Positions 1-64,000 of a stretch of DNA of 64,000 nt are shown piece after piece. This stretch comes from Trypanosoma brucei (Eukaryota): contig CH464491.1 of NCBI GenBank assembly GCA_000002445.1, positions 3,616,001-3,680,000 on the forward strand. The letters are read 5' to 3'. Position 1 is the stretch's first letter. Every line of letters begins with the position of its first letter. The notes under the pieces were generated by a model. That model saw only the letters and a program-made list of their open reading frames with translations, made no database searches and was not told the DNA's origin. The position numbers were made by a program, and so were the translations under genes.

Positions 1-285
1 AGAATAAAGCCCTTTGGCTAAACTTTGTGGGGTTAGGATTTTTGGTGGATGCTTATCTAATGTGGATAGGGATGATGGACGGATTGGTGGGATAGTTATA
101 TTATTATAATACATGTATTTTTTTTTTTTTTACCGAATCGACGATGATTTAGCCCTTGACAGCCCTCTTCTCAGTGTTGTTACCTTGGTTACCGCCCACT
201 CTGCTATCAGAAGGGCAGGTTGCGCAACAACTTTTCTTTTCTTGATGTTCCGCGGATAGGCGCTGTCATAGGCAGATACTAACCA

Positions 286-612
286 ATGGATTCTGAAGTC
301 TGCGATGACGAAACCAACAACTGGAGGGCATGTGTTGAAGACAATCTTAGTGCTCCCGATTTGGATAGAAAGTGTAGCAAATATATCGATTCATTTAACA
401 GGTGTATTGCCTCGTGGCGCACAAAGGTTGGCTATGACGTGAAGGTAAGGGGCGAAAATGAAGGTGAGCCTCCACCGCAGTGTGCTGCGATGTCTTGTCT
501 CATCGGTGCTTGTCTTCGGAAGAATGGGTACAGCTTTGAGCGATGTAAGCTTCCCATGCATTACTTTAAACATTGCGTGAAGAGCTTCTATGGCTCCGAA
601 TACGTCACGTAG
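286..612 (+). CDS. Small twin Cx9C (CHCH-fold) protein, probably mitochondrial intermembrane space
   Basis: 108 aa. Two Cys-x9-Cys pairs are visible: CSKYIDSFNRC and CKLPMHYFKHC, plus a further C-x10-C. This is the hallmark of twin Cx9C proteins imported through the Mia40 pathway. It is the first gene in the + strand array. Confidence 0.55.
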   Translation: MDSEVCDDETNNWRACVEDNLSAPDLDRKCSKYIDSFNRCIASWRTKVGYDVKVRGENEGEPPPQCAAMSCLIGACLRKNGYSFERCKLPMHYFKHCVKSFYGSEYVT

Positions 613-836
613 GCATTCCCCTGTTTCAATTTGAAGGGATATTGAGGTCGAATTTACTTCGCTACTTGGTAGTACTTTGTTTTCGAAAGATTACTTGTTT
701 CCCTACGCCTCTTATCTTCGATCGCACGTTTCTCACGCGCGTGGTGCCCGTCCGTTTTTTCGGTGGCCGCTCTTGATAGTAATTATCTAGACGATGAAAA
801 TACTTGCGCTTTTCTTCCTAAGAGTTTCCCAAGGGA

Positions 837-2507
837 ATGGATATATTTAGTGCTCTTTCCACGGGAGCCAAATTTGAGCCCAAGAAACATGGAACTGCCA
901 TAAAGCGCTTCCGGCAGGCAAGTGGCAACAGGGAACAAACGGGGGCCCTGAATCTTGTGAGCCTTTCTCGAGGTAGCGTAGAGCTCCCAACGCCCAGCCA
1001 TACCCTCGAAATATTTGGTGTGCCAAAGAGGATGAGGTGCCAGGAAACTTCCGCCGAGGGGGACGAGGAGTCCAGAGGACGGTGTGACACAGATACTTCC
1101 AGTGCTGCAACTGGTCACAAACCTCTTAAAAACATGTCCGTGAAGAGGAGACGTAACATTTGGAGAAAGAATGAACTGGATGTCACAGGTATGGACGTAC
1201 CGCAGCCTATTGAACACTTCTCCCAACTCCTCAGGCCCCCACTTTCGCTTGATGAGTGTCTCATCTCCAATCTCTTTGAGCGGAACCACCGTATCCCGAC
1301 TCCAATACAGATGCAGACTATTCCTTGCTTGGTTCAGGGGAGGGATGTGCTAGCGTGCGCCCCCACAGGGTCCGGCAAAACAGTTGCCTTTCTTATCCCC
1401 ATGTTTGCTCGTTTGGGGAAGCCTGATAGGGATGCCGGGGTGCGTGCGTTGATAATTACCCCCACAATGGAACTGGCAGAGCAAATCGAGCGAGAGGCGT
1501 TTTTTCTCCTCAAAGGGAAAAGGTGGAAGTTGGTCCAACACGGGCAGACAACTCGAAACAAGGACATATTCATTACCACGCCTGGACGGGTGTCGACGTT
1601 ACTAGAGAGGAAGTTAGTTGATCTTAGTAACATTCAGTATCTCGTTTTTGACGAAGGAGATCGCCTGTGGGACTCTTCGACTGACAATCTCAGGGTGATG
1701 GATATTGTCCTTACGGCGTGCACTTATAAGGAGAAGGTTGTTGCTTTGTTTACAGCCACATTAAGTGAAAAAATTGAAGCAGCTGCACGATCTGTGATGG
1801 GTCCCGATCCTGTTCGGATCATCGTTTCTGGTCGTGCGAAGGCGAACAAGAATGTGAAGCAGGAACTTGTGTTCTGTGGTAATGAGCTTGGGAAGGTTGT
1901 GGCGATACGTAACATTGTGCGTGAGGGTGTGACACCACCTGTGCTTATCTTCGTTCAGAGCATCGAGCGAACAAAGGAGCTTCATGAAGAGATACAATGC
2001 CAGGGGCTTCGTATTGCCATTATGAATGCGAAGATGACACATGAGGAACGAGACGAAACTATGATGAATTTCCGGCTTGGAAAAATATGGGTACTCGTGA
2101 CTACTGAGCTTCTTTCACGGGGCATAGACTTCAAGAACGTTGGCACGGTTATAAATTTTGATATACCGACGACGGTGGAGTCCTACATCCACCGCGTTGG
2201 GAGGTGTGGAAGGGCTGGGAAGACAGGTAAGGCCATAACATTTTTTACTGAGGACGACAAACATCGTATCCCCCCTATCGCCCGTGTGATGAAAGAATCT
2301 GGGAGCCCCATCGAGGATTGGATGTTGGAAATAAAGACTCACCGTAGTGTCCGCCGCCGACTTCAGCGCACTACACCGCATCGGATGATAGTCAGTACAA
2401 GAAAGAGGATGCTCGTTGCGGATCAGCGAATGAAGCGGCAACTTCGGCGACTAGAGTACGAAAATGCACAAAAGGCTGAAGGCCAAGGCGTGGAAGAGGT
2501 GCAGTAG
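837..2507 (+). CDS. DEAD-box family ATP-dependent RNA helicase (DEGD variant; ROK1/DDX52-like)
   Basis: 556 aa. Motif I is APTGSGKT, Ia is PTMELAEQ, Ib is TPGR, motif II reads DEGD in place of DEAD, and motif VI is HRVGRCGRAG. A PTPIQ Q-motif lies upstream. The N- and C-terminal extensions are basic. Confidence 0.85.
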   Translation: MDIFSALSTGAKFEPKKHGTAIKRFRQASGNREQTGALNLVSLSRGSVELPTPSHTLEIFGVPKRMRCQETSAEGDEESRGRCDTDTSSAATGHKPLKNMSVKRRRNIWRKNELDVTGMDVPQPIEHFSQLLRPPLSLDECLISNLFERNHRIPTPIQMQTIPCLVQGRDVLACAPTGSGKTVAFLIPMFARLGKPDRDAGVRALIITPTMELAEQIEREAFFLLKGKRWKLVQHGQTTRNKDIFITTPGRVSTLLERKLVDLSNIQYLVFDEGDRLWDSSTDNLRVMDIVLTACTYKEKVVALFTATLSEKIEAAARSVMGPDPVRIIVSGRAKANKNVKQELVFCGNELGKVVAIRNIVREGVTPPVLIFVQSIERTKELHEEIQCQGLRIAIMNAKMTHEERDETMMNFRLGKIWVLVTTELLSRGIDFKNVGTVINFDIPTTVESYIHRVGRCGRAGKTGKAITFFTEDDKHRIPPIARVMKESGSPIEDWMLEIKTHRSVRRRLQRTTPHRMIVSTRKRMLVADQRMKRQLRRLEYENAQKAEGQGVEEVQ

Positions 2508-3419
2508 GACGAGGTTGTACGGTCTGGGAACTAACCATGTACTAATTAATAGTAAACGCAGCGCTTTCGAACAACATAACCTGTATCGGCCGCGTAGTCT
2601 CATTGCCCTTGCCTCTTTTCAACCCATTGATTAAAAAGGTCTGTGGCGGCGCCCGTGACCCCGTTGCAGTAGGATTACATCGGCAACACACTGTGTAGTA
2701 AGACATTTAATAATGTTTTAAAACAAATACGTGACGATAAATGGTGCTGAAGTGCGTTGCGTGCACCTGTTACCAAGAGGGTGAAGTGTGAGTACGTGAG
2801 GCTAGTGGGTGAGCCTAAACTCTTCCAATGTGTTGTTTTTAAAGATGAATTCATCGTCACATTTGCATTTCCTAACTTTTTTCTTTCTGGTTGAGCAAGG
2901 AGCCGAAGAAAGTGAGTTAGAAAGGAGTAGAGATGCATCTTTTTTTTTATTATTATTTTGTATTAGGATGCGGGAGTGTTCTCTCGGATGTGCGCGTGTG
3001 TGCCACAGCCGTCTCCGTTGTTGGCAACCAGGGGGAAAACCAGGGGGCCCATGCGCATTCGTCAGAAGTTCATTTCACATCCCGCGGGTAGCTGAAGGCT
3101 GTCAGGAAAAGCATGGCCAGGTACCCCCAACCCAATCGTGATTATGATGAGTGTGTGTGTGTTCACTTACCGGTGCTCTGGCATATTACGGGAGACGATT
3201 GATGTGCCCCTCACTCGGCAGGTGTTAGGGGGTGCGTTTGAAACAATCCAACAAGCCTGAGGTTCTCTTATTTCCAAAACCACGTGAGTTAAACCTACTC
3301 GGTTTGCTACCCGTTTCCATCCGATGAGCAAAGGGGCAGCGCATCAAATTTTCTTTGATTTGGTTACCATAAATAGCTGTTCTTCCGTTTTTTCTCGAAA
3401 AAAAAATGAAGCGTAACTG

Positions 3420-4592
3420 GTGAAGAAGGTATTAGTGATGGATTTAGGGGAAGATTCGACACTGCTCGCTGTGGCCCTGGATGGTGAGGACAAATATTGG
3501 CTTTGCCAACCCGTAACCGGTAAAAGACTTGGTCCTGAATGGAAGTTTTGTACTTGTTACTGGCTTTATCTTTTGGGGGACAACGAAGACCATGGAGACA
3601 AACCATGGTATAGAGAAGACTTGGGCGATATACTTGAAATCGGCTACAACGAGACCTCAAGAATTGGAAGGTACTCGGTCATCGATGATGCAGTGAAAGC
3701 AAAGAAATTCGTTGTGGAGGAAGGTGGTGTATCTAGAACCTTCTTCTTCATTGGCAACGACGAGCGTGAGGCCCTAGACGCCAAGTTTGAAGATCTTCTC
3801 AAACGCGAGGCGGCGCTTGCATCACACAAACCAGATGACGATGGTGATAAAGTGCAATCAAGTGTGAAGGCGAGCAAAGCCACCGCGGCAGAATACCCAA
3901 CCGTTAACTCCGACTCTGGACCCGGTAATGGTAAGCAAGTGGGTAACGAGGAAGTTTTTGCATGGCGAGAGCGGTACATTGTTGAACACGGGAACCGCAT
4001 TTTTTTCGTGTGCCCTGATGTTGATGGCAATAGCAGTGGGTTCAGAGTGGAGCGAATTGTGCGCAACGGCATGACGATTTTCTTGCTCTTCCACGATGAA
4101 GCTTCCCTTCCGTGTAGGGTAAGTGAATCGCATATTGGGGAGAAAGTTATCCATACTTCCATAATGAAAAACAGTGAGGGTAAAGTACTCATCATGAGCA
4201 CCCGGAAGCCTAATGAACCTATGTCAAAGAAAAAGGAGCGTGTCGAAACTCCTCCCCCCGAACCCCCACTCAAGGTTCAGAAAAAGGAATCTGTGAAAAC
4301 CACTGCTTCACACGATACCCCACTTAAGGCGATCGGAGTGAATATGTGGGTCGATTTTAAGGGGAAGGTGGAGGGCGTAACAGGTTTGGTGAATTCATTC
4401 CCCTTTTCAGGGGAGGTTGGAAACAAGATGCGTACGAGTGTTTTTCCTGGTGGCGTTTGTGTTACTTACGATTCTTCTATCGCGGCGAAGTTCGCGTTGA
4501 AGAAAAAGGCCGTTTCTTCTCCTACGGACAACGACATGGTTGGTTTGCTGGAAAATATACAACTGGCTAAGGAGCAGTTCAGTACTATTTAA
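3420..4592 (+). CDS. Hypothetical protein (no recognisable domain)
   Basis: 390 aa uninterrupted ORF in the same orientation as its neighbours. A Lys/Pro-rich linker (KKKERVETPPPEPPLKVQKK) is present. No family motif was recognised, and the start codon is uncertain (MKKVL or the downstream MDLGEDS). Confidence 0.45.
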   Translation: MKKVLVMDLGEDSTLLAVALDGEDKYWLCQPVTGKRLGPEWKFCTCYWLYLLGDNEDHGDKPWYREDLGDILEIGYNETSRIGRYSVIDDAVKAKKFVVEEGGVSRTFFFIGNDEREALDAKFEDLLKREAALASHKPDDDGDKVQSSVKASKATAAEYPTVNSDSGPGNGKQVGNEEVFAWRERYIVEHGNRIFFVCPDVDGNSSGFRVERIVRNGMTIFLLFHDEASLPCRVSESHIGEKVIHTSIMKNSEGKVLIMSTRKPNEPMSKKKERVETPPPEPPLKVQKKESVKTTASHDTPLKAIGVNMWVDFKGKVEGVTGLVNSFPFSGEVGNKMRTSVFPGGVCVTYDSSIAAKFALKKKAVSSPTDNDMVGLLENIQLAKEQFSTI

Positions 4593-4815
4593 TGCAGGTG
4601 AGGAAACAAATGGACGAAGCTTCTGCGGTTCATGATTGCTGGCCAGCAGGGGGCCCCACTGTGTTCGGTGCGATCCATTTTTTTTTCTGCTGATTTGTGT
4701 TTTCGTTTCTTTTTGTGGCGGGGGGAAGAAGTGAGTGGGGGAGGGCTGCGTATGTTTCTACCTTTTCTTATGTCCTCATTACCTTCTCCTGCAGCGACTA
4801 GCATCGAGGGGAAAC

Positions 4816-5757
4816 ATGTGGCGCTTTCGAGCGGTGTCGGCAATTGCTCCACGTGGTTGTTTCAGGTGCGTGTTTCAGAGCAAAGCCTTCGCTGCTGCCA
4901 GCAAAACCCTCCCTTGTACTCCAGAAGGGAAAAACCCGTATGATGTTCTTGAAGTCACTGTTACTAATTCTACGACACTGAACGACATATCGAAGCAGTT
5001 TAGAGAGCTTGTGGTCAGAAACCATCCCGACCAGCCTTGTGGGTCACACGAAAAGATGTCTGAGCTTAACGCAGCGTACAAAATTGTGAAGGAGCACCAC
5101 GAGGGCGTCCTCCGACGCTTGAAGGAGTACGAGGCTGACACTAAGGGGAATGAGGCCTTCCAGCAGCACAGGCGGTCGCGGGCTCAGGATGATAGGGATT
5201 TAGGTCGGACCGGTGGTGTATTCCGCAGGAACGCCAGGGCGGCGGAGCAAGCTTCTGCTTCTAAGAAGGCTCGTTCCTTACAGGAAATCACATCGTCGTG
5301 GAGCCGTTACAGGGAGGACACTGAGCATGCTGTTACCAGTATGTGCAATCGGTACGAGCTAGCCGTGGAAAAGGGATGCTTTTTTCGGAAGACGTCGATG
5401 CTTAACGAAATAACTGTGCGGGAAAGATGGCTACGGAAGAGTTACATCAAGGCGGTATGGGAGGAAGTTCACGAGCTACGAGGGGAATTGCTTCGTCGAG
5501 GGGCACGGAGTTCCCAGCAGTCTCAACTTGCGGAGGAGATGGTGTCCTTCGCGTCAGCAACTCAGAGGAAGTTGAATGAAGACTTTCAGCGGCTCACTCA
5601 GTTGAGTGTACAGTCACAAACCCGTCTGTTTCTTCAGAGAATATTAGTTGCGTTAGTCACGGTGGTTGTGTTTATTAAGTTGTGGCAGAGTTTGTTGTCA
5701 GGCATGTTCAGGAATTCCTTGACTGTGCGGTTTCGACAAGGGATTTTGAGCCATTAA
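4816..5757 (+). CDS. J-domain (DnaJ-like) protein with N-terminal presequence-like segment and C-terminal TM helix
   Basis: The J domain reads YDVLEV...KQFRELVVRNHPDQ...LNAAYKIV, with the HPD tripeptide. I chose the internal Met MWRFRAVSAIAPRG as the start because it looks like an amphipathic presequence; the ORF-track start at 4735 is probably 5' UTR. A hydrophobic C-terminus (LVALVTVVVFIKLW) is present. Confidence 0.65.
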   Translation: MWRFRAVSAIAPRGCFRCVFQSKAFAAASKTLPCTPEGKNPYDVLEVTVTNSTTLNDISKQFRELVVRNHPDQPCGSHEKMSELNAAYKIVKEHHEGVLRRLKEYEADTKGNEAFQQHRRSRAQDDRDLGRTGGVFRRNARAAEQASASKKARSLQEITSSWSRYREDTEHAVTSMCNRYELAVEKGCFFRKTSMLNEITVRERWLRKSYIKAVWEEVHELRGELLRRGARSSQQSQLAEEMVSFASATQRKLNEDFQRLTQLSVQSQTRLFLQRILVALVTVVVFIKLWQSLLSGMFRNSLTVRFRQGILSH

Positions 5758-5939
5758 GCGCCGCTGCTTACCGTGTGTGCTGGACAAACGGCCTCACTAT
5801 CGGATTCATGGTGATGTTTTAACCCTGCACTTCAAAAAGCCTATCAACTCTTTAGTAGTTGTCGTTGTGTATCGGACCCGATTTGGTCAGTTTGCCGCTG
5901 TTGTTGTAATACTTTTTCCGCTTCTGCCTTCGCCAGTCG

Positions 5940-8102
5940 ATGTCCTATTTGCCTTTCCTTGCTTATTTTTCTTTTCCCCGCCATTCTAGGGTCAGGGTCA
6001 CACGGCACATTTGTATGTCCTTTATCGGCCGCCGTTCGCCCATGGGAAGCTTGGACCGGGCTGCACAAACGGCCATGGCAATCGAGCTGGGCGCTTCCTT
6101 TGATCCCTTTGACGGAGTTGGAGCCAACGAAGTTGGACAGGTGCGACTGCGGTGGTGGGCGGATCATGTGGAACAGGAGCTCGACGCAAACCGTAGTCCA
6201 TTTGTCGCGGCGGAGATATTACTTAAACAGATGAATGAGTATGGAAATTCTTCTGATGAGTTGGAGGAACTTCTCCTAGCAACAATCCTTCCGGTACTCA
6301 GTCGCTGCACTTCTTACTTGGGAACCTACGGTGACGTATTTAATAAGGCTCTAAATGAGGTCATTCCCGCCATCATGTTTACGAGGACGCTAGCAACAAG
6401 TCACGGTGAGGTCCTCCAGCGGAGGTCATACGCCGAATGTTTCGCCTCTATTCTATGCAAATTTCAGTACCACGTGAAGCTGTCTTATTCTCTAAACCGA
6501 CGCGCCACGTTGGAGGACAGTGTGATGACCCGCGTCGTTCGGAGGCTTGACAACTTATGGATGAGGATGTGTTTCAGAGCGTGGAGGGCGCTGCGGAATA
6601 GCGTGGCTACGACCAAACGAAGCTTCCAGCGTTTGGCGAATAGAGGTGCTGCTTTGACTGTCGTGCCTGGACATATCCGGATGTGGCGCCGTCACGCCCA
6701 CTACGTGACACTAAAGGAGAAGTTATCCAAACACACTGCCCTAAACCAAGAGCTGGACAATTTGTATGCTGCCGAGCAGGCGGCCAAGAGTAGCCATGAA
6801 AGTATCATCCAGGAAGTTGAGGAAAAGAATAGGCTCATTAGTTTGACTACAGAGCGTTGCATGGAGGCGGAAGCCCGATTGGGTGAGCTTCAAAGTTTGA
6901 TGGAGGAGACAACTTCATCTCTGGAGGGTCATTGGAAGCAATGGAAAATAGCCATCAACTGTCTGTTTGGTGACGGCCGCGACAGCCTACCACCTGTGCA
7001 TGGAAATCTTCGCTCTGATCTTCAATCTATTGCGCAGAACATAACTGACACTGCTTTGCTTTTCCTGAAAGAGGCGAAAAAGCGCAAATGGAAGATGGAA
7101 AAAAGTACAATTGCCCAATACGTGAACCAAATGGGATTAGAGAAATGTGAAAACCAACAAACGGGACTTGATGACATTATTTCCACCCTCAGCCGTGTGT
7201 GTAAGCCAGTCATGCCGCCATTGCGCCTTCTTGACTTGATACGTGAAGATCAAGAGAAGTACGATCTAACTATTAAGTTTTTGTCGTGCGTGAACGGTGG
7301 TGGGCATTGTTCCCTTTTCATGAATGGCCACACGCTCGATGATGATGAGTTAAGTGTGGAAGGCGTACGGGACTTTGGAGTAAAGATGGTTTCACATGTC
7401 ACGGAGGGCGTAGGTAGTTTTCAGGTATGCCCTGATGCCAACGAGGATTATTTAAAGGCAATTCAAACCTGCTTAGCAGCAGATGAGCTTACCAAGGTGC
7501 ACGATTACCTGAGTAGAGTTTTCTTTGCCCTAGCGACGGGTGGTTTGCCTCTCAACAGGGAGAAAATTGAAAGGTGCATTGATAACCTTGTTGAGCCCCA
7601 TCACCGTCAGGTTGTGCATGCATTATATCCCTCGCAAGGAATAAAGAATTTTGCCGATTTAAGAAGTTACCTAACAAGGGTATCCAACTTTTGTCTATGT
7701 ACAATCACAACGTTGGTTGAATGCATTGAGAATCACTACGACGCAGATCCGAAGGAGGACCTTTTCTCTGTGCTGTTTGAGGAGGATGTTGTTACGTTCT
7801 TTGAGGAGCACGAAAAAGACATTCACAGGCTATTTGGGATGTTTAGAGACAAGAGGTTCCCTATGCTTCTGTCAAAAAGCCTCATCAAGCCGTTTTTGGT
7901 TGAGAAGTTTAATCTACTAGATAGTGAAGTTGATACTTTATTCCAACTCGGTGCCACTCCGGAGAAAATTACGAGGGATGAGTTCAAGAATTTCTTGACT
8001 GTACTTGCCGCGTTTTACACACCTTCTCCTTTTGTCCCACCGGTGAAGAAACTAGCAAGTGTGATAATGCAGTGCTCAGTTTCCTCAAAAGACGAGGCGT
8101 AG
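5940..8102 (+). CDS. Hypothetical large coiled-coil protein
   Basis: 720 aa ORF with a central heptad-like segment (LNQELDNLYAAEQAAKSSHESIIQEVEEKNRLISLTTERCMEAEARLGELQSLMEE). Basic IQ-like stretches (RMCFRAWRALRN, IRMWRRHAHYV) are also visible. The true start is probably an internal Met such as MSFIGRR or MGSLD. Confidence 0.5.
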   Translation: MSYLPFLAYFSFPRHSRVRVTRHICMSFIGRRSPMGSLDRAAQTAMAIELGASFDPFDGVGANEVGQVRLRWWADHVEQELDANRSPFVAAEILLKQMNEYGNSSDELEELLLATILPVLSRCTSYLGTYGDVFNKALNEVIPAIMFTRTLATSHGEVLQRRSYAECFASILCKFQYHVKLSYSLNRRATLEDSVMTRVVRRLDNLWMRMCFRAWRALRNSVATTKRSFQRLANRGAALTVVPGHIRMWRRHAHYVTLKEKLSKHTALNQELDNLYAAEQAAKSSHESIIQEVEEKNRLISLTTERCMEAEARLGELQSLMEETTSSLEGHWKQWKIAINCLFGDGRDSLPPVHGNLRSDLQSIAQNITDTALLFLKEAKKRKWKMEKSTIAQYVNQMGLEKCENQQTGLDDIISTLSRVCKPVMPPLRLLDLIREDQEKYDLTIKFLSCVNGGGHCSLFMNGHTLDDDELSVEGVRDFGVKMVSHVTEGVGSFQVCPDANEDYLKAIQTCLAADELTKVHDYLSRVFFALATGGLPLNREKIERCIDNLVEPHHRQVVHALYPSQGIKNFADLRSYLTRVSNFCLCTITTLVECIENHYDADPKEDLFSVLFEEDVVTFFEEHEKDIHRLFGMFRDKRFPMLLSKSLIKPFLVEKFNLLDSEVDTLFQLGATPEKITRDEFKNFLTVLAAFYTPSPFVPPVKKLASVIMQCSVSSKDEA

Positions 8103-8253
8103 CTTTTGTGTGCGATGTACTGTAGATATGAGCAAAAAACATATATATGCTTTGTGTAACTATTCATTTGTATGCACATATTGTGCCTGTTCACTTTAAG
8201 GAGCTTACTACTAGAAATACGTTCTGATTAACAAAACATTCTTTGGGATTAAT

Positions 8254-8332
8254 TTCTCCCCTCCACTTCCCTTCCCCTCCCTTTTGTTTTTGTTTTTGCT
8301 TTTGGATTTATTTTTAGCCTTCCTGGCTAGTG
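8254..8332 (+). promoter_or_regulatory. Polypyrimidine tract, candidate trans-splicing/polyadenylation-coupling signal upstream of the WD40 gene
   Basis: An almost pure C/T run (ctccacttcccttcccctcccttttgtttttgtttttgcttttgg) sits about 40-110 nt upstream of the ATG at 8372, followed by AG dinucleotides. This is the kinetoplastid arrangement. Confidence 0.5.
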
Positions 8333-8371
8333 AGAAAGCTGTGGGTGAGGGAGAGTGGTATGTGAAGCCAA

Positions 8372-9343
8372 ATGTACTCATGTAAGACGGCCCACACCAC
8401 ATTTGTGCACCACATGGCGGTCAACTCATCGGGCACGTTGCTTGCATCAGGTTCCAGCGACAAGGGAGTAAACGTATTTTATCGTCCTCCATCCGAAGTG
8501 GTAACAGGATCGTGGTCCCTTTGCTGTGTGTTGAAAGACCACGTTGCTACAGTCACCCGCGTCGCTTGGTGCCAGCATCGAGAGCACGGATCTATGCTTG
8601 CAACTGTTGGTGCCGATCGTTGGATATATGTCTACAAGATAAACGTCACAACTCAAGATGGAAAGGTAGTGGGTAATGCTGTGCGGTACTCACCAGTGCG
8701 GGGGTATGAAAAAGACGTTATTACGGATGTGGCGTTTGTCCCGCCTCGGCAGCACCAGGTGCTTCTTCTCTCCACCGCCTCTCTGGATGGCTGGGTGCGG
8801 CTGTACGACATACAGCCGCTGCAATTTCTTTGTAAGTACACGGTGACACAAGAGTCGGACATTTGTAGGCCTTTGGGAACCCGCAGTGGTGGCATCACAT
8901 CCACTGCATGGTTCCCCAGCTCAGTTGATGAAACGATGACTCTGGCGGTTGGTTGCATGAACGGGTGTTTTTACCTTTACAAGTTTTGTAAGGAAAGAAA
9001 CCAATTTAAGCGGGTGTATAACGCTCTTCCGCAACGCATAGAATCAACGATCCATCACATAGTTTGGGCTCCGCCCGTGGGAAGGTGCTTTCAGTTACTC
9101 TCTCTGTGCTGTCGCAGTTCGGTGTATATTGTTAGGTTGAACTGTGTGTCACCAAGTGTTGAGGATTACCAGTGCGAAGTGTTTGTTTGGCCACACGGGG
9201 CAGTCTGTACGGCGTGGAGCCATTCTGCGACGCTGTTGTATTTGATTGATGACGATAACCCGCCAAGGGTGACCGTTCTTCAAGCGAGGGACCTCACTGA
9301 TCACCAGTCGTGGGAAAAGTTGCTAAGTAAGCCAACCGAATAA
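8372..9343 (+). CDS. WD40-repeat protein, Sec13/Seh1-like
   Basis: The N-terminus HHMAVNSSGTLLASGSSDKGVNVF followed by LKDHVATVTRVAWCQ...MLATVGADRWIYVY follows the blade pattern of Sec13 (HDAQMDYYG.RLATCSSDRSVKIF ... GHEGPVWQVAWAHP). At 323 aa the size also fits Sec13. Confidence 0.55.
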   Translation: MYSCKTAHTTFVHHMAVNSSGTLLASGSSDKGVNVFYRPPSEVVTGSWSLCCVLKDHVATVTRVAWCQHREHGSMLATVGADRWIYVYKINVTTQDGKVVGNAVRYSPVRGYEKDVITDVAFVPPRQHQVLLLSTASLDGWVRLYDIQPLQFLCKYTVTQESDICRPLGTRSGGITSTAWFPSSVDETMTLAVGCMNGCFYLYKFCKERNQFKRVYNALPQRIESTIHHIVWAPPVGRCFQLLSLCCRSSVYIVRLNCVSPSVEDYQCEVFVWPHGAVCTAWSHSATLLYLIDDDNPPRVTVLQARDLTDHQSWEKLLSKPTE

Positions 9344-9672
9344 ATGAGGTCAGTAGAGGGGGGAGGAGATTCCGCGTACATACATAGGCGTGAGCCCCCC
9401 CTTTTTGTAGGCTACATATTGTAGGGACTTGAAAAGTTTTACTCCCTGAACTTTGTAGTTGACGGCAGTTGGCCCCGATGCGTCCAGTCGCGGTAAGGAC
9501 GGTGTGTCAATCATCTTTTTTGGTTGGTCCACTGCTCGTCCTGGGGTTGGAACCCGATATTCCCCTCGTTTGACCCCCAATCTTCTATGCCTCTTTCTCT
9601 CTTGGTTTCACTTCTGTGTCATCGCTTACTGTAGGAACCACTTCCTTCCTTCTTTGAAGCATCTAACACAAA

Positions 9673-10470
9673 ATGCATAACAGCAGGTCCACCATCGAGA
9701 TGGGCTTTTGCTCTGTTCATCGTCGCAAGCGAGCCAGAGCAGATTTAGTGCCACTGGATAATAACCCCGGGCATATGCGCTGTAAGAACCACAAGGAGTG
9801 CCGCCAGCGAACTGAGGTGGAATTGGTCTTATGCAGTGTGCACAATCGGCGCAGAAGCATCACGCAGATGAAGGAGGTGCGGAAGGGAGTATTCGAGTGC
9901 CTGCCCCAACATACTTGCCGTGGTCAGTTCAACGATTCTGGTATTCAGTCGCCAGCTCCACCTTCTTCCAACGCTAATGCGGTGGCCTCCTCATACGGTA
10001 TACCACAGAGAGGCAGTCGCCCCCAGCAGGGGCCAAGGGAGCATCATCCGGCACCGACGGTAAGCGTGGCGTGGGCGCCAACGTCCAGTCGTTCACGGCA
10101 TGACAACTTAGTGGGCTCGTCAGATTGGGCACAGGTTGACCGTAAGACATGGTGTGCGAGACATGGTAAATTAACATCGCAGTGTGAGCTGGTTAAGGAC
10201 TGCTGCTACGTTTGCTATGACGAGTCAACTTGCCTTTCGACTGCATTAGAGTTGGCGTCAGACCTTATGGCAAAGGGCTGCAAGGAGCTACTGTGTTCGA
10301 AACATAACTCATTGCGCCTTTTGGAATTTCTGGAGAGAACTCCCGATAAACTAGGGTACCAATGTGTTGCTGGTCATCGTTGCCGTGGAACGCTTGACAG
10401 TTGCCGGGAACCAGTCCCGGAGCGTGGAGCTCATCCCACAAGGGATGCCGTATCATCTTTCTTCATTTAA
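9673..10470 (+). CDS. Hypothetical Cys/His-rich protein
   Basis: 265 aa. It has an internal near-repeat, FCSVHRRKRA and LCSVHNRRRS, and a C-terminal Cys cluster (CELVKDCCYVCYDESTC). It may bind metal, but I recognised no family. Confidence 0.4.
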   Translation: MHNSRSTIEMGFCSVHRRKRARADLVPLDNNPGHMRCKNHKECRQRTEVELVLCSVHNRRRSITQMKEVRKGVFECLPQHTCRGQFNDSGIQSPAPPSSNANAVASSYGIPQRGSRPQQGPREHHPAPTVSVAWAPTSSRSRHDNLVGSSDWAQVDRKTWCARHGKLTSQCELVKDCCYVCYDESTCLSTALELASDLMAKGCKELLCSKHNSLRLLEFLERTPDKLGYQCVAGHRCRGTLDSCREPVPERGAHPTRDAVSSFFI

Positions 10471-11502
10471 TCTCCCGGAGGGTTAAGTTTAACGGTGAAT
10501 GGACTGATTGCCTTATTTCTTACTACCCCACATCTTTACCGGCGTGTGTTTCTCGCTCTCTTTCTTCACATGGGGCGCAGTATCATTTTCCAATTGTTTC
10601 TTATGGCGACACTGAACTCTAGCATGTTTTTTTCTTTTCATTGATTGGTTTGTTACCGAAACGGTTGACTGCACCTCTCAGTACCTGCGGTGTTCTGCTG
10701 AAACTCAACCTTCGCAGAAAAATTAGGGTGTGGTACCTGCGGGTTGTGGCCCTGTGGTAGTTCCCCGCATTGGCCGACAAATTGTGGAGGACCATGATCG
10801 GATCGTATGAAGTTATTTGCTATATTTCCGGTGCTGGTCAACGTGGGGACGGAGGGGGCAGGCGATGTTGGCTCTCCCGCTGTCAAATGAAGGTTATGGT
10901 CCGTTGGCGTGGGACAAGCCAAGCCAATTCGGTAGTGTGAGAGCTCCCCTTAACTTCAGCACGAGATTAATGGGAGCAAACGAGCTGTGAATTGAAGTTT
11001 CCTCGAGTATGTACTGCTGGACGCTGGCACGGTTCCGCCTCTCGCTCCTTTCCCCTCTCCTTGTCGTGGGTCGTTCACCGGAGTTTACTGTACTTTGACT
11101 TTGGAATTCCTAAAGAACTTCGCGCACTTCACCAGCGTTTCCTGTGTATGATTAAAGAGGTATGCTCAACACTACGATCAACATTGAAATTCAAGGTTTC
11201 GTTGTTTCCTTTGCTGAGCAGCACTTGCGTATGGCTTCATCGGCGGAACAGTGGGTGGTTCACATCGAGCTATGTCTGGTGCGAGTGCGCGCTAGCATTT
11301 TTTTTGTCCTTTAGTGCCGCTGAAACACGCGGGATACCACCTGATGCTTCAGTAAAGGCAGGTCGTATTTGTGTCACTTTGGCGTTTGCGTGGTGCGTAG
11401 TGCCGAGGTCAGGCAGGCGGACAAGGCGACGGTTCATTCCCATTTTCTTTCTTTGCCCCACTTTGCCCTTTTTAAACATAATCTGCAGTTCCCACTGTTG
11501 AG

Positions 11503-12087
11503 TTGGATAAACTGAGTATGGTCAACGCGACTCCCGATATGGCAAGGTACTGCTGTGCAGTTATACACAGCAAGTTGCGGGGGGAGAAGACTCCTGAGCC
11601 CCCAGCTAGCATTACAAACGAGCCCAGCCCCATTTTTGTTTCCTTGAAGACTCTGGACGGCGACTTGCGCGGGTGCATTGGCAACTTCTCGGCTGAACCG
11701 TTGCACAAGCAGCTCAGGGACTACGCGGTCGCTGCGGCATTTCAAGATAACAGGTTTCCTTCAGTCACTCTCGCAGAGCTTCCTATGCTCAGTTGTTCGG
11801 TCTGCCTGCTTCACTCGTTTGAGAAGGCCCACAGATGGGACGACTGGGAAATTGGCGTTCATGGGATAAGGATCCGGTACAAGAACTACAGTGCAACGTA
11901 CCTTCCCTCTGTAATGCCCGAGCAAAGGTGGGATCATATTCAGGCAATCCGAAGTCTGATGAGGAAGGCCGGATGCGGAGAAGAGGTTTCAGACGCCATT
12001 CTTAACGAATTGGATGTAACGCGCTATCAGGAAAGCAAGAGTACTGTAGCCTTCAAATCGGCCAACCTTGGTTCACTACCTTGCTGA
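11503..12087 (+). CDS. AMMECR1-domain protein
   Basis: ARYCCAVIHSKL...IFVSLKTLDGDLRGCIGNFSAEPL...AAAFQDNRFPSV matches the conserved AMMECR1 core, including the LRGCIG motif. Confidence 0.8.
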   Translation: MDKLSMVNATPDMARYCCAVIHSKLRGEKTPEPPASITNEPSPIFVSLKTLDGDLRGCIGNFSAEPLHKQLRDYAVAAAFQDNRFPSVTLAELPMLSCSVCLLHSFEKAHRWDDWEIGVHGIRIRYKNYSATYLPSVMPEQRWDHIQAIRSLMRKAGCGEEVSDAILNELDVTRYQESKSTVAFKSANLGSLPC

Positions 12088-12512
12088 GTTATAACTGATT
12101 AGCGTGTTGATGCACTACAGATTGTAGCGGGACTCCGGTTCCGTTCCTTCGTCTTACGTTTGCGCACACAACACTGACTGTGTTGGGGTGTGGGGTTGTA
12201 TATCGGCAGCTTCGTTCCTAAATCTTGGCCACACACCAAGGAAGGGAAACAAAATAGCTGCGTTAAAGTTCTGCGATTTACACTCTCCTTTACTTTTCCC
12301 CTTGTTAGTCTACGTACGCGAGTCCTCAAGAGTACAACATATGCAGAAGCGAGGCACCAGTCGTGCATTAGGGATGCTTTTGATCAAGACGCGACGCGCC
12401 CCATTGTTTCTGACTTGCGAACGTGATTCATTTCCAGCCCACGGCTACACAAAGTTGCCTCTTCACCTTTTCATCACCTTCGTTCTTGATATCACTATAG
12501 TTGTAGGGGCTG

Positions 12513-13997
12513 ATGTCGCGCGATCCGCCAGGGGAAGGGGGTGAGTCGTCGCCCGTCTGTGCCGACATGAGTATAGATAAGTTTTCTATTCTAACTCCAG
12601 AGAAGCAAACCTTCAAGAAGAAAGACCAATCCAAAGTGGACGGCTTTCTTGACAGGATGCGCCAAAGGATTCATTGCACCTTTTGTGGTGGCGCGAAGTG
12701 CAAGCACGAGAATTGGGAATCCTTGAAGGAGAAGCGATACAAGACGGCAATCGAGGGACTGATATCAAGTTGGGTGGGAGACGATGTAATTGCAAGCCAA
12801 AGGCCGTCAACATCTCTCTTCAGAAAGTATTCGCTTATTGAGCAGTTTCGAGAAAAACGAATCACCGGTGTGTTAAATTTGCAGGAGAAAGGTGAACACG
12901 CGAGTTGCGGTCCCGACGGTATCTACGCATCGACAGGATATAGCTACAGCGGTGAGCAAGACCTTATGAGGCACCAGATTAGTTACTACGAATTCCCTTG
13001 GCCTGATATGACGGCCCCGAAACAGGACATTGTACTACGTAGTGTCCAAGTAATGGATTCTCATGTTAAGAAATCGGGGAAGGTGCTGGTCCATTGCCAC
13101 GCCGGTTTGGGTCGCACCGGTCTGATGATAGCTTGCTATCTGCTTTATGCACAGAAGATGCCAAGCGCGGATGTAATCGAACTCGTACGGCAAATGCGGC
13201 CGGGTGCGATACAAACGTCGAGGCAGGTGAAATTTATACACGACTTTGAGTCGCACCTGTGGAGGCTCTCACACACGTTTCGTGTTGAGGTATCTGAATC
13301 CGCTTTAGATATTGATTTGTTCTTGAAAAAGCAGCGGCTGCTCCTGCATGGAGACCATGCAGATTCTTATCGTTTTATCCCGATGACAATCCACCTTATT
13401 TTGTGTCAGTTGTTAAACCTCACAAAGGCGAATCCTTCTAACTCGGAGCTGTCCGTTAAATCTCTTGGCTCTGGCAGACTACCGGAAGGATCAGCATTAA
13501 ATGACGTACGACGCTCCATCAACCGACGTACTTTTGATGCAACATCGGTGAATGATGTCAAGCTTCTTAGTTACTTAGTGTGGGATTGGTTCAAGTCCCT
13601 CTCATTCCCGGTCTTAACACCTGATGAAGCTTCCGCAATCGTTGCCTACATGCGCCAACCACCCGGGGAGCGGATCGCACTGCCAACGTTTATAAGGACA
13701 ACCTTGAGGTTGTCCGTTGTTCAGACACTCGGGATGGTCTTGTCAGCATATCACATCATTTGTCTTAACATAAAGGAATCTCTGAAAGTGAGGGCACTAC
13801 GATGCCTCACGGACTCATTCACCACCGTGCGTGATGGTGTCACAGTAAGAGGAGAGCCAGGAACGTTTGGACTTCTTTATGAATTCTTTGTAGACTGGGC
13901 TAGGTTGGATCAAGGTGGATGCTTTGATCTTGGCGGAGCTGGCTACCAAGACCATACAATTAGTGGGATCGCGGAAGAGTCTGCAGATGTGCTCTGA
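12513..13997 (+). CDS. Dual-specificity/PTP-like protein phosphatase (CX5R active site)
   Basis: The active-site signature VLVHCHAGLGRTGLMIACYLLY (HCxxGxxRTG) is present, preceded by a WPD-like region (FPWPDMTAP). A C-terminal extension of about 250 aa follows. Confidence 0.75.
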   Translation: MSRDPPGEGGESSPVCADMSIDKFSILTPEKQTFKKKDQSKVDGFLDRMRQRIHCTFCGGAKCKHENWESLKEKRYKTAIEGLISSWVGDDVIASQRPSTSLFRKYSLIEQFREKRITGVLNLQEKGEHASCGPDGIYASTGYSYSGEQDLMRHQISYYEFPWPDMTAPKQDIVLRSVQVMDSHVKKSGKVLVHCHAGLGRTGLMIACYLLYAQKMPSADVIELVRQMRPGAIQTSRQVKFIHDFESHLWRLSHTFRVEVSESALDIDLFLKKQRLLLHGDHADSYRFIPMTIHLILCQLLNLTKANPSNSELSVKSLGSGRLPEGSALNDVRRSINRRTFDATSVNDVKLLSYLVWDWFKSLSFPVLTPDEASAIVAYMRQPPGERIALPTFIRTTLRLSVVQTLGMVLSAYHIICLNIKESLKVRALRCLTDSFTTVRDGVTVRGEPGTFGLLYEFFVDWARLDQGGCFDLGGAGYQDHTISGIAEESADVL

Positions 13998-15038
13998 GGT
14001 TCTTTTCCATCCCTCTCATTTTTTTCAAACAGACAGCGATCCGTTGTACCTATTTACGATTGTGCGTCCGTGCCTACCTTAAGGTGAATATGTGCTGCGT
14101 TGAGACCGGATATTTTACCGTGTAAAGTACTTTCAAACTACAGATTCTCTAAGTGGCTGTGCTAACACGACGAGAGGGTTGCCACCGGCGGCTGAGGACG
14201 GCTGATGAAAAAGGAAGATCGAGTGGAGGGCAATAGTGCTCGGTTCCCTCGCCCTCGGAGACAACGTCGTGTCCTCCTCTAGTATGGTTTTCCCTCTCTT
14301 TCAGTACCCTTTAAGCAAATTCTATATGTAACACCTATAGATAAATAAAGTGTGCGAGTTCATCTGGCGTTACCTCTGCGATTTGCGTTATTGCGATTCT
14401 TCGGATAGACAAATGTATTGCCTTGAATACAGTGTATTGGCATCCCGTGGGGGTCCAAGCTGACCTTCTACTCCAATTCTTCTTTGTAGTGTTGCAACTG
14501 TAAAAAAAGCAAAAAAATGTTTTGTATTTTGCCTGCTGTCCGACTCCACCATGTTGTGGGGGCGGCATTCCCTCCGCACCAGCATCTTCTTCGGTTGTTG
14601 AGGGTTCACTGTCCGGTGCTTTCGCTTTGCGTTCGTTTTGAGGATTACTTCTTAGCGGCCTGCATTGTTTTCCTCATTCCTGATCTCCCGTTGTTCTACC
14701 CGCTTTTCTTTTCTTACCATTGTGTATGTTTTTTTCTTTTCTTTTTTGTTCCTCGTGTAATCCCCATTTTCTTATTTCTTTATTATTACTACTTAGGGGT
14801 AAACCGTGGCCTATGTACTGAGCTTTTCCACTGATAACGGGCACTTACCTGTGCTCACCGTTGCATTGGGCGGACTTATGTGCGTATTTCATATTTATGC
14901 GTTTTTGTTTATTTGCATGCAATTGGTATTGATGTTGAATTATACCCCTCTTTTATGGTCGGTTTTCGTTTCCCCTCTGCCAATAAGTGTGCATTTTCCC
15001 CCTTTCTTTAACTTGCCTATCGTTTTGTGTAGGGAGCT

Positions 15039-15845
15039 ATGCTTAGGCGTGTCCCGAGGGTCTTGCAGAAGGGTGAAAGGGGACTTTACTTTCCCATCAA
15101 TCATCGTATAGTTGACCACAGAATTGCACCTGGTGTGACTGTAGAAGAGACAGATGTGCAGTCCCGTTACAGGCGGGAGCTGCGCACAAATTTTGCAACG
15201 GGCGAGACACGGCAAACGATAGCACCTCCGTGGAGTGCCCGCGAACGGCCAACGCATTTTTTTTCGCTTCGGCTCCCTTCTAGGAACTCTGTAACCCTGC
15301 GAGTAAAGGAAATGCATAACCATTTACTTTTTTCTCACCAGCAATGTGCACCGATGCTGGTTTCCCCAACGAAGTTGCACATTACATTGGGAGTGATGAC
15401 GATTCCCGAGAATTCTCGGGAAGAACTTGTGAAAAATATCCAGCAGTCAATGTCTGAGACCTTTGCATGCGTCCAACCGCTGCAACTTCGTTTCAGGGGG
15501 CTCGGGACGTTTGACTTCGGTCGCGTTTTATTTATTCGCGTTGTGCCTGAGGCAGACTTTGGGAGGCTGGAACGTGCTGTTTGCGATATTAGGAGGCGTG
15601 TGGGTGGTGTTTTGGGAGTCGACTTGAAGGGAAATCCTCATGACTCCTACGTTCCACACGTGACGGTGGCGAAGATACGCCCCAATCAACGGCAACAACT
15701 TGGAGACACAATACCTCAGTCATTGTGGGCTGACTACCAGCACCATGATTTTGGTGATGTGACTTTATCGACGGTGGACCTCTGCCGTATGAAGGGTTCA
15801 CCGGATGGTTATTATCACACCGAGGGCGCTGTGCACTTATCGTAG
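15039..15845 (+). CDS. 2H phosphoesterase superfamily protein (LigT/ASCC1/AKAP7-NLS-like cyclic phosphodiesterase)
   Basis: Two H-x-T-x motifs are spaced as in 2H enzymes: KLHITLGVM and VPHVTVAKI. Confidence 0.6.
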   Translation: MLRRVPRVLQKGERGLYFPINHRIVDHRIAPGVTVEETDVQSRYRRELRTNFATGETRQTIAPPWSARERPTHFFSLRLPSRNSVTLRVKEMHNHLLFSHQQCAPMLVSPTKLHITLGVMTIPENSREELVKNIQQSMSETFACVQPLQLRFRGLGTFDFGRVLFIRVVPEADFGRLERAVCDIRRRVGGVLGVDLKGNPHDSYVPHVTVAKIRPNQRQQLGDTIPQSLWADYQHHDFGDVTLSTVDLCRMKGSPDGYYHTEGAVHLS

Positions 15846-16133
15846 TTGGTGGTTTTGTGTGCGTGTACACACATTCCCATATATTTGTGGAAAGAATTGC
15901 CTGGGACCGATGGACAAACTCATATCACGCGCTTCTCATTTGCTGCCACCATTGTCAGCGTTGTTTCCACCTTTGTTCTAAAGGTTGGTTTGGGATATCG
16001 CAATTTTTAAAAATGAATTTCACTTAGTGCGCGTTTGTGCTTTCCCTCCTTTCTCATGTGTTTCTTTACGCCTTACTTTCTTTTCACAACGCATCACAGA
16101 CCAACAAGTGCACAAAGTGGGTAATTAGTAGGG

Positions 16134-16694
16134 ATGGAAGGGCCCAAGTTAAAGGGCGCGGCGAGATGTGCGGCAGTGGAGAAGGTTGAGTCTAAAACAC
16201 AACTGTCAATAGCCATATCTGAGAAGCATAAGGCACAACTGCGAGAGGCGTTTGATTTCTTTGACTCAGACGGTACTGGCCGCATCAATGCGCAGGATGT
16301 TAAAGTTGCTTTTTGCGCTCTTGGCTATGAGGTGGGGAAGGAGGAGTTAACTCACCTCCTTCGACAGGTTGGCGCGTCCACTACTGGAGTGATTGACTTC
16401 AATGATTTTTACAGCGTTATTATCGCGAAAATAATGCAACGTGAAAATCGTTCTGAGGCTATACGTGCCTTCAAATTAATAGATACAGGTGAGAAGGGGT
16501 ATATAAATGTAGATGATCTTCGTCCCATCGCTGCCTCGCTACAAATGAACTTGACAGATGATGAATTGGCGGAGATGGTTCTCTTCGCACATCCTTCTGC
16601 AACGTACAGTAAAGCTGACACGGAAATGAAGGACCCTCTCACAGTGAGCGAGGAGGAGTTCCTGAAGCTAATGAATCGAGCCCATGTGTACTAA
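16134..16694 (+). CDS. Centrin/caltractin-like EF-hand protein
   Basis: EF-hand loops DSDGTGRINAQD and DTGEKGYINVDD are present. The overall layout (QLREAFDFFD, ELTHLLRQVG, IRAFKLID, DDELAEMV) is typical of centrins. Confidence 0.75.
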   Translation: MEGPKLKGAARCAAVEKVESKTQLSIAISEKHKAQLREAFDFFDSDGTGRINAQDVKVAFCALGYEVGKEELTHLLRQVGASTTGVIDFNDFYSVIIAKIMQRENRSEAIRAFKLIDTGEKGYINVDDLRPIAASLQMNLTDDELAEMVLFAHPSATYSKADTEMKDPLTVSEEEFLKLMNRAHVY

Positions 16695-16926
16695 AAAAAA
16701 AAGAAGACTGTAACAACACTACCTCTTTGACCTATCCATGTATAAAATATATCATTCAAATATGTGCGTCAAAGTCACAGCTATGGCAATATTTATAAAT
16801 GCAGCCGCTCTTTCTGCGTGATAGGGGAGGGGATATGCGGGTTTTTCCCTATTTTTTGTCGTTTAGTGTGTGCTAGTTAGGGTGTGGGGCGTTTTGTATC
16901 GTGTTGCATGAACGTGACTGCATAAA

Positions 16927-17724
16927 ATGTCCGTTGTTGGTGTCTCTTCCTATTTTCTCTGGACCCAAAAGGGGAATACCGTGCTGCCGTTGGTTCGCGG
17001 TAGCGGGTTTCTGGTTCCCTTTCAGAAACTTAACGGTTTTTATAAGTACCATGTGCTGAGCGCGGCGCATGTAACTTGCCCCGTTAGATACCGGCAGGTG
17101 TACGGCAATACGGTTGGGCTGCGGGCAATCGGGGAGCGACACGTAAGCACGCGACTGTTGAAACTGGGCGCCGGTCCCGCGCTGGAAGCATCGATTGATA
17201 TGGAGTTTACACAGAATTATCTTCCTAACGTGGATGTATCGTCCCTCAGATGCAAGGACGAGAAGCAGATGAACGAACTGGGTCTAGAGGCAGTTAAGCT
17301 GGACATGGATCCAATTGAAGACGGGACGGAGCTCATATTCCGGGGAGTAGAAGCGTCGGAGGAGAGGAGCAATCCCAACGATGACGGCCTTCGTCTCTCA
17401 GAGGTTTCCATTCCTGGGGAATGCAAGGCAGCATTTGTGTCAACTGATTACGGTACAGTGGTTCTTGCTTCTTTAAAGTCAGCGCTCTCGCTTAGTATGT
17501 GTGGCGGGCCTGTCATACGCAAATCCAGTGGTGGTTGTGTTGGTGTGATCGTTGCGAAGGCGATGTGTAGTGCTCCCCCGCGTGATCCGCATGTGCGTTC
17601 ACTCTACGAGGACCCATGGTTGGATTTGTCGGAGCACAAGGATCTTCGGGGGTTGGGGGAACTGAGCGCGGCCTTTGTTCCTGTATGTGAATTTTACGGC
17701 CCGCTCCGGCGGTGTGAAATGTGA
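16927..17724 (+). CDS. Trypsin-like (PA clan) fold protein with Cys at the nucleophile position
   Basis: GSGFLVPF....HVLSAAHV resembles the N-terminal His motif of trypsin_2/HtrA-type peptidases. The C-terminal MCGGPVIRKSSGGCVGVIV aligns to GDSGGP...G.vVGi, with Cys where the Ser would be. Confidence 0.4.
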   Translation: MSVVGVSSYFLWTQKGNTVLPLVRGSGFLVPFQKLNGFYKYHVLSAAHVTCPVRYRQVYGNTVGLRAIGERHVSTRLLKLGAGPALEASIDMEFTQNYLPNVDVSSLRCKDEKQMNELGLEAVKLDMDPIEDGTELIFRGVEASEERSNPNDDGLRLSEVSIPGECKAAFVSTDYGTVVLASLKSALSLSMCGGPVIRKSSGGCVGVIVAKAMCSAPPRDPHVRSLYEDPWLDLSEHKDLRGLGELSAAFVPVCEFYGPLRRCEM

Positions 17725-18033
17725 AAAACACAAAGAATCCCCTCTTAGTGCGGTCGTGCCTCATTTCTCTAGTTTCTGTCGCGCTGGCGTCGCGACGCTT
17801 CGGGTGCATGGTTGGGTAAGATCATTTTTTTTCTTTCCAAATGACGGTGCTGCCTTGATTACTCTGGTGACACAAATAATCGTCTACCTTTCTCTCCCAT
17901 TTCCCCCCATTCATTTCGTGTCTGTTACTCCTCTCGTTGTTCGTTTTATTGTGTAATGGGTTCAAGTGTTACTGTCTGTTGTCTCGTGGAAGTTAGCATT
18001 TGTAGGGTCGGCTCATTCAGGAGTGGGTTTAAC

Positions 18034-21000
18034 ATGTCTAAGAAACACCAAGGGGCGGAGAACATTCGGGTGGTTATTCGCTGCCGTAATCTGTTGGGAT
18101 TTGAAACAGAGAGGGGTGACAAGGCCCTTGTGCGGCTTGATCTTGCTACTAACCAGGTTATCGTGCAGCATCCAATTGGTGACGCTGATGTTTTTGCATT
18201 TGATGCCGTATATAACAACACTTACACCCAGCGTGATCTCTTTCTGCAGGAGGTGCAGCCGCTTGTTGAAGCGGTTTTGCAAGGGTATAACGCAACGGTC
18301 TTTGCTTATGGACAGTCTGGCTCCGGTAAGACACACACAATGACTGGTAAACTGAATGATCAGGAAATGTGGGGTATGATGCCGCAGGTTGTAAATCACC
18401 TCTTCAACGAGATCAAGAAACTTACGTCAGCAACAAGAACGTACAAAGTAAAGGTCTCTTATATAGAATTGTATAACGGCAAATCGCGCGACCTCCTTTC
18501 AGCTAAACAGGGTAATCTTGAGATTAAACAGAATATGGCGAAAAACTTCTACGTCAAGGGTGCGGAGATGCCGGAGGTGACGAACTTTGGTGAGGCTCTT
18601 CGTTGGTTTAACGCTGGAACGGATCGTCGACAGACCGCATCAACGGACCTTAACGATAATAGCAGTCGATCGCACTCGCTATTTACCCTCCAGGTGGAAC
18701 AGTTTGACTTTGAACAGGATCCCAGCGCACCGATAGTTCTCACGAGCAAAATTAACCTCGTGGACCTTGCTGGGTCGGAGAAGCTAAGTAAGACAAACGC
18801 TACCGGAGAAACCGCAAAGGAGGGTTGCAACATTAACTTGTCACTTTCTGCGCTGGCAACTGTCATCGACACTATTGTGAAGGGAGGCAAGCACATTCCC
18901 TACCGTGGATCGCCCTTGACGATGCTCCTGAAGGACTCGTTAGGTGGAAACGCGAAGACTGTTATGTTTGCTAACATTGGTCCTTCGGACAAGAATATTT
19001 CCGAAACTATATCCACTCTTAGATTTGCTCTTCGAGCGAAGGAGATCGAGAACAAACCTATCAAGAACTTGGACCCAAAGGATGCACGCATCCAAGACTT
19101 ACTTGACCAAATTGCAGATCTGAAGAGTCGCATGGGAGATGTTGATCTCAACAAAGAGGACCAACTTAAACAGCGCATAGAGGAACTAGAGATTGAAAAT
19201 GCGGATCTCCGTGGGGGTAGTGACAAGAACAATCTCGAACTTGAAGAAAATTGCCGGAACCTTCAGGCACAATTGGAGAAAGTAAATGAAGCGCTTGTAG
19301 AGAAGCAGAAAGAGGTTGCGAAGGAGGTAGACGCCCGTGCGATGGTGGAGTGGAATCTTCAAAATGAAACGAGCCATGTTCAGGACTTGCGCTCTGTTGC
19401 TATTAATTTTATCAGGCGGGTCTGTTCAGAGAGTCAGTTGAAAGATATACGCGCCAAAATGCCCCAGGATGGTTCGTATAACGTTAAGGACGAAACATGG
19501 GACGTGAAAGAGATACGGTTCTGCCTTGACGAGTTCACTGCAATGTACGAATCAATGAGAACATCGTCGTACACGCGGGAGGACTTGGAGCAATACGCAC
19601 AGAAGGCAGCGGTGAGCCTCCAAGAACAGGCACAGCGGCAACTCCATGAGGCTGTGCGCTCCCGTGATGAGTTGGCGCGGCAGCGCCAGGAGGACTCTGC
19701 TAAGCGGGCTGCTGAAAGTGAGTTACTCTCGCAGCTGAAGGTGGAGGTTAATTCTCTCAAGGATGAAAACGCGAAGTTGCGCGATAAGATTGAGCGCGAT
19801 CAGGAACGGATTAAAGCCAAGGTGGCTAAGAGTAAAGAGGAATATAAGACAGTGGCGGAGCAGTTGGAGCGCACCAAGTCCGTGGTAACAGAGAAGGAGA
19901 GGGACATAGAGCGGTTGAAGAAGATGCTCGAAGAAAGTGGTAGCAGCACGCCGGGAAACACGCAGTCAGCGTGGGCTACCAGCGAGGAACGCGCCAATCT
20001 CTTGCGAATGTTGGAGGAGGAGAAAAATGCAAGGAAGGATTTAGAGTCGTGTGTGAGGGAGACGAACGTTTCGCTTCGTCGGTACGGTGTGTGTATCAGC
20101 CAGTCCAAAGCTCCTGCAACTAGTGAGGGTGAATCCGCTGCCGAGAATGCCGAAGCCTTCATTCTCCAGGCTGCATCTGAAGAGCCTATTGACGGTGACC
20201 TCTATTCTCAGTTCCAGCAGCAGATACGAGTGATGCAGCGCCTGACACAACTTCGTCACCAGCAGCAGAAGAAACTAGGCGATATGGTAAAGAAATACGA
20301 GCTCCTCAAGACAGGAAAGGTAACCTCGAATCACGTCGCCCCGCCCGGAGCTGCGGCGCAAGGGGGTGGTGTGGATGAAACAACGGCTCAGCAAATCAAA
20401 GAGTTACTGCGGAAGAAAGATGATGAAATTGAACGGATAACACAAGAAAAGGAGAAGACCTGTGATAAGATTGTGAAAAAACTGAACAAAAGTGAAATGA
20501 AAATAAGGGAGTTGGAGACAGCACTCGAAGAGGAACGTGCACAATTTACAGAGGAGCGTCAGGTGCTGGATAGTGAGAATCAGGAACTTCAGAAATTCAA
20601 CCAGCAGCTGTCCGTAGAAGTGGAGATGCTTCGTGCTCAGCTGAATGTTGTTAAGGAGGAGATGTCCTCTTTGGAGCGAGCGAAGGCGGCTGAGTTGGAG
20701 CGGTGGAAAGAGGAGGAAGAGGACTACAACACGCGGATTAATGAAATGCGTTCCAGCATGTCTGCGTACGATGAGCTGCAAAAGAGCTATGATCGCTTGC
20801 AGCAGCAACTCCAGCACGCGGAGGCTGCACTGAAAGAGAAGACTGACAATCTCGAAAATAATAGGCAGATTATTAAGTGGTCGAATTCCCTCCTTTCTGC
20901 GGAGAAGGAGAAGGTGGAGCAAATGGAAATGATGATGAAGCGACAGGAGGAGGAGATGCGCCGGCATGAGGAGCAACTTCGCTCTGAAATGGTGGATGAG

Positions 21001-21303
21001 ATCAATAAGCAGGTGGTGGCGAACAACCGCCGCCTACAGGACCAGGCCGCCCAGTTTCAGGATATTATTTCTCAAGAACAAGAAAAACAGAAGTCTATCG
21101 TAAAGAAGGTTAAAGCCGCAAGAAAAGACGCCCAAAAAGCAGCGCAACGGTACGATGAGATGATTCTGGAGAATGAGTCACTGTTGTCCAAGCTGGAGGA
21201 GTTGAAGGTGAACTCTATGCGTATTTTCTTGGAAAAACAGGAGGCACAAAGGGAGCTGGACGCGTTACGTCCGTCACGAGTCGCCGCGACGCGGCGTCTC
21301 TGA
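18034..21303 (+). CDS. Kinesin (N-terminal motor, long coiled-coil tail)
   Basis: The P-loop is GQSGSGKTHTM, switch I is NDNSSRSHSLFT and switch II is LVDLAGSE, followed by a neck and about 700 aa of heptad-rich tail. I chose the start at MSKKHQGAENIRVVIRCRN, which matches the kinesin beta1 strand. Confidence 0.9.
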   Translation: MSKKHQGAENIRVVIRCRNLLGFETERGDKALVRLDLATNQVIVQHPIGDADVFAFDAVYNNTYTQRDLFLQEVQPLVEAVLQGYNATVFAYGQSGSGKTHTMTGKLNDQEMWGMMPQVVNHLFNEIKKLTSATRTYKVKVSYIELYNGKSRDLLSAKQGNLEIKQNMAKNFYVKGAEMPEVTNFGEALRWFNAGTDRRQTASTDLNDNSSRSHSLFTLQVEQFDFEQDPSAPIVLTSKINLVDLAGSEKLSKTNATGETAKEGCNINLSLSALATVIDTIVKGGKHIPYRGSPLTMLLKDSLGGNAKTVMFANIGPSDKNISETISTLRFALRAKEIENKPIKNLDPKDARIQDLLDQIADLKSRMGDVDLNKEDQLKQRIEELEIENADLRGGSDKNNLELEENCRNLQAQLEKVNEALVEKQKEVAKEVDARAMVEWNLQNETSHVQDLRSVAINFIRRVCSESQLKDIRAKMPQDGSYNVKDETWDVKEIRFCLDEFTAMYESMRTSSYTREDLEQYAQKAAVSLQEQAQRQLHEAVRSRDELARQRQEDSAKRAAESELLSQLKVEVNSLKDENAKLRDKIERDQERIKAKVAKSKEEYKTVAEQLERTKSVVTEKERDIERLKKMLEESGSSTPGNTQSAWATSEERANLLRMLEEEKNARKDLESCVRETNVSLRRYGVCISQSKAPATSEGESAAENAEAFILQAASEEPIDGDLYSQFQQQIRVMQRLTQLRHQQQKKLGDMVKKYELLKTGKVTSNHVAPPGAAAQGGGVDETTAQQIKELLRKKDDEIERITQEKEKTCDKIVKKLNKSEMKIRELETALEEERAQFTEERQVLDSENQELQKFNQQLSVEVEMLRAQLNVVKEEMSSLERAKAAELERWKEEEEDYNTRINEMRSSMSAYDELQKSYDRLQQQLQHAEAALKEKTDNLENNRQIIKWSNSLLSAEKEKVEQMEMMMKRQEEEMRRHEEQLRSEMVDEINKQVVANNRRLQDQAAQFQDIISQEQEKQKSIVKKVKAARKDAQKAAQRYDEMILENESLLSKLEELKVNSMRIFLEKQEAQRELDALRPSRVAATRRL

Positions 21304-21480
21304 TAGTGAAGTAAAATAACTTACGTGGGTGGAGTGCATATGTGGGAGGCCACGCCTACACCAGCACACGCACACACGTACACACGCACAAACACATGTG
21401 ATTGCACATTTAATATGTTCCGTACACTCAAATGTACTTAGTATATGTTTAGGTGTATCTAACCTATGTGTACATATAAG

Positions 21481-21500
21481 TGTGTGTGTGTGTGTGTGTG
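21481..21500. repeat. (TG)n microsatellite
   Basis: The run gtgtgtgtgtgtgtgtgtgtg lies in the intergenic region between the kinesin and IMP3 genes. Confidence 0.9.
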
Positions 21501-21895
21501 CATTAGTAGAGTTGGGTAGCTGCTTACAGCTCCGATATTGGTGTTTATTTTTCCTGCCTGCTACTTCGGTGTGTCTGGTTATAAGTGGTACCGAGGTGGT
21601 GAGGCAAGTGCCGACTTGTTGAGTTGTATGAGGAGAAACAGTGTTATGATATTGTGCTATTGGAAAGATAATAACAGTGACAAGATACATTTTGCTGTTG
21701 CGGATTGCTTTCCCCCCCTCTTTTTTCCCTCTCTAACGATTTTCCTTTTTTTCTTTTTGCTGGCGGGGGCATGTGAGTTCCCTTCAAGAACTTGTGTGCG
21801 CATTCCAGTGAGTGCTCTTTCTTCACTCTCATCTGATATTGTCACCATTTCTACACGCTCGTTCTCTACTATTTTTCCCCGTATGTCATTAGCAA

Positions 21896-22576
21896 ATGGT
21901 GCGGGACACGAGTCGACATGTGTCTGTTGTAAAATCCAGACCAACCAAGGAGGCGGTGAAGGAGCAGGAAACAGCTTTGAAGCGCAGTAAGCGCAGCAAA
22001 TTCACACCGAAATCTTCCCACAGTAAAGGGAACCCTATCCACAGAACGTTGAAGTATCATGAGAAGAAGCTCCTCCGCAAGCATGATTTCATGCAATACC
22101 CGCAAGACAATTGGCACGAGCCCTTCTGTATTACAAAATATCATTTAGAGGATCGTGAAGATTACCGCCGTTACCTGCGTCTAGTGGGACTCATTCGACA
22201 ACTGTTGACACATCTTCGCTACCTCCCAGCTGATAGTAAGATACGGATACAAATAACGCAACAGATTCTGGACAAACTTTATGCTATGGGTTTGATTAAC
22301 GAAAAACTTGGACTTGCTGAGGTTGACAAGGTCGGTGTCGAAGTATTTTGTAAGCGGCGGCTTCCAACAGTTCTCCGTGATCTTAACATGGCTCCTAACT
22401 GCAAGATTGCGGCAGATTTTGTGCATCATGGCCATGTGAGAGTAGGAACTTCTCAAATTAGGGACCCCGCGTTTCTTGTTCCAAGAGACTTGGAGGATTA
22501 CGTCACGTGGATGCCCGGTTCAAAGGTGAAGCAACACGTGGACACATTTAACGTACAGCGGGACGATTACGAGTAA
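21896..22576 (+). CDS. IMP3: U3 snoRNP protein IMP3 (ribosomal S4/S9 family)
   Basis: LKYHEKKLLRKHDFMQY...DYRRYLRLVGLIRQL...KLYAMGLINEK, and the S4 domain RRLPTVLRDLNMAPNCKIAADFVHHGHVRVGTSQIRDPAFLVPRDLEDYVTW, match IMP3 along their length. About 45 aa of basic sequence precede the homologous region. Confidence 0.8.
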   Translation: MVRDTSRHVSVVKSRPTKEAVKEQETALKRSKRSKFTPKSSHSKGNPIHRTLKYHEKKLLRKHDFMQYPQDNWHEPFCITKYHLEDREDYRRYLRLVGLIRQLLTHLRYLPADSKIRIQITQQILDKLYAMGLINEKLGLAEVDKVGVEVFCKRRLPTVLRDLNMAPNCKIAADFVHHGHVRVGTSQIRDPAFLVPRDLEDYVTWMPGSKVKQHVDTFNVQRDDYE

Positions 22577-22625
22577 CACCCGCAACTCTGGGGCGCATGG
22601 ATATTTTTCAACACTTGCGTCTTGG

Positions 22626-22645
22626 ATATATATATATATATATAT
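22626..22645. repeat. (TA)n microsatellite
   Basis: The run atatatatatatatatatat lies just downstream of the IMP3 stop codon. Confidence 0.9.
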
Positions 22646-23115
22646 TATAATTCTGTTAAACACCGAGAGTGAAATTACAAAAGGGGAGCTCACGGAAGTT
22701 AATACGTTCCTCTACCTTTGTACATGTTATTGGTCAGTTCTTGCTGCTACCAATAAAACAAAAACAAGAGTTGTGCGTGCACATTTTGTGTGTCTGTGTG
22801 TAACACTGACAATTTATGTTTTAGTTTGTGTATGATTATTTCCTCTCTTTCTCCGCTTTTTTTTTGATTCTTTTTTATTCCTCCCATTGTTATTATTTCT
22901 TTAGAAGGGAGAAAACTTCGCAACTACTTTAAGGAAGAGTTGGAAGTCGGCTTCAGCTGACTCTAACGGCTGCATACTTGCCCTGGCGCCTTCATCGATT
23001 GAAAAGAAAGTAGAAAGGACGCGGAAAGGAGGCGAGACTTGGAGAGGAAGAGGAAAAAAAAAAGAAAACCACATTTTTCGTTTGTTTAGTCCCGTAAACT
23101 TAAACTGTTATCACC

Positions 23116-23766
23116 ATGTCCACTGACCGTTCATCTCGTCGCAAGGAAATGGACTTCATGAAACTCATGAATGGTCCGCGAAAGGTGCACCCATCGGACT
23201 CCGTCTCCGAGTTTTGGGTGGAGTTTTGTGGTCCTGAGGGAACTCCATACGAAGATGGCGTATGGTACATCCACGTGCAACTTCCCGCAGAGTATCCCTT
23301 CAAATCTCCATCCATCGGTTTTAGCAATCGTATTTTCCATCCAAATGTGGATGAGTCGAGCGGTTCTGTTTGCCTCGATGTAATTAACCAAACATGGACA
23401 CCGATGTATGAACTTCACAACATTTTTGATGTGTTCCTCCCGCAGCTGCTACGGTACCCTAATGCCTCTGATCCCTTAAACTCTGCGGCTGCAAGTAAGT
23501 TAATTCACGACCCTATTGGCTACGTTACATTTGTGCAAGATCACGTAGCGGAGTATGCAACACGGAGGGTTGCACTGCAAAGTATTCCTTCAGGTTTCCG
23601 GCCTCAGGGTAACGGCGCGTCCTCAGCAGCGGAGGTTAAAAATAACATATCCAGTGAGGAGGATTCCACCGCTACTCCTAAAGGACTGACAGAAATCACA
23701 ACTCCGCATGTTGTAAGTGAAGGAGGGGAGGAAGAGGAGTATGAACCTGACGCAATTGACATCTAA
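23116..23766 (+). CDS. Ubiquitin-conjugating enzyme E2 (UBE2H-like) with acidic C-terminal extension
   Basis: The UBC core is [41 protein letters not shown], with an HPN motif and the catalytic Cys. The tail ends [12 protein letters not shown]. Confidence 0.85.
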
Positions 23767-24479
23767 GCAGTGGGGGATATATTTATATATTTCTATATTT
23801 CTATATTTGTATATGTGAGAGAACGTATGAAAGTTGAGGGAAGCGGAGGGAGCGAAGGGAGGGGAGGAAAAGAAAAAAAAAGAAGAGCAAAACAAGGATA
23901 AGGGGGGAATCGCTTTTCTTTTTCTTTTTTGTGTTTTATTTATTTATTTTTCCAGATGACCATACAGACATCACATCTACCCGGAGTGAAGTTAGAATTC
24001 AGTGAAGATAAACCCTTATGCAATTTCCTCTATAGGTGGATGCATATGCATAAGAGAATATATACGCGTACATCTATGTATCGGCTAATTAGCGCAGTCA
24101 CCCCGTCAAAGGGGAATAAAGAAAAGTGAAAGGAAAGATGTGAGGAAAAAGTTAAGCAAGGGAGATAAAGTATTAGACAAATAAAGGAGAAGGGGGAGGT
24201 GGAAAAGAAAAAAAAACAAAGGAAGTGGAATATTTGTCGGTCGAAGTGCTTTCTTTTGCCTCTTTTTTTTTGTGTGTTATTTAGGGAAACTCGCAGCCAC
24301 ACTCATTTCTTAGTTGCATGGTCCTTTGTATGTACACATATTTTTTAACAGCACTCGAATGCCATGTTCAACTTGCTTTTTTTTCTTCTCTCCTTGCCTA
24401 TTTCACACTTTCATTGTTTTTGTTCTCGTCTGTTTGTTTGACTGTTTCTGATTGCTTTTGATGCGTCGTTGTCGCCAAT

Positions 24480-24660
24480 CAGCACTATTTCTCTATGCCT
24501 TTTTTCTTTCTTTCTTTCTCTTTCTCTTTCTCTTTCTTATATTCCGTTTCTTTTCTGTTTGCTTGTTGTTTTTTCCTCAAGTTATTGTTGCTGTTCCAGT
24601 TCTTCACCTAACTTCCCTTCTTCACTCTTGTTTTTGTTAGGAACTCGAGTCTTTTTTTTT
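24480..24660 (+). promoter_or_regulatory. Extended polypyrimidine (CT-rich) block inside the 3-kb E2-to-Mut7-C intergenic region
   Basis: The block reads cagcactatttctctatgccttttttctttctttctttctctttctctttctctttcttatattccgtttcttttctgtttgcttgttgtttttt... More than 90% of its bases are pyrimidine. Confidence 0.4.
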
Positions 24661-25214
24661 CTTGACATTATGTGATGCTTTCCCCCTCTCGTTTTTTTTG
24701 TGAAGTATCTCATCATTCTCAGTTCTTCTTTTTTTCTTTTTTTTATTCCTCCCCATTTATTTAATTTGTTTGCGTTTTTAGTTTTAGTTTCGGTTTTTTT
24801 CCTTTCTTTTTTTTCTTTTTTTCTTTTTTTCTTTTTACTGTTGTTTGTTTATACTCCTTCTCTTGGTCTTTGTTATTATTGTTCAAGTTGGGACCTGCGT
24901 GCCACTCTACACGTTGGGGCACTGCCTTTAGCGCCTCCCGGCACGTTATATACAGATTTTTTTAAAAATTTCGTGTGTGTTTAAAGAACAGAAAAGAAAG
25001 AAAAAAGGCGGAGGGAGAGGGGATAGACGCCTTTAAGTTCCCCCCTCCCCCCGCAAAAAAAAAAAGGAAAAAGGGAAAAAGAAAAAAAAGAAAAAGGAAA
25101 AAAAAAGGAAAAGTTAACAAAATGTTAAAAAAAAAAGTGAAATCGAAATTTGATGTGTTTATCAGTATGCAGAGGGAGGGAAAAAGTGGAGAAACCGAAG
25201 GGAAAATAAGGATC

Positions 25215-25275
25215 CACACACACATATATATATATATAAATATATAAATATATAAATATATAAAAATATATTTGT
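25215..25275. repeat. (CA)n/(TA)n/(TATAAA)n compound microsatellite
   Basis: The sequence reads cacacacacatatatatatatataaatatataaatatataaatatataaaaatata. Confidence 0.85.
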
Positions 25276-26803
25276 TTGTTTGTTTGTGTCGGGCATAAGA
25301 GAAGGGGACGGAATGGAAAAGAAAGAGGAGTATCGTTTTTTTAAATTTATGATCCCATTGTTTTTTTTTCATATTATTTTCCCTCTTTTCCTCCGTTTCT
25401 TCGTTACTTTCCTTTCCACTCCTTCGTGTTAGTGTGGAATATTGTTCAGAACTCCAATGATCCACTTTCTCGTTTTCTTTCGTTCTCCGAGCAAAATTAT
25501 CCCCCCTCCCCATTTTTTTTTTCACTTCACCACAGATTCCAGTCTAAACTCTTTCACCTGTGGCTGGATGCTTTCCAATTTATACGGTTGTGCTTTGCTT
25601 TGCTTTTTTTCTTTATTTGAGTGGCGTCTCGATGCTTATCTTTTTTTTTTATCTGATATGCAACCCATTCTCTTTTTCTATCCTCTCTTTGCGATACCAT
25701 TCCACTTGACAGAGTACAATACATTTTGTGGCACCAGGGTAATTAAATACCCCAAGGAAAGGAGGAAAAAGAATTAATGCATTGAAAGGACCATTGTGTG
25801 CGCTGTGCTCGGTTGCGAGATGAAAGTTTTCTTTTTTTCTTTTTTTTTTAAAAATGCTGCAGCCGCTAGCAACAAGTGATGGGATGCGGGTGACTCCCCG
25901 AAAGCATCACATCTCGGTAAAGCAACCACTCCGGAATTATATGGAAAAAAAATATATAAATATATATATGTGTGCGCGCTTGTGTACACGTGCCCTTCGT
26001 AGTTAAAAATATATGGACAGCAACTTCATGTGTATGCGTGCCGTGCAGGGGGAAAAAGTCGTACAACGTTCCGGAGTGTTATGTTGTCGTGTTTCAAAAT
26101 TAATAATTGGCGTGTTGCGATTCGGTAACTTCATTCGGAAATTATGATACCAGGCGTTTTTTTTTCTCTGTTGTGAGGAGAGGTGGTCTTCTCTATTGCT
26201 GCTTTCCTGATGGCTCTAGTCGTCTGCATGGTGGGATTTCATTTCTCGTTAAGCGACATTGTTGTGTGATAGTCTCATGCTGCTCTCCACTCTCAGCTGT
26301 TATATGGTGTTTTACAGGATTCTCTTCTGTCACATCTCAGGCATCGAATTTTGGGTTAGTTTAATTGTTCTTTTTTGTGATCTCGAGAAGTATCACATTT
26401 GAGGGGCGTCCAGTAGGAGGAGGTGTTGCCTGTTGGAGGCGAAAGGTTCTTATTGCAAAATGGAAATTTATTGCAGTTCGTCGGTGGAAATGCGGTGAAT
26501 CTTGAAGAGGAAAAATTTGTATTGCCCTTTCTTTTTTTCTTTTTTTTTTTGAAAAATGCTCGCGTTTGCGCTGGATGATATGGGCTTCTTGGTTCCTGGT
26601 TCTTGGTGCTGTCGATGTTTGTTTTTGTTGTTTAGTTGGGGGTGACTGACCGTTCCGGTATCCGACTTCAATTTACTTCGTTGTGAGCTGCACACTCAGC
26701 AACTGTTTTGACTCCTCCCTTCCATTTCAGCATCTGTACACATACAGTTTCCCTCCTCTTTATCTGATTTAAACGGACCGGTGGAAACGCTGAATAACAA
26801 AGT

Positions 26804-27664
26804 GTGGAGAGTAGGCTATTACTTGCGGCCTTAGTTTACCATCGAAACATGCATTCGTCACCAGCGACGAGTCAAGATGGTTTCTTGTTGGACTTTAGTT
26901 TGTACCGTGTCGCGAAGTACATTCGTTTATTAGGCTACAACGCGGTGTGCGACAGTCAGCTGTTCCGAAGGGATATGGTGAACAGGGCCGTGAAGGACAA
27001 CTTAGTGCTAGTTACCTCAAGCTGCGCTTTAATCGAACAGGCTAAGGCTCATAATAGAACTGTGCAGAAGCACCGCAGCGTCATTGGCGGGGGGAAAACT
27101 GTTGTGGCATACGACTCGGATGGCGAATCTATTTACTCTGAGGGCGACGACGATATGAGAGAAATTACGTTTTATGAACTCGCGCACCCCACTGCGGACA
27201 ACTTTTTCACACTGATGGTGGATGCTATTCGGACGCTCGGCCTACTTTATCGCAGGGATCGTATCTTTTCGCGCTGTGTCATGTGTAATGAGGTGCTCGT
27301 TGAAGTAGTTAAAGAGGATGTCAAGGAAGACGTCCATCCAAAGGTATACGAAGTCTATGATGCATTCACTCGCTGCCCTGCATGTAGGAAGGTTTTTTGG
27401 GGAGTTGACAATGGTAAGGTCATCAATTACACGGCTTTCCGCACTCTAGAGACGCTACAACGCCTCTTTGAAGCCGCAATGGGGCCTGATCTACGACCAC
27501 CACGCATTTCTCATCTTTGTTATTTTCGTTCTTTCCCCAGGCGGGTGCATTCAACTGTATTTTCTTACCTCTCCGATGCTGACCTGCGGGTTTTGTCAGT
27601 TGTAGTACCAAAACTTAAGGATCTATCCGACGCTGTGAAGAAGCGGTCCCAGTCGGTTCGGTGA
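26804..27664 (+). CDS. Mut7-C (DUF82) PIN-like nuclease-domain protein
   Basis: The N-terminal FLLDFSLYRVAKYIRLLGYNAV matches the Mut7-C consensus rFlvDvMLgkLarwLRilGyD. The C-terminal CVMCNEVL...FTRCPACRKVFWGVDNGK matches its zinc-ribbon (C..CN..L ... C..C.kiyW.G.H). Confidence 0.7.
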   Translation: MESRLLLAALVYHRNMHSSPATSQDGFLLDFSLYRVAKYIRLLGYNAVCDSQLFRRDMVNRAVKDNLVLVTSSCALIEQAKAHNRTVQKHRSVIGGGKTVVAYDSDGESIYSEGDDDMREITFYELAHPTADNFFTLMVDAIRTLGLLYRRDRIFSRCVMCNEVLVEVVKEDVKEDVHPKVYEVYDAFTRCPACRKVFWGVDNGKVINYTAFRTLETLQRLFEAAMGPDLRPPRISHLCYFRSFPRRVHSTVFSYLSDADLRVLSVVVPKLKDLSDAVKKRSQSVR

Positions 27665-27915
27665 CACGAAGTGAATGACTTCTTCGTCTTTTTGGTCCTT
27701 CCCATGTTCTGGGCATTGGGATGTTTTTTTTTTTTTTTGCGGTTTACCTGTATCCAAACACTCATTGTACCGGTCTCTTGCTCCTTACAATGTAATGCCA
27801 ACTTGTGTGGTCGCCATCTTTTGTTTCATTTGTTTGCTTTTCCCTCTCCTCTCCTTTTCTTTCTGTTTTTTTTTGTTTTTACACCCGTGCGCGCTATTGT
27901 ATGCCTTCAACATAG

Positions 27916-28299
27916 ATGAGTGTTAGGAAGCCTATAACGCCGTTGGATGTTCTTCGCAACTGTCGCGCCAAAGTAGTTTCTGTTGAGCTGGCGGGCGGTG
28001 AAACCATCAATGGCACGGTTGTGCGCGTGGACCGGGCGATGAATATGGTTTTGAAGCAGTGCATTCGGACATCAGCTGATGGTGAAGCGTTTTGGCGCTC
28101 ACGTGAGTCCCTCATCCGCGGTGCGAGTGTTAGAAACGTTCGTATGGATGAACGGGCTGTGATAATTGCGGATGCTCAGCTTCGTGAGGTCACAAGCAAG
28201 AGCAAGAACAAGAACAGGGTCAAGGCTAAGAGCAACGATAAGCAGCAGGGGGAAAGGAAAGCTACGTTGAGCGGTGAAAAGCGTAACCGCGGGAAGTAA
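27916..28299 (+). CDS. Sm protein, SmD1-like, with basic Lys-rich tail
   Basis: Sm1 (VVSVELAGGETINGTVVRVDRAMNMVLKQ) and Sm2 (LIRGASVRNVRM) align to human SmD1 ([28 protein letters not shown] / SIRGNNIRY). A K/N/R-rich tail replaces the RG repeats. Confidence 0.65.
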   Translation: MSVRKPITPLDVLRNCRAKVVSVELAGGETINGTVVRVDRAMNMVLKQCIRTSADGEAFWRSRESLIRGASVRNVRMDERAVIIADAQLREVTSKSKNKNRVKAKSNDKQQGERKATLSGEKRNRGK

Positions 28300-28728
28300 A
28301 GCATTTTCCCGTCGTGGTACTTACGGGATCGATCCCCAATCAACTTCATTAGCGTCCGCCGTGCCCATGAAAACCCAAGCGGCGTCTCCCCATATCTTCA
28401 GCAGTCGCGTATTTTGAATTCTCAGTGCGCTCAGTGTGGTGAGGTATCGGTTGTGGAGAGACAGAAGCCATAGGAACGAGAGGTATGCCTTCGTATTGTA
28501 TTGTTCTTTTTCCCCCTTGAACATCCAGTGTGTACTATACTGGGTGGTGCAACCTTTTTTTTTTTGTTGTAGGGGGTTTCGTGAATGACATTGTTTACTC
28601 TAACTGCTGTCTTTGTGTTTCTCGCCTTTGGTGACTGGATTGCGTGTCGCTTTGACTTTTTTCTTTTTCTTTTTTGAAGCATGAGTGTTACGCTTGTCCA
28701 TAGTTGTTTAGATAGCTGAAATCGTGAT

Positions 28729-30267
28729 ATGGATTCAAAGGGACGCGGTTCCAAGGCCAACGCACTTGGGTGCGCGAACGTTGTGGGCACCGCAGCAAAT
28801 GCGGTCACCAACAATAACGGCAGTAACAGCAACCAACACCCTTATGCCCGACGTCATGTGAACAACAGCGGGGGTGCCTTTGTGAATGCCTTTCTTGCCT
28901 CCCCCACTTCTTTGTATAACACCCCGCAGCCCGTTGATCCCTATCGCCAGGCACTATCTAATCCATTTCCGTCGGCACCTTACACAACTGTGGGGCATTT
29001 ATTCATGAGTAGTGCCGTCAGGAATGCTCGGCCTAATGTATCCTTTCGGTCACGCTCTCCAGCTCGGAACACCACTGTTGTTACGAGCCCCAAGTTCGCT
29101 CACTACACCACCATATACAACATCGAGAACGAGGCGAGCCCCAGCAGCATGAACCCTAAGGTAAGAACGCAGGTTTATCAGACAACAACGAGAATGGCGG
29201 GGACTAGCATGGCCCTCAGGCGTCTCGTTAAGATGTCTACCACCGCGGAGGAATGCGCTGCTGTCAGCGAGTTGTTTCGGCAATATCGTCATCCTAATTT
29301 AGTTCCTCTGACCAATGTCTTGGTAACAGACGAATTTGTAATGGGAAGTGCCGACGTCATCATGGAGTATAAGTTCATAACAGGTGCGAAAAGTTTGAAT
29401 GAGGCTTTCATCAACGAGGGGAAGGCAACGGAGGGACTTTTATGGTCCTTTGCTTGTCAGATGGTTAGCCTCATGCGTGCGTTTCACGAGACGTCTACAC
29501 CACTGCGCGGTCTCCACTGGACAAAGATACTTTTTGTTCCGGTATCTTCCCGATTTTACTTCAGTGGTGTAGGGTTTATGGATGTCATGGAGCCGAAGGG
29601 ATCTGCGCACCAGTCGGCGGCTTTAATGAAGCATGATATTCAGTCTCTGGGGTTGCTCCTTCTCCAACTTTCTACGGGGAATAGCAACGCCAAACCTGAA
29701 GACTTTACCGCTCAACCTGCGAAGGGCTACTCAGGCATCTTTTGGTTGCTCGTAAAGGCATGCATAGACGGCACCGCAGATGTGGTAACTTTGTGCCGTG
29801 CTTTGGGGGAACGAATGTCGATGGAGGTTGCACATCAAGAGGGGCATGCAGATCGCTTGATTTCGCAGTGCGGAAAGGAAGCTCACAATGGTCGGATCAT
29901 GCGGCTGATGATCAAACTCAATTTCGTGCTTGAGTCCCTCCATGACTTTCCCGAACACAGCGCGGAAGCCAACAATCGTTATGCGCTTCGCCTCTTCAGT
30001 CAATACGTGTTCAACCAAGTTGACGAGCGACATCGGACGCGTTTGGATTGGGGGCATGTATTTCATTCTTTAAATAAGCTTGACTGTGGATCTGAGGAGT
30101 TGGTGCAATTAATTGGAAATGACGAAAGTAACACAATCCTAGTCATTTCGTACCGTGATCTGAGAGACACACTCGAAAGAGCCTTTGAACAACTTCAGCC
30201 CCCTCCGAACGAGGGGGACGTGCAACCCTTCACAGTTACGGTGGGAACGACATCGGCAACGTTGTAA
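28729..30267 (+). CDS. PAN3: PAN3, regulatory subunit of the PAN2-PAN3 poly(A) nuclease (pseudokinase + C-terminal knob)
   Basis: The pseudokinase core reads FRQYRHPNLVPLTNVLVTDEFVMGSADVIMEYKFITGAKSLNEAF...GLHWTKILFV. The C-terminal LRLFSQYVFNQVDE...WGHVFHSLNKLDCGSEELV...VISYRDLRDTLERAFEQL aligns closely with metazoan PAN3 (FRDYVFHQVDE...HVLTCLNKLDAG...VVSYKELKKCLESAFQEL). Confidence 0.75.
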   Translation: MDSKGRGSKANALGCANVVGTAANAVTNNNGSNSNQHPYARRHVNNSGGAFVNAFLASPTSLYNTPQPVDPYRQALSNPFPSAPYTTVGHLFMSSAVRNARPNVSFRSRSPARNTTVVTSPKFAHYTTIYNIENEASPSSMNPKVRTQVYQTTTRMAGTSMALRRLVKMSTTAEECAAVSELFRQYRHPNLVPLTNVLVTDEFVMGSADVIMEYKFITGAKSLNEAFINEGKATEGLLWSFACQMVSLMRAFHETSTPLRGLHWTKILFVPVSSRFYFSGVGFMDVMEPKGSAHQSAALMKHDIQSLGLLLLQLSTGNSNAKPEDFTAQPAKGYSGIFWLLVKACIDGTADVVTLCRALGERMSMEVAHQEGHADRLISQCGKEAHNGRIMRLMIKLNFVLESLHDFPEHSAEANNRYALRLFSQYVFNQVDERHRTRLDWGHVFHSLNKLDCGSEELVQLIGNDESNTILVISYRDLRDTLERAFEQLQPPPNEGDVQPFTVTVGTTSATL

Positions 30268-30351
30268 TCAATGCGTTCATACGTTCGGGTTGTGCGGTGG
30301 ACCAAAAGGTGCATGCGCGACAACATGAGGTCCAGGTATGAGAAGGGAGTA

Positions 30352-30545
30352 TTTTTGTTCCTTTTCTGCCCCTTCTGCTTTTCCTCCTTCCCCCCTTCCT
30401 TTGTTACGTGGGGTTAACATTAACCCATTTTATATGCCGTTGAGTCTGAGGTGTCCGCTGGGCCCGTTCTTCTTTGTGGATTCTGACGATAATTCTTCTT
30501 TCTTTTTTCTCCCCTTCACTTTCCTTTTTTTTTCACTTTTTTTAG
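30352..30545 (+). promoter_or_regulatory. Polypyrimidine tracts upstream of the DNAAF1-like gene (candidate splice-acceptor region)
   Basis: Two C/T runs (ttttgttccttttctgccccttctgcttttcctccttccccccttcctttgtt and ttctttcttttttctccccttcactttcctttttttttcactttttttag) precede the ATG at 30769. Confidence 0.45.
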
Positions 30546-30768
30546 GTTTGTCGGGTTGATAGCAACTCCAGGAACAAAGGTGGAAGGGGACTTGCTTAGC
30601 GTCCTTGTTGCGTCAGACGGGAGGTGTATAGTTTGTCTCGTTCTTCTTTTTGCTTTAGCTCTGAAGGGGAGGTCTTGTCCTAAACAAAATAAAATAAAGG
30701 GAGGTCAGTTGTTGCCTGTCAGACACACGGTAACCATTTAGGATCCTCCTCAGTTATTAGGGCCAGGT

Positions 30769-32160
30769 GTGAGTTGCATAGACGCTCCCAAATACGCATA
30801 CGCGTTTAAACTTAACACAGCAGAAAGGGAATTAACCATGACGGAAATGACGAAGGATGTTTTGATCGCCGCGTGCAAAAAAAACGGCGGTTACGCGGCT
30901 CCTCGTCTAAATGATCAACTTTTCCTTCAATGTCGTGGGTTCCTCCGTATCGAAAATCTTGAGGAATATGTAAATCTAAAGGTTTTGTGGCTGGAGCAGA
31001 ATGCCATTAGCGATTTTTATGGAATAGAGACACTACAGCAGTTAGTTTCTTTGTTTGTGCAAAACAATACAATTTCATCCCTCGACACACTTCCCCCGTT
31101 GAATGGTCTCCGCGTGCTTAATATATCTCACAACTACCTGACTTCCCTTTCGGGTATTGCAGCGGGATGCCCGCAATTAGAAACACTTCAGGCGTCCCAT
31201 AACCGTATTGGAAGTCTGAAAGAATGCTGCAGCCTTTGGGATCTCAAAGACACCCTGACGAGTGTGGATCTTTCCTTCAACAAAATCGAGATTGGGGAGG
31301 GTGATATGGGACCAGTGGAGTTTTTTGGACAGTTGCCGAATGTGAGCGTCATCTATTTTCATGGAAACCCCGGAAGTCATGGCATGAAGGGTTACCGCCG
31401 TAGTATGATTCTCCATTTACCACAGCTAAAGTACTTGGATGAGCGACCCGTCTTCACTGAGGAGCGACGTGTTGTGGAGGCGTGGGGTAGTGGAGGGGAG
31501 GCTGCGGAGGGACGTGAGCGTGAGGCCATTCGTAAGGAGAAAAAGGACCACTTGCAGAGTTGTGTAAAGGTTTTGTATGACCGTATGGAGGAAAACAGGG
31601 AGGTTAGGGACCGATTGACAAAACAGTGGGAGGAGAGGAGAGCAGTGGAAATGGAGTGGTGGAAGGAGGAGCGGCGCAAACAACGTACCCAAGTGAGTGA
31701 GCTTGAGGGTTCGGAGGAACTGTCGAGGAACCTCCTCACTGCGGCTGAAGAAGAAGAATATGCAACTATAGTGAAGGACTTCCGTGTGGGAGGGGATGCA
31801 ATTCGCGCTTCAGAGGTGGAACGCCGCAAAGCTTATGAACAACAACAGGCCGTTGAGGCTGTTCGAGCAGCTGCACTCAGAGAGATTGAGGAGGAGGAGG
31901 AGAAGGAAGGAGAGGCCACCGTGGAGGGGTCTGAACGTGCAGTTTTTCTTTCCGACGAGGATATGCTGCAGGAGGTGGAGGAGGAGATATTTAAGGTTCT
32001 GGGATCTGTAGAGAAGGATCCGTATGTCGGCCGGACGTCACTTAAGATGGGACGCGCCGTAGGTGCCGCCACGTCGCGGTTATGTGGAGACCAGAGCAAA
32101 CGCAAGTCACGTAACGGAATTTGGGAGAAGTTTTATTCGTGGGAGAAACGTATAGAGTAA
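30769..32160 (+). CDS. Leucine-rich-repeat protein, DNAAF1/LRRC50 (ODA7)-like axonemal dynein assembly factor
   Basis: [57 protein letters not shown] parallels DNAAF1 ([40 protein letters not shown]...). SDS22-type LRRs are followed by a charged Glu/Arg-rich coiled-coil tail. Confidence 0.7.
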   Translation: [463 protein letters not shown]

Positions 32161-32498
32161 GTACTGACCGGTTGTTCTTTCAGGTCTTAAAGATGTATAA
32201 CTGATGCATAGACACGGAGCGCGAGCGGGTGCTTGCGTACTTGCTGGCTTGTTTCCTGAAAAAAAAACACATTTTCACCGCTTTAGGGGGGATGTTTCTG
32301 GTGTTTGTCCTCTTTTTTTTTTTGTAGAAAAGTCCCTTCCCATATATTTTTAAAAAAACCTACTTGTCACCCAGCGACCTTCTTCCTATTTCAGTGTTTT
32401 GTTTACTTCAATTGTTGTTGTAGTTTTACTTTCCCATACTCTGTACAGTTTTCTTTGTTTTGAGCCCCACTCAATTCACTTGTTGCGATGCTGAGCTT

Positions 32499-32548
32499 TG
32501 ATTTTTTTTTCTTCTTGCTCCTTCTTTCCTGTTTATATTCTATTCGTG
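32499..32548 (+). promoter_or_regulatory. Polypyrimidine tract upstream of the GDP-L-fucose synthase start
   Basis: The C/T run (attttttttcttcttgctccttctttcctgtttatattctattc) lies 55-105 nt upstream of the chosen ATG at 32605. The ORF-track ATG at 32488 falls inside this tract, which is why I prefer the downstream start. Confidence 0.5.
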
Positions 32549-32604
32549 ATACGTTACACCGCTTTGTGGAGGGGAGCCCGTGTCGGGTTGTGGGCCAGAA
32601 GACG

Positions 32605-33564
32605 ATGTTAGGGTCCCTACCGAGTGTCGTTCTTGTTACCGGTGGAGCAGGCCTTGTTGGACGAGCTGTTGAGGTCGTGACGAAGCGAAACGCGTGCGCA
32701 GATGAGCGTTGGGTTTTTCTCTCCCGACATGACGCCGACCTTCGCTCCATGGCGGCCACGAGGTGCGTTTTCGAAAGGCACAAGCCGACGCACGTTCTTC
32801 ATTTGGCAGCGAGGGTGGGTGGGCTTTTCAAAAATATGGCTGCTCCTGTCGAAATGTGGATTGACAACGTCTCCATAAACAATAACGTGCTGGAGTGCTG
32901 TCGCACGTATGGCGTGCGGAAGGCAGTTTCATGTTTGTCCACTTGCATATTCCCTGAAAGAGCAACATATCCAATAGGAGAAGAAACACTCCATGATGGC
33001 CCACCGCACTACTCAAATGAGCAGTACGCGTATGCCAAGCGTATGATTGATGTATTGAATCGTGCCTACAACAAAGAGTACGGCTGCCGCTTCACCTCAG
33101 TTATACCAACGAATGTTTATGGCCCCCACGACAACTACAATCTGCAGGATTCTCACGTTATCCCTGGGCTCATTCATAAGTTCTATTTGGCGAAACGAGA
33201 AAATAAACCTATGGTTATTATGGGTACTGGAAGGCCGCTGCGGCAATTTGTGTATAGCGAAGACTTGGCCGAGCTTATTGTCTGGGTGCTGCGTCACTAT
33301 GATGAGGTGGAGCCAATTATTCTGTCGGTGGATGAGTGTGATGAGTTATGTATTGCCGACGTTGCGAAACTCATTGCCCAGTCAATAGGGTTTACGGGCA
33401 ATATCGTCTTTGACCCAAGCAAGGCAGACGGTCAGTATCGCAAGACAGCAGACAATGCTAAGCTACGCCGCTATTTGCCAGATTATAGGTTCACCCCAGT
33501 GGCGGAAGGTATCCAACGTTCCGTCGAATGGTTTATCGCTAACTACGATGTCGCACGGAAGTGA
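32605..33564 (+). CDS. GMER: GDP-L-fucose synthase (GDP-4-keto-6-deoxy-D-mannose 3,5-epimerase/4-reductase)
   Basis: The Rossmann motif is VLVTGGAGLVGRAV and the catalytic YxxxK is YAYAKRM. NVYGPHDNYNLQDSHVIPGLIHKFYLAKRENKPMVIMGTGRPLRQFVYSEDLAELIVWVLRHYDEVEPIILSV...KADGQYRKTADNAKLRRYLPDYRFTP is near-collinear with human GFUS/TSTA3. I chose the start at the internal MLGSLPSVVLV; the upstream part of the ORF is a polypyrimidine tract. Confidence 0.9.
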   Translation: MLGSLPSVVLVTGGAGLVGRAVEVVTKRNACADERWVFLSRHDADLRSMAATRCVFERHKPTHVLHLAARVGGLFKNMAAPVEMWIDNVSINNNVLECCRTYGVRKAVSCLSTCIFPERATYPIGEETLHDGPPHYSNEQYAYAKRMIDVLNRAYNKEYGCRFTSVIPTNVYGPHDNYNLQDSHVIPGLIHKFYLAKRENKPMVIMGTGRPLRQFVYSEDLAELIVWVLRHYDEVEPIILSVDECDELCIADVAKLIAQSIGFTGNIVFDPSKADGQYRKTADNAKLRRYLPDYRFTPVAEGIQRSVEWFIANYDVARK

Positions 33565-33879
33565 AGGCCGGTAGGGAGGACGTTTACAGCGCCTCACGAA
33601 ACGCTTATATAACATCGTACTTGCACACTTGCTTCAGTGCGTTGGTTGATACACACAAATCATTTATGCTGCCTCCCTTTCCTTATCGTCTTTTGGTGAG
33701 AAACAACCTACTTGTGTCTAAACTTTCCACGGTGCCTTTTAGTTCACCTCTGGTTCTTTGCATAATGGCATTATAACGCAGCATCTAACGCTTTGACTGA
33801 AAAGTAAGGGTTCCCACCTTTCACCTACCTTTCTGCCCCTCACGCTTTCACATGGGCGCGTACCATATAAAAATGAAGC

Positions 33880-34712
33880 ACTTTTACCTCGGACATCGAG
33901 TCATAAAAAATTAAGGAAAAAAGGAATGGCCCCAAAGTCTGCTACAAAGTCTGCTGCCGCTACCAAGGCGTCTGCACCGAAAAATGATCCCAAGAAGAAC
34001 GCCCCGAAAGCTGCAGCACCCAAACCAGCAGCAACTGCGCCGAAGGCTGCTGCCGCAAAGGAGGCGAAGGCACGCCCCGCTGCCGGCACCCACAACGGTG
34101 TGTATGTGAAGAACTGGGGTCAGGGTTCCGTTACTGACGCCACAAGGATCTTCAGTGCTGCTGGCAAGGTTGTCAGTGCTCAGATCCGTCGGCGCCGCTA
34201 CGCCATTATCTTCTTCGAGAACGCCGCAGCCGTGAGGAAGGCGATTGATCTATTCAATGAAAAGGAGGTACTTGGCGCTAAAGTGACCGTAAGCCCTGCC
34301 AAAACCAGCCCGAAGCCTGACCCGCATGAGGGCTCTTCCGTTGTGTTCCTGTCGCCCATCTTCCGTACGTCGACAACGAATGGGCAAATTCGTGAACTCT
34401 TCACCGGTATGAGAGTTTTGCGCATTCGGACGTACCATCAGAACTATGCTTACGTGTACCTTGACTCGGCTGCTGCAGCGCAGAAGTTTGTGAAGGAGAA
34501 GAACGGCACCGAGTTCCGCGGCAAGAAGCTACGTGTGGCTCTTTCAACTCGCTCGCTTCAGAAGGAAAAGGACCGTGCGGAGCGCGCGAACCTCCTCTCG
34601 GATGCCCACAACTTCAAGAAGGATGCCAAGAAGGACATCAAGAGGGATGATAAGAAGGATCCAAAGAAGGATTCAAGGAGGAATGAAAAGAAGGATGCCA
34701 AGAGGAAGCAGT
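33880..34712 (+). repeat. Tandem gene duplication unit, copy 1 (about 830 bp; includes 46 bp of 5' flank plus the RRM-protein CDS)
   Basis: Sequence similarity begins at cacttt(t/c)acctcggacatcgag upstream of the ATG. From the GCCAAGGCGTCTGCACCGAAAAATGATCCC segment to the stop region the two copies are identical except for one SNP. Confidence 0.9.
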
Positions 34713-34714
34713 GA
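33926..34714 (+). CDS. NRBD1: Nucleolar-type RNA-binding protein with two RRMs (p34-like copy of a tandem pair)
   Basis: It has an N-terminal Ala/Lys/Pro-rich region, RRM1 (GVYVKNWGQGSVTDATRIFSAAGKVVSAQI...AIIFFENAAAVRKAIDLFN), RRM2 (VVFLSPIFRTSTTNGQIRELF...YAYVYLDSAAAAQKFVKEKNG) and C-terminal KKD(x) repeats. This architecture, and the existence of a tandem twin lacking a 17-aa insert, match what I recall of T. brucei p34/p37 (NRBD1/2). The symbol is therefore from recollection, not from a search. Confidence 0.75.
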   Translation: MAPKSATKSAAATKASAPKNDPKKNAPKAAAPKPAATAPKAAAAKEAKARPAAGTHNGVYVKNWGQGSVTDATRIFSAAGKVVSAQIRRRRYAIIFFENAAAVRKAIDLFNEKEVLGAKVTVSPAKTSPKPDPHEGSSVVFLSPIFRTSTTNGQIRELFTGMRVLRIRTYHQNYAYVYLDSAAAAQKFVKEKNGTEFRGKKLRVALSTRSLQKEKDRAERANLLSDAHNFKKDAKKDIKRDDKKDPKKDSRRNEKKDAKRKQ

Positions 34715-35034
34715 GTTCGTCTTCATTTTTTATCGAATGCTCAGGGTAAAACGTTAATATTTGTTTTATTTATTTATTTTCCGTCGTAGCGTTTATCTGG
34801 TTTGTAGTACCTTCGTGACTATTATTCCCGTTTCTGAAGCAACGCAGTTTTGTAATGGGAGTTTCGATGAGCTAGCTGTTTGCGGTACACACTACACTTT
34901 TTTTCGTTTGCCTCAGTCTTGCGGCCAGAGTGCTGAACCGAGAAAGCTCAAGGAAGTTATTCTCGGTCGTGTGAATGTCACTTCCCTTGTCTTTAGGTTA
35001 GTTATTTTTACCCCTTTCCTCATCAAAAAGCCAT

Positions 35035-35793
35035 ATGCTGCTGAAAAAGTTGCCGGTTTTTGTCGGTACGGAGTTTTTGACCGACGCGCATCTGGCCATA
35101 ATGACTTCAGGAGGTGTTTCTATACCGCTAGAAATGGAAAGCAGGTGCAAAGAACTTCATCCTAACCATCGGGTACCGTACGTTCTTTCACGTCTGGCGG
35201 CTTCTTCTGCCCTATCGACTGTTCTGGGAAAACCTATTACCTTTTCCGGTAGTCGTCACGATGCAGAACAGTACGATGCAAATCTCTCCCTTTCTCACGA
35301 AGACTTTGTTGGGGCTGCAGTGGCTTGGCGGAAGGGAACGTCAAATGCCATTGGTATTGACGTGGTTGATGTGCAGCAGCTTGAACGCGTTGTAAAGCGC
35401 TTCCCGCAGTTTGCTGCGCGTTTCATGCCTCGCTGCGATCTCAGCGCTCTGAGTTCCGTTGATGCGTGTAATATTGAGCGAACTTTCCGTGGTCACGCCG
35501 ACCAGGTTACTGTTACGTTGTCTCAGCACTGGGGTTTGCGTGAATGTTGTGTCAAACTTGTTGGCGTTGAGGGCCGCACGTTTCCTTTTGAGTGTTTCCG
35601 TGGTCCTCGTGCTTATTTTCCCGACCGTTTCAAGGCACAAGTGGTGGAGGAAGGCTCTGATGCTTTGCGGGCTGCAGGCTTGAATTCCAGTCTATTTGTC
35701 TCAACTTGGCCCGAGCTTTTGAAACTACCCTCCGGGGATGTTAAACCATATATCGTAGTCGTGGCTGCGTGCCCCCGTAAGAGTGCCGTTTAA
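35035..35793 (+). CDS. 4'-phosphopantetheinyl transferase-like protein (between the two RRM gene copies)
   Basis: LGKPITF ... NLSLSHEDFVGAAVAW ... AIGIDVVDV ... WGLRECCVKLVG follows the order of PPTase motifs (GKP; FN-I/L-SHS; G-I/V-D; W/KE..K..G). The start is uncertain (MLLKK or MTSGG). Confidence 0.45.
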   Translation: MLLKKLPVFVGTEFLTDAHLAIMTSGGVSIPLEMESRCKELHPNHRVPYVLSRLAASSALSTVLGKPITFSGSRHDAEQYDANLSLSHEDFVGAAVAWRKGTSNAIGIDVVDVQQLERVVKRFPQFAARFMPRCDLSALSSVDACNIERTFRGHADQVTVTLSQHWGLRECCVKLVGVEGRTFPFECFRGPRAYFPDRFKAQVVEEGSDALRAAGLNSSLFVSTWPELLKLPSGDVKPYIVVVAACPRKSAV

Positions 35794-35959
35794 CAGGGAG
35801 TTGTTCCGCTTATATTTGCTTTGTGTTGCGACACCGAAGTGGTGATGTGGCCTGTAAATGGTACAAACATCAGTTTCATAACATTGTCTTTGAGGCGGTA
35901 CGACTTTTTAATTTTCGCCTTATTGTTGTTTCTTGATGCCCTTTAGCAAGTAAGCAAAA

Positions 35960-36840
35960 CACTTTCACCTCGGACATCGAGTAATAAAAAGCAAAGGAAA
36001 GAATGGCCCCAAAGTCTGCTGCAAAGCCTGCGGCTTCCGGTAAAAACGCACCCGCTCCAAAATCAGCACCTGCTGCAAAGTCTGCTCCCCCCGCCAAGGC
36101 GTCTGCACCGAAAAATGATCCCAAGAAGAACGCCCCGAAAGCTGCAGCACCCAAACCAGCAGCAACTGCGCCGAAGGCTGCTGCCGCAAAGGAGGCGAAG
36201 GCACGCCCCGCTGCCGGCACCCACAACGGTGTGTATGTGAAGAACTGGGGTCAGGGTTCCGTTACTGACGCCACAAGGATCTTCAGTGCTGCTGGCAAGG
36301 TTGTCAGTGCTCAGATCCGTCGGCGCCGCTACGCCATTATCTTCTTCGAGAACGCCGCAGCCGTGAGGAAGGCGATTGATCTATTCAATGAAAAGGAGGT
36401 ACTTGGCGCTAAAGTGACCGTAAGCCCTGCCAAAACCAGCCCGAAGCCTGACCCGCATGAGGGCTCTTCCGTTGTGTTCCTGTCGCCCATCTTCCGTACG
36501 TCGACAACGAATGGGCAAATTCGTGAACTCTTCACCGGTATGAGAGTTTTGCGCATTCGGACGTACCGTCAGAACTATGCTTACGTGTACCTTGACTCGG
36601 CTGCTGCAGCGCAGAAGTTTGTGAAGGAGAAGAACGGCACCGAGTTCCGCGGCAAGAAGCTACGTGTGGCTCTTTCAACTCGCTCGCTTCAGAAGGAAAA
36701 GGACCGTGCGGAGCGCGCGAACCTCCTCTCGGATGCCCACAACTTCAAGAAGGATGCCAAGAAGGACATCAAGAGGGATGATAAGAAGGATCCAAAGAAG
36801 GATTCAAGGAGGAATGAAAAGAAGGATGCCAAGAGGAAGT
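35960..36840 (+). repeat. Tandem gene duplication unit, copy 2 (contains 51-nt insertion near the 5' end of the CDS)
   Basis: Same as copy 1. Similarity ends exactly at the stop codon (aagcagtgagttcg versus aagtaaaaaagat), and the period between copies is about 2080 bp. Confidence 0.9.
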
Positions 36841-36842
36841 AA
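36003..36842 (+). CDS. NRBD2: Nucleolar-type RNA-binding protein with two RRMs (p37-like copy; 17-aa N-terminal insert relative to the upstream copy)
   Basis: From ...ASAPKNDPKK to the penultimate codons it is identical to 33926..34714, except for one A/G change (His to Arg in RTYHQNY/RTYRQNY). It carries an extra AKPAASGKNAPAPKSAPAAKSAPP segment near the N-terminus and a different stop context (KRK* versus KRKQ*). Confidence 0.75.
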   Translation: MAPKSAAKPAASGKNAPAPKSAPAAKSAPPAKASAPKNDPKKNAPKAAAPKPAATAPKAAAAKEAKARPAAGTHNGVYVKNWGQGSVTDATRIFSAAGKVVSAQIRRRRYAIIFFENAAAVRKAIDLFNEKEVLGAKVTVSPAKTSPKPDPHEGSSVVFLSPIFRTSTTNGQIRELFTGMRVLRIRTYRQNYAYVYLDSAAAAQKFVKEKNGTEFRGKKLRVALSTRSLQKEKDRAERANLLSDAHNFKKDAKKDIKRDDKKDPKKDSRRNEKKDAKRK

Positions 36843-37093
36843 AAAAGATATGCTTGCTTTTTCCTTTTTTCTTTTCTGTTCTTAAATATAAAAAAATATT
36901 TGTTAAGTTAATACTTTTTTACGTATTGAAAGCAGCGATGTTTTGTGTTCCCCGTTCATATAGGCTCCTGTGGATGCTGGTTATTTCGGGTTCCGGGACT
37001 TGTACTTCTGTTTTCTTTTTTGTCCTGTTTTCCTTTCTTCCTGCAATGACGCAAACAGCAAAGACAAGTGGTCTTCATCGAAGGTAACGAGTT

Positions 37094-37957
37094 GTGTCCG
37101 ATTGTGGCGTTATGGCAGGTTTCACCGAGACACCCAGTTGGCCTTCGCTGTCGTGTGAGCAATCCAGCGCGGCCGCTGTGTCGGTCTCGTACTCACCTTT
37201 TGTAGTAGAAATGTCGTACTATACCATTGCTATCCAGGCGTATAGCATGACAAGGTATGTTGTTGAGAATTTGAGGCTGGACTCGGCGGTGGTTGGAACT
37301 GCAATGACGTACTGGCACATATTTGTGTCTGTGCATGGTTTGAAGAAGGTTGATGAGATTGTTCTTAGTGCTGCGTGTACTTTTTTGGCGAGCAAGGTAG
37401 AGCACCACAAGGTGCGGCTGAGCGATATCGTTGCCCTTGTTTTCGAGGTAGACCCTGTCGGAGGTGTGATGGAGTCTTGGCGTGATGTGGTTGGTCAAGC
37501 AGAGTTGCTCCTGTGCTACACGCTGAAGTTTAATTTTCAGGTCATACATCCTGTCAATCGTATTAACGAGTTAGTTTTTGATGGTAACAAAGCTGTTTTG
37601 GAGTGTGCACAACGCCTTTTTCTTCTGTCGTTTGTAACCCCTTTGTGCACGAGAGCTTCGGCCGAGGAAATTGTAGAGGCCCTCGTGTATTTGGCGGCAG
37701 ATGGGGCAGAACGCCTGGAGGTTTATGCGAATGGCTTTAACATCACTTCGTCTGAGCGGCGTGATGGCATTATCAGTGTTATGCTTGACGCCCTTGTTGC
37801 CATGCGTAAGACCACCAAGTTACCCAAAATAGATAATGTGATCTCTGCGCGACGTAAAAGACTTCGTGAACAGGAGTCCACTAGGCCGTCGGTTGCCTGC
37901 TCTAGTGTTGGAACGGCAAGTACGGATAATACACCTTGTGCACCATCGGTGGAGTGA
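37094..37957 (+). CDS. Cyclin-domain protein (transcription-type cyclin fold)
   Basis: The cyclin box reads YTIAIQAYSMTRYVVENLRLDSAVVGTAMTYWHIFVSVHGLKKVDEIVLSAACTFLASKVEHHKVRLSDIV, followed by a second helical repeat. The start is uncertain (MSDCG, MAGFTE or MSYYT). Confidence 0.6.
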   Translation: MSDCGVMAGFTETPSWPSLSCEQSSAAAVSVSYSPFVVEMSYYTIAIQAYSMTRYVVENLRLDSAVVGTAMTYWHIFVSVHGLKKVDEIVLSAACTFLASKVEHHKVRLSDIVALVFEVDPVGGVMESWRDVVGQAELLLCYTLKFNFQVIHPVNRINELVFDGNKAVLECAQRLFLLSFVTPLCTRASAEEIVEALVYLAADGAERLEVYANGFNITSSERRDGIISVMLDALVAMRKTTKLPKIDNVISARRKRLREQESTRPSVACSSVGTASTDNTPCAPSVE

Positions 37958-38417
37958 TGTCTCGTCGACTGATTTGTTTTATGTGTAGATCTTTTAGTCA
38001 CTTTACGGTCGCTTTTCTACTTGTTTCTTATTGAGTTTCACGTGTTTCACGTTGTTCGGAGCTATTCAGTTAGGCAGTGACGCTCTCTGTGTTCTTTTCG
38101 TATCCGACACTGCAGAGTGACCACGTGCCCGCAATCCACGTATGTTCTCCAAGTGCTTTCGCCTACGAGTGGTCATGAAGCAAGAAGAAAAGTAGGGTTA
38201 GGGGAGAAGAGTAGGGGATTTTTTTTAAAAATGTTTCTACCGAGCGTTGTTTTTCCCTCCCGTATCTCCTCCCGCTGGTAATGCTCTGAAGTTCCAACGT
38301 GCACATGCACATGTTGACTTCCTCGTCACTTTGTTTGTCCTTTACTTCCTTTCCGCATTATTGCCTCCCTTTGCTTTACTTTGCTTCGGTTGTGAGCATT
38401 CAATTTGCTAGGGTGCT

Positions 38418-41400
38418 ATGCGTTTTCCTAGCGGCTCCTTAGCTGCATACCCATTGGAGACATACATGGTTGTACCCGGTGAGAGGGCGTTAGAAGTATC
38501 AGTCTGTCCCACTGGAAGTTATGCTGCTTTACTGTCTGGAGGGCATCTACATTTTTTAACGTGCAACACCGATGTCGTAGTTATCGGCTCCGTGTCGATT
38601 TGTAATGCGATGGGCGATAAGGACTATGCAACTCACTTCTTATGGCACCCTTTGGGTGAGCAGCTAGTTGTTTCAACTTACCATGGTCGGCTGCTTTATT
38701 TTAACGTGGCTATTGATGTTCACCGTGAGAGGTGCCTGACTCAGGTGTATCGTGTCAACTCTCTTCCCATTGGATGCGCGGCGTCGTGTGTGCCCCTTAC
38801 AAATGAAGTGCATTTGGAGGGTGACGCTGTGGTTTCTTTAGTTTCTGCTGGACATCACTGCTTCTTCGCGTGTACCGCAACTGGCCTTGTTCGCGTGCTC
38901 GGGTGGTTCAAGAAGAACTTACTACATACCTATGATGCTAACTTTCTTAGCGGTGGGTTACATACATTTTCCGGCTTGGATGCTGCCTGTAGAGAACATA
39001 CGAGCAAGGACTTGTGTGCTGGCGGCACGCCAATCACATCTATCGCCATACTTGATATTTGTTATTCCTGCCAACTAGAGTTGACGGGGTTGTTGTTGTC
39101 TAGTGGACAATTTCTGCTTGCGAATTCTTCTGCGGGTGATGACTTTTCGTGCGACAACGTGGTTTTCAATGGCGTGTGTGTTGCGTCAGCGGGCACTAGC
39201 CGCGTGTGCATAAACCCGAGGCATCCGTTGGCAGTACTGGCTACGCCCACGGGTGAGCTCGAATGCAAACGAATAAGTGACGATCTTTCATTGACGGTGT
39301 TTTGGATTGATGTGAAGTGTGTTACAAGCGATGAATACCGAGGTTCCATTCGTTGTATGGTGTGGACAGACGATGGTGAAATGCTGTGCGTTGGCTACAA
39401 CCAGTCTGGCATTATGGTTCTACACTATAGTGGCATCTGTGTTTACTCTTCTCATGTTGCTGAGTACCCGCGACAGCACGGTTTGCGTCCTGCGATTGGT
39501 ATAGAGGGTTGCGCTTCCCTCTCATGGTGTGGAAACCAGCTGCTTATAGTGGATCCACGTGGATTGGCCTTGACGGTACTTGGTTTCAGCAAGGTTGTTT
39601 CATCTCCCTGTGCTGAAGCGACGGCCATGTTCACTCCCGCCTGCACCCTTGACGGCTCTAAATTGCGCTTTATAGAACAACAACATACGGATGGATCGTT
39701 GGCTTTTAGTGACACGGTACTTTTGAATCCGCGGTATGCGGTGGAGAATAACCCCATAACATACGGTGCCATAAGCAGCGACGGCAGCGTTGTAGCCTTG
39801 GCGGGAAGGAATGGTTTTCTACTATTTGACCGGTTAGCGCGGCGGTGGCGAACTATGCGCGATAGAAAAGAAGAACGTGAGTTTACTTGCGTGGCTCAAC
39901 CCGTATGGGTGAAGGATCTGATGGTGGTTTTTCCCGTCCGATTGGAAAGAACGCACGAGTATGAACTGCGCGTATACAACAGGGTTTTATCCAAGGGTGC
40001 TATGCTGGTGCGTATGCCTCTTCAGAATAAACCGTTGCGTCTCAGCGAGTGCCACGATGAGGACGGTGATGTTTTCGTGCATTTATTTGACGACTCAGGC
40101 ACTCTCCTCGTGTGGAGGTGCGTATTGTCATCCACGTATCCACATGCAAAGCACAACCTTGAGGTTTCGCTCAAGTTGGTAAAGCGTGTACCGTTGCCCC
40201 GAATGTTTCGTAACCCAGTTAACATGATGGCGATTCATCCAGCGAGGTTAAGCGCGTACAGGACGACATCTTCCCCATGTAAATTTCGGGGTAATCGTGA
40301 CGAGGCGCTTCTGCCCTATGTATTGTTTGTTGTGAGTGGCTCGAATGCCTTGATCGCTCTCGACCTCAACGCGGTAATGAACAGGGTGAGTGTGCGAGTG
40401 GCATCCGAGCCACTGGTCCCACTCACAACAATTTTTCCATCTGGGCTGTTTCACTTATGGGTCGACTACACGGCGCCTTTGGATGGCGCTGTTCTTCTTG
40501 CAGTGAGTGATCGGGGTGTGAGTATCTTGCACCTGTCGTTAGACACCAGTGGTGGTGTTACCTCTTCGCTGTGTGTAAACGAGTACCGTGTGGGCGATAG
40601 CACCGATCCAATTTTAGCTCCTGTAGGGCTCTCAGCGTACGATGGGTGTCTTCTCACTGCGTTTGCAGATGTGGATGCTTCCCAGCAAACTCTTAGCTCT
40701 GTGTCTCATTTTTCGGTGCGAACAGTTGTTGTGCCCTCTATGTACAACTACCGTGTCCTGGGGGAAGTGATTGCTCTTCGGTCAAAGATATCAAGTTCCA
40801 TTACGAAGGGACCAATCGGAGGGGCATCTGTTCAATCCGTTTCTTTCCCATGGGATGAGCGGGTGTTGTGTTGGATAGAAGGAATGCGGCGCAACTCCAC
40901 ACTTGTCTGCAACGCAGACTATTTGTTATGCACTTTGATTGACAGGGAGACATCAAGTTTAAGTGATTCCGAGGACCCGTGCTCTATGCTGCGGCTCACC
41001 CTATCACTCTTACAGCGCTACCCGGAATACCATCGGATTGTTGTCAACTGTTTGCGCAAACTAGAGCTTCCTTGTTGTCCCGTTGTCGTGGACAATATCG
41101 GCTCTACCAAGAAGTTGTTCGTGAGCTGTCTTGAGGAGAGTCGACTTGAGGAAGCTGCGCATCTGTTGCACCTTATTATGGTTGATGATGGAGAGGGTGG
41201 TAAGAACGGCTCGTTAGACACCCTACGGCAAACTTTGGTTTGCGCGACGCGCATCTTAATGCTTGCTGTGTCCTGCAAGAAGGTTCAGTTAATTTATACC
41301 TTGTTGCCGTTCATGGCTTTGATTTTCAAAGAGTTACTAGTGTCGGACGATGAAGAGCGTCTGCGCGCGTTGTTTTCTGATGCGAAGGGTCAATGCGCTC

Positions 41401-42164
41401 TCGCCGGTTTGAGAAGGAGCACAGCGAATTTATCGCTGCTTCTCGATACGGAGCAGGATTTCACTACCCTTTCGAGCCCATGGAGTTTTTCATATGACAC
41501 TTCTGAGGTTGGAATGAAAGAAATTCGATCTCTTACCACTTTCCTTGTGTCCGGAGACTCCGGCTTAAGTGAAGCACTCGAGTATGTAACAACTGACTGC
41601 TTACGCTCGGGGCGCTTACTGACGCTTTACGAGATAGTGCGCGGATTTTCTCTTTCACCCTACGGGATGATGGAACTCAAGTTAGATGAAGTGAGAGATC
41701 CACATTGTGGCGTTTCTTCGCATGGAGAAGGGAGTAGTGTGAGGGGTCACTTCCCACACCTGCCTACCCATGGTGAGTTGTTCCTCAATCTTTTCACGGG
41801 CATCCACGAGGAGTTCAGTTTAACACGTAGCCCACGTTGTGTGGGGAATGAGCTACGGCGCCATAGGTCCTCAGTTGTTGGTGCGGAGGTAGCGACCACT
41901 GATTTTACGCTGTGGACCCTAGCTCAGAGCATTTTATATTCCACCCCAGGTCTGCCAGAAACGTTGCGGCACCTCCGTGACCACTTCGCGATGTGGGATG
42001 AGTGTGTCTTAGCGATAAACATTATTCTTATGTGTTTTACTGATGTCGTTCATCAGCTGCGGCGACACTCAGAGCTAGTCCAAGCACTTCAGCATTTGCT
42101 GGTTGATGAGAGAAACTGCGGGTATAAGTCCTTTATACGGTATTGCCTTGAAAATGTAAGTTAG
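38418..42164 (+). CDS. Large hypothetical protein (1248 aa), N-terminal beta-propeller-like region, Cys-rich
   Basis: A single uninterrupted 3.7-kb ORF. The N-terminal half is rich in WD-like hydrophobic/Gly-His/Trp-Asp patterns (LWHPLGEQLVVSTYHGRLLYF; MVWTDDGEMLCVGYNQSGIMVLHY) and the C-terminal half is helical. I could not assign it to a specific family from reading alone; RIC1-like and Rab-GAP-like are both possible. Confidence 0.55.
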   Translation: MRFPSGSLAAYPLETYMVVPGERALEVSVCPTGSYAALLSGGHLHFLTCNTDVVVIGSVSICNAMGDKDYATHFLWHPLGEQLVVSTYHGRLLYFNVAIDVHRERCLTQVYRVNSLPIGCAASCVPLTNEVHLEGDAVVSLVSAGHHCFFACTATGLVRVLGWFKKNLLHTYDANFLSGGLHTFSGLDAACREHTSKDLCAGGTPITSIAILDICYSCQLELTGLLLSSGQFLLANSSAGDDFSCDNVVFNGVCVASAGTSRVCINPRHPLAVLATPTGELECKRISDDLSLTVFWIDVKCVTSDEYRGSIRCMVWTDDGEMLCVGYNQSGIMVLHYSGICVYSSHVAEYPRQHGLRPAIGIEGCASLSWCGNQLLIVDPRGLALTVLGFSKVVSSPCAEATAMFTPACTLDGSKLRFIEQQHTDGSLAFSDTVLLNPRYAVENNPITYGAISSDGSVVALAGRNGFLLFDRLARRWRTMRDRKEEREFTCVAQPVWVKDLMVVFPVRLERTHEYELRVYNRVLSKGAMLVRMPLQNKPLRLSECHDEDGDVFVHLFDDSGTLLVWRCVLSSTYPHAKHNLEVSLKLVKRVPLPRMFRNPVNMMAIHPARLSAYRTTSSPCKFRGNRDEALLPYVLFVVSGSNALIALDLNAVMNRVSVRVASEPLVPLTTIFPSGLFHLWVDYTAPLDGAVLLAVSDRGVSILHLSLDTSGGVTSSLCVNEYRVGDSTDPILAPVGLSAYDGCLLTAFADVDASQQTLSSVSHFSVRTVVVPSMYNYRVLGEVIALRSKISSSITKGPIGGASVQSVSFPWDERVLCWIEGMRRNSTLVCNADYLLCTLIDRETSSLSDSEDPCSMLRLTLSLLQRYPEYHRIVVNCLRKLELPCCPVVVDNIGSTKKLFVSCLEESRLEEAAHLLHLIMVDDGEGGKNGSLDTLRQTLVCATRILMLAVSCKKVQLIYTLLPFMALIFKELLVSDDEERLRALFSDAKGQCALAGLRRSTANLSLLLDTEQDFTTLSSPWSFSYDTSEVGMKEIRSLTTFLVSGDSGLSEALEYVTTDCLRSGRLLTLYEIVRGFSLSPYGMMELKLDEVRDPHCGVSSHGEGSSVRGHFPHLPTHGELFLNLFTGIHEEFSLTRSPRCVGNELRRHRSSVVGAEVATTDFTLWTLAQSILYSTPGLPETLRHLRDHFAMWDECVLAINIILMCFTDVVHQLRRHSELVQALQHLLVDERNCGYKSFIRYCLENVS

Positions 42165-42506
42165 GGGAGCTTTTTTTTGTTTTTTGTTTTGACTTATGAG
42201 GCCGAATCTCACAGTTTGGATTCAGAGCCTTGCCGCATCGTTACCCGTTTCATCTGCTCGTTCGTCTCACGTTTTTATTATAGCTTTGTTCATGTGGTGG
42301 CTGCTAGGTGGGCATATATACTTGTTTTTTCCCCAATATGTGCGCTTTCCCTTTTGGTTGTACGAATATGCGCGTGTATATAAACATACTTACCACTTTG
42401 GTTGGTTGTGAAGGCCGCAAGGAGCGGTTCTTGGTTCATGATTTGACTTATTATTATCATTATTATTACCACTACTTTCTGAACCGTGTGCCAGATGTAG
42501 CTCTAG

Positions 42507-43004
42507 ATGGGTTTAGAAATATTTGAGATTGACACCTCCACACCTCACACAGGGGTTGTAATCGATGGGACAACGGCATGCAGGGAAGCAAATAGCGGGT
42601 GGGTAACTCTTCGTGCTAAAACGCCACTTAGCGCGGGCCAGTGCCAGTGGGCAATGAAGGTCATTGACCAGGGTGAGGGTAATGATGGGTCGGGTCTCAT
42701 GATGGGGTTGCTTCCACGCCTAAATTCACAGCAAGAGGTGGCTATGGGGAGTAAATACATATCTGAGCTTGGTGGCTGGTGTTTGTCCCGTGCTGGAGAC
42801 TCTTACGGTTGCTGGAAGTGTGACAAGATGCCCTTTTCAACCGGCTGCGTCGTGGAGTTCGATTGGGATGCTGCAAGCCGTACTCTGTACATTGTAAGTG
42901 GAAAGAGAAAGGCGAGTGGACATATCCCAAATGTGTCCGAAGCAGACGTTGTATACCCGGCCTTTTCCATGTTCTACCTGAATCAGAAGTTGGCATTTGT
43001 CTGA
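42507..43004 (+). CDS. SPRY/B30.2-domain protein
   Basis: GWVTLRAK...QCQWAMKVID...GLMMGLLP...GWCLSRAGDSYGCWKCDKMPFSTGCVVEFDWDAASRTLYI fits the SPRY beta-sandwich consensus (hYWEVe...vGv...gW....g). Confidence 0.6.
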   Translation: MGLEIFEIDTSTPHTGVVIDGTTACREANSGWVTLRAKTPLSAGQCQWAMKVIDQGEGNDGSGLMMGLLPRLNSQQEVAMGSKYISELGGWCLSRAGDSYGCWKCDKMPFSTGCVVEFDWDAASRTLYIVSGKRKASGHIPNVSEADVVYPAFSMFYLNQKLAFV

Positions 43005-43348
43005 TACCTAAGATACCGCCTCGTATTGGGTGGGGAAATTCTCTTCAGCCGACGGAAACGATTCAGTGGGGTCGGAGTCCTGTCGACTTCCACGATGTGT
43101 GTGTGGTTCGAGTGTTGTTTGTGCTGCGTGCCGTCGATATATCAGAGAAGAGGGAATAATGACATGTTCGTGGTTGCATGAGGTATGGTGCCTGAACGTG
43201 TTATTGGATTCCTTGTATCATTCAACATAATGGTTTAGTTTAATTTCCCGCTGCAGCTGATTCTTCTGGACATTTAGTTCGCCCCTCCTTCTCCTTATTA
43301 CATTTCACAAGCACTTTACACCGAGGCACCTGCTGCGTAGGTGATGCC

Positions 43349-44650
43349 ATGGAACTTGATGAAGAGACGAATGCTCTCATGAGGGCTATCAAAGTAGGTG
43401 GGGCGCTTTTGATTGAGGGTCACAGTGGTAATCGGCTGCGGTATTATTATGATTCATTCCACGACTTGGCTGCGCAAGCCGGTGTACCGCGTGCGCATGC
43501 TCCTGAACCGCTGCTAGTTACCTCTATCGAAAGCCTACTGCGTAAGTTGCGAGGAGTGACCTTCTGCCACCATGTATTCTTTATCAACACGGACCTGTGT
43601 TGCAGCCAACTTGTAGGGAGTGTGTTGCTGCGTCGCGGAATGTCCAAAAATTTGCATGTGCTTACGCTTCACGCGCTGCACCACCCTGACCCCAGTACGC
43701 TGCATCTCTTGAAAGCTATGGAGCGTCGGGACGCGGCAGCTATGGCAGAACTTTCGTCTTTTACGGTTGCTACAGGTGACGCGTCGGCGGCGCCACTTAT
43801 AATCCCGCGGCGTTCCCACGATTGCGAGCGCGCCTTACGTGCACTAAATTTTTCACACGCCGCTCTGGCCGCTCGGACGACTGACGTGCACTGTTTCTGT
43901 CCTCAGTGGGTACCGATGCGGCATAGGCGAAAATGGACGGACATGTTTGTGCTTGAGTGTATATTCCCTAGTGATGATATTGCCGACAATATGCTCTCGC
44001 TTCGTAAGGCCTTAGAGGGGGCTGTTGGAAGGGAGGTGGTACTTCTCAGCGCCAGTGAGATCCGCGAAAAGTTGGAGCGAGCGGCCTTTTGCTTTACCTT
44101 TTCTGCATCGGAACGGAGCGTAGTGAATCACCTCATAGCGTCAGCGATCGACGCAGCGAGGAGAAACGGATGGATATTGATAGTGCAGACGGCACTTCCA
44201 GAGTCGTGGGATTTACGTGAGCGCGTGGTTCATCTTTGGCGTGGTGCCCGCGTCATTTCTGCGAATGGACGTATGGGAACGGTGCAGGCGTTTGATGTTG
44301 CGCAGCCGTTGTCACAGCGGTTGCCCTCTTTCTTCAAGCAGACAATGTGGCCTGTTGTCTGCCTTGACGGTGAAGCCTGTGGATCGGTTCTTTTGCCAAT
44401 TGCTTCCCCTTTTTGTACTTCGCAAGTTTCACATGTATTCGATCTGCCGTTGCGTTACGGCGCTTTTGTGACAGTGGAGGAGTTATACGTCACGACCACG
44501 CCGGAAAAAAGGGACTTCCGCCGTTGGATTGTACGTCCCAGTCTTTTTATCGGGCAGTTCCCTCTCCTCCGCTGCGTGATTGCGTCGGTTTCTTCACTGA
44601 GTCAAGTTGTGCTAACCCGTCCATTCTCGTGGGAACTTCTTTTGCGGTAG
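43349..44650 (+). CDS. Hypothetical protein
   Basis: 433 aa ORF aligned in frame and orientation with the array; no recognisable motif. Confidence 0.45.
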   Translation: MELDEETNALMRAIKVGGALLIEGHSGNRLRYYYDSFHDLAAQAGVPRAHAPEPLLVTSIESLLRKLRGVTFCHHVFFINTDLCCSQLVGSVLLRRGMSKNLHVLTLHALHHPDPSTLHLLKAMERRDAAAMAELSSFTVATGDASAAPLIIPRRSHDCERALRALNFSHAALAARTTDVHCFCPQWVPMRHRRKWTDMFVLECIFPSDDIADNMLSLRKALEGAVGREVVLLSASEIREKLERAAFCFTFSASERSVVNHLIASAIDAARRNGWILIVQTALPESWDLRERVVHLWRGARVISANGRMGTVQAFDVAQPLSQRLPSFFKQTMWPVVCLDGEACGSVLLPIASPFCTSQVSHVFDLPLRYGAFVTVEELYVTTTPEKRDFRRWIVRPSLFIGQFPLLRCVIASVSSLSQVVLTRPFSWELLLR

Positions 44651-45153
44651 CCAATGTTCTGTTTACTACCCCTTCCTTATGTCTCATCATCGTTATTGTT
44701 ATTTGTTATCATCTCTCAGGTTGCTTATGTGTTTTCAAACTTCTAATTGTTATTTATTTATTTCTGTGCGTATGATTGACATATATGCTTCTCGTAAAAT
44801 AGTGGAGGTTATTATCTGGGTCTAGTTGCCAAACTATTGGGGGACCTCTGCGCTCTGTGGTGTTTCTCTGTTTATTTTTTTTTTTGACATGATCGTTGTT
44901 GTTACATGCTTTTTTAAATCTCGACGTGCGCTTTGCTCGCGGTGCTTTTTCGTGATTTCGAAGCATTTGGGCGCTGACACTTTCTCTCTTGTGGAGCTTT
45001 GATGCTCTGCACTAATATTTTCCCCCTTGGATTCTCCATTTCTTTTTTTTTTACTTCGCTAACTTAACATCAATATTGCTCTCAAAAAAAAAAAATAAAA
45101 ATAAAATTGAAGTATCACTACCAAACAAGGAGTAGCAGGGTGTATGAAAGATT

Positions 45154-48100
45154 ATGACGAAAGAGGATCACGGTGAGGAAATGGTAACCCACACCCCTCA
45201 AGTGCTGAATGTACGGACTACCGGTGAATCGGTTTCAGCAAACCCATTGAGGGGCGTTGGGTTGAAGGATTGTGGCGTTTTCTCGCCAACTTCCTCTACA
45301 TTTTGTGATACAAGCCGTTTGATGGGAAATACCGGACGTAGCGTAGAAAACAGCACTGTCACATTTGTCACAGGGGCACCGGGGAAAGAGGAGGCGGACA
45401 GGCGGCATTGTCGTGTCGGCACAATTGCTGCGGTAGCACTTCTCATGCTAACTGGGGTATTTACACTTAGTTTTACGAGTTTGCTGTCAGCCCACTATAT
45501 TGGGTCTAGTGTCGTTATTGGTACTACAGGGCTTATCGAGAAGGAAGCTGTTAGGAGTGTTGTTAAAATTATGCGGTCCACTGTTCTTCAGCTCCCGGAC
45601 TTTGCGCATATCGTGAATGCGAAGTATATTCGAAATCAAACTTCTTTATATACTGTGAACAGGTTTCCCAGGGACCCTCGAGCACTGTTGTATTCACTTA
45701 TGAGCCTGCTGTCGACGTTTAAAGACACCATCGCATATTTTAAGTTTGTTCACGAGGGTGGTTCGTATGCGTTTGCTGTTAATTATGATGTAGGGGACGG
45801 TGGAAATAATTCTGTGGTGTTAGGTGCGTACAACAATGACTCGTCTCGTGCGAGTTTTGTCGTGTACGATGCGATACGGTTGAAACGTTTGCATGAAGAT
45901 TCCAATCGGAATTGGGATATTTCTCATGATTTGAGCAGGACGCTCAGTCCTTTTGGAGCAGTTGCGCGTCAATGGCATGAAAGTGGAAGCAATAAGCGGT
46001 GGATTCCAAGTGAGATTGAGCACACCGGTGAGTACTTTAATTATGTGATTCCTTTTCATGTTGGTGGCGCCCTTGGTGCATGCATTGTTGGTCTGTCAAC
46101 TGATCGCTTGCTTCTTGAGTCGCGACCCCTTGTGGAAGCCTTGCGTTCCCACGGACGTGCAATGTTGTTTGATGATTCGAGGGATATTGTTATTTTGAAC
46201 AGTTGGGGGCAGCCGCAGTCATGGGATGAAAACCCCTCTGACGGGGAGCTAGTATTCAAGCACTTGACGTTGGAGGGGATAAATGACAGCATTGTGGTTG
46301 ATTTAGTCCGGGAGATGGAAAAGCATCGTGATCCTACTACTGACCGCCTAAGCGATTCGGTTGAGTTAACGTTTCCTAATAGCGGGAGTCATGTGGATGG
46401 CCGACTGGGCCGAATTACCGACGAAAGCGGTCTGGACGTCACGTTGGCTGTGGTGACTATGCGTTCAGATTTTCTTGAAGGAGTCGTACGCACGCGGAAC
46501 GTGACTATTGTTTCCATCTCGGTGATAATATTGTTGTCCGCCGTTTTTTCCCTCGTAAGCACTTATTACTTGGTGAAGCCTCTGATGCTCCTTGTATCGG
46601 CTTTAAAAAGTGCTTCCAATTTAGAAATCCCCGATAATGCTGACATATTCTTGGGCAGATCCCGGATTGTGGAGGTGAGAAAAATACAGGGGCACTATGC
46701 GAAGCTTCGACGCCAGTTGGCGGTTTTACTAAAGTTCATCCCGGAGGCTATCTTAGCCCGCGTTGAATCTAAGAGTGAAGCTGGAGGGCATATTCGTGCA
46801 AATGGATCAGCAACTGAGACCCCTGGCGAGTCGTCCACGGCATTCGTGAGGATTATGGGGGCAAGCATCAGCGTCACTTGGAATGCTGGTGATCAGCAGC
46901 GCGACGTGGCGCTCAACTGCGGAATCTTCAAGGAAAAGCCAAATGTATTCAACCGCAGGCATTGTACCGTTATAGCTATTCAAGTGTACCACCCAGATGT
47001 TTGGAAAAGTTCTACAAAATACCATGCCGCTTTGATCGAAGTGGCTACCGAGCACTCTGGTTGTGTTGAGGCTCTTGATCCTGATAGAGCCCTCATTAGT
47101 TTCGGTGCACATGCAGCGCTTCCGATGCACTGCAGGAGATGCTGCCAGTTTGCCTTTGATTTATTCGCCAAACTTCCTTTAGATCACCGAGACTCCGTTA
47201 CCATGTTGGTGGATACCAATGAGTTTCTAGTTGGAACTTGTGGCGCGTTCTCGCGAAATGCACGAGTCCTCTTCGGCGCAGATCATCTGTTTCAACTCTC
47301 GCACGCAGTTAGGGATGGTCCCTGCCGTATTGCAGCCACATCTGGTGGAGCCTCACATATGCAAGGTTTTTTAGCTTTCCCCGTGGATTGTGTGCTCCTT
47401 CCCTGCTCCACGCTCCCCATTGTATTGTTTGAGTTGAGACCAGGAGAGAGCTCGAGTGAAGTTTCGCTTAGTATTTCCAAGCAGTTTCGCCTGGGTTTTG
47501 CGGCAATGCGCCAGGGGAGGTATGGAGAGGCGATGGCACATTACCTTCCCATGGTGAAGATGGATATGCAGGCGAAGCGCTTGATGAGGTTATGCCGTCA
47601 GCGCTGTCGGCGTAACGACACGGTCCCATATGTGCGGGTGTTGGACAACCATTACTGTGTTAATTCTAGTGATTGTAAACCTGAGGAACAGGATGAAAGC
47701 GATATCAAAGATAGGGTACCCGAGACAATTGACTCTCCACGACGTCCGGATGGGGAGGGTTCTGAAAGTGATTCATCAGACCAAGGCAGTGAATCGCTGT
47801 TCAAAATGTATGCTCCATCTTCCTCATCCTCGTTGGACGGTTCAGGCTGTGCTGAGGGTGCAAATGCTGCAGACGTCGTACCCCTTTTTCTAACCGATTC
47901 CAATCGGAATGTTTGGACACGTTCACTGAAGAAAATTAGTGAAGGAGCTTTCAGCACAATTTTCCTTGGTGTGGCTGAGGATGGGGCTCAGGTCGCCATC
48001 AAGTGCATTCCGCGGTTGCGACGTGATGTTGTGGCTGAATCTTTGGAGAAGGAGATGGAGGTGGCGTCGAAGCTCCATCATCCTAATATTGTCCGGTATG

Positions 48101-48741
48101 TGTCGTGTAGCATTACACCATCGCACCTCTCGATAATTATGGAATACGTGCCTGGTGGCTCTTTGCATTCTGTTATAAAAAATTTTGGGTGCGTCAGCCC
48201 TTATGTTGCGCGGCGCTTCACCGTCGACATTCTACAGGGACTCAATTATCTCCATAACCTTGGTATTGTTCACTGCGATGTGAAACCGCACAACGTCCTA
48301 CTGGGTACTGACGGTGTTTGCAAGTTGTCAGACTTCGGTTCAACAATATCTGAAGCGTCAGTTATGGCCAGAACCTTAGCTGATGGTGTGATGCTTCGCG
48401 GTACAGCACTATATATGGCTCCGGAAGTGGCAGCTGGTGGGCGTTGCACGCCCCAATCCGATATATTTTCCTTCGGTATTTCGTTGTTGGAGATGTTACT
48501 TGGGCGCCCACCATGGCAGTGGAGCAGCACGGCTCCAGCAGGAAGTGATGCGACTCGCCTCCGCAGCCTCTTTAACCGGGATTTGCTTTTTGTTCAGAGT
48601 CTTGCGCTCGGTCATTTAGAGCCTGTCATACCGGCTTCTGTGGATCATGAAGCGGCTGCTTTCGTCCGCGCCTGTTGCCATATGAATCCAAGCATGAGGC
48701 CTTCCGCATCCAGTTTACTTTCATATGCATTTTTGTTGTGA
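45154..48741 (+). CDS. Receptor-like membrane protein: ectodomain - TM - degenerate nucleotide-cyclase homology domain - C-terminal STE-like Ser/Thr protein kinase
   Basis: Two hydrophobic helices are present: TIAAVALLMLTGVFTLSFTSLL and VTIVSISVIILLSAVFSLVSTYYLV. The central region FVRIMGASISVTW...HCTVIAIQV...VTMLVDTNEFLVGTCGAFSRNARVLFGADHLFQLSHAVRDGPCRIAATSG has the spacing of a class III cyclase homology domain. The kinase domain has a glycine loop (GEGAFSTIFLG), VAIK (VAIKCIP), an HCDVKPHNVLL catalytic loop, DFGST and GTALYMAPEV. Confidence 0.8.
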   Translation: MTKEDHGEEMVTHTPQVLNVRTTGESVSANPLRGVGLKDCGVFSPTSSTFCDTSRLMGNTGRSVENSTVTFVTGAPGKEEADRRHCRVGTIAAVALLMLTGVFTLSFTSLLSAHYIGSSVVIGTTGLIEKEAVRSVVKIMRSTVLQLPDFAHIVNAKYIRNQTSLYTVNRFPRDPRALLYSLMSLLSTFKDTIAYFKFVHEGGSYAFAVNYDVGDGGNNSVVLGAYNNDSSRASFVVYDAIRLKRLHEDSNRNWDISHDLSRTLSPFGAVARQWHESGSNKRWIPSEIEHTGEYFNYVIPFHVGGALGACIVGLSTDRLLLESRPLVEALRSHGRAMLFDDSRDIVILNSWGQPQSWDENPSDGELVFKHLTLEGINDSIVVDLVREMEKHRDPTTDRLSDSVELTFPNSGSHVDGRLGRITDESGLDVTLAVVTMRSDFLEGVVRTRNVTIVSISVIILLSAVFSLVSTYYLVKPLMLLVSALKSASNLEIPDNADIFLGRSRIVEVRKIQGHYAKLRRQLAVLLKFIPEAILARVESKSEAGGHIRANGSATETPGESSTAFVRIMGASISVTWNAGDQQRDVALNCGIFKEKPNVFNRRHCTVIAIQVYHPDVWKSSTKYHAALIEVATEHSGCVEALDPDRALISFGAHAALPMHCRRCCQFAFDLFAKLPLDHRDSVTMLVDTNEFLVGTCGAFSRNARVLFGADHLFQLSHAVRDGPCRIAATSGGASHMQGFLAFPVDCVLLPCSTLPIVLFELRPGESSSEVSLSISKQFRLGFAAMRQGRYGEAMAHYLPMVKMDMQAKRLMRLCRQRCRRNDTVPYVRVLDNHYCVNSSDCKPEEQDESDIKDRVPETIDSPRRPDGEGSESDSSDQGSESLFKMYAPSSSSSLDGSGCAEGANAADVVPLFLTDSNRNVWTRSLKKISEGAFSTIFLGVAEDGAQVAIKCIPRLRRDVVAESLEKEMEVASKLHHPNIVRYVSCSITPSHLSIIMEYVPGGSLHSVIKNFGCVSPYVARRFTVDILQGLNYLHNLGIVHCDVKPHNVLLGTDGVCKLSDFGSTISEASVMARTLADGVMLRGTALYMAPEVAAGGRCTPQSDIFSFGISLLEMLLGRPPWQWSSTAPAGSDATRLRSLFNRDLLFVQSLALGHLEPVIPASVDHEAAAFVRACCHMNPSMRPSASSLLSYAFLL

Positions 48742-49120
48742 TGGTCAACATTAATAGGAGCTTGCAACATTATTCCCATGTGTAGAACCACTATTTTTTT
48801 CCTTTTTTTTTTTGGACGTTACCTTTTCACTTTAGAGAGTTGTTTTTCCCCTTTTTGGGAAACCGTACTGTTATTTATAATGACGTGTTCGGATATTTCA
48901 TTAGGATGTTACGATGTTATTGTGTGTTGGTTTTTCACGTAGTAATTATGATAATCGGTGGTCTGCTGTTCGTCGGCGGCGTTTGTGAAGGTGACTTTCT
49001 TATCCTTATTCCTCTCTTTTTTTTCTTTTTTTAAAAAACCTTTTTTTACATTCCGACGTTCGTTCGTTTGCTTGGTTGAGTTTTTTTTTTTAAATTGTTA
49101 TTCCCCTCCCCTCCTCTCCA

Positions 49121-49150
49121 CACTTGTTGTTGTTGTTGTTGTTGTTCTTT
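49121..49150. repeat. (TTG)n microsatellite
   Basis: The run ttgttgttgttgttgttgttgtt lies downstream of the kinase gene. Confidence 0.85.
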
Positions 49151-51027
49151 TAGCGTCAGTGGTGCTTTGGTCCTTTACTTTATGTGAAGACGTTTTCTTT
49201 TCTTTTTTTTTTTTCGTGCTCATATAAATAAACAAATATTTGCTCTGTTTTACGTATTTCATTCCGTAATTGACTGCAACGATTTTTTCTTTTTTTTTTC
49301 TTTTTTACCCTCTCTCCCTCCTTTTACTTCTAAAGTTCAAATGTAGAGATGGAATGTATGCCGCTACGCCCGCTTTCCCTTTTTCTTTTTTTCTCATTTC
49401 TCTCTGCATGGCAAAACTCTTTTCCCACGTTTGTTTTCGTTTTTTTTTTTTCCTGGCCCCATTTGGATTTATACGAAATTAAATAAATAAATGTAAAAGA
49501 TCATGCATTATAACTTATTTTTCTGAGCACTTTTTATGTGGTGTTTTGTTTTGTTTTGTTTTTTTTTTTCAGTTGAAAATAACAAAAGAGGGAAATAAAG
49601 GGAGCCACCGCGCGCGCGGGTTGCGGTATTTTAGGTATTAGTATTGTGTTGTGCGGAGGGGGAGGGGTGAGAGGGAAATAATAACTTTTATCATATGACT
49701 GTACATAAATGCGTGTTTGTATTTTATGTTTTATATTTAAGTTTTCAAATGTTTTATCGTTGCGCCCACTGGTCCTGTACGTGGGCTCACACGCCATAAC
49801 CCTTCCGTTGTTTGTTGTTTGTTTTTTTTTTTTTACATTTTTAGTTGTTTTGTTTGGACCAAATATGTAAATATATTTGTCCTCTATATTTTTCACGGTT
49901 CCTGTCCGCGCCACCAGTTGCTTTTTGTACGGTTAATCCACATTTGTGTAAAAGCACTGCAATCCCTCTCTTTTTGTTTATTATTATTATTATTTTTTTT
50001 TTTTCAAAGAGGAAAAGCGCGCGTGACGGGTTAAATATCGGAACGTCTATTATATATATTTATATATATTCCCGCTTTTTTTTCTTTTCACAATCTTGTT
50101 GTCTCCTTGCATATTGAATAGGTATTTTCCCTCGTGTATAACTGCACTTATATATGCTTTAGAGGGACAGGTACAGGGACAGAAGGGAAAGAAAAAAAAA
50201 AAAGAGAACGAAAGAAAGAATAACTCATTGCTATTTAAAAAAAAAAAAATGTTTCTTTTAATGTTGTCTTCCGTCTGCCTGCATCTCTTTTTCTTTTTCT
50301 TTCTTCTCTTTGTTGGTTTAACCTGTCATACACTTCTTCTCAACCTTTTCCTCTTTTTTGCGTTGTGTGTTGTGACACGACATTTTTTCTTTTTTTTTTT
50401 GTGTATCATTAACATAACATTTGGCCAACAGTAACAAGAAAAAAAAAAGAAAACACAAGCAAAAACAAAACAAAACAGAGCAAAGCAAAAAAAAAAAACA
50501 AATAATAGAAGATTTGTTTTTTTTTCTTTGTTGCATTCATTAGGGCGTATTTTATTCGTTGAGTGACGGTTAGGCCTTTCCTTTCGGCTTTTCATCTCAC
50601 AAATCCCACATTTGTACCAAATATTTGCTGGTAGAGAACTGCGATTGGAGGTTCCGATCTTTTTTTTTTGTCTTTTTTTTTTTTTTTTAAAGAAAAATCA
50701 AAAAAGGGTGCATCTCAGACCATTCCTTTGTAGCAAACATTTGGTTTAAACAAGTGCAGGACTGTGATATAAGGAAAGGAAAATAGTTAAGTGAGCAAGA
50801 GGGAGAAATACAGAAGGGAGCGGAATATCGTCATAAACAGTTGACACGAGAGAAAGAGAGAGAAAAAAAAAGAGAGAGTTTGTGTGTGAGTTTGTGTGTG
50901 AGTGTGTGTAGTTAATATCATTATCAGCGGGTAGTGTCAGCATCTAACAACAATAAGAGGAAGAAAGCTCGTGTCGTGTGTTGGAGGGGAGAAGGTGTGT
51001 GGTATCGCGGATACACAAGCAAGAAAG

Positions 51028-51058
51028 AAAAATAAATAAATAAATAAATAAATAAATA
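51028..51058. repeat. (AAAT)n microsatellite
   Basis: The run aaataaataaataaataaataaataaataa lies upstream of the PHO80-like cyclin gene. Confidence 0.9.
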
Positions 51059-51211
51059 AGGAAAGAAAGCTGGAGGTGGAGGTGGGGAAAAGCGATAGAA
51101 AAGGAAAACAAGAAAAAAAAACAAAAGGAAATAATAATTCAAAAGGGAAAGTACAACGCGTGTGAGGAGAGGGACAAGTGTGTCTGTTTGTCTGTTTGTG
51201 TGTAGGAAAGT

Positions 51212-51892
51212 GTGTCCGAGACACAGCATAATAACGTACATTGGTGTAGTTTGCGTATGACCATTATGATGGACGGCCCAAAATCTTCTACGCGAGCTAC
51301 TGAAACAATTAATCAAAGCGATGGGCAGCATCGACAGCAGTGGTGCGACCGTCAGCAGACGGGGCGTAATTGCAATAGTGCAGGCAGCGATTCCCAATCA
51401 GCGGATCCACAACAATCGGGATTACATGAGTTAGGGCAATTGACAGCAGTGGCAGTAGAGCGTCGGTGCGTGGAACAGCGGCATTTAGAGCACCTTTACC
51501 AATCCGCTTTTCACAGCAGTCATGTTCCTGCAATATCTGTGTGGAATTACATGCGTCGCATAGGCAAATACTCACGGTGCTCACCAGAATGCTTCATCAT
51601 CTGTATCATATTCATTGATCGGTACGTTGCAGCAACGAATTGTCCAATAACTTTTCGGAACATTCACCGGCTTTTGATAACTTCAATGTTGGTGAGTGTA
51701 AAGTTGCGGGATGACTCATTTTATAGCAATTCTTACTTTGCAGGTATTGGTGGCGTTAGTAATGAGGAACTTAATAGATTAGAGATTGAGTTTCTCATGA
51801 CAATTGATTGGCGCACATGGGTGGAACCAAGTGATTTTAACATGTACTGTGAGCAACTGAGATCTCGTTGCTCGGCGAATCAGGAGCAGTAA
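51212..51892 (+). CDS. PHO80-like cyclin
   Basis: ISVWNYMRRIGKYSRCSPECFIICIIFIDRY...NIHRLLITSMLVSVKLRDDSFYSNSYFAGIGGVSNEELNRLEIEFLMTIDWRTWV aligns to the PHO80/PCL cyclin box (ISIQSYLERI.KY..CS..CFVVAYVYLDR...NVHRLLIT...AAKF.DD.YY.N.YYAKVGGIS..E.N.LE..FL). The gene sits inside an otherwise low-complexity 7-kb region. Confidence 0.7.
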   Translation: MSETQHNNVHWCSLRMTIMMDGPKSSTRATETINQSDGQHRQQWCDRQQTGRNCNSAGSDSQSADPQQSGLHELGQLTAVAVERRCVEQRHLEHLYQSAFHSSHVPAISVWNYMRRIGKYSRCSPECFIICIIFIDRYVAATNCPITFRNIHRLLITSMLVSVKLRDDSFYSNSYFAGIGGVSNEELNRLEIEFLMTIDWRTWVEPSDFNMYCEQLRSRCSANQEQ

Positions 51893-52288
51893 AATGCTGG
51901 AGCGGAGAAGCGTTGAGTAAAACAGGAGAAATGGAAGAAGAAGGGAAAATTGTATGAAAGAAAAGAAAAAAAAAAGAGAATTAATTAAGATAGTATAAAA
52001 AATGAAAAAAAATAAGACAAAGCTATCAAGAGTGCTAACAAATAAAAGGAATGATCGACCCTTGACGTTTCTGAAGGGCATGCGTGTGTGTGTGTGTGTG
52101 TTCACATATTTGTTTATATTTATTTTTGCTTGTGTATTTATTTATTTATGAAGATGCAAGTGAAAGAAAATGTGTGTGGTTGCTTGGATGGTTGACCGTT
52201 TTTTTTTGTATTTGTTGCCTTGGTGAAGCAATCAAGGCTGAAAACAAAAACAAATAAATAAAATAAACGAAATTCAAAGAAGAATTGG

Positions 52289-52312
52289 TATATATATATA
52301 TATATATATGTA
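52289..52312. repeat. (TA)n microsatellite, with a (GT)n run nearby at 52084..52102
   Basis: The sequence reads tatatatatatatatatatatg, and gtgtgtgtgtgtgtgtgt occurs at 52084. Confidence 0.85.
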
Positions 52313-55309
52313 TGTGTATATATGTTTGTGTATATATGTTTGTGTGCATGTTGGGAGGAGTATTAAGTGGAGCATTGGTAAATAACTGTTCGAATGTCAT
52401 CAAAGTTTTTTAGTAAATATTTTCTTTCCCCCCCTTTTGGGAGGAAATTGATGAGTGTTTGAATGATAAAAAAAAAACATATATAAATGTAGTTCTTTGT
52501 TTATTTTTAAAATATGACTGTTTCATTTCTCTCCTCTTCTTCTTTTTTTTTGTTTTGGTGCTTTTGGGGTCGCTGCTATTCTCCAACTTTATCTGAATAA
52601 GATATTTACACATTTATTATATTTACACAGAATCGCGGCGAGTCGGCGTGCACATCTGCGCGCTATGAGATATGCACCACCAGAAGAAAGGGGTGACTTT
52701 TTTTTTTTTTTCTTGTTTCACTTTACTATTTCCTTTCTCGTTTCAATAGGTTTTGTTTTTTTTTTTTTTAAAAAGTTGTTCTTTATTACTGTAACTACCG
52801 TCATCACTATGACATCCCTGTTTCATTTTGTTACGTTTCTGAGTTGTTTTCTTTGTTTCCGTTTCTCCTTGTTACCGCCTTCACAATCATAAAATTTTTT
52901 TTTAAATGTTTACTTTTGCTGTTGTAATTGTTTTCCTTTGATAATTATGTTCGTTACAATCTCGTTGCCATGCTGGTAGGATCCTTTTCTTTTTTTGTGC
53001 TATGTTTTTTTTTCTTTTCGTTTTGTTTTTTGTCTGTTTTTTTTTTAAAATTTATTTATTTACTTCAGACACCCGTTTAGAGATATTTGGTGCTGCCGCA
53101 AGTAAAAGGGCGAAAAGGAAAATTCCCGAATGAGTGCCATAAGTATGAAGGGGAACCAAGTTAACAAATATTTTATTAATATAAACAGGCTCGGGTACAT
53201 AATGAGGGAGGAAGAAAATAACAAATGAAAAAAAAAAATATAGAATGGTAATAATTAGTAAGAAATACGAGAAATGAGTGAGTGATTCGACGGGATGTGT
53301 TTTCAGACGAAATGAAGTGTAAGGGAAGAAAACAAAAATGATAGCACAAGAAAAAACTTTTAAAACAAAAGATTTATTAATTCCCGCATATAAATGTGTG
53401 AAAAATCAAAATAAAGAAGTCTTACTAGGGAAGAAGATGTATTGGTAGGGAAAAAAAAACAAAATAAAACAAAAAGAAGTAAAGCGAGGTGAGGTTGTGA
53501 GGTGGCTTTGTATTATTTCCTTTCCCCTTCTTTCGGATTGCTTTAAATGGAGGGAAGAAAAAGATAAACAAATATAAAGTATTAAAAAAAGGAATGACAA
53601 TGCAAATCAAAATAGTAAATAAATAATTTAAAAAAAAACAAAATAAAATCTCCGGCCTTCACTCTGATGTTTCTGTAAAGATTTAAAGGAATGTGAAGGT
53701 TCAGCTGCTTCGTACAGTGGTAGAAGCGGTGCGCGGTGTGGCATTTTGCTGTTGTGTTGTTTAGGTGCATTTCTTTGTTGTTTTTTTTGTCGTTGGTTTT
53801 TTTTTTTAATTTGGCCCGTCATTTCGTTTCAAATTTATTGACGCTCGATTGTCTCTTTGCTGTGAGATGGAATTATCTGACAACAAACGAGCGCACGCAC
53901 ATTCATGGGTGTCATTCCATCTTTTTTTTTTTCCCCCTTCTGTTCTTTTATTCTGTCTATGTCTTTATGGTTTTCCTATTTTTCCTTTTTTTTTAAAAAA
54001 AGGAACTCGTACATGCTGCTGAAATGTTTGGATATTTGCCTTTCTTTCTTTTTCTTTTAGTTGTCGTGATTACTTTATTTTGGGTGATGCGAAATAATAA
54101 AAGAGGTGATGTGAAAGGGAAGGCAGTGTGTTTGTTTCGATTTTGTTGACGTGTTAAGTTGTGAATGCGTGTGCGGATGAGGCACAGCTCAAAAGCAGAT
54201 ACAAATACACACACACACATATATATATATATATGTATTTGTGTATTTGTATTCACGACAAAGTTGAATAATAATCGGTGAAAATAAAATATTTAATAAT
54301 GACGGCAAGAAAAAAGAAAGAGTGGTGTGTGTATTTGTGTTACTCACAGTGGTCGCGTCAATTTGTTTTCACATTCTTGCCGTTCTTCCGATGCTTTCTT
54401 TGCTTCATCTCATTTCCTGTATCTCTTACGATTTTATATGGTTTCACTTCTTTCGTTTCGTTTCGTTTTGTTTTGCTTTCCCTCTTCAGCTTCTTTTTCT
54501 CTTCTTTGTTTTTTGTTTTTTTTTGTATTATATTTTTATTATCGCTATTCACGAACAAACGTACGCTTATGTTTTTTCTTTTTTTTTTTTTAACAAAATT
54601 TTATTGCGTTCGTAGTTTCATATTTGTAGTTATGTTCGCCATGTGGGAGTGAGGTAACTTTCCCCCTTCTTATCAGCTTTCACCTTCCAGCTTTTTTTTG
54701 TTTTTCCCTTTCTTTTTTTTCCATTAAGATTTTTAAATATGATACCGAAGCGTTATGTTTCGTTGGGCATGTTGTGAACCCGAAAGGTTTGTACATGATC
54801 TTGTTTTGCTTTCTATTTTTCATGTATATTATCGCACTGCCCTTTTACTCCTTTTTGCGATATTTTTCTTCCCATACAACGCTCCTTGCGCGCATTAGGC
54901 CTTTCTTCATCACTTTCATTCCTTTTCATGTTTCTTTATATATATATATATATTTATTTATTTATTTTCCCTCCCGCAACCTCGCTTCCTTCCTTTTTTT
55001 TTACTCTTCCATGTTCCTGAACAAAATGCAAAGGAGTGCTACCCGTCTGTTTTCAACACTTTTATGCAGGACGCTGCGGTCGAATCTGCTCACTTATTTT
55101 CTTTTTTTTTTACTTTTTTACATTCACTCGTTATTCCGTATGATGTGTTATTATATTTTATTATAATATTTTTTTTTGTTGTTGTTGTTACCGCTGTTGA
55201 TATCTTTATTATGCTATACCGTATGACTCTATCTGTGTGTTTGCCCCCGTGCCTTCCGGTGCTCCATAATATTTCTGTTTGTTACTCCCCCTCTATCCGA
55301 ATATTAACT

Positions 55310-55342
55310 TCATTATTATTATTATTATTATTATTATTGCTT
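55310..55342. repeat. (ATT)n microsatellite
   Basis: The sequence reads attattattattattattattattattg. Confidence 0.9.
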
Positions 55343-55679
55343 TTTTTTGTCGTTAAATACAGGAAGAATTGTGAAGTAGGCGGATTTCAATTATTACTAA
55401 TATTAATATTATTATTTTTGCTCATTTCAGAGGTGTGCATATAAATAAGGTGAAAGCACAAAACAGACAAAGAAAAATAAATAAATAAAGAATTAGGGAG
55501 AGAGTGGGTGACTCCGGCATTCAAACCTACACAGACAAAGTAAAAGCAAAAAGAATAAAAAGGAGAGAGAAGGAGGAAAAAAAAACAAATCTAAGCAGAA
55601 ACCAAAAGACTACGAAGAATCCATAGGGGAAGAGAAGAAAAGAGCAAATAAAAGGAAAAGAAAATAAAAGAGAAAGATA

Positions 55680-57122
55680 ATGCAAGGCGCATACGGAGGC
55701 CGCGGTCGTGGGATGGCACGTGGTCGTGGGGGAGGCGGTGGCTTTGATTCCTCAAGAGGCGCAGGCCGACACCCTTATATGACAAGTAATGTTCCAACGG
55801 ACACTTTATGTGTACGCATTACGGAGGTCCGCCAACCCGTCACAGAGGATATGATGTTTCGCGTGTTTGCCAGCATTTCAACTAACCCGCGCCGGATACA
55901 AATTGCTCCCTCTTCCGATCCCAATGAAACAGTTGTCATGGCGCAATTCTCTGATACATACGCAACGCAGCGGGTGATGGAGAACTTAAACAACCGTAAC
56001 ATATTCAATGATGGTAACAAGATGATGATGACTTATTCGGCGTGGGAGCCAACGCCTGTGCTGCCGGCGCCGGTACCGCCAGTTCCCGTCTACGGTGGTG
56101 CAGCACCAGTTTACGGTGGTGTTCAGGTGAACCCAGGCGTGGCTTTTCCACAACCTCAGGTACATCAACCGCAACCCGGAGTGTATGCCCAGCCTCGACA
56201 GCAACCGATGCCACAAATGCCCATGGCAGCTTCGGTACCTCCGATGAGACTCGGAAACGATCAACAGGGCGGACGAAACAACCGCGGGCGTGGGCGGAAT
56301 GGATCTCGAGGTGGTGCAGCGGGTGCGGTGCCCCCTGGCATGATGGGTTTTGATCCAATGATGATGGGATACCCGGCAATGGCTTCCATAATGCAAATGC
56401 CTGGTGGGATGATGGCTTTTATGAACCAGCAGAGGCCGCCACAGAATTCCCCAACCGTTTTTCTCAGCGTAACAATAGTTCCAGAGTCCGAACCACTGCA
56501 TTCTATCTTTGTTCTTATTGAAGTGTACGGCGGGGTCGTAACCATCCGCCGCAACCACAACAGGAAGGAAATTCTTACGGTGAAGATGGCTTCCGTGCCC
56601 GAGGCGGACAGCGTCGTACAATTCTTGAGGAAGGTCCCCTTTGCTGGCGGTACTGTCAGTGCTAAACGGTTCCCCACTTACACTGAGCGTACACCATGCA
56701 CAGATGATGGCAACCCTCATGACAGTGCAACAGTTCAGTACGATTTCACAACGGCTCGCCATCGCAGCCCCGGACAGCGCAGCAGATGCCATCCATCAAG
56801 TGTGTTGAAGGTAACTGGATGCGGCGGCTACTCGGAAGCGGACGTGATGACGTATTTTACAAGTGAGAATTTCTACCCGGACCGCATCATCAAAGACGAC
56901 GAGGGATCCTTCACTGTATACATGGCTGATGTCGAAACGGCCGTCGCACTACTACTGAAGTGCCACAACAATGTTTGCGGGGAGGAACGCTCAAACGTTC
57001 TCTTCATTGAGGGGCCGAGGGATACAACAACCTCCGCCACAGCGGCCAACAATGCTTCTGCTTCCGGCAGTGCAGTGGCAGAGAATGTAAATGAAGGTGC
57101 TGGGGAAAATGGTTCAGCATAA
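55680..57122 (+). CDS. PTB-like RRM RNA-binding protein (paralog 1) with N-terminal RGG/Gly-Arg-rich and Pro/Gln/Met-rich low-complexity regions
   Basis: The N-terminus is GGRGRGMARGRGGGGGFDSSRGAG. RRM-like blocks LCVRITEVRQPVTEDMMFRVFA and VFLSVTIVPESEPLHSIFVLIEVYGGVVTIRR are collinear with the VVIVNSVPETVALHSLWVLLEVYGNVNSLKR block of the downstream gene. Confidence 0.65.
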   Translation: MQGAYGGRGRGMARGRGGGGGFDSSRGAGRHPYMTSNVPTDTLCVRITEVRQPVTEDMMFRVFASISTNPRRIQIAPSSDPNETVVMAQFSDTYATQRVMENLNNRNIFNDGNKMMMTYSAWEPTPVLPAPVPPVPVYGGAAPVYGGVQVNPGVAFPQPQVHQPQPGVYAQPRQQPMPQMPMAASVPPMRLGNDQQGGRNNRGRGRNGSRGGAAGAVPPGMMGFDPMMMGYPAMASIMQMPGGMMAFMNQQRPPQNSPTVFLSVTIVPESEPLHSIFVLIEVYGGVVTIRRNHNRKEILTVKMASVPEADSVVQFLRKVPFAGGTVSAKRFPTYTERTPCTDDGNPHDSATVQYDFTTARHRSPGQRSRCHPSSVLKVTGCGGYSEADVMTYFTSENFYPDRIIKDDEGSFTVYMADVETAVALLLKCHNNVCGEERSNVLFIEGPRDTTTSATAANNASASGSAVAENVNEGAGENGSA

Positions 57123-58488
57123 AATACCTGAGCATTGGGTATATGCATGTGAAACGGCGGCAGAGGAAGTTGTGAATGAATGCTAATCTGCAGTATTTAT
57201 CAGAAGATTCTTGCGTTATGAAGTTGCGGGTGTGGGAAAGGATAGGGGGAATATGGGTTAAACAACCGAGTAGAAAAGGAAAGGTACCAATCACATGAAG
57301 TCGGCGGTAGTTGTAGTGGCGGTGGCTGTGGCGCGTGCGTGTGTGTTTGTGTGTATGTCTGTTGGAGAGAAATATGTTTGCGCGCGCCCACACATATGCT
57401 TTAAAAAAAAAAAAAATAATAATGATGATAAAAAGTGCCAAAAGGAAACACTGACATTGAATGAAAAGGTACGAAAAAAGGGGGTGATCCCGGGATTTCG
57501 ATGTTCGTGTGGAGGTCAATGTTGCGTTTAAGTGGAAAAGGGGAAGAGGCGGATGGAGTAAAGACCCTAGCATGTGAACGCGCAGAGAGCGTCCGTAGCA
57601 AATATTCAGCATTCCACTGTTGGTATTGAACGCCCTACCGCTGCACGGTGCGGTTTCTTTACGTCTGTACCTCACGGGAGCTGAGAGGTGGCCGTTTACA
57701 ATATCTATAAAAGAAGATGGAGAAGAAGAAGGATGAAGAAAAGAAATTCAAGTTAATTCCAGGTTCTGGGTGAGCTGCACATTTCTTCTCACCGCTCGGG
57801 AAAATGTGAGACGTGTTGTTGCCACGTTATTGTGGGTAATGCGAGGAAGGAACAAAAAGAAAAATATAACATCAATAATATAAGACAATTTTTTTTTTCC
57901 CCTTTGCACATGTATTTCGTTGTTGTTGTTCTTCTTATCTTTCCATTATATATGCCATTGCTTGGACACCCCTCCATCTCACACGTTGTTCGCCCCACTT
58001 GTAGCTCAGCGCGCGTGTGTGTGAGAGGTGGAAGTACATGCGAGATGCTACTGTTTTCATTTTTGATTTTGTTTGTTGATTGCCCCTTGACCCAGTTTTC
58101 ACTCCTTTTTCTTCCTTCTTTAATTCATTTTTCTTTCTTTACATATATGCGCATACACGTATGCTTTTATTCGTTTGGAGCTTTGCATCTTTATGCCTTC
58201 CTGTGCATTTCTCCGTAACCCCAACGCCTGCCTGATGCTGAAAGACCTTGTCATATTTATTTTAGGACAACGTGGAATCGCTCATATATCATCTCCAACA
58301 GTACCTCTCCAAAAACAAAAATATTTGTTTTCTTTGTCTGTGAGGGATGAAGGAGATGGGTGTAAAGGGTGAAGGAGGATATGAGCGTTCCTCTTTTGCG
58401 TGTGGACCTTTTATCTGTAACTTTTACGGATTCGGCGGCGGGGCATCTGAAAGGCTTATTGGATGGAGTTGTTGCAAGGGCTTCGCGC

Positions 58489-58527
58489 ATTTATTTTTAT
58501 TTTTATTTTTTATTTTTTATTTTTATA
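58489..58527. repeat. (ATTTTT)n-like minisatellite
   Basis: The sequence reads atttatttttatttttattttttattttttatttttatag. Confidence 0.8.
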
Positions 58528-58844
58528 GGGAATCAACACAAAACCGACGGTTCATTTACTGTTGTTATTATTATTTTTTTGATTGTTTTCTGACTTGAAC
58601 CCTAGCATGAAGTGGAATTTGATTGCACAGATGGGAGTTTGTGAATTCGCATCGTTGATACCTATATATATATATGTGTGTATTATTGTTATTTCGTTTA
58701 CAGTTTGGCCGCCGTCGTGTCTTCGGTTGAGTCAGTCACAGTTACCACTTCTTGTGTGTTATTGACTGTTTGTCCACTCGTACGTGTATCCTCATTTATC
58801 ATATGGAGTTTGGCGGCTACATTACAAACAAACACGCAAGCGTA

Positions 58845-58866
58845 TATATATATATATATATATATG
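58845..58866. repeat. (TA)n microsatellite
   Basis: The sequence reads gtatatatatatatatatatatatatg. Confidence 0.85.
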
Positions 58867-60721
58867 TGGGTATGCACGCATGGTTTTGGTGTGTGTGCAT
58901 TGCTATTGTTTGTTGTTACGTCCCGAGCAATGTGAAAGGAAGGGCGATATGCCCTTTTCTCCCTTTATTAAGCGTATATATTTCAATGAATACCAACATC
59001 CGCAACGAAATAAATAAATAAAGACGAGAAAATGACACCTGCACATACACACAAACGAAACCAGAATTTATGTACTTTCATATTTAGTAGTTCTCTCTTT
59101 CCTTCATGTCTCCTTGGATACCATTGGAGAGTTTGTAAGGTTTTGTGATAGAGGTGTGTGTATGTGTGGGAGAATGGGGAAAGGAGGGAGTTGGGCAGGA
59201 GGTGTCAACTGTTGACGGGGCTTCTGCACGCTCAGAAAGAATAGAAACTCGCGCATTATTCTCTACGCATTTTACTTTAATGATGTTTAACCTGCTGCTG
59301 CCAACTGCTTGTATAACGCTGAGGAGGAGGAGGAGGAGCTGCCCCTTGCGTGTACATAATTACTTCTTGTTTCACTTTCCCCCCTCTGTTACACATATAT
59401 GCTGCATATTGTTACACATATATGTGTATTTACTGTCAGTCTTGCATTTGCGCTTGAATGTTTGTCACTTATGTGACTTCTGTACGTCTGCTCCTTTCCT
59501 GCGCATGTGTTGGTGTCAAAACACACAAACACAGCTTTGACTTGTCACTTCGTTGCGTTTTCCGTGCCGTTATCAATTATTGGCAGTCACCAACGAGAGG
59601 GATATTCGTCGTGATGCGAAGCTGCGTGAGGAGTAAGATTCCTTACATGATGATGATACAATGAACGGGTTACTATTGCCAACTGCTTGGGTATTCGACA
59701 TCTTGGGATCGCATGATTAAGCCCACCATTTATGGGGCATGTTTTTTTTTTCTTGTTATTCTTAATTAAACGGTTGTCTTCATTATGTTGACATGTATGC
59801 GGGGAGGGTTAGGCGGTTGTTTTGGCACCACGCCAACCATCAGTGTTTTAACCAACCTCTTTTCTATTTTTTTGTTTTCTTCCCCGTTTCTTTGGATCCT
59901 TCTACAAAGTGCGGTTGTAATGGACACACGAAATTATCAGTTCTAGTTCTGTCTTTGCTATTGGTTTTGTTCCTTCCTTACTTTCTCTGTTCTCCTGATT
60001 GCTCATGTTGCCCTCTTTTTTTTTTTTGTTTGAGGTGTTGGAACTGCCTTCTTGGGCTTTGCGTAAACAATTGTTCATTCCTGCGACTCTCCCTCTTTAT
60101 GTAGATGCCGACTGCACCTTTCGTGTCTCCTAAGCGCCACTTTCTTGCATTTGTGAGTTGGAGCAATTGAAGGCTGTGAAGGGCATTACTTGGGGGAACT
60201 GTCCACTTAAATTAAGCAAAGGCCTCGATGGGGTTCCGCACATGTACCGTTGGTTTATTTTAATTTTAATTTTTCTCATTGCTGCTGTTTTCGATCATTT
60301 CCCTCTCCTGTCTTCGCCATATGCGCTGCTGTGTTTCTTGCCTGGTCCTTCCCCCGCGCTAAATGCATATTTCTCATCCATTTCTCTTTCCTTCTTATTT
60401 CTTTGACAACCTTGGGCAAAAAGTTTCTTTACTTGGGATGTATTATTTACTTGTTTTTGTCGTTACTCTCATTACTATTAAGTATGGAAATATGGGACAG
60501 GTGAAGCCGTGAGTGGAATAATTGTCACGCGTGCACATCCTTTCAAAAGAAACCCGGGAAAACAAAAAGTCGCAAAGGGCAGATGATTAAGCGGAAACAA
60601 AAATGTTGTGATTGAAGGAATGGCATTGCCAATCATGGTATTACATATTCTTTTTTTTTCTGTTTGCTCTCTCCCCCTTTTTTTATTTCATACATGCGTA
60701 TGCATATTCAAATGTGTATAT

Positions 60722-60742
60722 GTGTTTGTGTGTGTGTGTGTG
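60722..60742. repeat. (GT)n microsatellite
   Basis: The sequence reads tgtgtgtgtgtgtgtgtgtgtac. Confidence 0.85.
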
Positions 60743-62017
60743 TACATTTGCTATTATATTTGAATGTGTTATGAATACTTACAATTGCGCCTCTCGGTGG
60801 GGACCCTTAACTTGAAGATTACCTTTTCCGCGTTTATGCCTTACTTTATTTACCCGCGCACGCGAAACAATAACGCAATCAAATCGCTGTCGCGTTTGTT
60901 TAATGCGTTCTTTTTGTTTGCGTTTTTTTTTCATGTTGGTGAACACAACTGCACCAAACTGATGAATACACCAACACCAACAACTAACGACCAACAACAA
61001 ATACAACAAAAATAAGAAAAATTTAATTGCAACAACAATAAGCGATACCAGCAGCAGCAACACAAAATAATAAGAAATTAAAACGAAAGAAGATTAATAA
61101 TAAACCAAGTTCAAACACAAACACACACAAATATATAAGAAGGAAAAAAAAAATCAAATTAAACAGTCAAGAACGAAATATAGGTGGAGAGCAACAGAAC
61201 AAAAACAAGACCAATACAACAGGATAAGAGAGCCGATCAGCAAGTCGTGCTGTTATTAAGGTGGTGAACAGACCGAAATTAAAACAAAAAAAGGGGGAAA
61301 AAGGAGTGCGAGAGAAGCGGGAAAAGAAAAAAAAAGCAACAACTGAATACCTCCTTATTTTTCGTTGGCTCAAATCCCTTAGGCGCAGCGTTGAAACTCT
61401 TCCATTTTTTTTAGTGGGGAGTGAAGGATTTTATACGGGGAACAGGCGGGGCGAAACAAGGCGAAACACTACTGCTGGAGGAATAGTCAGAAGAAAAAAG
61501 GAAGATAAGAACAAACAAACAAAACAAAACAAATCAACACCAAAGAGGAAATCAAGGAAGGAGAGCAGGGAAGAGGTGTGAAGAGGAGTGGACGCGGCAG
61601 GGCAGTGCTACCAACCGCAGCGGAGTGAACAAATAAAGGCTCTTGGGGCTTTTTTTTTGTTCCTTTTGTTTGTCTTTGTTCCTTGTATTACTCTGAACGG
61701 GTGTGATCTGTGAAGGAAGTAAATAATAAAAAGAACGGTAAAAGGAATACGAGGTAACGAGGAAAAGAGCGATTTAAAGCGGGGTTCTTGGGAACGGCTG
61801 GCATTCATCGAGGAAGTCTAAAGAAAACAAAAGCAAAAAGAAGACAACAGAAGGAAGCATCACCAGCAGACGGTTTCTTTGTGATCTGATACTTTTGTGC
61901 GGGCCCGGAAGAGAGCGCACAATAACCAGTGAGAAAGTTAGGGAGAGGTTTGCTTTTGAGGGTAGAAGAAAGAACAAAAAGCTCGAAAAGAGTTAAATTA
62001 ATAAAGATTTATACAAA

Positions 62018-63535
62018 ATGCAAACCTGTCTTTTGAGTAACATTCCTCCCTGTACCGAGGATGAACTCAAACGTGGTTTGCTTGCGTATGGCACGACTGT
62101 CAGCACAGTGGTTGTTCCTCATATGCGGCAGGCAGCCGTGACGATGCGTACTGCCCAAGAAGCGCAGGCGCTCCTTCAGAGGGGATGCATCAGTTTATTT
62201 GGTCAGACTGTAAAAGTGGAACCAGCGGCAAGTCCTGCTGTTCCATACGGTGCCGGTGGCATTTCTGCTGGCGGAATGAATAACCATTTAGGTGGTGCTC
62301 GGATTAATGTTGTGGTGGAGAAGTGTACCTATCCCGTCACAAAGGAGGTATTGTCACAAGTTTTCAGCATGGTGGCTCCTCCTGCCAACGTCGTGTGCGG
62401 CCCATCAGGCCCCACAACAAATGGGTGGGTTGATTACAACGATATCGCTACTGCCCAGCGAGTTGTGGTACAATTGAATAATAACTCAATCTATCCCGAC
62501 TGTTGCTTCATGACACTAACGCTCGAGCATATGGGGAGCACGCCCCGCGGGATGGGGGAGTATGGCTCACAGGGTCACATGCCTTATCATCCTCAGCAAC
62601 CACAACACCAGAATATTCACCAAAACCAGCAAATGTCCCAACAGCAGTTGCAGGCAATGCCTTTTGGTAACAATGGCTTTAATGCGGCGTCAGCTCGTGG
62701 TGGCCGCGGAATTCGTGGGCGAGCCCGAGGGCGCGGGGCGATGGGTGGTCGGGGTGGACCGGTTTACGGCTCGGGATACCCCATGCAGCATGCGCCGTAC
62801 GCACCAGGGCAATATGGAGCACCTCCTGTGGATTCTGTAGTGATTGTCAACAGTGTCCCTGAAACAGTGGCGTTGCACAGTTTATGGGTTTTGCTTGAGG
62901 TTTACGGCAATGTTAACTCCCTTAAGCGACAATTCAGCTCCAAGACATCCGTGATTGCACACTTCCAAAATGTGCACGATGCCCGCCTTGCCGTGCAGCA
63001 CCTTCAGGGTTGTCCGTTCCACGGTGCCACGTTGACGTTAAGGCACTTTGCAGGTTATGTGGAACGCGGTGGGAAAACTGAGTGGAACAGCGGCCCGGCA
63101 ACGGATCCTGCAACACAGGCAGTGCTCTTCTCCTGTGGGTATCACCACCGTACACGACCAACAGCTTCTTTCAATCCCACAGGACGCGTCCGACCGGGGA
63201 GGTATTTGTTTGTCTCAAACCTTACGGAGGCCATTACAGACGATGACCTAAAGGATGTCTTCACCAACGAGTGTTTTGAGTTGGATGGGTATTACCGAAA
63301 GAGCCCCACTGTCGCAATCGTTAGTCTCAAAGATGTGGAGACTGCCGTGAACGCCCTCATCGCCGTGCATTCTCATCAACTTAAGGAGCGCTTCCTCCGC
63401 GTCACGTTTTCTCACTTCCCCCCGGCTCCACGCAGTGGCACTGAGGAGGAAGTAGAACAAGCACTGGCGGCTACAGAGGCGGAGGCAGCTGAAGTGAGGG
63501 AAGATGTGGAACCACAGGACGAACAGAATGAGTGA
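62018..63535 (+). CDS. Polypyrimidine-tract-binding-protein-like RRM protein (paralog 2; DRBD/PTB family)
   Basis: INVVVEKCTYPVTKEVLSQVFS...NSIYPDCCFMTLTLEH parallels PTB RRM2 (LRIIVENLFYPVTLDVLHQIFS...QNIYNACCTLRIDFSK). There are four RRM-like blocks, a Gln/His-rich and RG-rich linker, and an acidic C-terminus. Confidence 0.75.
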   Translation: MQTCLLSNIPPCTEDELKRGLLAYGTTVSTVVVPHMRQAAVTMRTAQEAQALLQRGCISLFGQTVKVEPAASPAVPYGAGGISAGGMNNHLGGARINVVVEKCTYPVTKEVLSQVFSMVAPPANVVCGPSGPTTNGWVDYNDIATAQRVVVQLNNNSIYPDCCFMTLTLEHMGSTPRGMGEYGSQGHMPYHPQQPQHQNIHQNQQMSQQQLQAMPFGNNGFNAASARGGRGIRGRARGRGAMGGRGGPVYGSGYPMQHAPYAPGQYGAPPVDSVVIVNSVPETVALHSLWVLLEVYGNVNSLKRQFSSKTSVIAHFQNVHDARLAVQHLQGCPFHGATLTLRHFAGYVERGGKTEWNSGPATDPATQAVLFSCGYHHRTRPTASFNPTGRVRPGRYLFVSNLTEAITDDDLKDVFTNECFELDGYYRKSPTVAIVSLKDVETAVNALIAVHSHQLKERFLRVTFSHFPPAPRSGTEEEVEQALAATEAEAAEVREDVEPQDEQNE

Positions 63536-64000
63536 GATGACTTTTGTGGTGTCGATACTTTTCCCCTTTCTGTTTCTTCTTCTATGTTCTTGTTTTCCCC
63601 CGAGGAGGGGATTTGATTCGTTTCCGGCTGCTTCCCTTCCCTTCCGTTTTGTTTTACTTGCATCTCTGTCTCTGTATGGTTAGCGTTTGGAGAGATGGTT
63701 ATTACAACCCCCCCTTTTTTTTTGGCACACTCCCGTTAGTTTTTTCCCCTCTCATATGTATGACTGCGGTTACATATATTTTTGTAGTTGCGCAGGAAAT
63801 CTGAGGGATCACTACCGTATTTCAGGAGGAGCGTGCTGTGACAGCGGGTCTGTTGTCTCGACCTTTTAACACACTCAAAGGGGTGACAGTACGTGGCAGC
63901 GGACACATCGTTGCTGTTGCGCACCTGACATGTATCCCCCAGGAGTGCAATAAGTGTGTCTTCTTAACATATATATTTTTTCTTTTTCATATGTTGACGA

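What the first reader, a model, noticed from the sequence alone, without database searches (positions are those of the whole stretch)
33880..36842. Near-identical tandem pair of two-RRM nucleolar-type RNA-binding protein genes, differing by a 51-nt N-terminal indel, with an unrelated PPTase-like gene between them
The two CDSs (33926..34714 and 36003..36842) are nucleotide-identical over about 740 nt, apart from one A/G substitution and a 51-nt in-frame insertion near the 5' end of copy 2. Their flanks are unrelated: similarity starts 46 nt upstream of the ATG and stops exactly at the stop codon. Identity confined to the CDS between paralogs whose flanks have diverged is the signature of ongoing gene conversion, not of a very recent segmental duplication. 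The indel sits in an Ala/Lys/Pro-rich low-complexity N-terminus that is itself internally repetitive (KSAPAAK/KAAAPK), so replication slippage could have produced it. The architecture matches what I recall of T. brucei p34/p37, which are 5S rRNA/L5-binding and differ by an 18-residue N-terminal insert. The gene between the copies (35035..35793) carries 4'-phosphopantetheinyl transferase motifs.
Basis: partly seen in the sequence, partly recalled or inferred. Interest (0 to 1): 0.55.

Follow-up and report, generated by a model that had tools for sequence, protein, structure and literature searches.

The report
Known P34/P37 genes, kept identical
These are the well-studied Trypanosoma brucei ribosome-assembly genes P34 and P37 (NRBD1 and NRBD2), an old duplicate pair whose coding sequences are kept almost identical by repeated copying between the two genes, so the finding is correct but largely already known.

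The parts
33876..33925 (+). Copy 1 upstream homology block (probable 5' UTR of NRBD1/P34)
   Evidence: About 85% identical to 35957..36002 (6 mismatches plus a 4-nt indel). These paralogue differences are the same in three T. brucei-group genomes. That it is the 5' UTR is inferred; the splice-acceptor site was not mapped.
33888..33900 (+). Conserved palindromic 5' UTR element CTCGG-ACA-TCGAG (copy 1)
   Evidence: Present upstream of every NRBD copy in the 11 trypanosomatid species sampled, and nowhere else in the fetched loci. Two matches in the window against 0.18 expected. No Rfam match.
33926..34714 (+). NRBD1 / P34 CDS (262 aa, Tb11.01.5570 = Tb927.11.14000)
   Evidence: Exact match to EAN80344.1/XP_829456.1. 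Two RRM_1 stretches, 44.6 bits. Gene ID from PMC5176191.
33963..34708 (+). Copy 1 side of the near-perfect identity tract (746 nt, 1 mismatch at 34437)
   Evidence: In the other two strains the perfect tract reaches back to the indel at 33939.
34611..34710 (+). 12-nt periodic repeats encoding the C-terminal KKDX region (copy 1; copy 2 equivalent at 36742..36841)
   Evidence: Repeat family D1. The KKDX region is described in PMC4488245. This extension is absent from the orthologues of the other species examined.
34715..35034 (+). Unique 3' flank of NRBD1 (3' UTR plus intergenic region up to gene X)
   Evidence: No similarity to 36843..37093.
35035..35793 (+). Intervening gene X (252 aa; by its position between Tb927.11.14000 and Tb927.11.14020 presumably Tb927.11.14010, an ID not looked up here; annotated 'hypothetical protein, conserved'), with a phosphopantetheinyl-transferase fold
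35957..36002 (+). Copy 2 upstream homology block (probable 5' UTR of NRBD2/P37), containing the palindrome at 35969..35981
36003..36842 (+). NRBD2 / P37 CDS (279 aa, Tb927.11.14020)
   Evidence: Exact match to EAN80346.1, with the identical protein in T. b. gambiense and a third genome. Two RRM_1 stretches.
36016..36069 (+). 54-nt (18-codon) segment present in P37 and absent from P34, bounded by the 11-nt direct repeat CTGCTGCAAAG (36016 and 36070)
   Evidence: Deleting it from P37 reproduces exactly the P34 N-terminus of T. b. gambiense and of the 1997 clone.
36094..36839 (+). Copy 2 side of the near-perfect identity tract
36843..37093 (+). Unique 3' flank of NRBD2 (up to the cyclin-like gene at 37094..37957)
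   Evidence: No similarity to the copy 1 flank. Cyclin_N hit for the downstream ORF.

Best explanation
The two ORFs are the T. brucei genes for P34 (NRBD1) and P37 (NRBD2). These are kinetoplastid-specific proteins with two RRM domains that bind 5S rRNA and ribosomal protein L5 and are essential for 60S subunit biogenesis (function taken from the literature). They are an old duplicate pair separated by one unrelated gene. That arrangement was already present in the common ancestor of the genus Trypanosoma, and possibly earlier. The interior of the coding sequence is repeatedly homogenised by intrachromosomal gene conversion. In T. brucei the converted tract runs from just 3' of the 18-codon indel to the last shared sense codon. 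The 5' UTR, the indel and the C-terminal Gln/stop lie outside the tract and stay fixed, so the cell keeps two isoforms with different N-termini and completely different 3' UTRs. Most likely (inferred), the indel arose by deletion or slippage between 11-nt direct repeats in the repetitive Ala/Pro/Lys-coding region. Also inferred: the unique 3' UTRs allow the reported stage-specific abundance, with P34 higher in procyclic forms and P37 higher in bloodstream forms. The intervening gene is a probable 4'-phosphopantetheinyl transferase and takes no part in the duplication.
For: Identity: exact protein matches to the P34/NRBD1 and P37/NRBD2 records; two RRM domains; 18-aa insertion and 5S/L5 binding in PMC3257258 and PMC4488245; gene IDs in PMC5176191. 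Old duplication: NRBD–X–NRBD–cyclin is found in T. vivax, T. theileri, T. cruzi, T. melophagium and Angomonas deanei. T. congolense gene numbers (NRBD 14360, X 14370) fit the same order. X orthologues are only 48-57% identical within Trypanosoma and 38% in Angomonas, as expected for an old locus. Concerted evolution: within-genome nucleotide distance is 0.000-0.003 against 0.078-0.398 between species. Third-codon-position distance is 0.00-0.01 within genomes, 0.20 between the sister species T. theileri and T. melophagium, and 0.37-0.59 for other species pairs. The NJ tree pairs the paralogues by species in all six cases. Sharp tract edges: identity ends within 4 nt of the stop codon in all six species with the interrupted arrangement. 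Ongoing conversion within T. brucei: at 34030/36161 and 34039/36170, TREU927 has A,G in both copies while DAL972 and GCA_003543875.1 have G,A in both copies. At 34054/36185 the T allele is in NRBD2 only in DAL972 and in both copies in GCA_003543875.1. All three NRBD2-variable sites coincide with NRBD1-variable sites; chance is roughly (13/770)^3, about 5e-6. Indel origin: an exact 11-nt direct repeat flanks the 54-nt segment. T. cruzi has an independent 24-nt indel inside 12-nt periodic repeats of the same region, and the N-terminal region varies in length in other species.
Against: No conversion event is observed directly. The inference rests on three T. brucei-group assemblies and one genome for each other species. 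Positional orthology of the intergenic flanks could not be shown by sequence even between the sister species T. theileri and T. melophagium, so the age of the duplication rests on gene order. Leishmaniinae have a different layout (X–NRBD in L. major, X–NRBD–NRBD in Leptomonas). The Angomonas arrangement could therefore be convergent, and more than one duplication may have occurred in the family. Whether the 3' UTRs cause the differential expression was not tested here. All ten private substitutions fall in NRBD1 and none in NRBD2, and simple symmetric conversion does not predict this.
Confidence: 0.88

Rival explanations
1. A very recent segmental duplication in the T. brucei lineage, with too little time for the copies to diverge and no gene conversion needed.
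For: Within a single genome, near-identity (1 mismatch in 746 nt) is what a young duplicate would show.
Against: The same arrangement, with the same intervening gene, is found in five other species spanning the genus and in Angomonas. The flanks show no residual homology. The 5' UTR block is already about 15% diverged while the CDS interior is 0.1% diverged. Strain-specific states are shared by both copies. Six independent recent duplications into the same position would be needed.
Confidence: 0.03
2. An old duplication whose copies stay identical purely through strong purifying selection on an essential protein, with no sequence exchange.
For: P34/P37 are essential (PMC4488245), and the RRM core is well conserved between species (63-82% amino-acid identity for the trypanosomatid orthologues of the species compared here).
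Against: Selection on the protein cannot hold synonymous sites identical. Third-position distance is 0.00-0.01 within genomes, 0.20 between the closest species pair and 0.37-0.59 between the others. Both copies change together between strains and between species.
Confidence: 0.02
3. The constant 3' edge of the tract at the stop codon reflects the breakpoint of the original duplication. There was never any homology beyond it, so conversion cannot extend further, and selection to keep two different 3' UTRs is not the cause.
For: The 3' edge falls within 4 nt of the stop codon in all six species with the interrupted arrangement, whereas the 5' edge varies from 39 to 430 nt upstream of the ATG. 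A fixed edge is what an inherited breakpoint predicts. In Leptomonas, where the copies are directly tandem, the repeat runs 106 nt past the stop.
Against: A duplication breakpoint falling exactly at a stop codon is an a priori unlikely coincidence. P34 and P37 are reported to differ in abundance between life stages (PMC4488245), and in trypanosomes that kind of control usually resides in 3' UTRs (general knowledge). The two explanations do not exclude each other.
Confidence: 0.4
4. Assembly artefact: one gene was represented twice, or two alleles were placed in tandem.
For: Near-identical repeats are a common source of assembly errors.
Against: P34 and P37 were cloned independently in 1997 (AAB81432/AAB81433) and are seen as two protein bands on western blots (PMC4488245). 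The same two-copy locus occurs in three independent T. brucei-group assemblies with fixed copy-specific UTRs.
Confidence: 0.01

Closest known systems
T. brucei P34 and P37 (NRBD1 / NRBD2; Tb927.11.14000 and Tb927.11.14020)
   Same: They are these very genes. The protein sequences match exactly, with two RRMs, an Ala/Pro/Lys-rich N-terminus, a KKDX C-terminus and an 18-aa N-terminal difference (PMC4488245, PMC3257258).
   Different: Nothing differs at the gene level. The papers I could search do not discuss gene conversion, tract boundaries, the conserved gene order or the flanking direct repeat.
Concerted evolution of tandem gene arrays in T. brucei (Jackson 2007, PMC1855330)
   Same: Duplicates within a species cluster by species and are homogenised, probably by gene conversion. 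That paper notes that structural heterogeneity which physically separates duplicates allows differentiation.
   Different: This pair is not in that paper's main text or held supplements. That may be because an unrelated gene interrupts the pair, but I did not check the paper's selection criteria. Here the tract is confined to the CDS interior, and the arrangement is conserved across the genus.
T. cruzi TcRRM1/TcRRM2, TcP37/NRBD and TcNRBD1 (TcCLB.511727.270 / .290)
   Same: They are the orthologous pair in the same NRBD–X–NRBD order, nearly identical to each other, with an N-terminal length difference. They are reported as 'organised in tandem' (PMC5070865).
   Different: The T. cruzi indel is 8 aa and arose independently in 12-nt repeats. 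The proteins lack the KKDX C-terminal extension (PMC4488245).
4'-phosphopantetheinyl transferases (AcpS and Sfp/PptT/PcpS types), for the intervening gene X
   Different: Sequence scores are below curated thresholds (Pfam 19.2 < 25; TIGR00556 24.6 < 45.35). Foldseek against the PDB found nothing. The profile search of PDB sequences was not significant. Activity and substrate are untested.

Membership tests
P34/P37 (NRBD) family of kinetoplastid RNA-binding proteins | Sequence identity with the described T. brucei P34 and P37 proteins | tested here: met
   Exact full-length matches to EAN80344.1 and EAN80346.1. The same 90% cluster holds AAB81432/AAB81433 (the 1997 clones) and T. b. gambiense NRBD1; the gambiense NRBD2 record is identical to the window's P37.
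P34/P37 (NRBD) family of kinetoplastid RNA-binding proteins | Two RNA recognition motifs | tested here: met
   Pfam RRM_1, 2 stretches, 44.5-44.6 bits against a cut-off of 20.7, for both proteins.
P34/P37 (NRBD) family of kinetoplastid RNA-binding proteins | Ala/Pro/Lys-rich N-terminus with an 18-aa segment present in P37 only, and a KKDX-repeat C-terminus | tested here: met
   54-nt (18-codon) insertion at 36016..36069. KKDX-coding 12-nt repeats. Described in PMC4488245.
P34/P37 (NRBD) family of kinetoplastid RNA-binding proteins | Binding to 5S rRNA and ribosomal protein L5; essential for 60S biogenesis | not testable with these tools
   Taken from the literature only (PMC3257258, PMC3409183, PMC4488245).
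Concerted evolution by gene conversion between paralogues | The duplication predates speciation, yet paralogues are closer within a species than orthologues between species | tested here: met
   Shared NRBD–X–NRBD order in six species. Distances 0-0.003 within and 0.078-0.398 between species; the NJ tree pairs paralogues by species.
Concerted evolution by gene conversion between paralogues | Identity extends to synonymous sites (so it is not explained by protein-level selection) | tested here: met
   Third-codon-position p-distance is 0.00-0.01 within genomes, 0.20 between the sister species and 0.37-0.59 between the other species.
Concerted evolution by gene conversion between paralogues | Discrete tract with unrelated flanks | tested here: met
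   The tract ends within 4 nt of the stop codon in six species.
Concerted evolution by gene conversion between paralogues | Polymorphisms shared between paralogues, or co-varying paralogous sites, within a species | tested here: met
   Three sites out of 770 (34030/36161, 34039/36170, 34054/36185) across three genomes. The sample is small.
Concerted evolution by gene conversion between paralogues | Direct observation of a conversion event or its recombination intermediates | not testable with these tools
   This needs experimental lineages or deep population sequencing.
4'-phosphopantetheinyl transferase superfamily (gene X) | Score above the curated family threshold (Pfam PF01648 ACPS; NCBIfam TIGR00556) | tested here: not met
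   19.2 bits against 25, with only 3 of 10 orthologues matching at E <= 0.1. 24.6 bits against 45.35.
4'-phosphopantetheinyl transferase superfamily (gene X) | PPTase alpha/beta fold | tested here: met
   [not shown]
4'-phosphopantetheinyl transferase superfamily (gene X) | Conserved Mg-binding Asp and catalytic Glu/Lys (the G-x-D and W/F-x-x-K/R-E-x-x-x-K motifs) | tested here: inconclusive
   D109, E170 and K174 are invariant in 9-10 orthologues.
4'-phosphopantetheinyl transferase superfamily (gene X) | Transfer of phosphopantetheine from CoA to a carrier protein | not testable with these tools
   Needs a biochemical assay.

The most novel reading that the evidence does not exclude
The palindromic element CCUCG(A/G)-NCN-UCGAGUAA(U)AAAA lies 30-55 nt upstream of the start codon of every NRBD gene copy in the 11 trypanosomatid species sampled (Trypanosoma, Leishmania, Leptomonas, Angomonas, Phytomonas), inside UTRs that otherwise cannot be aligned. 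It could be an undescribed cis-regulatory element of the mRNA, for example a small 5' UTR hairpin or protein-binding site that ties synthesis of this 5S RNP factor to ribosome production. Its conservation would also explain why paralogue similarity always extends a few dozen bases upstream of the ATG.
Probability: 0.35. Interest if true: 0.45.

Novelty: already known. Interest (0 to 1): 0.22.

Why it matters
P34/P37 are parasite-specific, essential ribosome-assembly factors that have been pursued as drug targets, so their gene structure matters. The genes, their near-identity and the 18-aa difference have been known since 1997, though. This analysis adds an evolutionary footnote. The pair is an ancient interrupted duplicate, kept identical by gene conversion across the genus. 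The only fixed differences between the isoforms sit at the two edges of the converted tract. That means the His/Arg and N-terminal substitutions in the reference strain are strain variants and not features of the isoforms. It is also a practical reminder that short reads cannot be assigned to P34 or P37 except at the indel and the UTRs. The conserved 5' UTR element and the probable phosphopantetheinyl transferase between the copies are small leads for specialists.

Tried and rejected
2. A profile of the X orthologues against PDB sequences was not significant (AcpS hits at E 0.36-0.9).
4. T. congolense NRBD (P0012) is not on record in the contig index, so no T. congolense locus could be read.
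5. Positional orthology of the unique flanks between T. theileri and T. melophagium gave only two short 83% matches, both downstream of copy 2, and nothing for the other flanks. T. brucei flanks gave nothing meaningful against other species (one 24-nt match in T. vivax).
6. Jackson 2007 (main text and supplements) does not list this gene pair. No paper combines NRBD1/2 with 'gene conversion'.
7. Rfam with permissive thresholds over 33600..37200 found no match.
8. The 5' UTR hairpin is predicted in every species but is weak (-3.7 to -4.4 kcal/mol) and no better than shuffles, so RNA structure is not demonstrated.
9. The idea that the UTR element mimics the 5S rRNA LoopA/StemV site bound by P34/P37 fails: only a trivial 5-mer is shared with the published oligo.
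Full report
WHAT IS THERE. The region holds three ORFs on the + strand: 33926..34714 (262 aa), 35035..35793 (252 aa) and 36003..36842 (279 aa). A local alignment of the first and third genes with their flanks gives the following picture.
- There is an upstream block, 33876..33919 versus 35957..36000, with 6 mismatches followed by a 4-nt indel.
- The 2 nt before each ATG and the first 13 nt of the CDS are identical.
- Copy 2 carries a 54-nt insertion (36016..36069).
- A 770-nt block follows (33939..34708 versus 36070..36839) with 6 mismatches. Five of these cluster at 33944-33962 and one lies at 34437/36568.
- The last 746 nt therefore differ at one base.
- Copy 1 then reads CAG TGA and copy 2 reads TAA. 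Nothing aligns beyond that point.

The exception is the indel, which is 54 nt (18 codons) and not 51. The figure of 51 is the net difference in length, because copy 1 has one extra Gln codon.

WHAT THE GENES ARE. Both proteins are found letter for letter in public records of T. brucei brucei TREU927: EAN80344.1 (Tb11.01.5570) and EAN80346.1. Their 90%-identity cluster also holds the original 1997 clones AAB81432/AAB81433 and T. b. gambiense NRBD1; the gambiense NRBD2 record is identical to the window's P37. The current gene IDs are Tb927.11.14000 (NRBD1 = P34) and Tb927.11.14020 (NRBD2 = P37) (PMC5176191). Both proteins have two RRM_1 matches above threshold.

The literature describes them as follows (PMC3257258; PMC4488245):
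- they are trypanosome-specific and essential;
- they are nearly identical apart from an 18-aa N-terminal insertion in P37;
- they bind 5S rRNA and ribosomal protein L5;
- they differ in abundance between stages, with P34 higher in procyclic forms and P37 higher in bloodstream forms.

IS IT GENE CONVERSION OR A YOUNG DUPLICATION? I fetched the orthologous loci. The order NRBD–X–NRBD–cyclin is present in these species:

| Species | Locus |
|---|---|
| T. vivax | L001/L002 |
| T. theileri | L004 |
| T. cruzi | L009/L010 |
| T. melophagium | L011 |
| Angomonas deanei (outside the genus) | L012 |

T. congolense gene numbers (NRBD 14360, X 14370) fit the same order. The X orthologues are only 48-57% identical within Trypanosoma and 38% in Angomonas, so the locus is old.

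Despite that age, the two NRBD copies are essentially identical within each genome. There are 0 differences in the CDS of T. vivax, T. theileri, T. melophagium and Angomonas, and 3 mismatches plus one 24-nt indel across the 813-nt repeat in T. cruzi. On 218 ungapped codons:
- the nucleotide distance between paralogues is 0.000-0.003, against 0.078 (T. theileri versus T. melophagium) to 0.398 between species;
- the third-codon-position distance is 0.00-0.01 within genomes, 0.20 between the sister species and 0.37-0.59 between the other species;
- a neighbour-joining tree pairs the paralogues by species in all six cases.

Protein-level selection cannot hold synonymous sites identical, and six independent recent duplications into the same position are implausible. 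This is concerted evolution.

EVIDENCE THAT IT IS STILL GOING ON IN T. BRUCEI. The P37 protein is identical in two further genomes, which gave me the loci of T. b. gambiense DAL972 (L016) and assembly GCA_003543875.1 (L017). In the 770-nt shared block there are 13 variable sites across the six sequences.
- At 34030/36161 and 34039/36170, TREU927 has A and G in both copies. The other two genomes have G and A in both copies.
- At 34054/36185 the T allele is in NRBD2 only in DAL972, in both copies in GCA_003543875.1, and in neither copy in TREU927.
- All three sites that vary in NRBD2 are thus also variable at the paralogous position of NRBD1, with the same alleles. By chance this is about (13/770)^3, or 5e-6.
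- The six 5' UTR differences, the 54-nt indel and the CAG-TGA versus TAA ending are identical in all three genomes.

In T. brucei the exchanged tract is therefore bounded by the indel on the 5' side and by the last shared sense codon on the 3' side. The only fixed differences between the isoforms sit at those two edges. The His171/Arg difference and the five clustered N-terminal substitutions seen in this window are private to TREU927 NRBD1. In the other strains and in the 1997 clone, P34 is exactly P37 minus 18 residues plus a terminal Gln.

TRACT EDGES. In the six species with the interrupted arrangement, identity ends within 4 nt of the stop codon. The 5' edge varies:

| Species | 5' edge (nt upstream of the ATG) |
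|---|---|
| T. cruzi | 39 |
| T. brucei | 46-50 |
| T. melophagium | 57-58 |
| T. theileri | 67 |
| Angomonas | 74-75 |
| T. vivax | 430 |

In T. vivax the repeat starts 3 nt after the stop of the (uncalled) epimerase gene and contains the last 32 nt of the X coding sequence. Sequence native to the region upstream of copy 2 has therefore overwritten the region upstream of copy 1, which is a directional event.

The constant 3' edge has two possible explanations. It could be the inherited breakpoint of the original duplication, or it could reflect selection to keep two different 3' UTRs. I cannot separate the two, and they are compatible. In Leptomonas pyrrhocoris the layout is X–NRBD–NRBD, directly tandem, and the repeat runs 106 nt past the stop. 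L. major and Phytomonas have X followed by a single NRBD. The family history therefore includes more than one rearrangement, and the Angomonas arrangement may or may not be homologous to the Trypanosoma one. The conclusion for the genus Trypanosoma does not depend on that.

THE INDEL. The 54-nt segment is bounded by an exact 11-nt direct repeat (CTGCTGCAAAG at 36016 and 36070). This is what deletion or slippage between short repeats leaves behind. T. cruzi has an independent 24-nt indel within 12-nt periodic repeats of the same region. The Ala/Pro/Lys region also varies widely in length and is internally repetitive in other species.

THE MIDDLE GENE. X is annotated 'hypothetical protein, conserved' in T. 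brucei. Its T. rangeli and T. conorhini orthologues are annotated 'holo-[acyl-carrier-protein] synthase'.
- Sequence evidence is below threshold: Pfam ACPS 19.2 bits against 25, with only 3 of 10 orthologues matching; TIGR00556 24.6 bits against 45.35; and the PDB profile search was not significant.
- An AlphaFold model from nine orthologues is confident (pLDDT 81.6, pTM 0.82).
- D109 (in GIDVVD), E170 and K174 (in W..RE...K) are invariant.

So 'PPTase-like' is a fair description. The fold test is met, the curated sequence thresholds are not, and activity is untested. X is unrelated to the duplication.

SOMETHING NEW IN PASSING. Every NRBD copy in every trypanosomatid sampled carries the palindrome CTCG(A/G)-NCN-TCGAG followed by TAA(T)AAAA, 30-55 nt upstream of the ATG. 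The UTRs around it are otherwise unalignable.
- It occurs only there in the fetched loci, and twice in the window against 0.18 expected.
- The four outer stem pairs are invariant. The fifth is A-U, or G-U in T. brucei and L. major. The loop varies (ACA, ACT, ACG, CCT, CCG).
- The hairpin is thermodynamically weak and no better than shuffles, and there are no double compensatory changes. Conservation is shown; structure is not.
- It has no Rfam match, and I found no description of it.
- Bodo saltans lacks the strict motif.

VERDICT. The gene pair is already known, and concerted evolution of duplicated genes in T. brucei is a known phenomenon (PMC1855330), although this pair is not listed there. 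The added value is modest: a clean, genus-wide example with defined tract edges, a clear separation of fixed isoform differences from strain variants, fold-level support for a PPTase between the copies, and a conserved 5' UTR element that may merit a specialist's look.

Noticed in passing
window 33888-33900 and 35969-35981; also L002 5974/8207, L003 4724, L004 4036/5953, L005 5947, L009 3942/5989, L011 3984/5914, L012 3907/5850, L014 3241/4949, L015 4970: A conserved palindromic 5' UTR element, CTCG(A/G)-NCN-TCGAG followed by TAA(T)AAAA, lies upstream of every NRBD copy in the 11 trypanosomatid species sampled and nowhere else in the fetched loci. The stem arms are invariant, one pair switches between A-U and G-U, and the loop varies. 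It has no Rfam match, I found no description of it, and the predicted hairpin is weak. Bodo saltans lacks the strict motif.
   Followed up: partly
L002 5571-6697 vs 7804-8930 (T. vivax): The T. vivax repeat is 1127 nt with one mismatch. It starts 3 nt after the stop of the epimerase gene and includes the last 32 nt of the X coding sequence. The whole epimerase–NRBD1 intergenic region has therefore been replaced by a copy of the X–NRBD2 junction, which is a directional conversion or re-duplication event. The epimerase gene (tblastn 4629-5564, 70% identity) is not called in that annotation.
   Followed up: partly
L003 (T. grayi JMRU01000239.1) 3542-6516: T. grayi shows epimerase, a single NRBD and cyclin, with no X gene. 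No T. grayi X protein appeared in the homologue search. This is either an assembly collapse of the two identical copies or a real deletion of X and one copy by recombination between the repeats.
   Followed up: no
L014 (Leptomonas pyrrhocoris) 1734-5811; L005 (L. major) 4152-6708; L015 (Phytomonas) 3726-5747: Leishmaniinae and Phytomonas have a different layout. A longer X homologue (346-391 aa, with insertions) is followed by one NRBD (L. major, Phytomonas) or by two directly tandem NRBD copies (Leptomonas; 936-nt repeat, 99.6% identical, extending 106 nt past the stop). X and NRBD are neighbours in all 10 trypanosomatid species examined that have an X gene; T. grayi shows no X and Bodo is not syntenic.
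   Followed up: partly
window 33939-34708 vs 36070-36839, with L016 and L017: All ten strain-private substitutions in the shared block fall in NRBD1 (six in TREU927, one in DAL972, three in GCA_003543875.1) and none in NRBD2. This suggests asymmetric constraint, biased conversion direction, or assembly errors in one copy.
   Followed up: no
window 33944-33962: TREU927 NRBD1 has five substitutions within 19 nt (protein KSAAATK instead of KSAPPAK). This looks like one templated patch, not five independent mutations. The 1997 P37 clone has an intermediate version (KSAPATK), and a similar string (CTGCTGCCGC) occurs further along the same gene.
   Followed up: no
L009 3973-4100 and 6020-6170 (T. 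cruzi): The T. cruzi paralogues (249 and 257 aa) differ by an independent 24-nt (8-aa) indel inside 12-nt periodic KPA(A/S) repeats. This parallels the T. brucei P34/P37 difference but has a separate origin.
   Followed up: partly
L017 (GCA_003543875.1) 1919-2707 and 1204-1557: In this assembly the NRBD1 ORF is intact but not called as a gene, and the upstream epimerase is called as only 117 aa. Both look like annotation or assembly-quality problems, not biology.
   Followed up: no
window 34611-34710 and 36742-36841: The C-terminal KKDX region is encoded by 12-nt periodic repeats. In this sample it is specific to T. brucei: T. congolense, T. vivax, T. cruzi, T. theileri and the non-Trypanosoma species end soon after the second RRM.
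   Followed up: no
[not shown]
   Followed up: yes

What the first reader, a model, noticed from the sequence alone, without database searches (positions are those of the whole stretch)
45154..48741. Receptor-architecture protein fusing an ectodomain, a degenerate nucleotide-cyclase homology domain and an STE-like protein kinase
A single 1195-aa ORF contains a signal-anchor-like helix, an extracytoplasmic region of about 330 aa, a second TM helix, a region with the spacing of a class III adenylyl/guanylyl cyclase catalytic domain (...FVRIMGASISVTW...VTMLVDTNEFLVGTCGAFSRNARVLFGADHLFQLSHAVRD...) and a complete-looking kinase domain (VAIK, HCDVKPHN, DFG, APE). In my reading, the first metal-binding Asp of the cyclase (FaDIvGFT) is replaced by Arg (FVRIMGAS), so the cyclase module is probably catalytically dead. 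It may instead serve as a dimerisation or regulatory module. The layout resembles a trypanosome receptor adenylate cyclase that has gained a C-terminal kinase, much like animal receptor guanylyl cyclases in reverse order. That makes it a candidate environmental-sensing receptor kinase in an organism that lacks receptor tyrosine kinases.
Basis: partly seen in the sequence, partly recalled or inferred. Interest (0 to 1): 0.6.

Follow-up and report, generated by a model that had tools for sequence, protein, structure and literature searches.

The report
RDK1: sensor, dead cyclase, active kinase

Summary
The 1195-aa ORF at 45154..48741 (+) is real. It is 99% identical to "Repressor of differentiation kinase 1" (RDK1, Tb927.11.14070) of Trypanosoma brucei.

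The architecture I confirmed:
- a short N-terminal tail, then TM1
- a 333-aa double-Cache (dCache) ectodomain, then TM2
- a HAMP-like two-helix unit and a disordered insertion
- a class III nucleotide-cyclase fold (aa ~599-768) with a TPR-like helical cap
- an acidic/Ser-rich linker and an STE11-like kinase

The cyclase fold is invisible to Pfam on the single sequence. A family profile finds it (Cya2 2w01, E 8.5e-11), and so does a confident AlphaFold model (all top 50 Foldseek matches are class III cyclases).

Five of the six canonical catalytic positions are lost, and the phosphate-binding loop is deleted. None of 42 kinase-fused relatives keeps the catalytic set. Four kinase-less relatives do, at least one of them bacterial.

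It was wrong on the motif register, the ectodomain type and the nearest relative.

The architecture was published in 2021. Two 2026 preprints add the dCACHE/cyclase-like description, measured kinase activity and absent adenylyl cyclase activity. Verdict: already known.

The parts
45154..48741 (+). Complete RDK1 ORF (1195 aa plus stop codon)
   Evidence: ORF; 99% identity to 'Repressor of differentiation kinase 1 [T. brucei equiperdum]'
45154..45414 (+). N-terminal tail, aa 1-87, predicted cytosolic
   Evidence: 4 K/R in the 18 residues before TM1 against 1 after it (positive-inside rule). The topology is inferred.
45415..45492 (+). TM1, aa 88-113; continues into the long stalk helix of the sensor
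   Evidence: KD 2.04; model helix 11-66 = aa 90-145
45493..46491 (+). Extracytoplasmic double-Cache (dCache) sensor domain, aa 114-446
   Evidence: model pLDDT 83.7, two alpha/beta modules on a long helix; Foldseek hits: TlpC, TlpQ, PctA/D, Tlp3, Mlp24, HK1 sensor domains, McpB; profile against PDB: MCP ligand-binding domains, E 1.5e-10; no Pfam hit on the single sequence
46492..46578 (+). TM2, aa 447-475
   Evidence: KD 2.69; continuous helix aa 437-488
46579..46782 (+). Juxtamembrane HAMP-like helix-connector-helix, aa 476-543 (KPLMLLVSALK...IVEVRKIQGHYAKLRRQL...FIPEAIL)
   Evidence: helices aa 506-528 and 531-543 after the TM2 helix; 58 relatives align here; top hit is a full-length McpB-type model over 490 columns; Pfam HAMP in only 1 of 25 family members, E 0.043, so inconclusive by sequence
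46783..46947 (+). Linker, aa 544-598. It ends in the family-conserved motif RDVxLNxxIFKEKPNVF just before beta1.
   Evidence: pLDDT below 50 for aa 560-586; aligned to a gap against true cyclase P0066; conserved LN...N.F motif
46948..47457 (+). Class III cyclase homology domain, aa 599-768, catalytically degenerate (pseudo-cyclase). Key positions: Q610, A640, D644, V705, L712, Q714.
   Evidence: profile against PDB: Cya2 2w01 E 8.5e-11, CyaB, bPAC, sAC, RhGC; model pLDDT 84.5; top 50 Foldseek hits all class III cyclases, best E 2.4e-11, TM-score 0.68 normalised to the target; catalytic positions
47458..47610 (+). TPR-like three-helix cap, aa 769-819 (FRLGFAAMRQGRYGEAMAHY...)
   Evidence: helices at model 210-227, 231-241 and 246-260, pLDDT above 90; weak TPR_1/TPR_2 hits; 5 of 25 family members; TPR-type hits at the same position after the cyclase domain in P0055 and P0066
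47611..47910 (+). Acidic/Ser-rich linker, aa 820-919; composition suggests disorder (region not modelled)
   Evidence: sequence composition; no domain hits
47911..48738 (+). STE11-like protein kinase domain, aa 920-1195
   Evidence: Pkinase E 8.7e-54; best PDB hits MAP3K2, ASK1, MST3, PAK; catalytic motifs present, Gly-rich loop degenerate: SEGAFS; a preprint reports kinase activity of immunoprecipitated RDK1

Best explanation
The ORF encodes RDK1 (Tb927.11.14070), a two-pass membrane kinase of Trypanosoma brucei. From the N-terminus it has a dCache sensor on the extracytoplasmic side, TM2, a HAMP-like unit, a cyclase homology domain (CHD) that has lost catalysis, a TPR-like cap, a flexible linker and an active STE11-like kinase.

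Shown here: the domain identities, their order, and the loss of the cyclase catalytic residues.

Inferred: the sensor-HAMP-CHD-TPR part descends from a bacterial-type dCache adenylyl cyclase cassette. In RDK1 the CHD no longer makes cyclic nucleotide. Instead it keeps the obligate head-to-tail dimer of class III cyclases and works as a rigid dimeric coupler. A ligand- or pH-induced piston or rotation in the dCache/TM2/HAMP helices would change the CHD dimer geometry, and with it the proximity or orientation, and so the activity, of the two kinase domains. This mirrors animal receptor guanylyl cyclases, where a dead kinase regulates a live cyclase.

From the literature: the kinase output represses bloodstream-to-procyclic differentiation.
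For: Identity: 99% to annotated RDK1. The gene identifier and RNAi phenotype come from PMC3894213.

Topology: two strong hydrophobic helices and the positive-inside rule.

dCache: a confident model and Foldseek hits to many dCache ligand-binding domains. The profile hits MCP ligand-binding domains at E 1.5e-10.

CHD: the profile hits Cya2 at 8.5e-11. The model has pLDDT 84.5, and all top 50 Foldseek hits are class III cyclases.

Cassette ancestry: RDK1 aa 1-900 retrieves kinase-less proteins that by themselves match Pfam dCache_1 (to 6e-19) and Guanylate_cyc (to 2e-25). Two of the three scanned also have a TPR-type match. One of them is from a Verrucomicrobiales MAG. A single collinear BLASTP alignment covers aa 330-814 (E 2e-9).

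Dead cyclase: the positions are Q610, A640, D644, V705, L712 and Q714, where active enzymes have D, K, D, T/D, N and R. There is also a ~10-residue deletion of the beta1-alpha1 'GFT' phosphate loop and a 2-residue deletion before the Arg position. D644 is not conserved in orthologues (M, E, E, D, N, S). None of 42 kinase-fused relatives keeps D, D, N, R, while 4 of 14 kinase-less relatives do.

Experiment: the preprint 10.64898/2026.05.05.722970 reports robust kinase activity, no adenylyl cyclase activity, and no change in cAMP on RNAi.

Dimer idea: the most conserved family motifs (VSFGAH, VGTCGA, RNARV) fall on the beta2-beta3 and beta4-beta5 hairpins, which form the dimer interface in class III cyclases. 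That last point rests on established knowledge of the fold, not on a test here. The Leishmania preprint models RDK1 as a homodimer.
Against: - No dimer model or interface analysis could be run here, so the coupling mechanism is inference.
- The family alignment is at 15-30% identity, so single positions could be off by a residue or two. However, no Asn exists anywhere in aa 705-725, and the loop deletion does not depend on register.
- Localisation in the literature is inconsistent: membrane fraction, ER for a C-terminally tagged protein, cell membrane plus mitochondrion. Surface exposure of the sensor is therefore unproven.
- No ligand is known.
- Guanylyl cyclase activity has not been assayed.
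- The Gly-rich loop of the kinase is non-canonical, although activity is reported.
Confidence: 0.8

Rival explanations
1. The cyclase-like domain is an active guanylyl cyclase (not adenylyl), so RDK1 is a bifunctional cyclase-kinase. The 2026 RDK1 preprint leaves this possibility open.
For: The fold is that of class III cyclases. The best structural and profile hit, Cya2 2w01, is annotated as a guanylyl cyclase. GC activity was not assayed. One metal-binding Asp (D644) is present in T. brucei.
Against: GC and AC share the same two metal-binding Asp residues and the same transition-state Asn and Arg. RDK1 has Q610, L712 and Q714 at three of these four positions, and lacks the phosphate-binding loop after beta1. 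D644 varies among orthologues (M, E, E, D, N, S). No Glu or Cys specificity pair is present (A640, V705). None of 42 kinase-fused relatives retains the catalytic set.
Confidence: 0.04
2. The dead cyclase domain is kept as a non-catalytic ligand- or nucleotide-binding allosteric site. It would resemble the degenerate second site of heterodimeric cyclases and regulate the kinase by binding a small molecule rather than by simple dimeric coupling.
For: The pocket-forming hairpins are the most conserved part of the family, and an Arg aligned with the conserved Arg of the beta4-beta5 arm in true cyclases is retained (R701). Phosphoproteins that change on RDK1 knockdown are enriched for cyclic-nucleotide-signalling functions.
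Against: The phosphate-binding loop is deleted and the base-recognising residues are hydrophobic (A640, V705). No binding data exist. Conservation of the hairpins is explained equally well by dimerisation.
Confidence: 0.15
3. One reading: a trypanosome receptor adenylate cyclase (GRESAG4/ESAG4 type, with a PBP/ANF-like ectodomain) that gained a C-terminal kinase.
For: Both are trypanosome membrane proteins with an extracellular domain and an intracellular class III cyclase fold. T. brucei has a large family of such receptor cyclases.
Against: The ectodomain is dCache, flanked by two TM helices, not a PBP-like domain with one TM helix. The PDB sequence search with family profile A1 at E<=10 lists cyanobacterial, bacterial, light-regulated and mammalian soluble cyclases but no chain named as a trypanosome adenylate cyclase. 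None appears in the top 50 Foldseek hits either. The collinear full-length relatives are dCache-cyclase proteins, most with a TPR tail, and one of them is bacterial.
Confidence: 0.03
4. RDK1 is not a surface receptor. It is an ER or mitochondrial membrane protein whose dCache domain faces an organelle lumen and senses an internal metabolite.
For: C-terminally tagged RDK1 localised to the ER in bloodstream forms. The 2026 preprint reports proximity to many mitochondrial proteins and a dual localisation. There is only one Cys in the ectodomain, so no disulphide stabilisation.
Against: [quoted passage not shown] Tagging may disturb trafficking. The four NxS/T sequons in the ectodomain fit the secretory pathway but do not distinguish the ER from the surface.
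Confidence: 0.25

Closest known systems
RDK1 (Tb927.11.14070), as described by Jones et al. 2014 (PMC3894213), Jensen et al. 2021 (PMC8519429) and the preprints 10.64898/2026.05.05.722970 and 10.64898/2026.09.15.751656
   Same: It is the same gene (99% identity). The published architecture matches what I found independently: bacterial sensor-like/dCACHE domain, TMD, adenylyl/guanylyl-cyclase-like fold, STE11-like kinase. Kinase activity and the absence of AC activity have been reported.
   Different: In the texts I could search, none of these papers gives a residue-level account of why the cyclase is inactive, and the May 2026 preprint still leaves GC activity open. This analysis adds four things: the catalytic-position table, the phosphate-loop deletion, the family-wide loss (0 of 42), and the TPR-like cap shared with intact dCache-cyclases.
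Bacterial-type dCache-TM-(HAMP)-class III adenylyl cyclase-TPR proteins (e.g. P0078 from a Verrucomicrobiales MAG; P0055, P0066)
   Same: They are collinear with RDK1 over the membrane-proximal Cache module, TM2, the juxtamembrane helices, the cyclase fold and the TPR-like tail. They share the two-TM topology.
   Different: They keep the full catalytic set (D, K/Q/N, D, T/G, N, R) and the GFT phosphate loop, and they have no kinase domain. RDK1 has lost catalysis, gained a ~55-residue insertion before beta1, and is fused to an STE11-like kinase.
Metazoan receptor guanylyl cyclases (GC-A, GC-C)
   Same: Both are single polypeptides that combine an extracellular sensor, a kinase-fold domain and a cyclase-fold domain. 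In both, one of the two enzyme folds is catalytically dead and presumably regulatory, and both signal as dimers.
   Different: The domain order is inverted, and it is the other fold that is dead. The ectodomain is dCache rather than ANF-receptor type, there are two TM helices rather than one, and the kinase is STE-group rather than RGC-group. This is an analogy, not homology of the whole architecture.
Trypanosome receptor adenylate cyclases (ESAG4/GRESAG4)
   Same: Same organism, membrane-anchored, with an intracellular class III cyclase fold.
   Different: From the literature, GRESAG4-type proteins are surface proteins with an external presumed ligand-binding domain and an internal catalytically active cyclase domain, and no kinase. 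That they have a PBP-like ectodomain and one TM helix is general knowledge, not tested here. The RDK1 family profile matched no PDB chain named as a trypanosome adenylate cyclase at E<=10.
Paralogous kinetoplastid TM-sensor-CHD-STE kinases (e.g. LmxM.30.1830/1840; T. brucei Tb927.3.5650, Tb927.9.12400, Tb927.10.1910 per Jensen 2021)
   Same: They share the overall layout of two TM helices about 350 aa apart, a cyclase-like domain and a C-terminal kinase. There are at least 42 clusters at 50% identity, and all lack the full catalytic set.
   Different: They are only 15-30% identical to RDK1 in the shared regions. The ectodomain similarity to RDK1 is detectable by sequence only for the closer members.

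Membership tests
Class III nucleotide cyclase (Pfam PF00211 Guanylate_cyc) | Cyclase homology domain fold (beta-alpha-alpha-beta-beta-alpha-beta core with a dimerisation arm) | tested here: met
   The AF2 model has pLDDT 84.5. All top 50 Foldseek PDB hits are class III cyclases; the best is 2w01 at E 2.4e-11, TM-score 0.68 normalised to the target.
Class III nucleotide cyclase (Pfam PF00211 Guanylate_cyc) | Sequence match to the family model above its gathering score | tested here: not met
   There is no PF00211 hit at E<=10 for the whole protein or for aa 475-900, and none of 25 family segments matches at E<=1. Homology appears only at profile level (A1 against PDB: 2w01 at 8.5e-11) and through intermediate sequences.
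Class III nucleotide cyclase (Pfam PF00211 Guanylate_cyc) | Two metal-binding Asp residues (beta1 and the beta2-beta3 turn) | tested here: not met
   The first is Gln610. The second is Asp644, but it varies among orthologues (M, E, E, D, N, S).
Class III nucleotide cyclase (Pfam PF00211 Guanylate_cyc) | Substrate-specifying pair (Lys + Asp/Thr for ATP; Glu + Cys/Ser for GTP) | tested here: not met
   The positions are Ala640 and Val705.
Class III nucleotide cyclase (Pfam PF00211 Guanylate_cyc) | Transition-state Asn and Arg at the start of alpha4, and the phosphate-binding beta1-alpha1 loop | tested here: not met
   The positions are Leu712 and Gln714, with a 2-residue deletion between them. 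About 10 residues of the 'GFT' loop are deleted. There is no Asn anywhere in aa 705-725.
Class III nucleotide cyclase (Pfam PF00211 Guanylate_cyc) | Cyclase activity | not testable with these tools
   The preprint 10.64898/2026.05.05.722970 reports no AC activity and unchanged cAMP. GC activity was not assayed.
dCache_1 sensor domain (Pfam PF02743) | Double PDC/Cache fold on a long N-terminal helix, flanked by two TM helices | tested here: met
   Model. Foldseek hits include TlpC, TlpQ, PctA/D, Tlp3, Mlp24, HK1 sensor domains and DctB. TM helices.
dCache_1 sensor domain (Pfam PF02743) | Sequence match to the family model | tested here: not met
   RDK1 aa 101-449 gives no Pfam hit at E<=10. Four of 25 family members match dCache_1. 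Profile A2 hits MCP ligand-binding domains at 1.5e-10, but A2 contains Pfam-positive members.
dCache_1 sensor domain (Pfam PF02743) | Known ligand-binding motif (e.g. the amino-acid-binding motif of dCache_1AA) | not tested
   No residue-level comparison of the membrane-distal pocket was made.
HAMP domain (Pfam PF00672) | About 50 residues directly after the TM helix: AS1 helix starting at a conserved Pro, a connector, and AS2 helix with a conserved Glu | tested here: inconclusive
   The model shows helix-connector-helix at aa 476-543. KPL... follows TM2, and there are near-invariant Glu507, Leu522 and Pro530 in the family. Pfam HAMP matches only 1 of 25 members, at E 0.043.
STE group / STE11-like (MAP3K) eukaryotic protein kinase | ePK catalytic domain with the VAIK Lys, HxD catalytic Asp, DFG and APE | tested here: met
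   Pkinase E 8.7e-54. Motifs at 947, 1040, 1060 and 1089.
STE group / STE11-like (MAP3K) eukaryotic protein kinase | Closest similarity to STE11/MAP3K catalytic domains | tested here: met
   The best PDB sequence hits are MAP3K2 (3.3e-30) and MAP3K5/ASK1, followed by STE20-type MST and PAK. It is classified STE/STE11 in PMC3894213.
STE group / STE11-like (MAP3K) eukaryotic protein kinase | Canonical GxGxxG glycine-rich loop | tested here: not met
   The loop reads ISEGAFSTIF, and no GxGxx[GSA] match was found. Kinase activity is nevertheless reported.
Metazoan receptor guanylyl cyclase (RGC) | ANF-receptor ectodomain, one TM helix, a pseudokinase, then an active guanylyl cyclase, in that order | tested here: not met
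   The ectodomain is dCache, there are two TM helices, the order is cyclase-fold then kinase, the cyclase is dead and the kinase is live. The resemblance is an analogy only.
Trypanosome receptor adenylate cyclase (ESAG4/GRESAG4) | PBP-like ectodomain, one TM helix, catalytically intact CHD | tested here: not met
   The ectodomain is dCache with two TM helices, and the catalytic residues are lost. The PDB sequence search with profile A1 at E<=10 listed no chain named as a trypanosome adenylate cyclase.

The most novel reading that the evidence does not exclude
Kinetoplastids may carry a whole family of 'pseudo-cyclase receptor kinases', with at least 42 sequence clusters at 50% identity. They would derive from one bacterial-type dCache-HAMP-cyclase-TPR cassette fused to an STE11 kinase. 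In every member the cyclase fold has lost catalysis and is kept only as the obligate dimeric transducer between sensor and kinase. This would be a mechanistic mirror image of the pseudokinase in animal receptor guanylyl cyclases. It could be the main transmembrane sensing route in organisms that lack GPCRs and receptor tyrosine kinases. The architecture and the missing AC activity are published. The family-wide, residue-level pseudo-enzyme status and the transducer role are not, as far as the papers I could search show.
Probability: 0.45. Interest if true: 0.45.

Novelty: already known. Interest (0 to 1): 0.22.

Why it matters
RDK1 is a repressor of bloodstream-to-procyclic differentiation in the sleeping-sickness parasite. 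It is also one of only about ten transmembrane kinases in an organism without GPCRs or receptor tyrosine kinases, so how it senses and transmits a signal is of real interest.

That interest is already recognised. The gene, its sensor/cyclase-like/kinase layout, its kinase activity and its lack of adenylyl cyclase activity are all in the literature.

What this analysis adds is modest but usable:
- A residue-level explanation for the missing cyclase activity. It also argues against the guanylyl cyclase activity that the latest preprint leaves open.
- Evidence that the loss is family-wide.
- Evidence that the sensor-to-TPR cassette is collinear with intact dCache-cyclases, at least one of them bacterial.
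- Specific positions (Q610, D644, L712, Q714, the deleted loop, the beta4-beta5 arm) for mutagenesis to test a dimeric-transducer role.

Tried and rejected
1. Pfam on the whole protein and on sub-segments, and phmmer of aa 475-900 against PDB sequences. Neither gave any cyclase or Cache signal; the only hit was one weak TPR-like match. I rejected this as evidence of absence once the profile and the structure agreed.
2. The word-indexed homologue search with aa 1-900 returned only two proteins. The exhaustive HMMER search was needed.
3. I rejected it because the segment is disordered in the model, is not conserved in orthologues, and aligns to a gap against a true cyclase.
4. A PBP/ANF-receptor ectodomain. 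I rejected it because the Foldseek and profile hits were dCache-type and related sensor domains, and none was a PBP or ANF-receptor domain.
5. The third hydrophobic peak (aa 739-761) as a TM helix. I rejected it because it is a buried beta-strand region of the cyclase fold. The literature also doubts the third predicted TM.
6. A literature search for 'pseudocyclase' or 'cyclase homology domain' together with kinase and dCache found nothing relevant.
7. Pfam HAMP on family members gave 1 of 25 at E 0.043, so I describe that unit only as HAMP-like.
8. Tandem repeats in the long AT-rich stretch downstream: only one short (GTATATATGTATGT)x4 array, of no relevance to the finding.

Full report
**1. 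Observation**

The ORF exists exactly as described: 45154..48741, + strand, ATG start, 1195 aa. It lies in a window where 23 of the 24 ORFs of at least 250 aa are on the + strand, as expected for a trypanosomatid polycistronic unit.

A Kyte-Doolittle scan gives two strong hydrophobic helices, at aa 88-113 and 447-475, which enclose 333 residues. There is a weaker peak at 739-761.

Pfam Pkinase matches aa 925-1193 at E 8.7e-54. The closest solved kinase domains are MAP3K2 and ASK1, followed by STE20-type kinases, so 'STE-like' is correct.

**2. Identity**

Residues 1-900 are 99% identical to 'Repressor of differentiation kinase 1 [Trypanosoma brucei equiperdum]' and 48% identical to a T. vivax protein. 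RDK1 is Tb927.11.14070. It is a membrane-associated STE11-like kinase whose knockdown promotes bloodstream-to-procyclic differentiation (PMC3894213).

Orthologues or paralogues were named in T. melophagium, T. grayi, T. theileri, Leishmania spp., Porcisia and Strigomonas.

**3. Is there a cyclase domain?**

None of 25 family segments matches it individually. phmmer of aa 475-900 against PDB sequences finds only a weak TPR-like stretch.

Three independent lines nevertheless show that the domain is a class III cyclase homology domain:

- **Profile search.** An exhaustive HMMER search of 1.84 billion representatives with aa 1-900 found 92 relatives. A profile built from 25 of their cyclase-like segments (A1) hits bona fide class III cyclases in the PDB: Cya2 2w01 at E 8.5e-11, CyaB 3r5g at 5.7e-7, bPAC, soluble AC and rhodopsin-GC.
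- **Structure.** An AlphaFold2 model of aa 560-840 is confident (pLDDT 84.5, pTM 0.81). All of its top 50 Foldseek matches in the PDB are class III cyclases. The best is 2w01 at E 2.4e-11, TM-score 0.68 normalised to the target.
- **Intermediate sequences.** Among the relatives retrieved from RDK1 are kinase-less proteins (P0055, P0066, P0078). On their own they match Pfam dCache_1 (down to 6e-19) and Guanylate_cyc (down to 2e-25), and two of them also have a C-terminal TPR-type match. RDK1 aa 330-814 aligns collinearly with P0066 in a single BLASTP alignment (E 2e-9).

The cyclase assignment therefore stands.

**4. Is it degenerate?**

That segment has pLDDT below 50, is not conserved among orthologues, and is an insertion relative to a real cyclase.

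The fold begins at aa 599, and beta1 is HCTVIAIQVYH. I aligned the family together with its four members that have intact catalytic residues. The six canonical positions read as follows:

| Canonical position | Residue in RDK1 |
|---|---|
| Metal Asp 1 | Gln610 |
| Substrate Lys | Ala640 |
| Metal Asp 2 | Asp644 |
| Substrate Asp/Thr | Val705 |
| Transition-state Asn | Leu712 |
| Transition-state Arg | Gln714 |

In addition, about ten residues of the beta1-alpha1 'GFT' phosphate-binding loop are deleted, and two residues are deleted just before the Arg position. Asp644 is not conserved in orthologues (M, E, E, D, N, S).

Of 42 kinase-bearing relatives, none keeps the D, D, N, R set. Of 14 kinase-less relatives, four do. 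Alignment at 15-30% identity can slip by a residue, but there is no Asn anywhere in aa 705-725 and the loop deletion does not depend on register.

This agrees with experiment. A May 2026 preprint reports that immunoprecipitated RDK1 has robust kinase activity and no adenylyl cyclase activity, and that knockdown does not change cAMP. It leaves guanylyl cyclase activity open. The residue pattern argues against that as well, because GCs and ACs use the same metal-binding and transition-state residues.

**5. The rest of the protein**

A second model, of aa 80-560, is also confident (pLDDT 83.7). It shows:

- one long helix, comprising TM1 and the sensor stalk
- two alpha/beta modules
- a long helix through TM2
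- a helix-connector-helix unit

Foldseek matches dCache ligand-binding domains of chemoreceptors (TlpC, TlpQ, PctA/D, Tlp3, Mlp24, McpH), HK1-family histidine-kinase sensor domains and DctB. The top hit is a full-length B. subtilis McpB-type model aligned over 490 columns. A family profile hits MCP ligand-binding domains at E 1.5e-10, with the caveat that this profile contains Pfam-positive dCache members.

The juxtamembrane unit looks like HAMP. A Pro follows TM2, and Glu507, Leu522 and Pro530 are near-invariant in the family. However, Pfam HAMP is seen in only 1 of 25 members, at E 0.043, so I call it HAMP-like.

After the cyclase fold comes a well-predicted three-helix TPR-like cap at aa 769-819, also seen as TPR-type matches in P0055 and P0066. 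It is followed by an acidic/Ser-rich linker and the kinase.

The positive-inside rule and four NxS/T sequons in the ectodomain fit an N-in, sensor-out, kinase-in topology.

**6. Origin**

P0078 is encoded in a Verrucomicrobiales bacterium MAG. The sources of the other intact relatives are unnamed metagenomic contigs.

The collinearity from the membrane-proximal Cache module to the TPR tail suggests that the whole sensor-cyclase-TPR cassette was inherited as a unit from a bacterial-type dCache cyclase and then fused to an STE11 kinase. Jensen et al. suggested bacterial-like modules in RDK1 and proposed a bacterial origin for a sister kinase. The profile search of PDB sequences listed no chain named as a trypanosome adenylate cyclase at E<=10, so a GRESAG4 origin is not supported.

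**7. Mechanism**

Shown here: the domain order, the folds and the loss of catalytic residues. From the literature: kinase activity, absent AC activity, membrane association and the differentiation phenotype.

Inferred: the dead cyclase fold is retained as the dimeric coupling element. Class III cyclases work only as head-to-tail dimers. The most conserved family motifs (VSFGAH, VGTCGA, RNARV) lie on the hairpins that make that interface. The Leishmania preprint models RDK1 as a homodimer.

A signal at the dCache domain would pass through TM2 and the HAMP-like helices to the CHD dimer and reposition the two kinase domains. I could not run a multimer model, so this step remains inference.

Rivals are an allosteric small-molecule site in the dead pocket, an intracellular rather than surface location (reports conflict), and residual GC activity, which I consider unlikely.

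**8. Comparison and novelty**

The gene is known. Its sensor-like/TMD/cyclase-like/kinase architecture was published from HHpred in 2021 (PMC8519429). The dCACHE-NucCase-kinase description and a homodimer model for the Leishmania orthologue and two paralogues appeared in a September 2026 preprint. The inverted-RGC analogy, together with kinase and cyclase assays, appeared in a May 2026 preprint.

In the texts I could search, I did not find four things: the residue-level account of the dead active site, the phosphate-loop deletion, the family-wide loss (0 of 42), and the shared TPR cap. These are refinements, not a new kind of system.

**9. Verdict**

It was wrong on the motif register, the ectodomain type and the nearest relative.
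- Novelty: already known.
- Interest is low to moderate.

Noticed in passing
window 1-64000: Of the 24 ORFs of at least 250 aa, 23 are on the + strand. The only minus-strand one (55986..56792) lies inside a + strand ORF. This fits a single trypanosomatid polycistronic transcription unit with positive GC skew throughout.
   Followed up: partly
window 48741-55680 and 57122-62018: Two long stretches without large ORFs follow RDK1 and have low G+C (0.32-0.40, against ~0.48 elsewhere). They flank two RRM-domain protein genes at 55680..57122 and 62018..63535. They are probably long UTR or intergenic regions. The only tandem repeat is (GTATATATGTATGT)x4 at 52288-52345.
   Followed up: partly
window 43349-44650: The 433-aa ORF immediately upstream of RDK1 has no Pfam match at E<=0.001. 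Its function is unknown.
   Followed up: no
window 38418-42164 and 17956-21303: Neighbouring genes encode a RIC1-like protein (beta-propeller plus RIC1 C-terminal solenoid) and a 1115-aa kinesin. They look ordinary and have no evident functional link to RDK1.
   Followed up: no
window 24001-26000: A local dip in G+C to 0.36 falls in a gap between ORFs (21303 to 26804). I did not examine it.
   Followed up: no
window 47458-47610 (aa 769-819): A TPR-like three-helix cap directly follows the cyclase fold. It is conserved across the kinase-fused family, and TPR-type matches occur at the same position in two intact dCache-cyclases (P0055, P0066). It may be part of the ancestral cassette and a docking surface.
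   Followed up: partly
window 46900-46947 (aa 583-598): The motif RDVxLNxxIFKEKPNVF just before beta1 is conserved in the kinase-fused family and absent from the intact cyclases. It might replace the usual cyclase-transducer element between HAMP and the cyclase fold.
   Followed up: no
L001 3001-5031: The Verrucomicrobiales MAG gene for P0078 (dCache plus an intact class III cyclase) is the only prokaryotic locus fetched. Its neighbours were listed as ORFs but not analysed.
   Followed up: no
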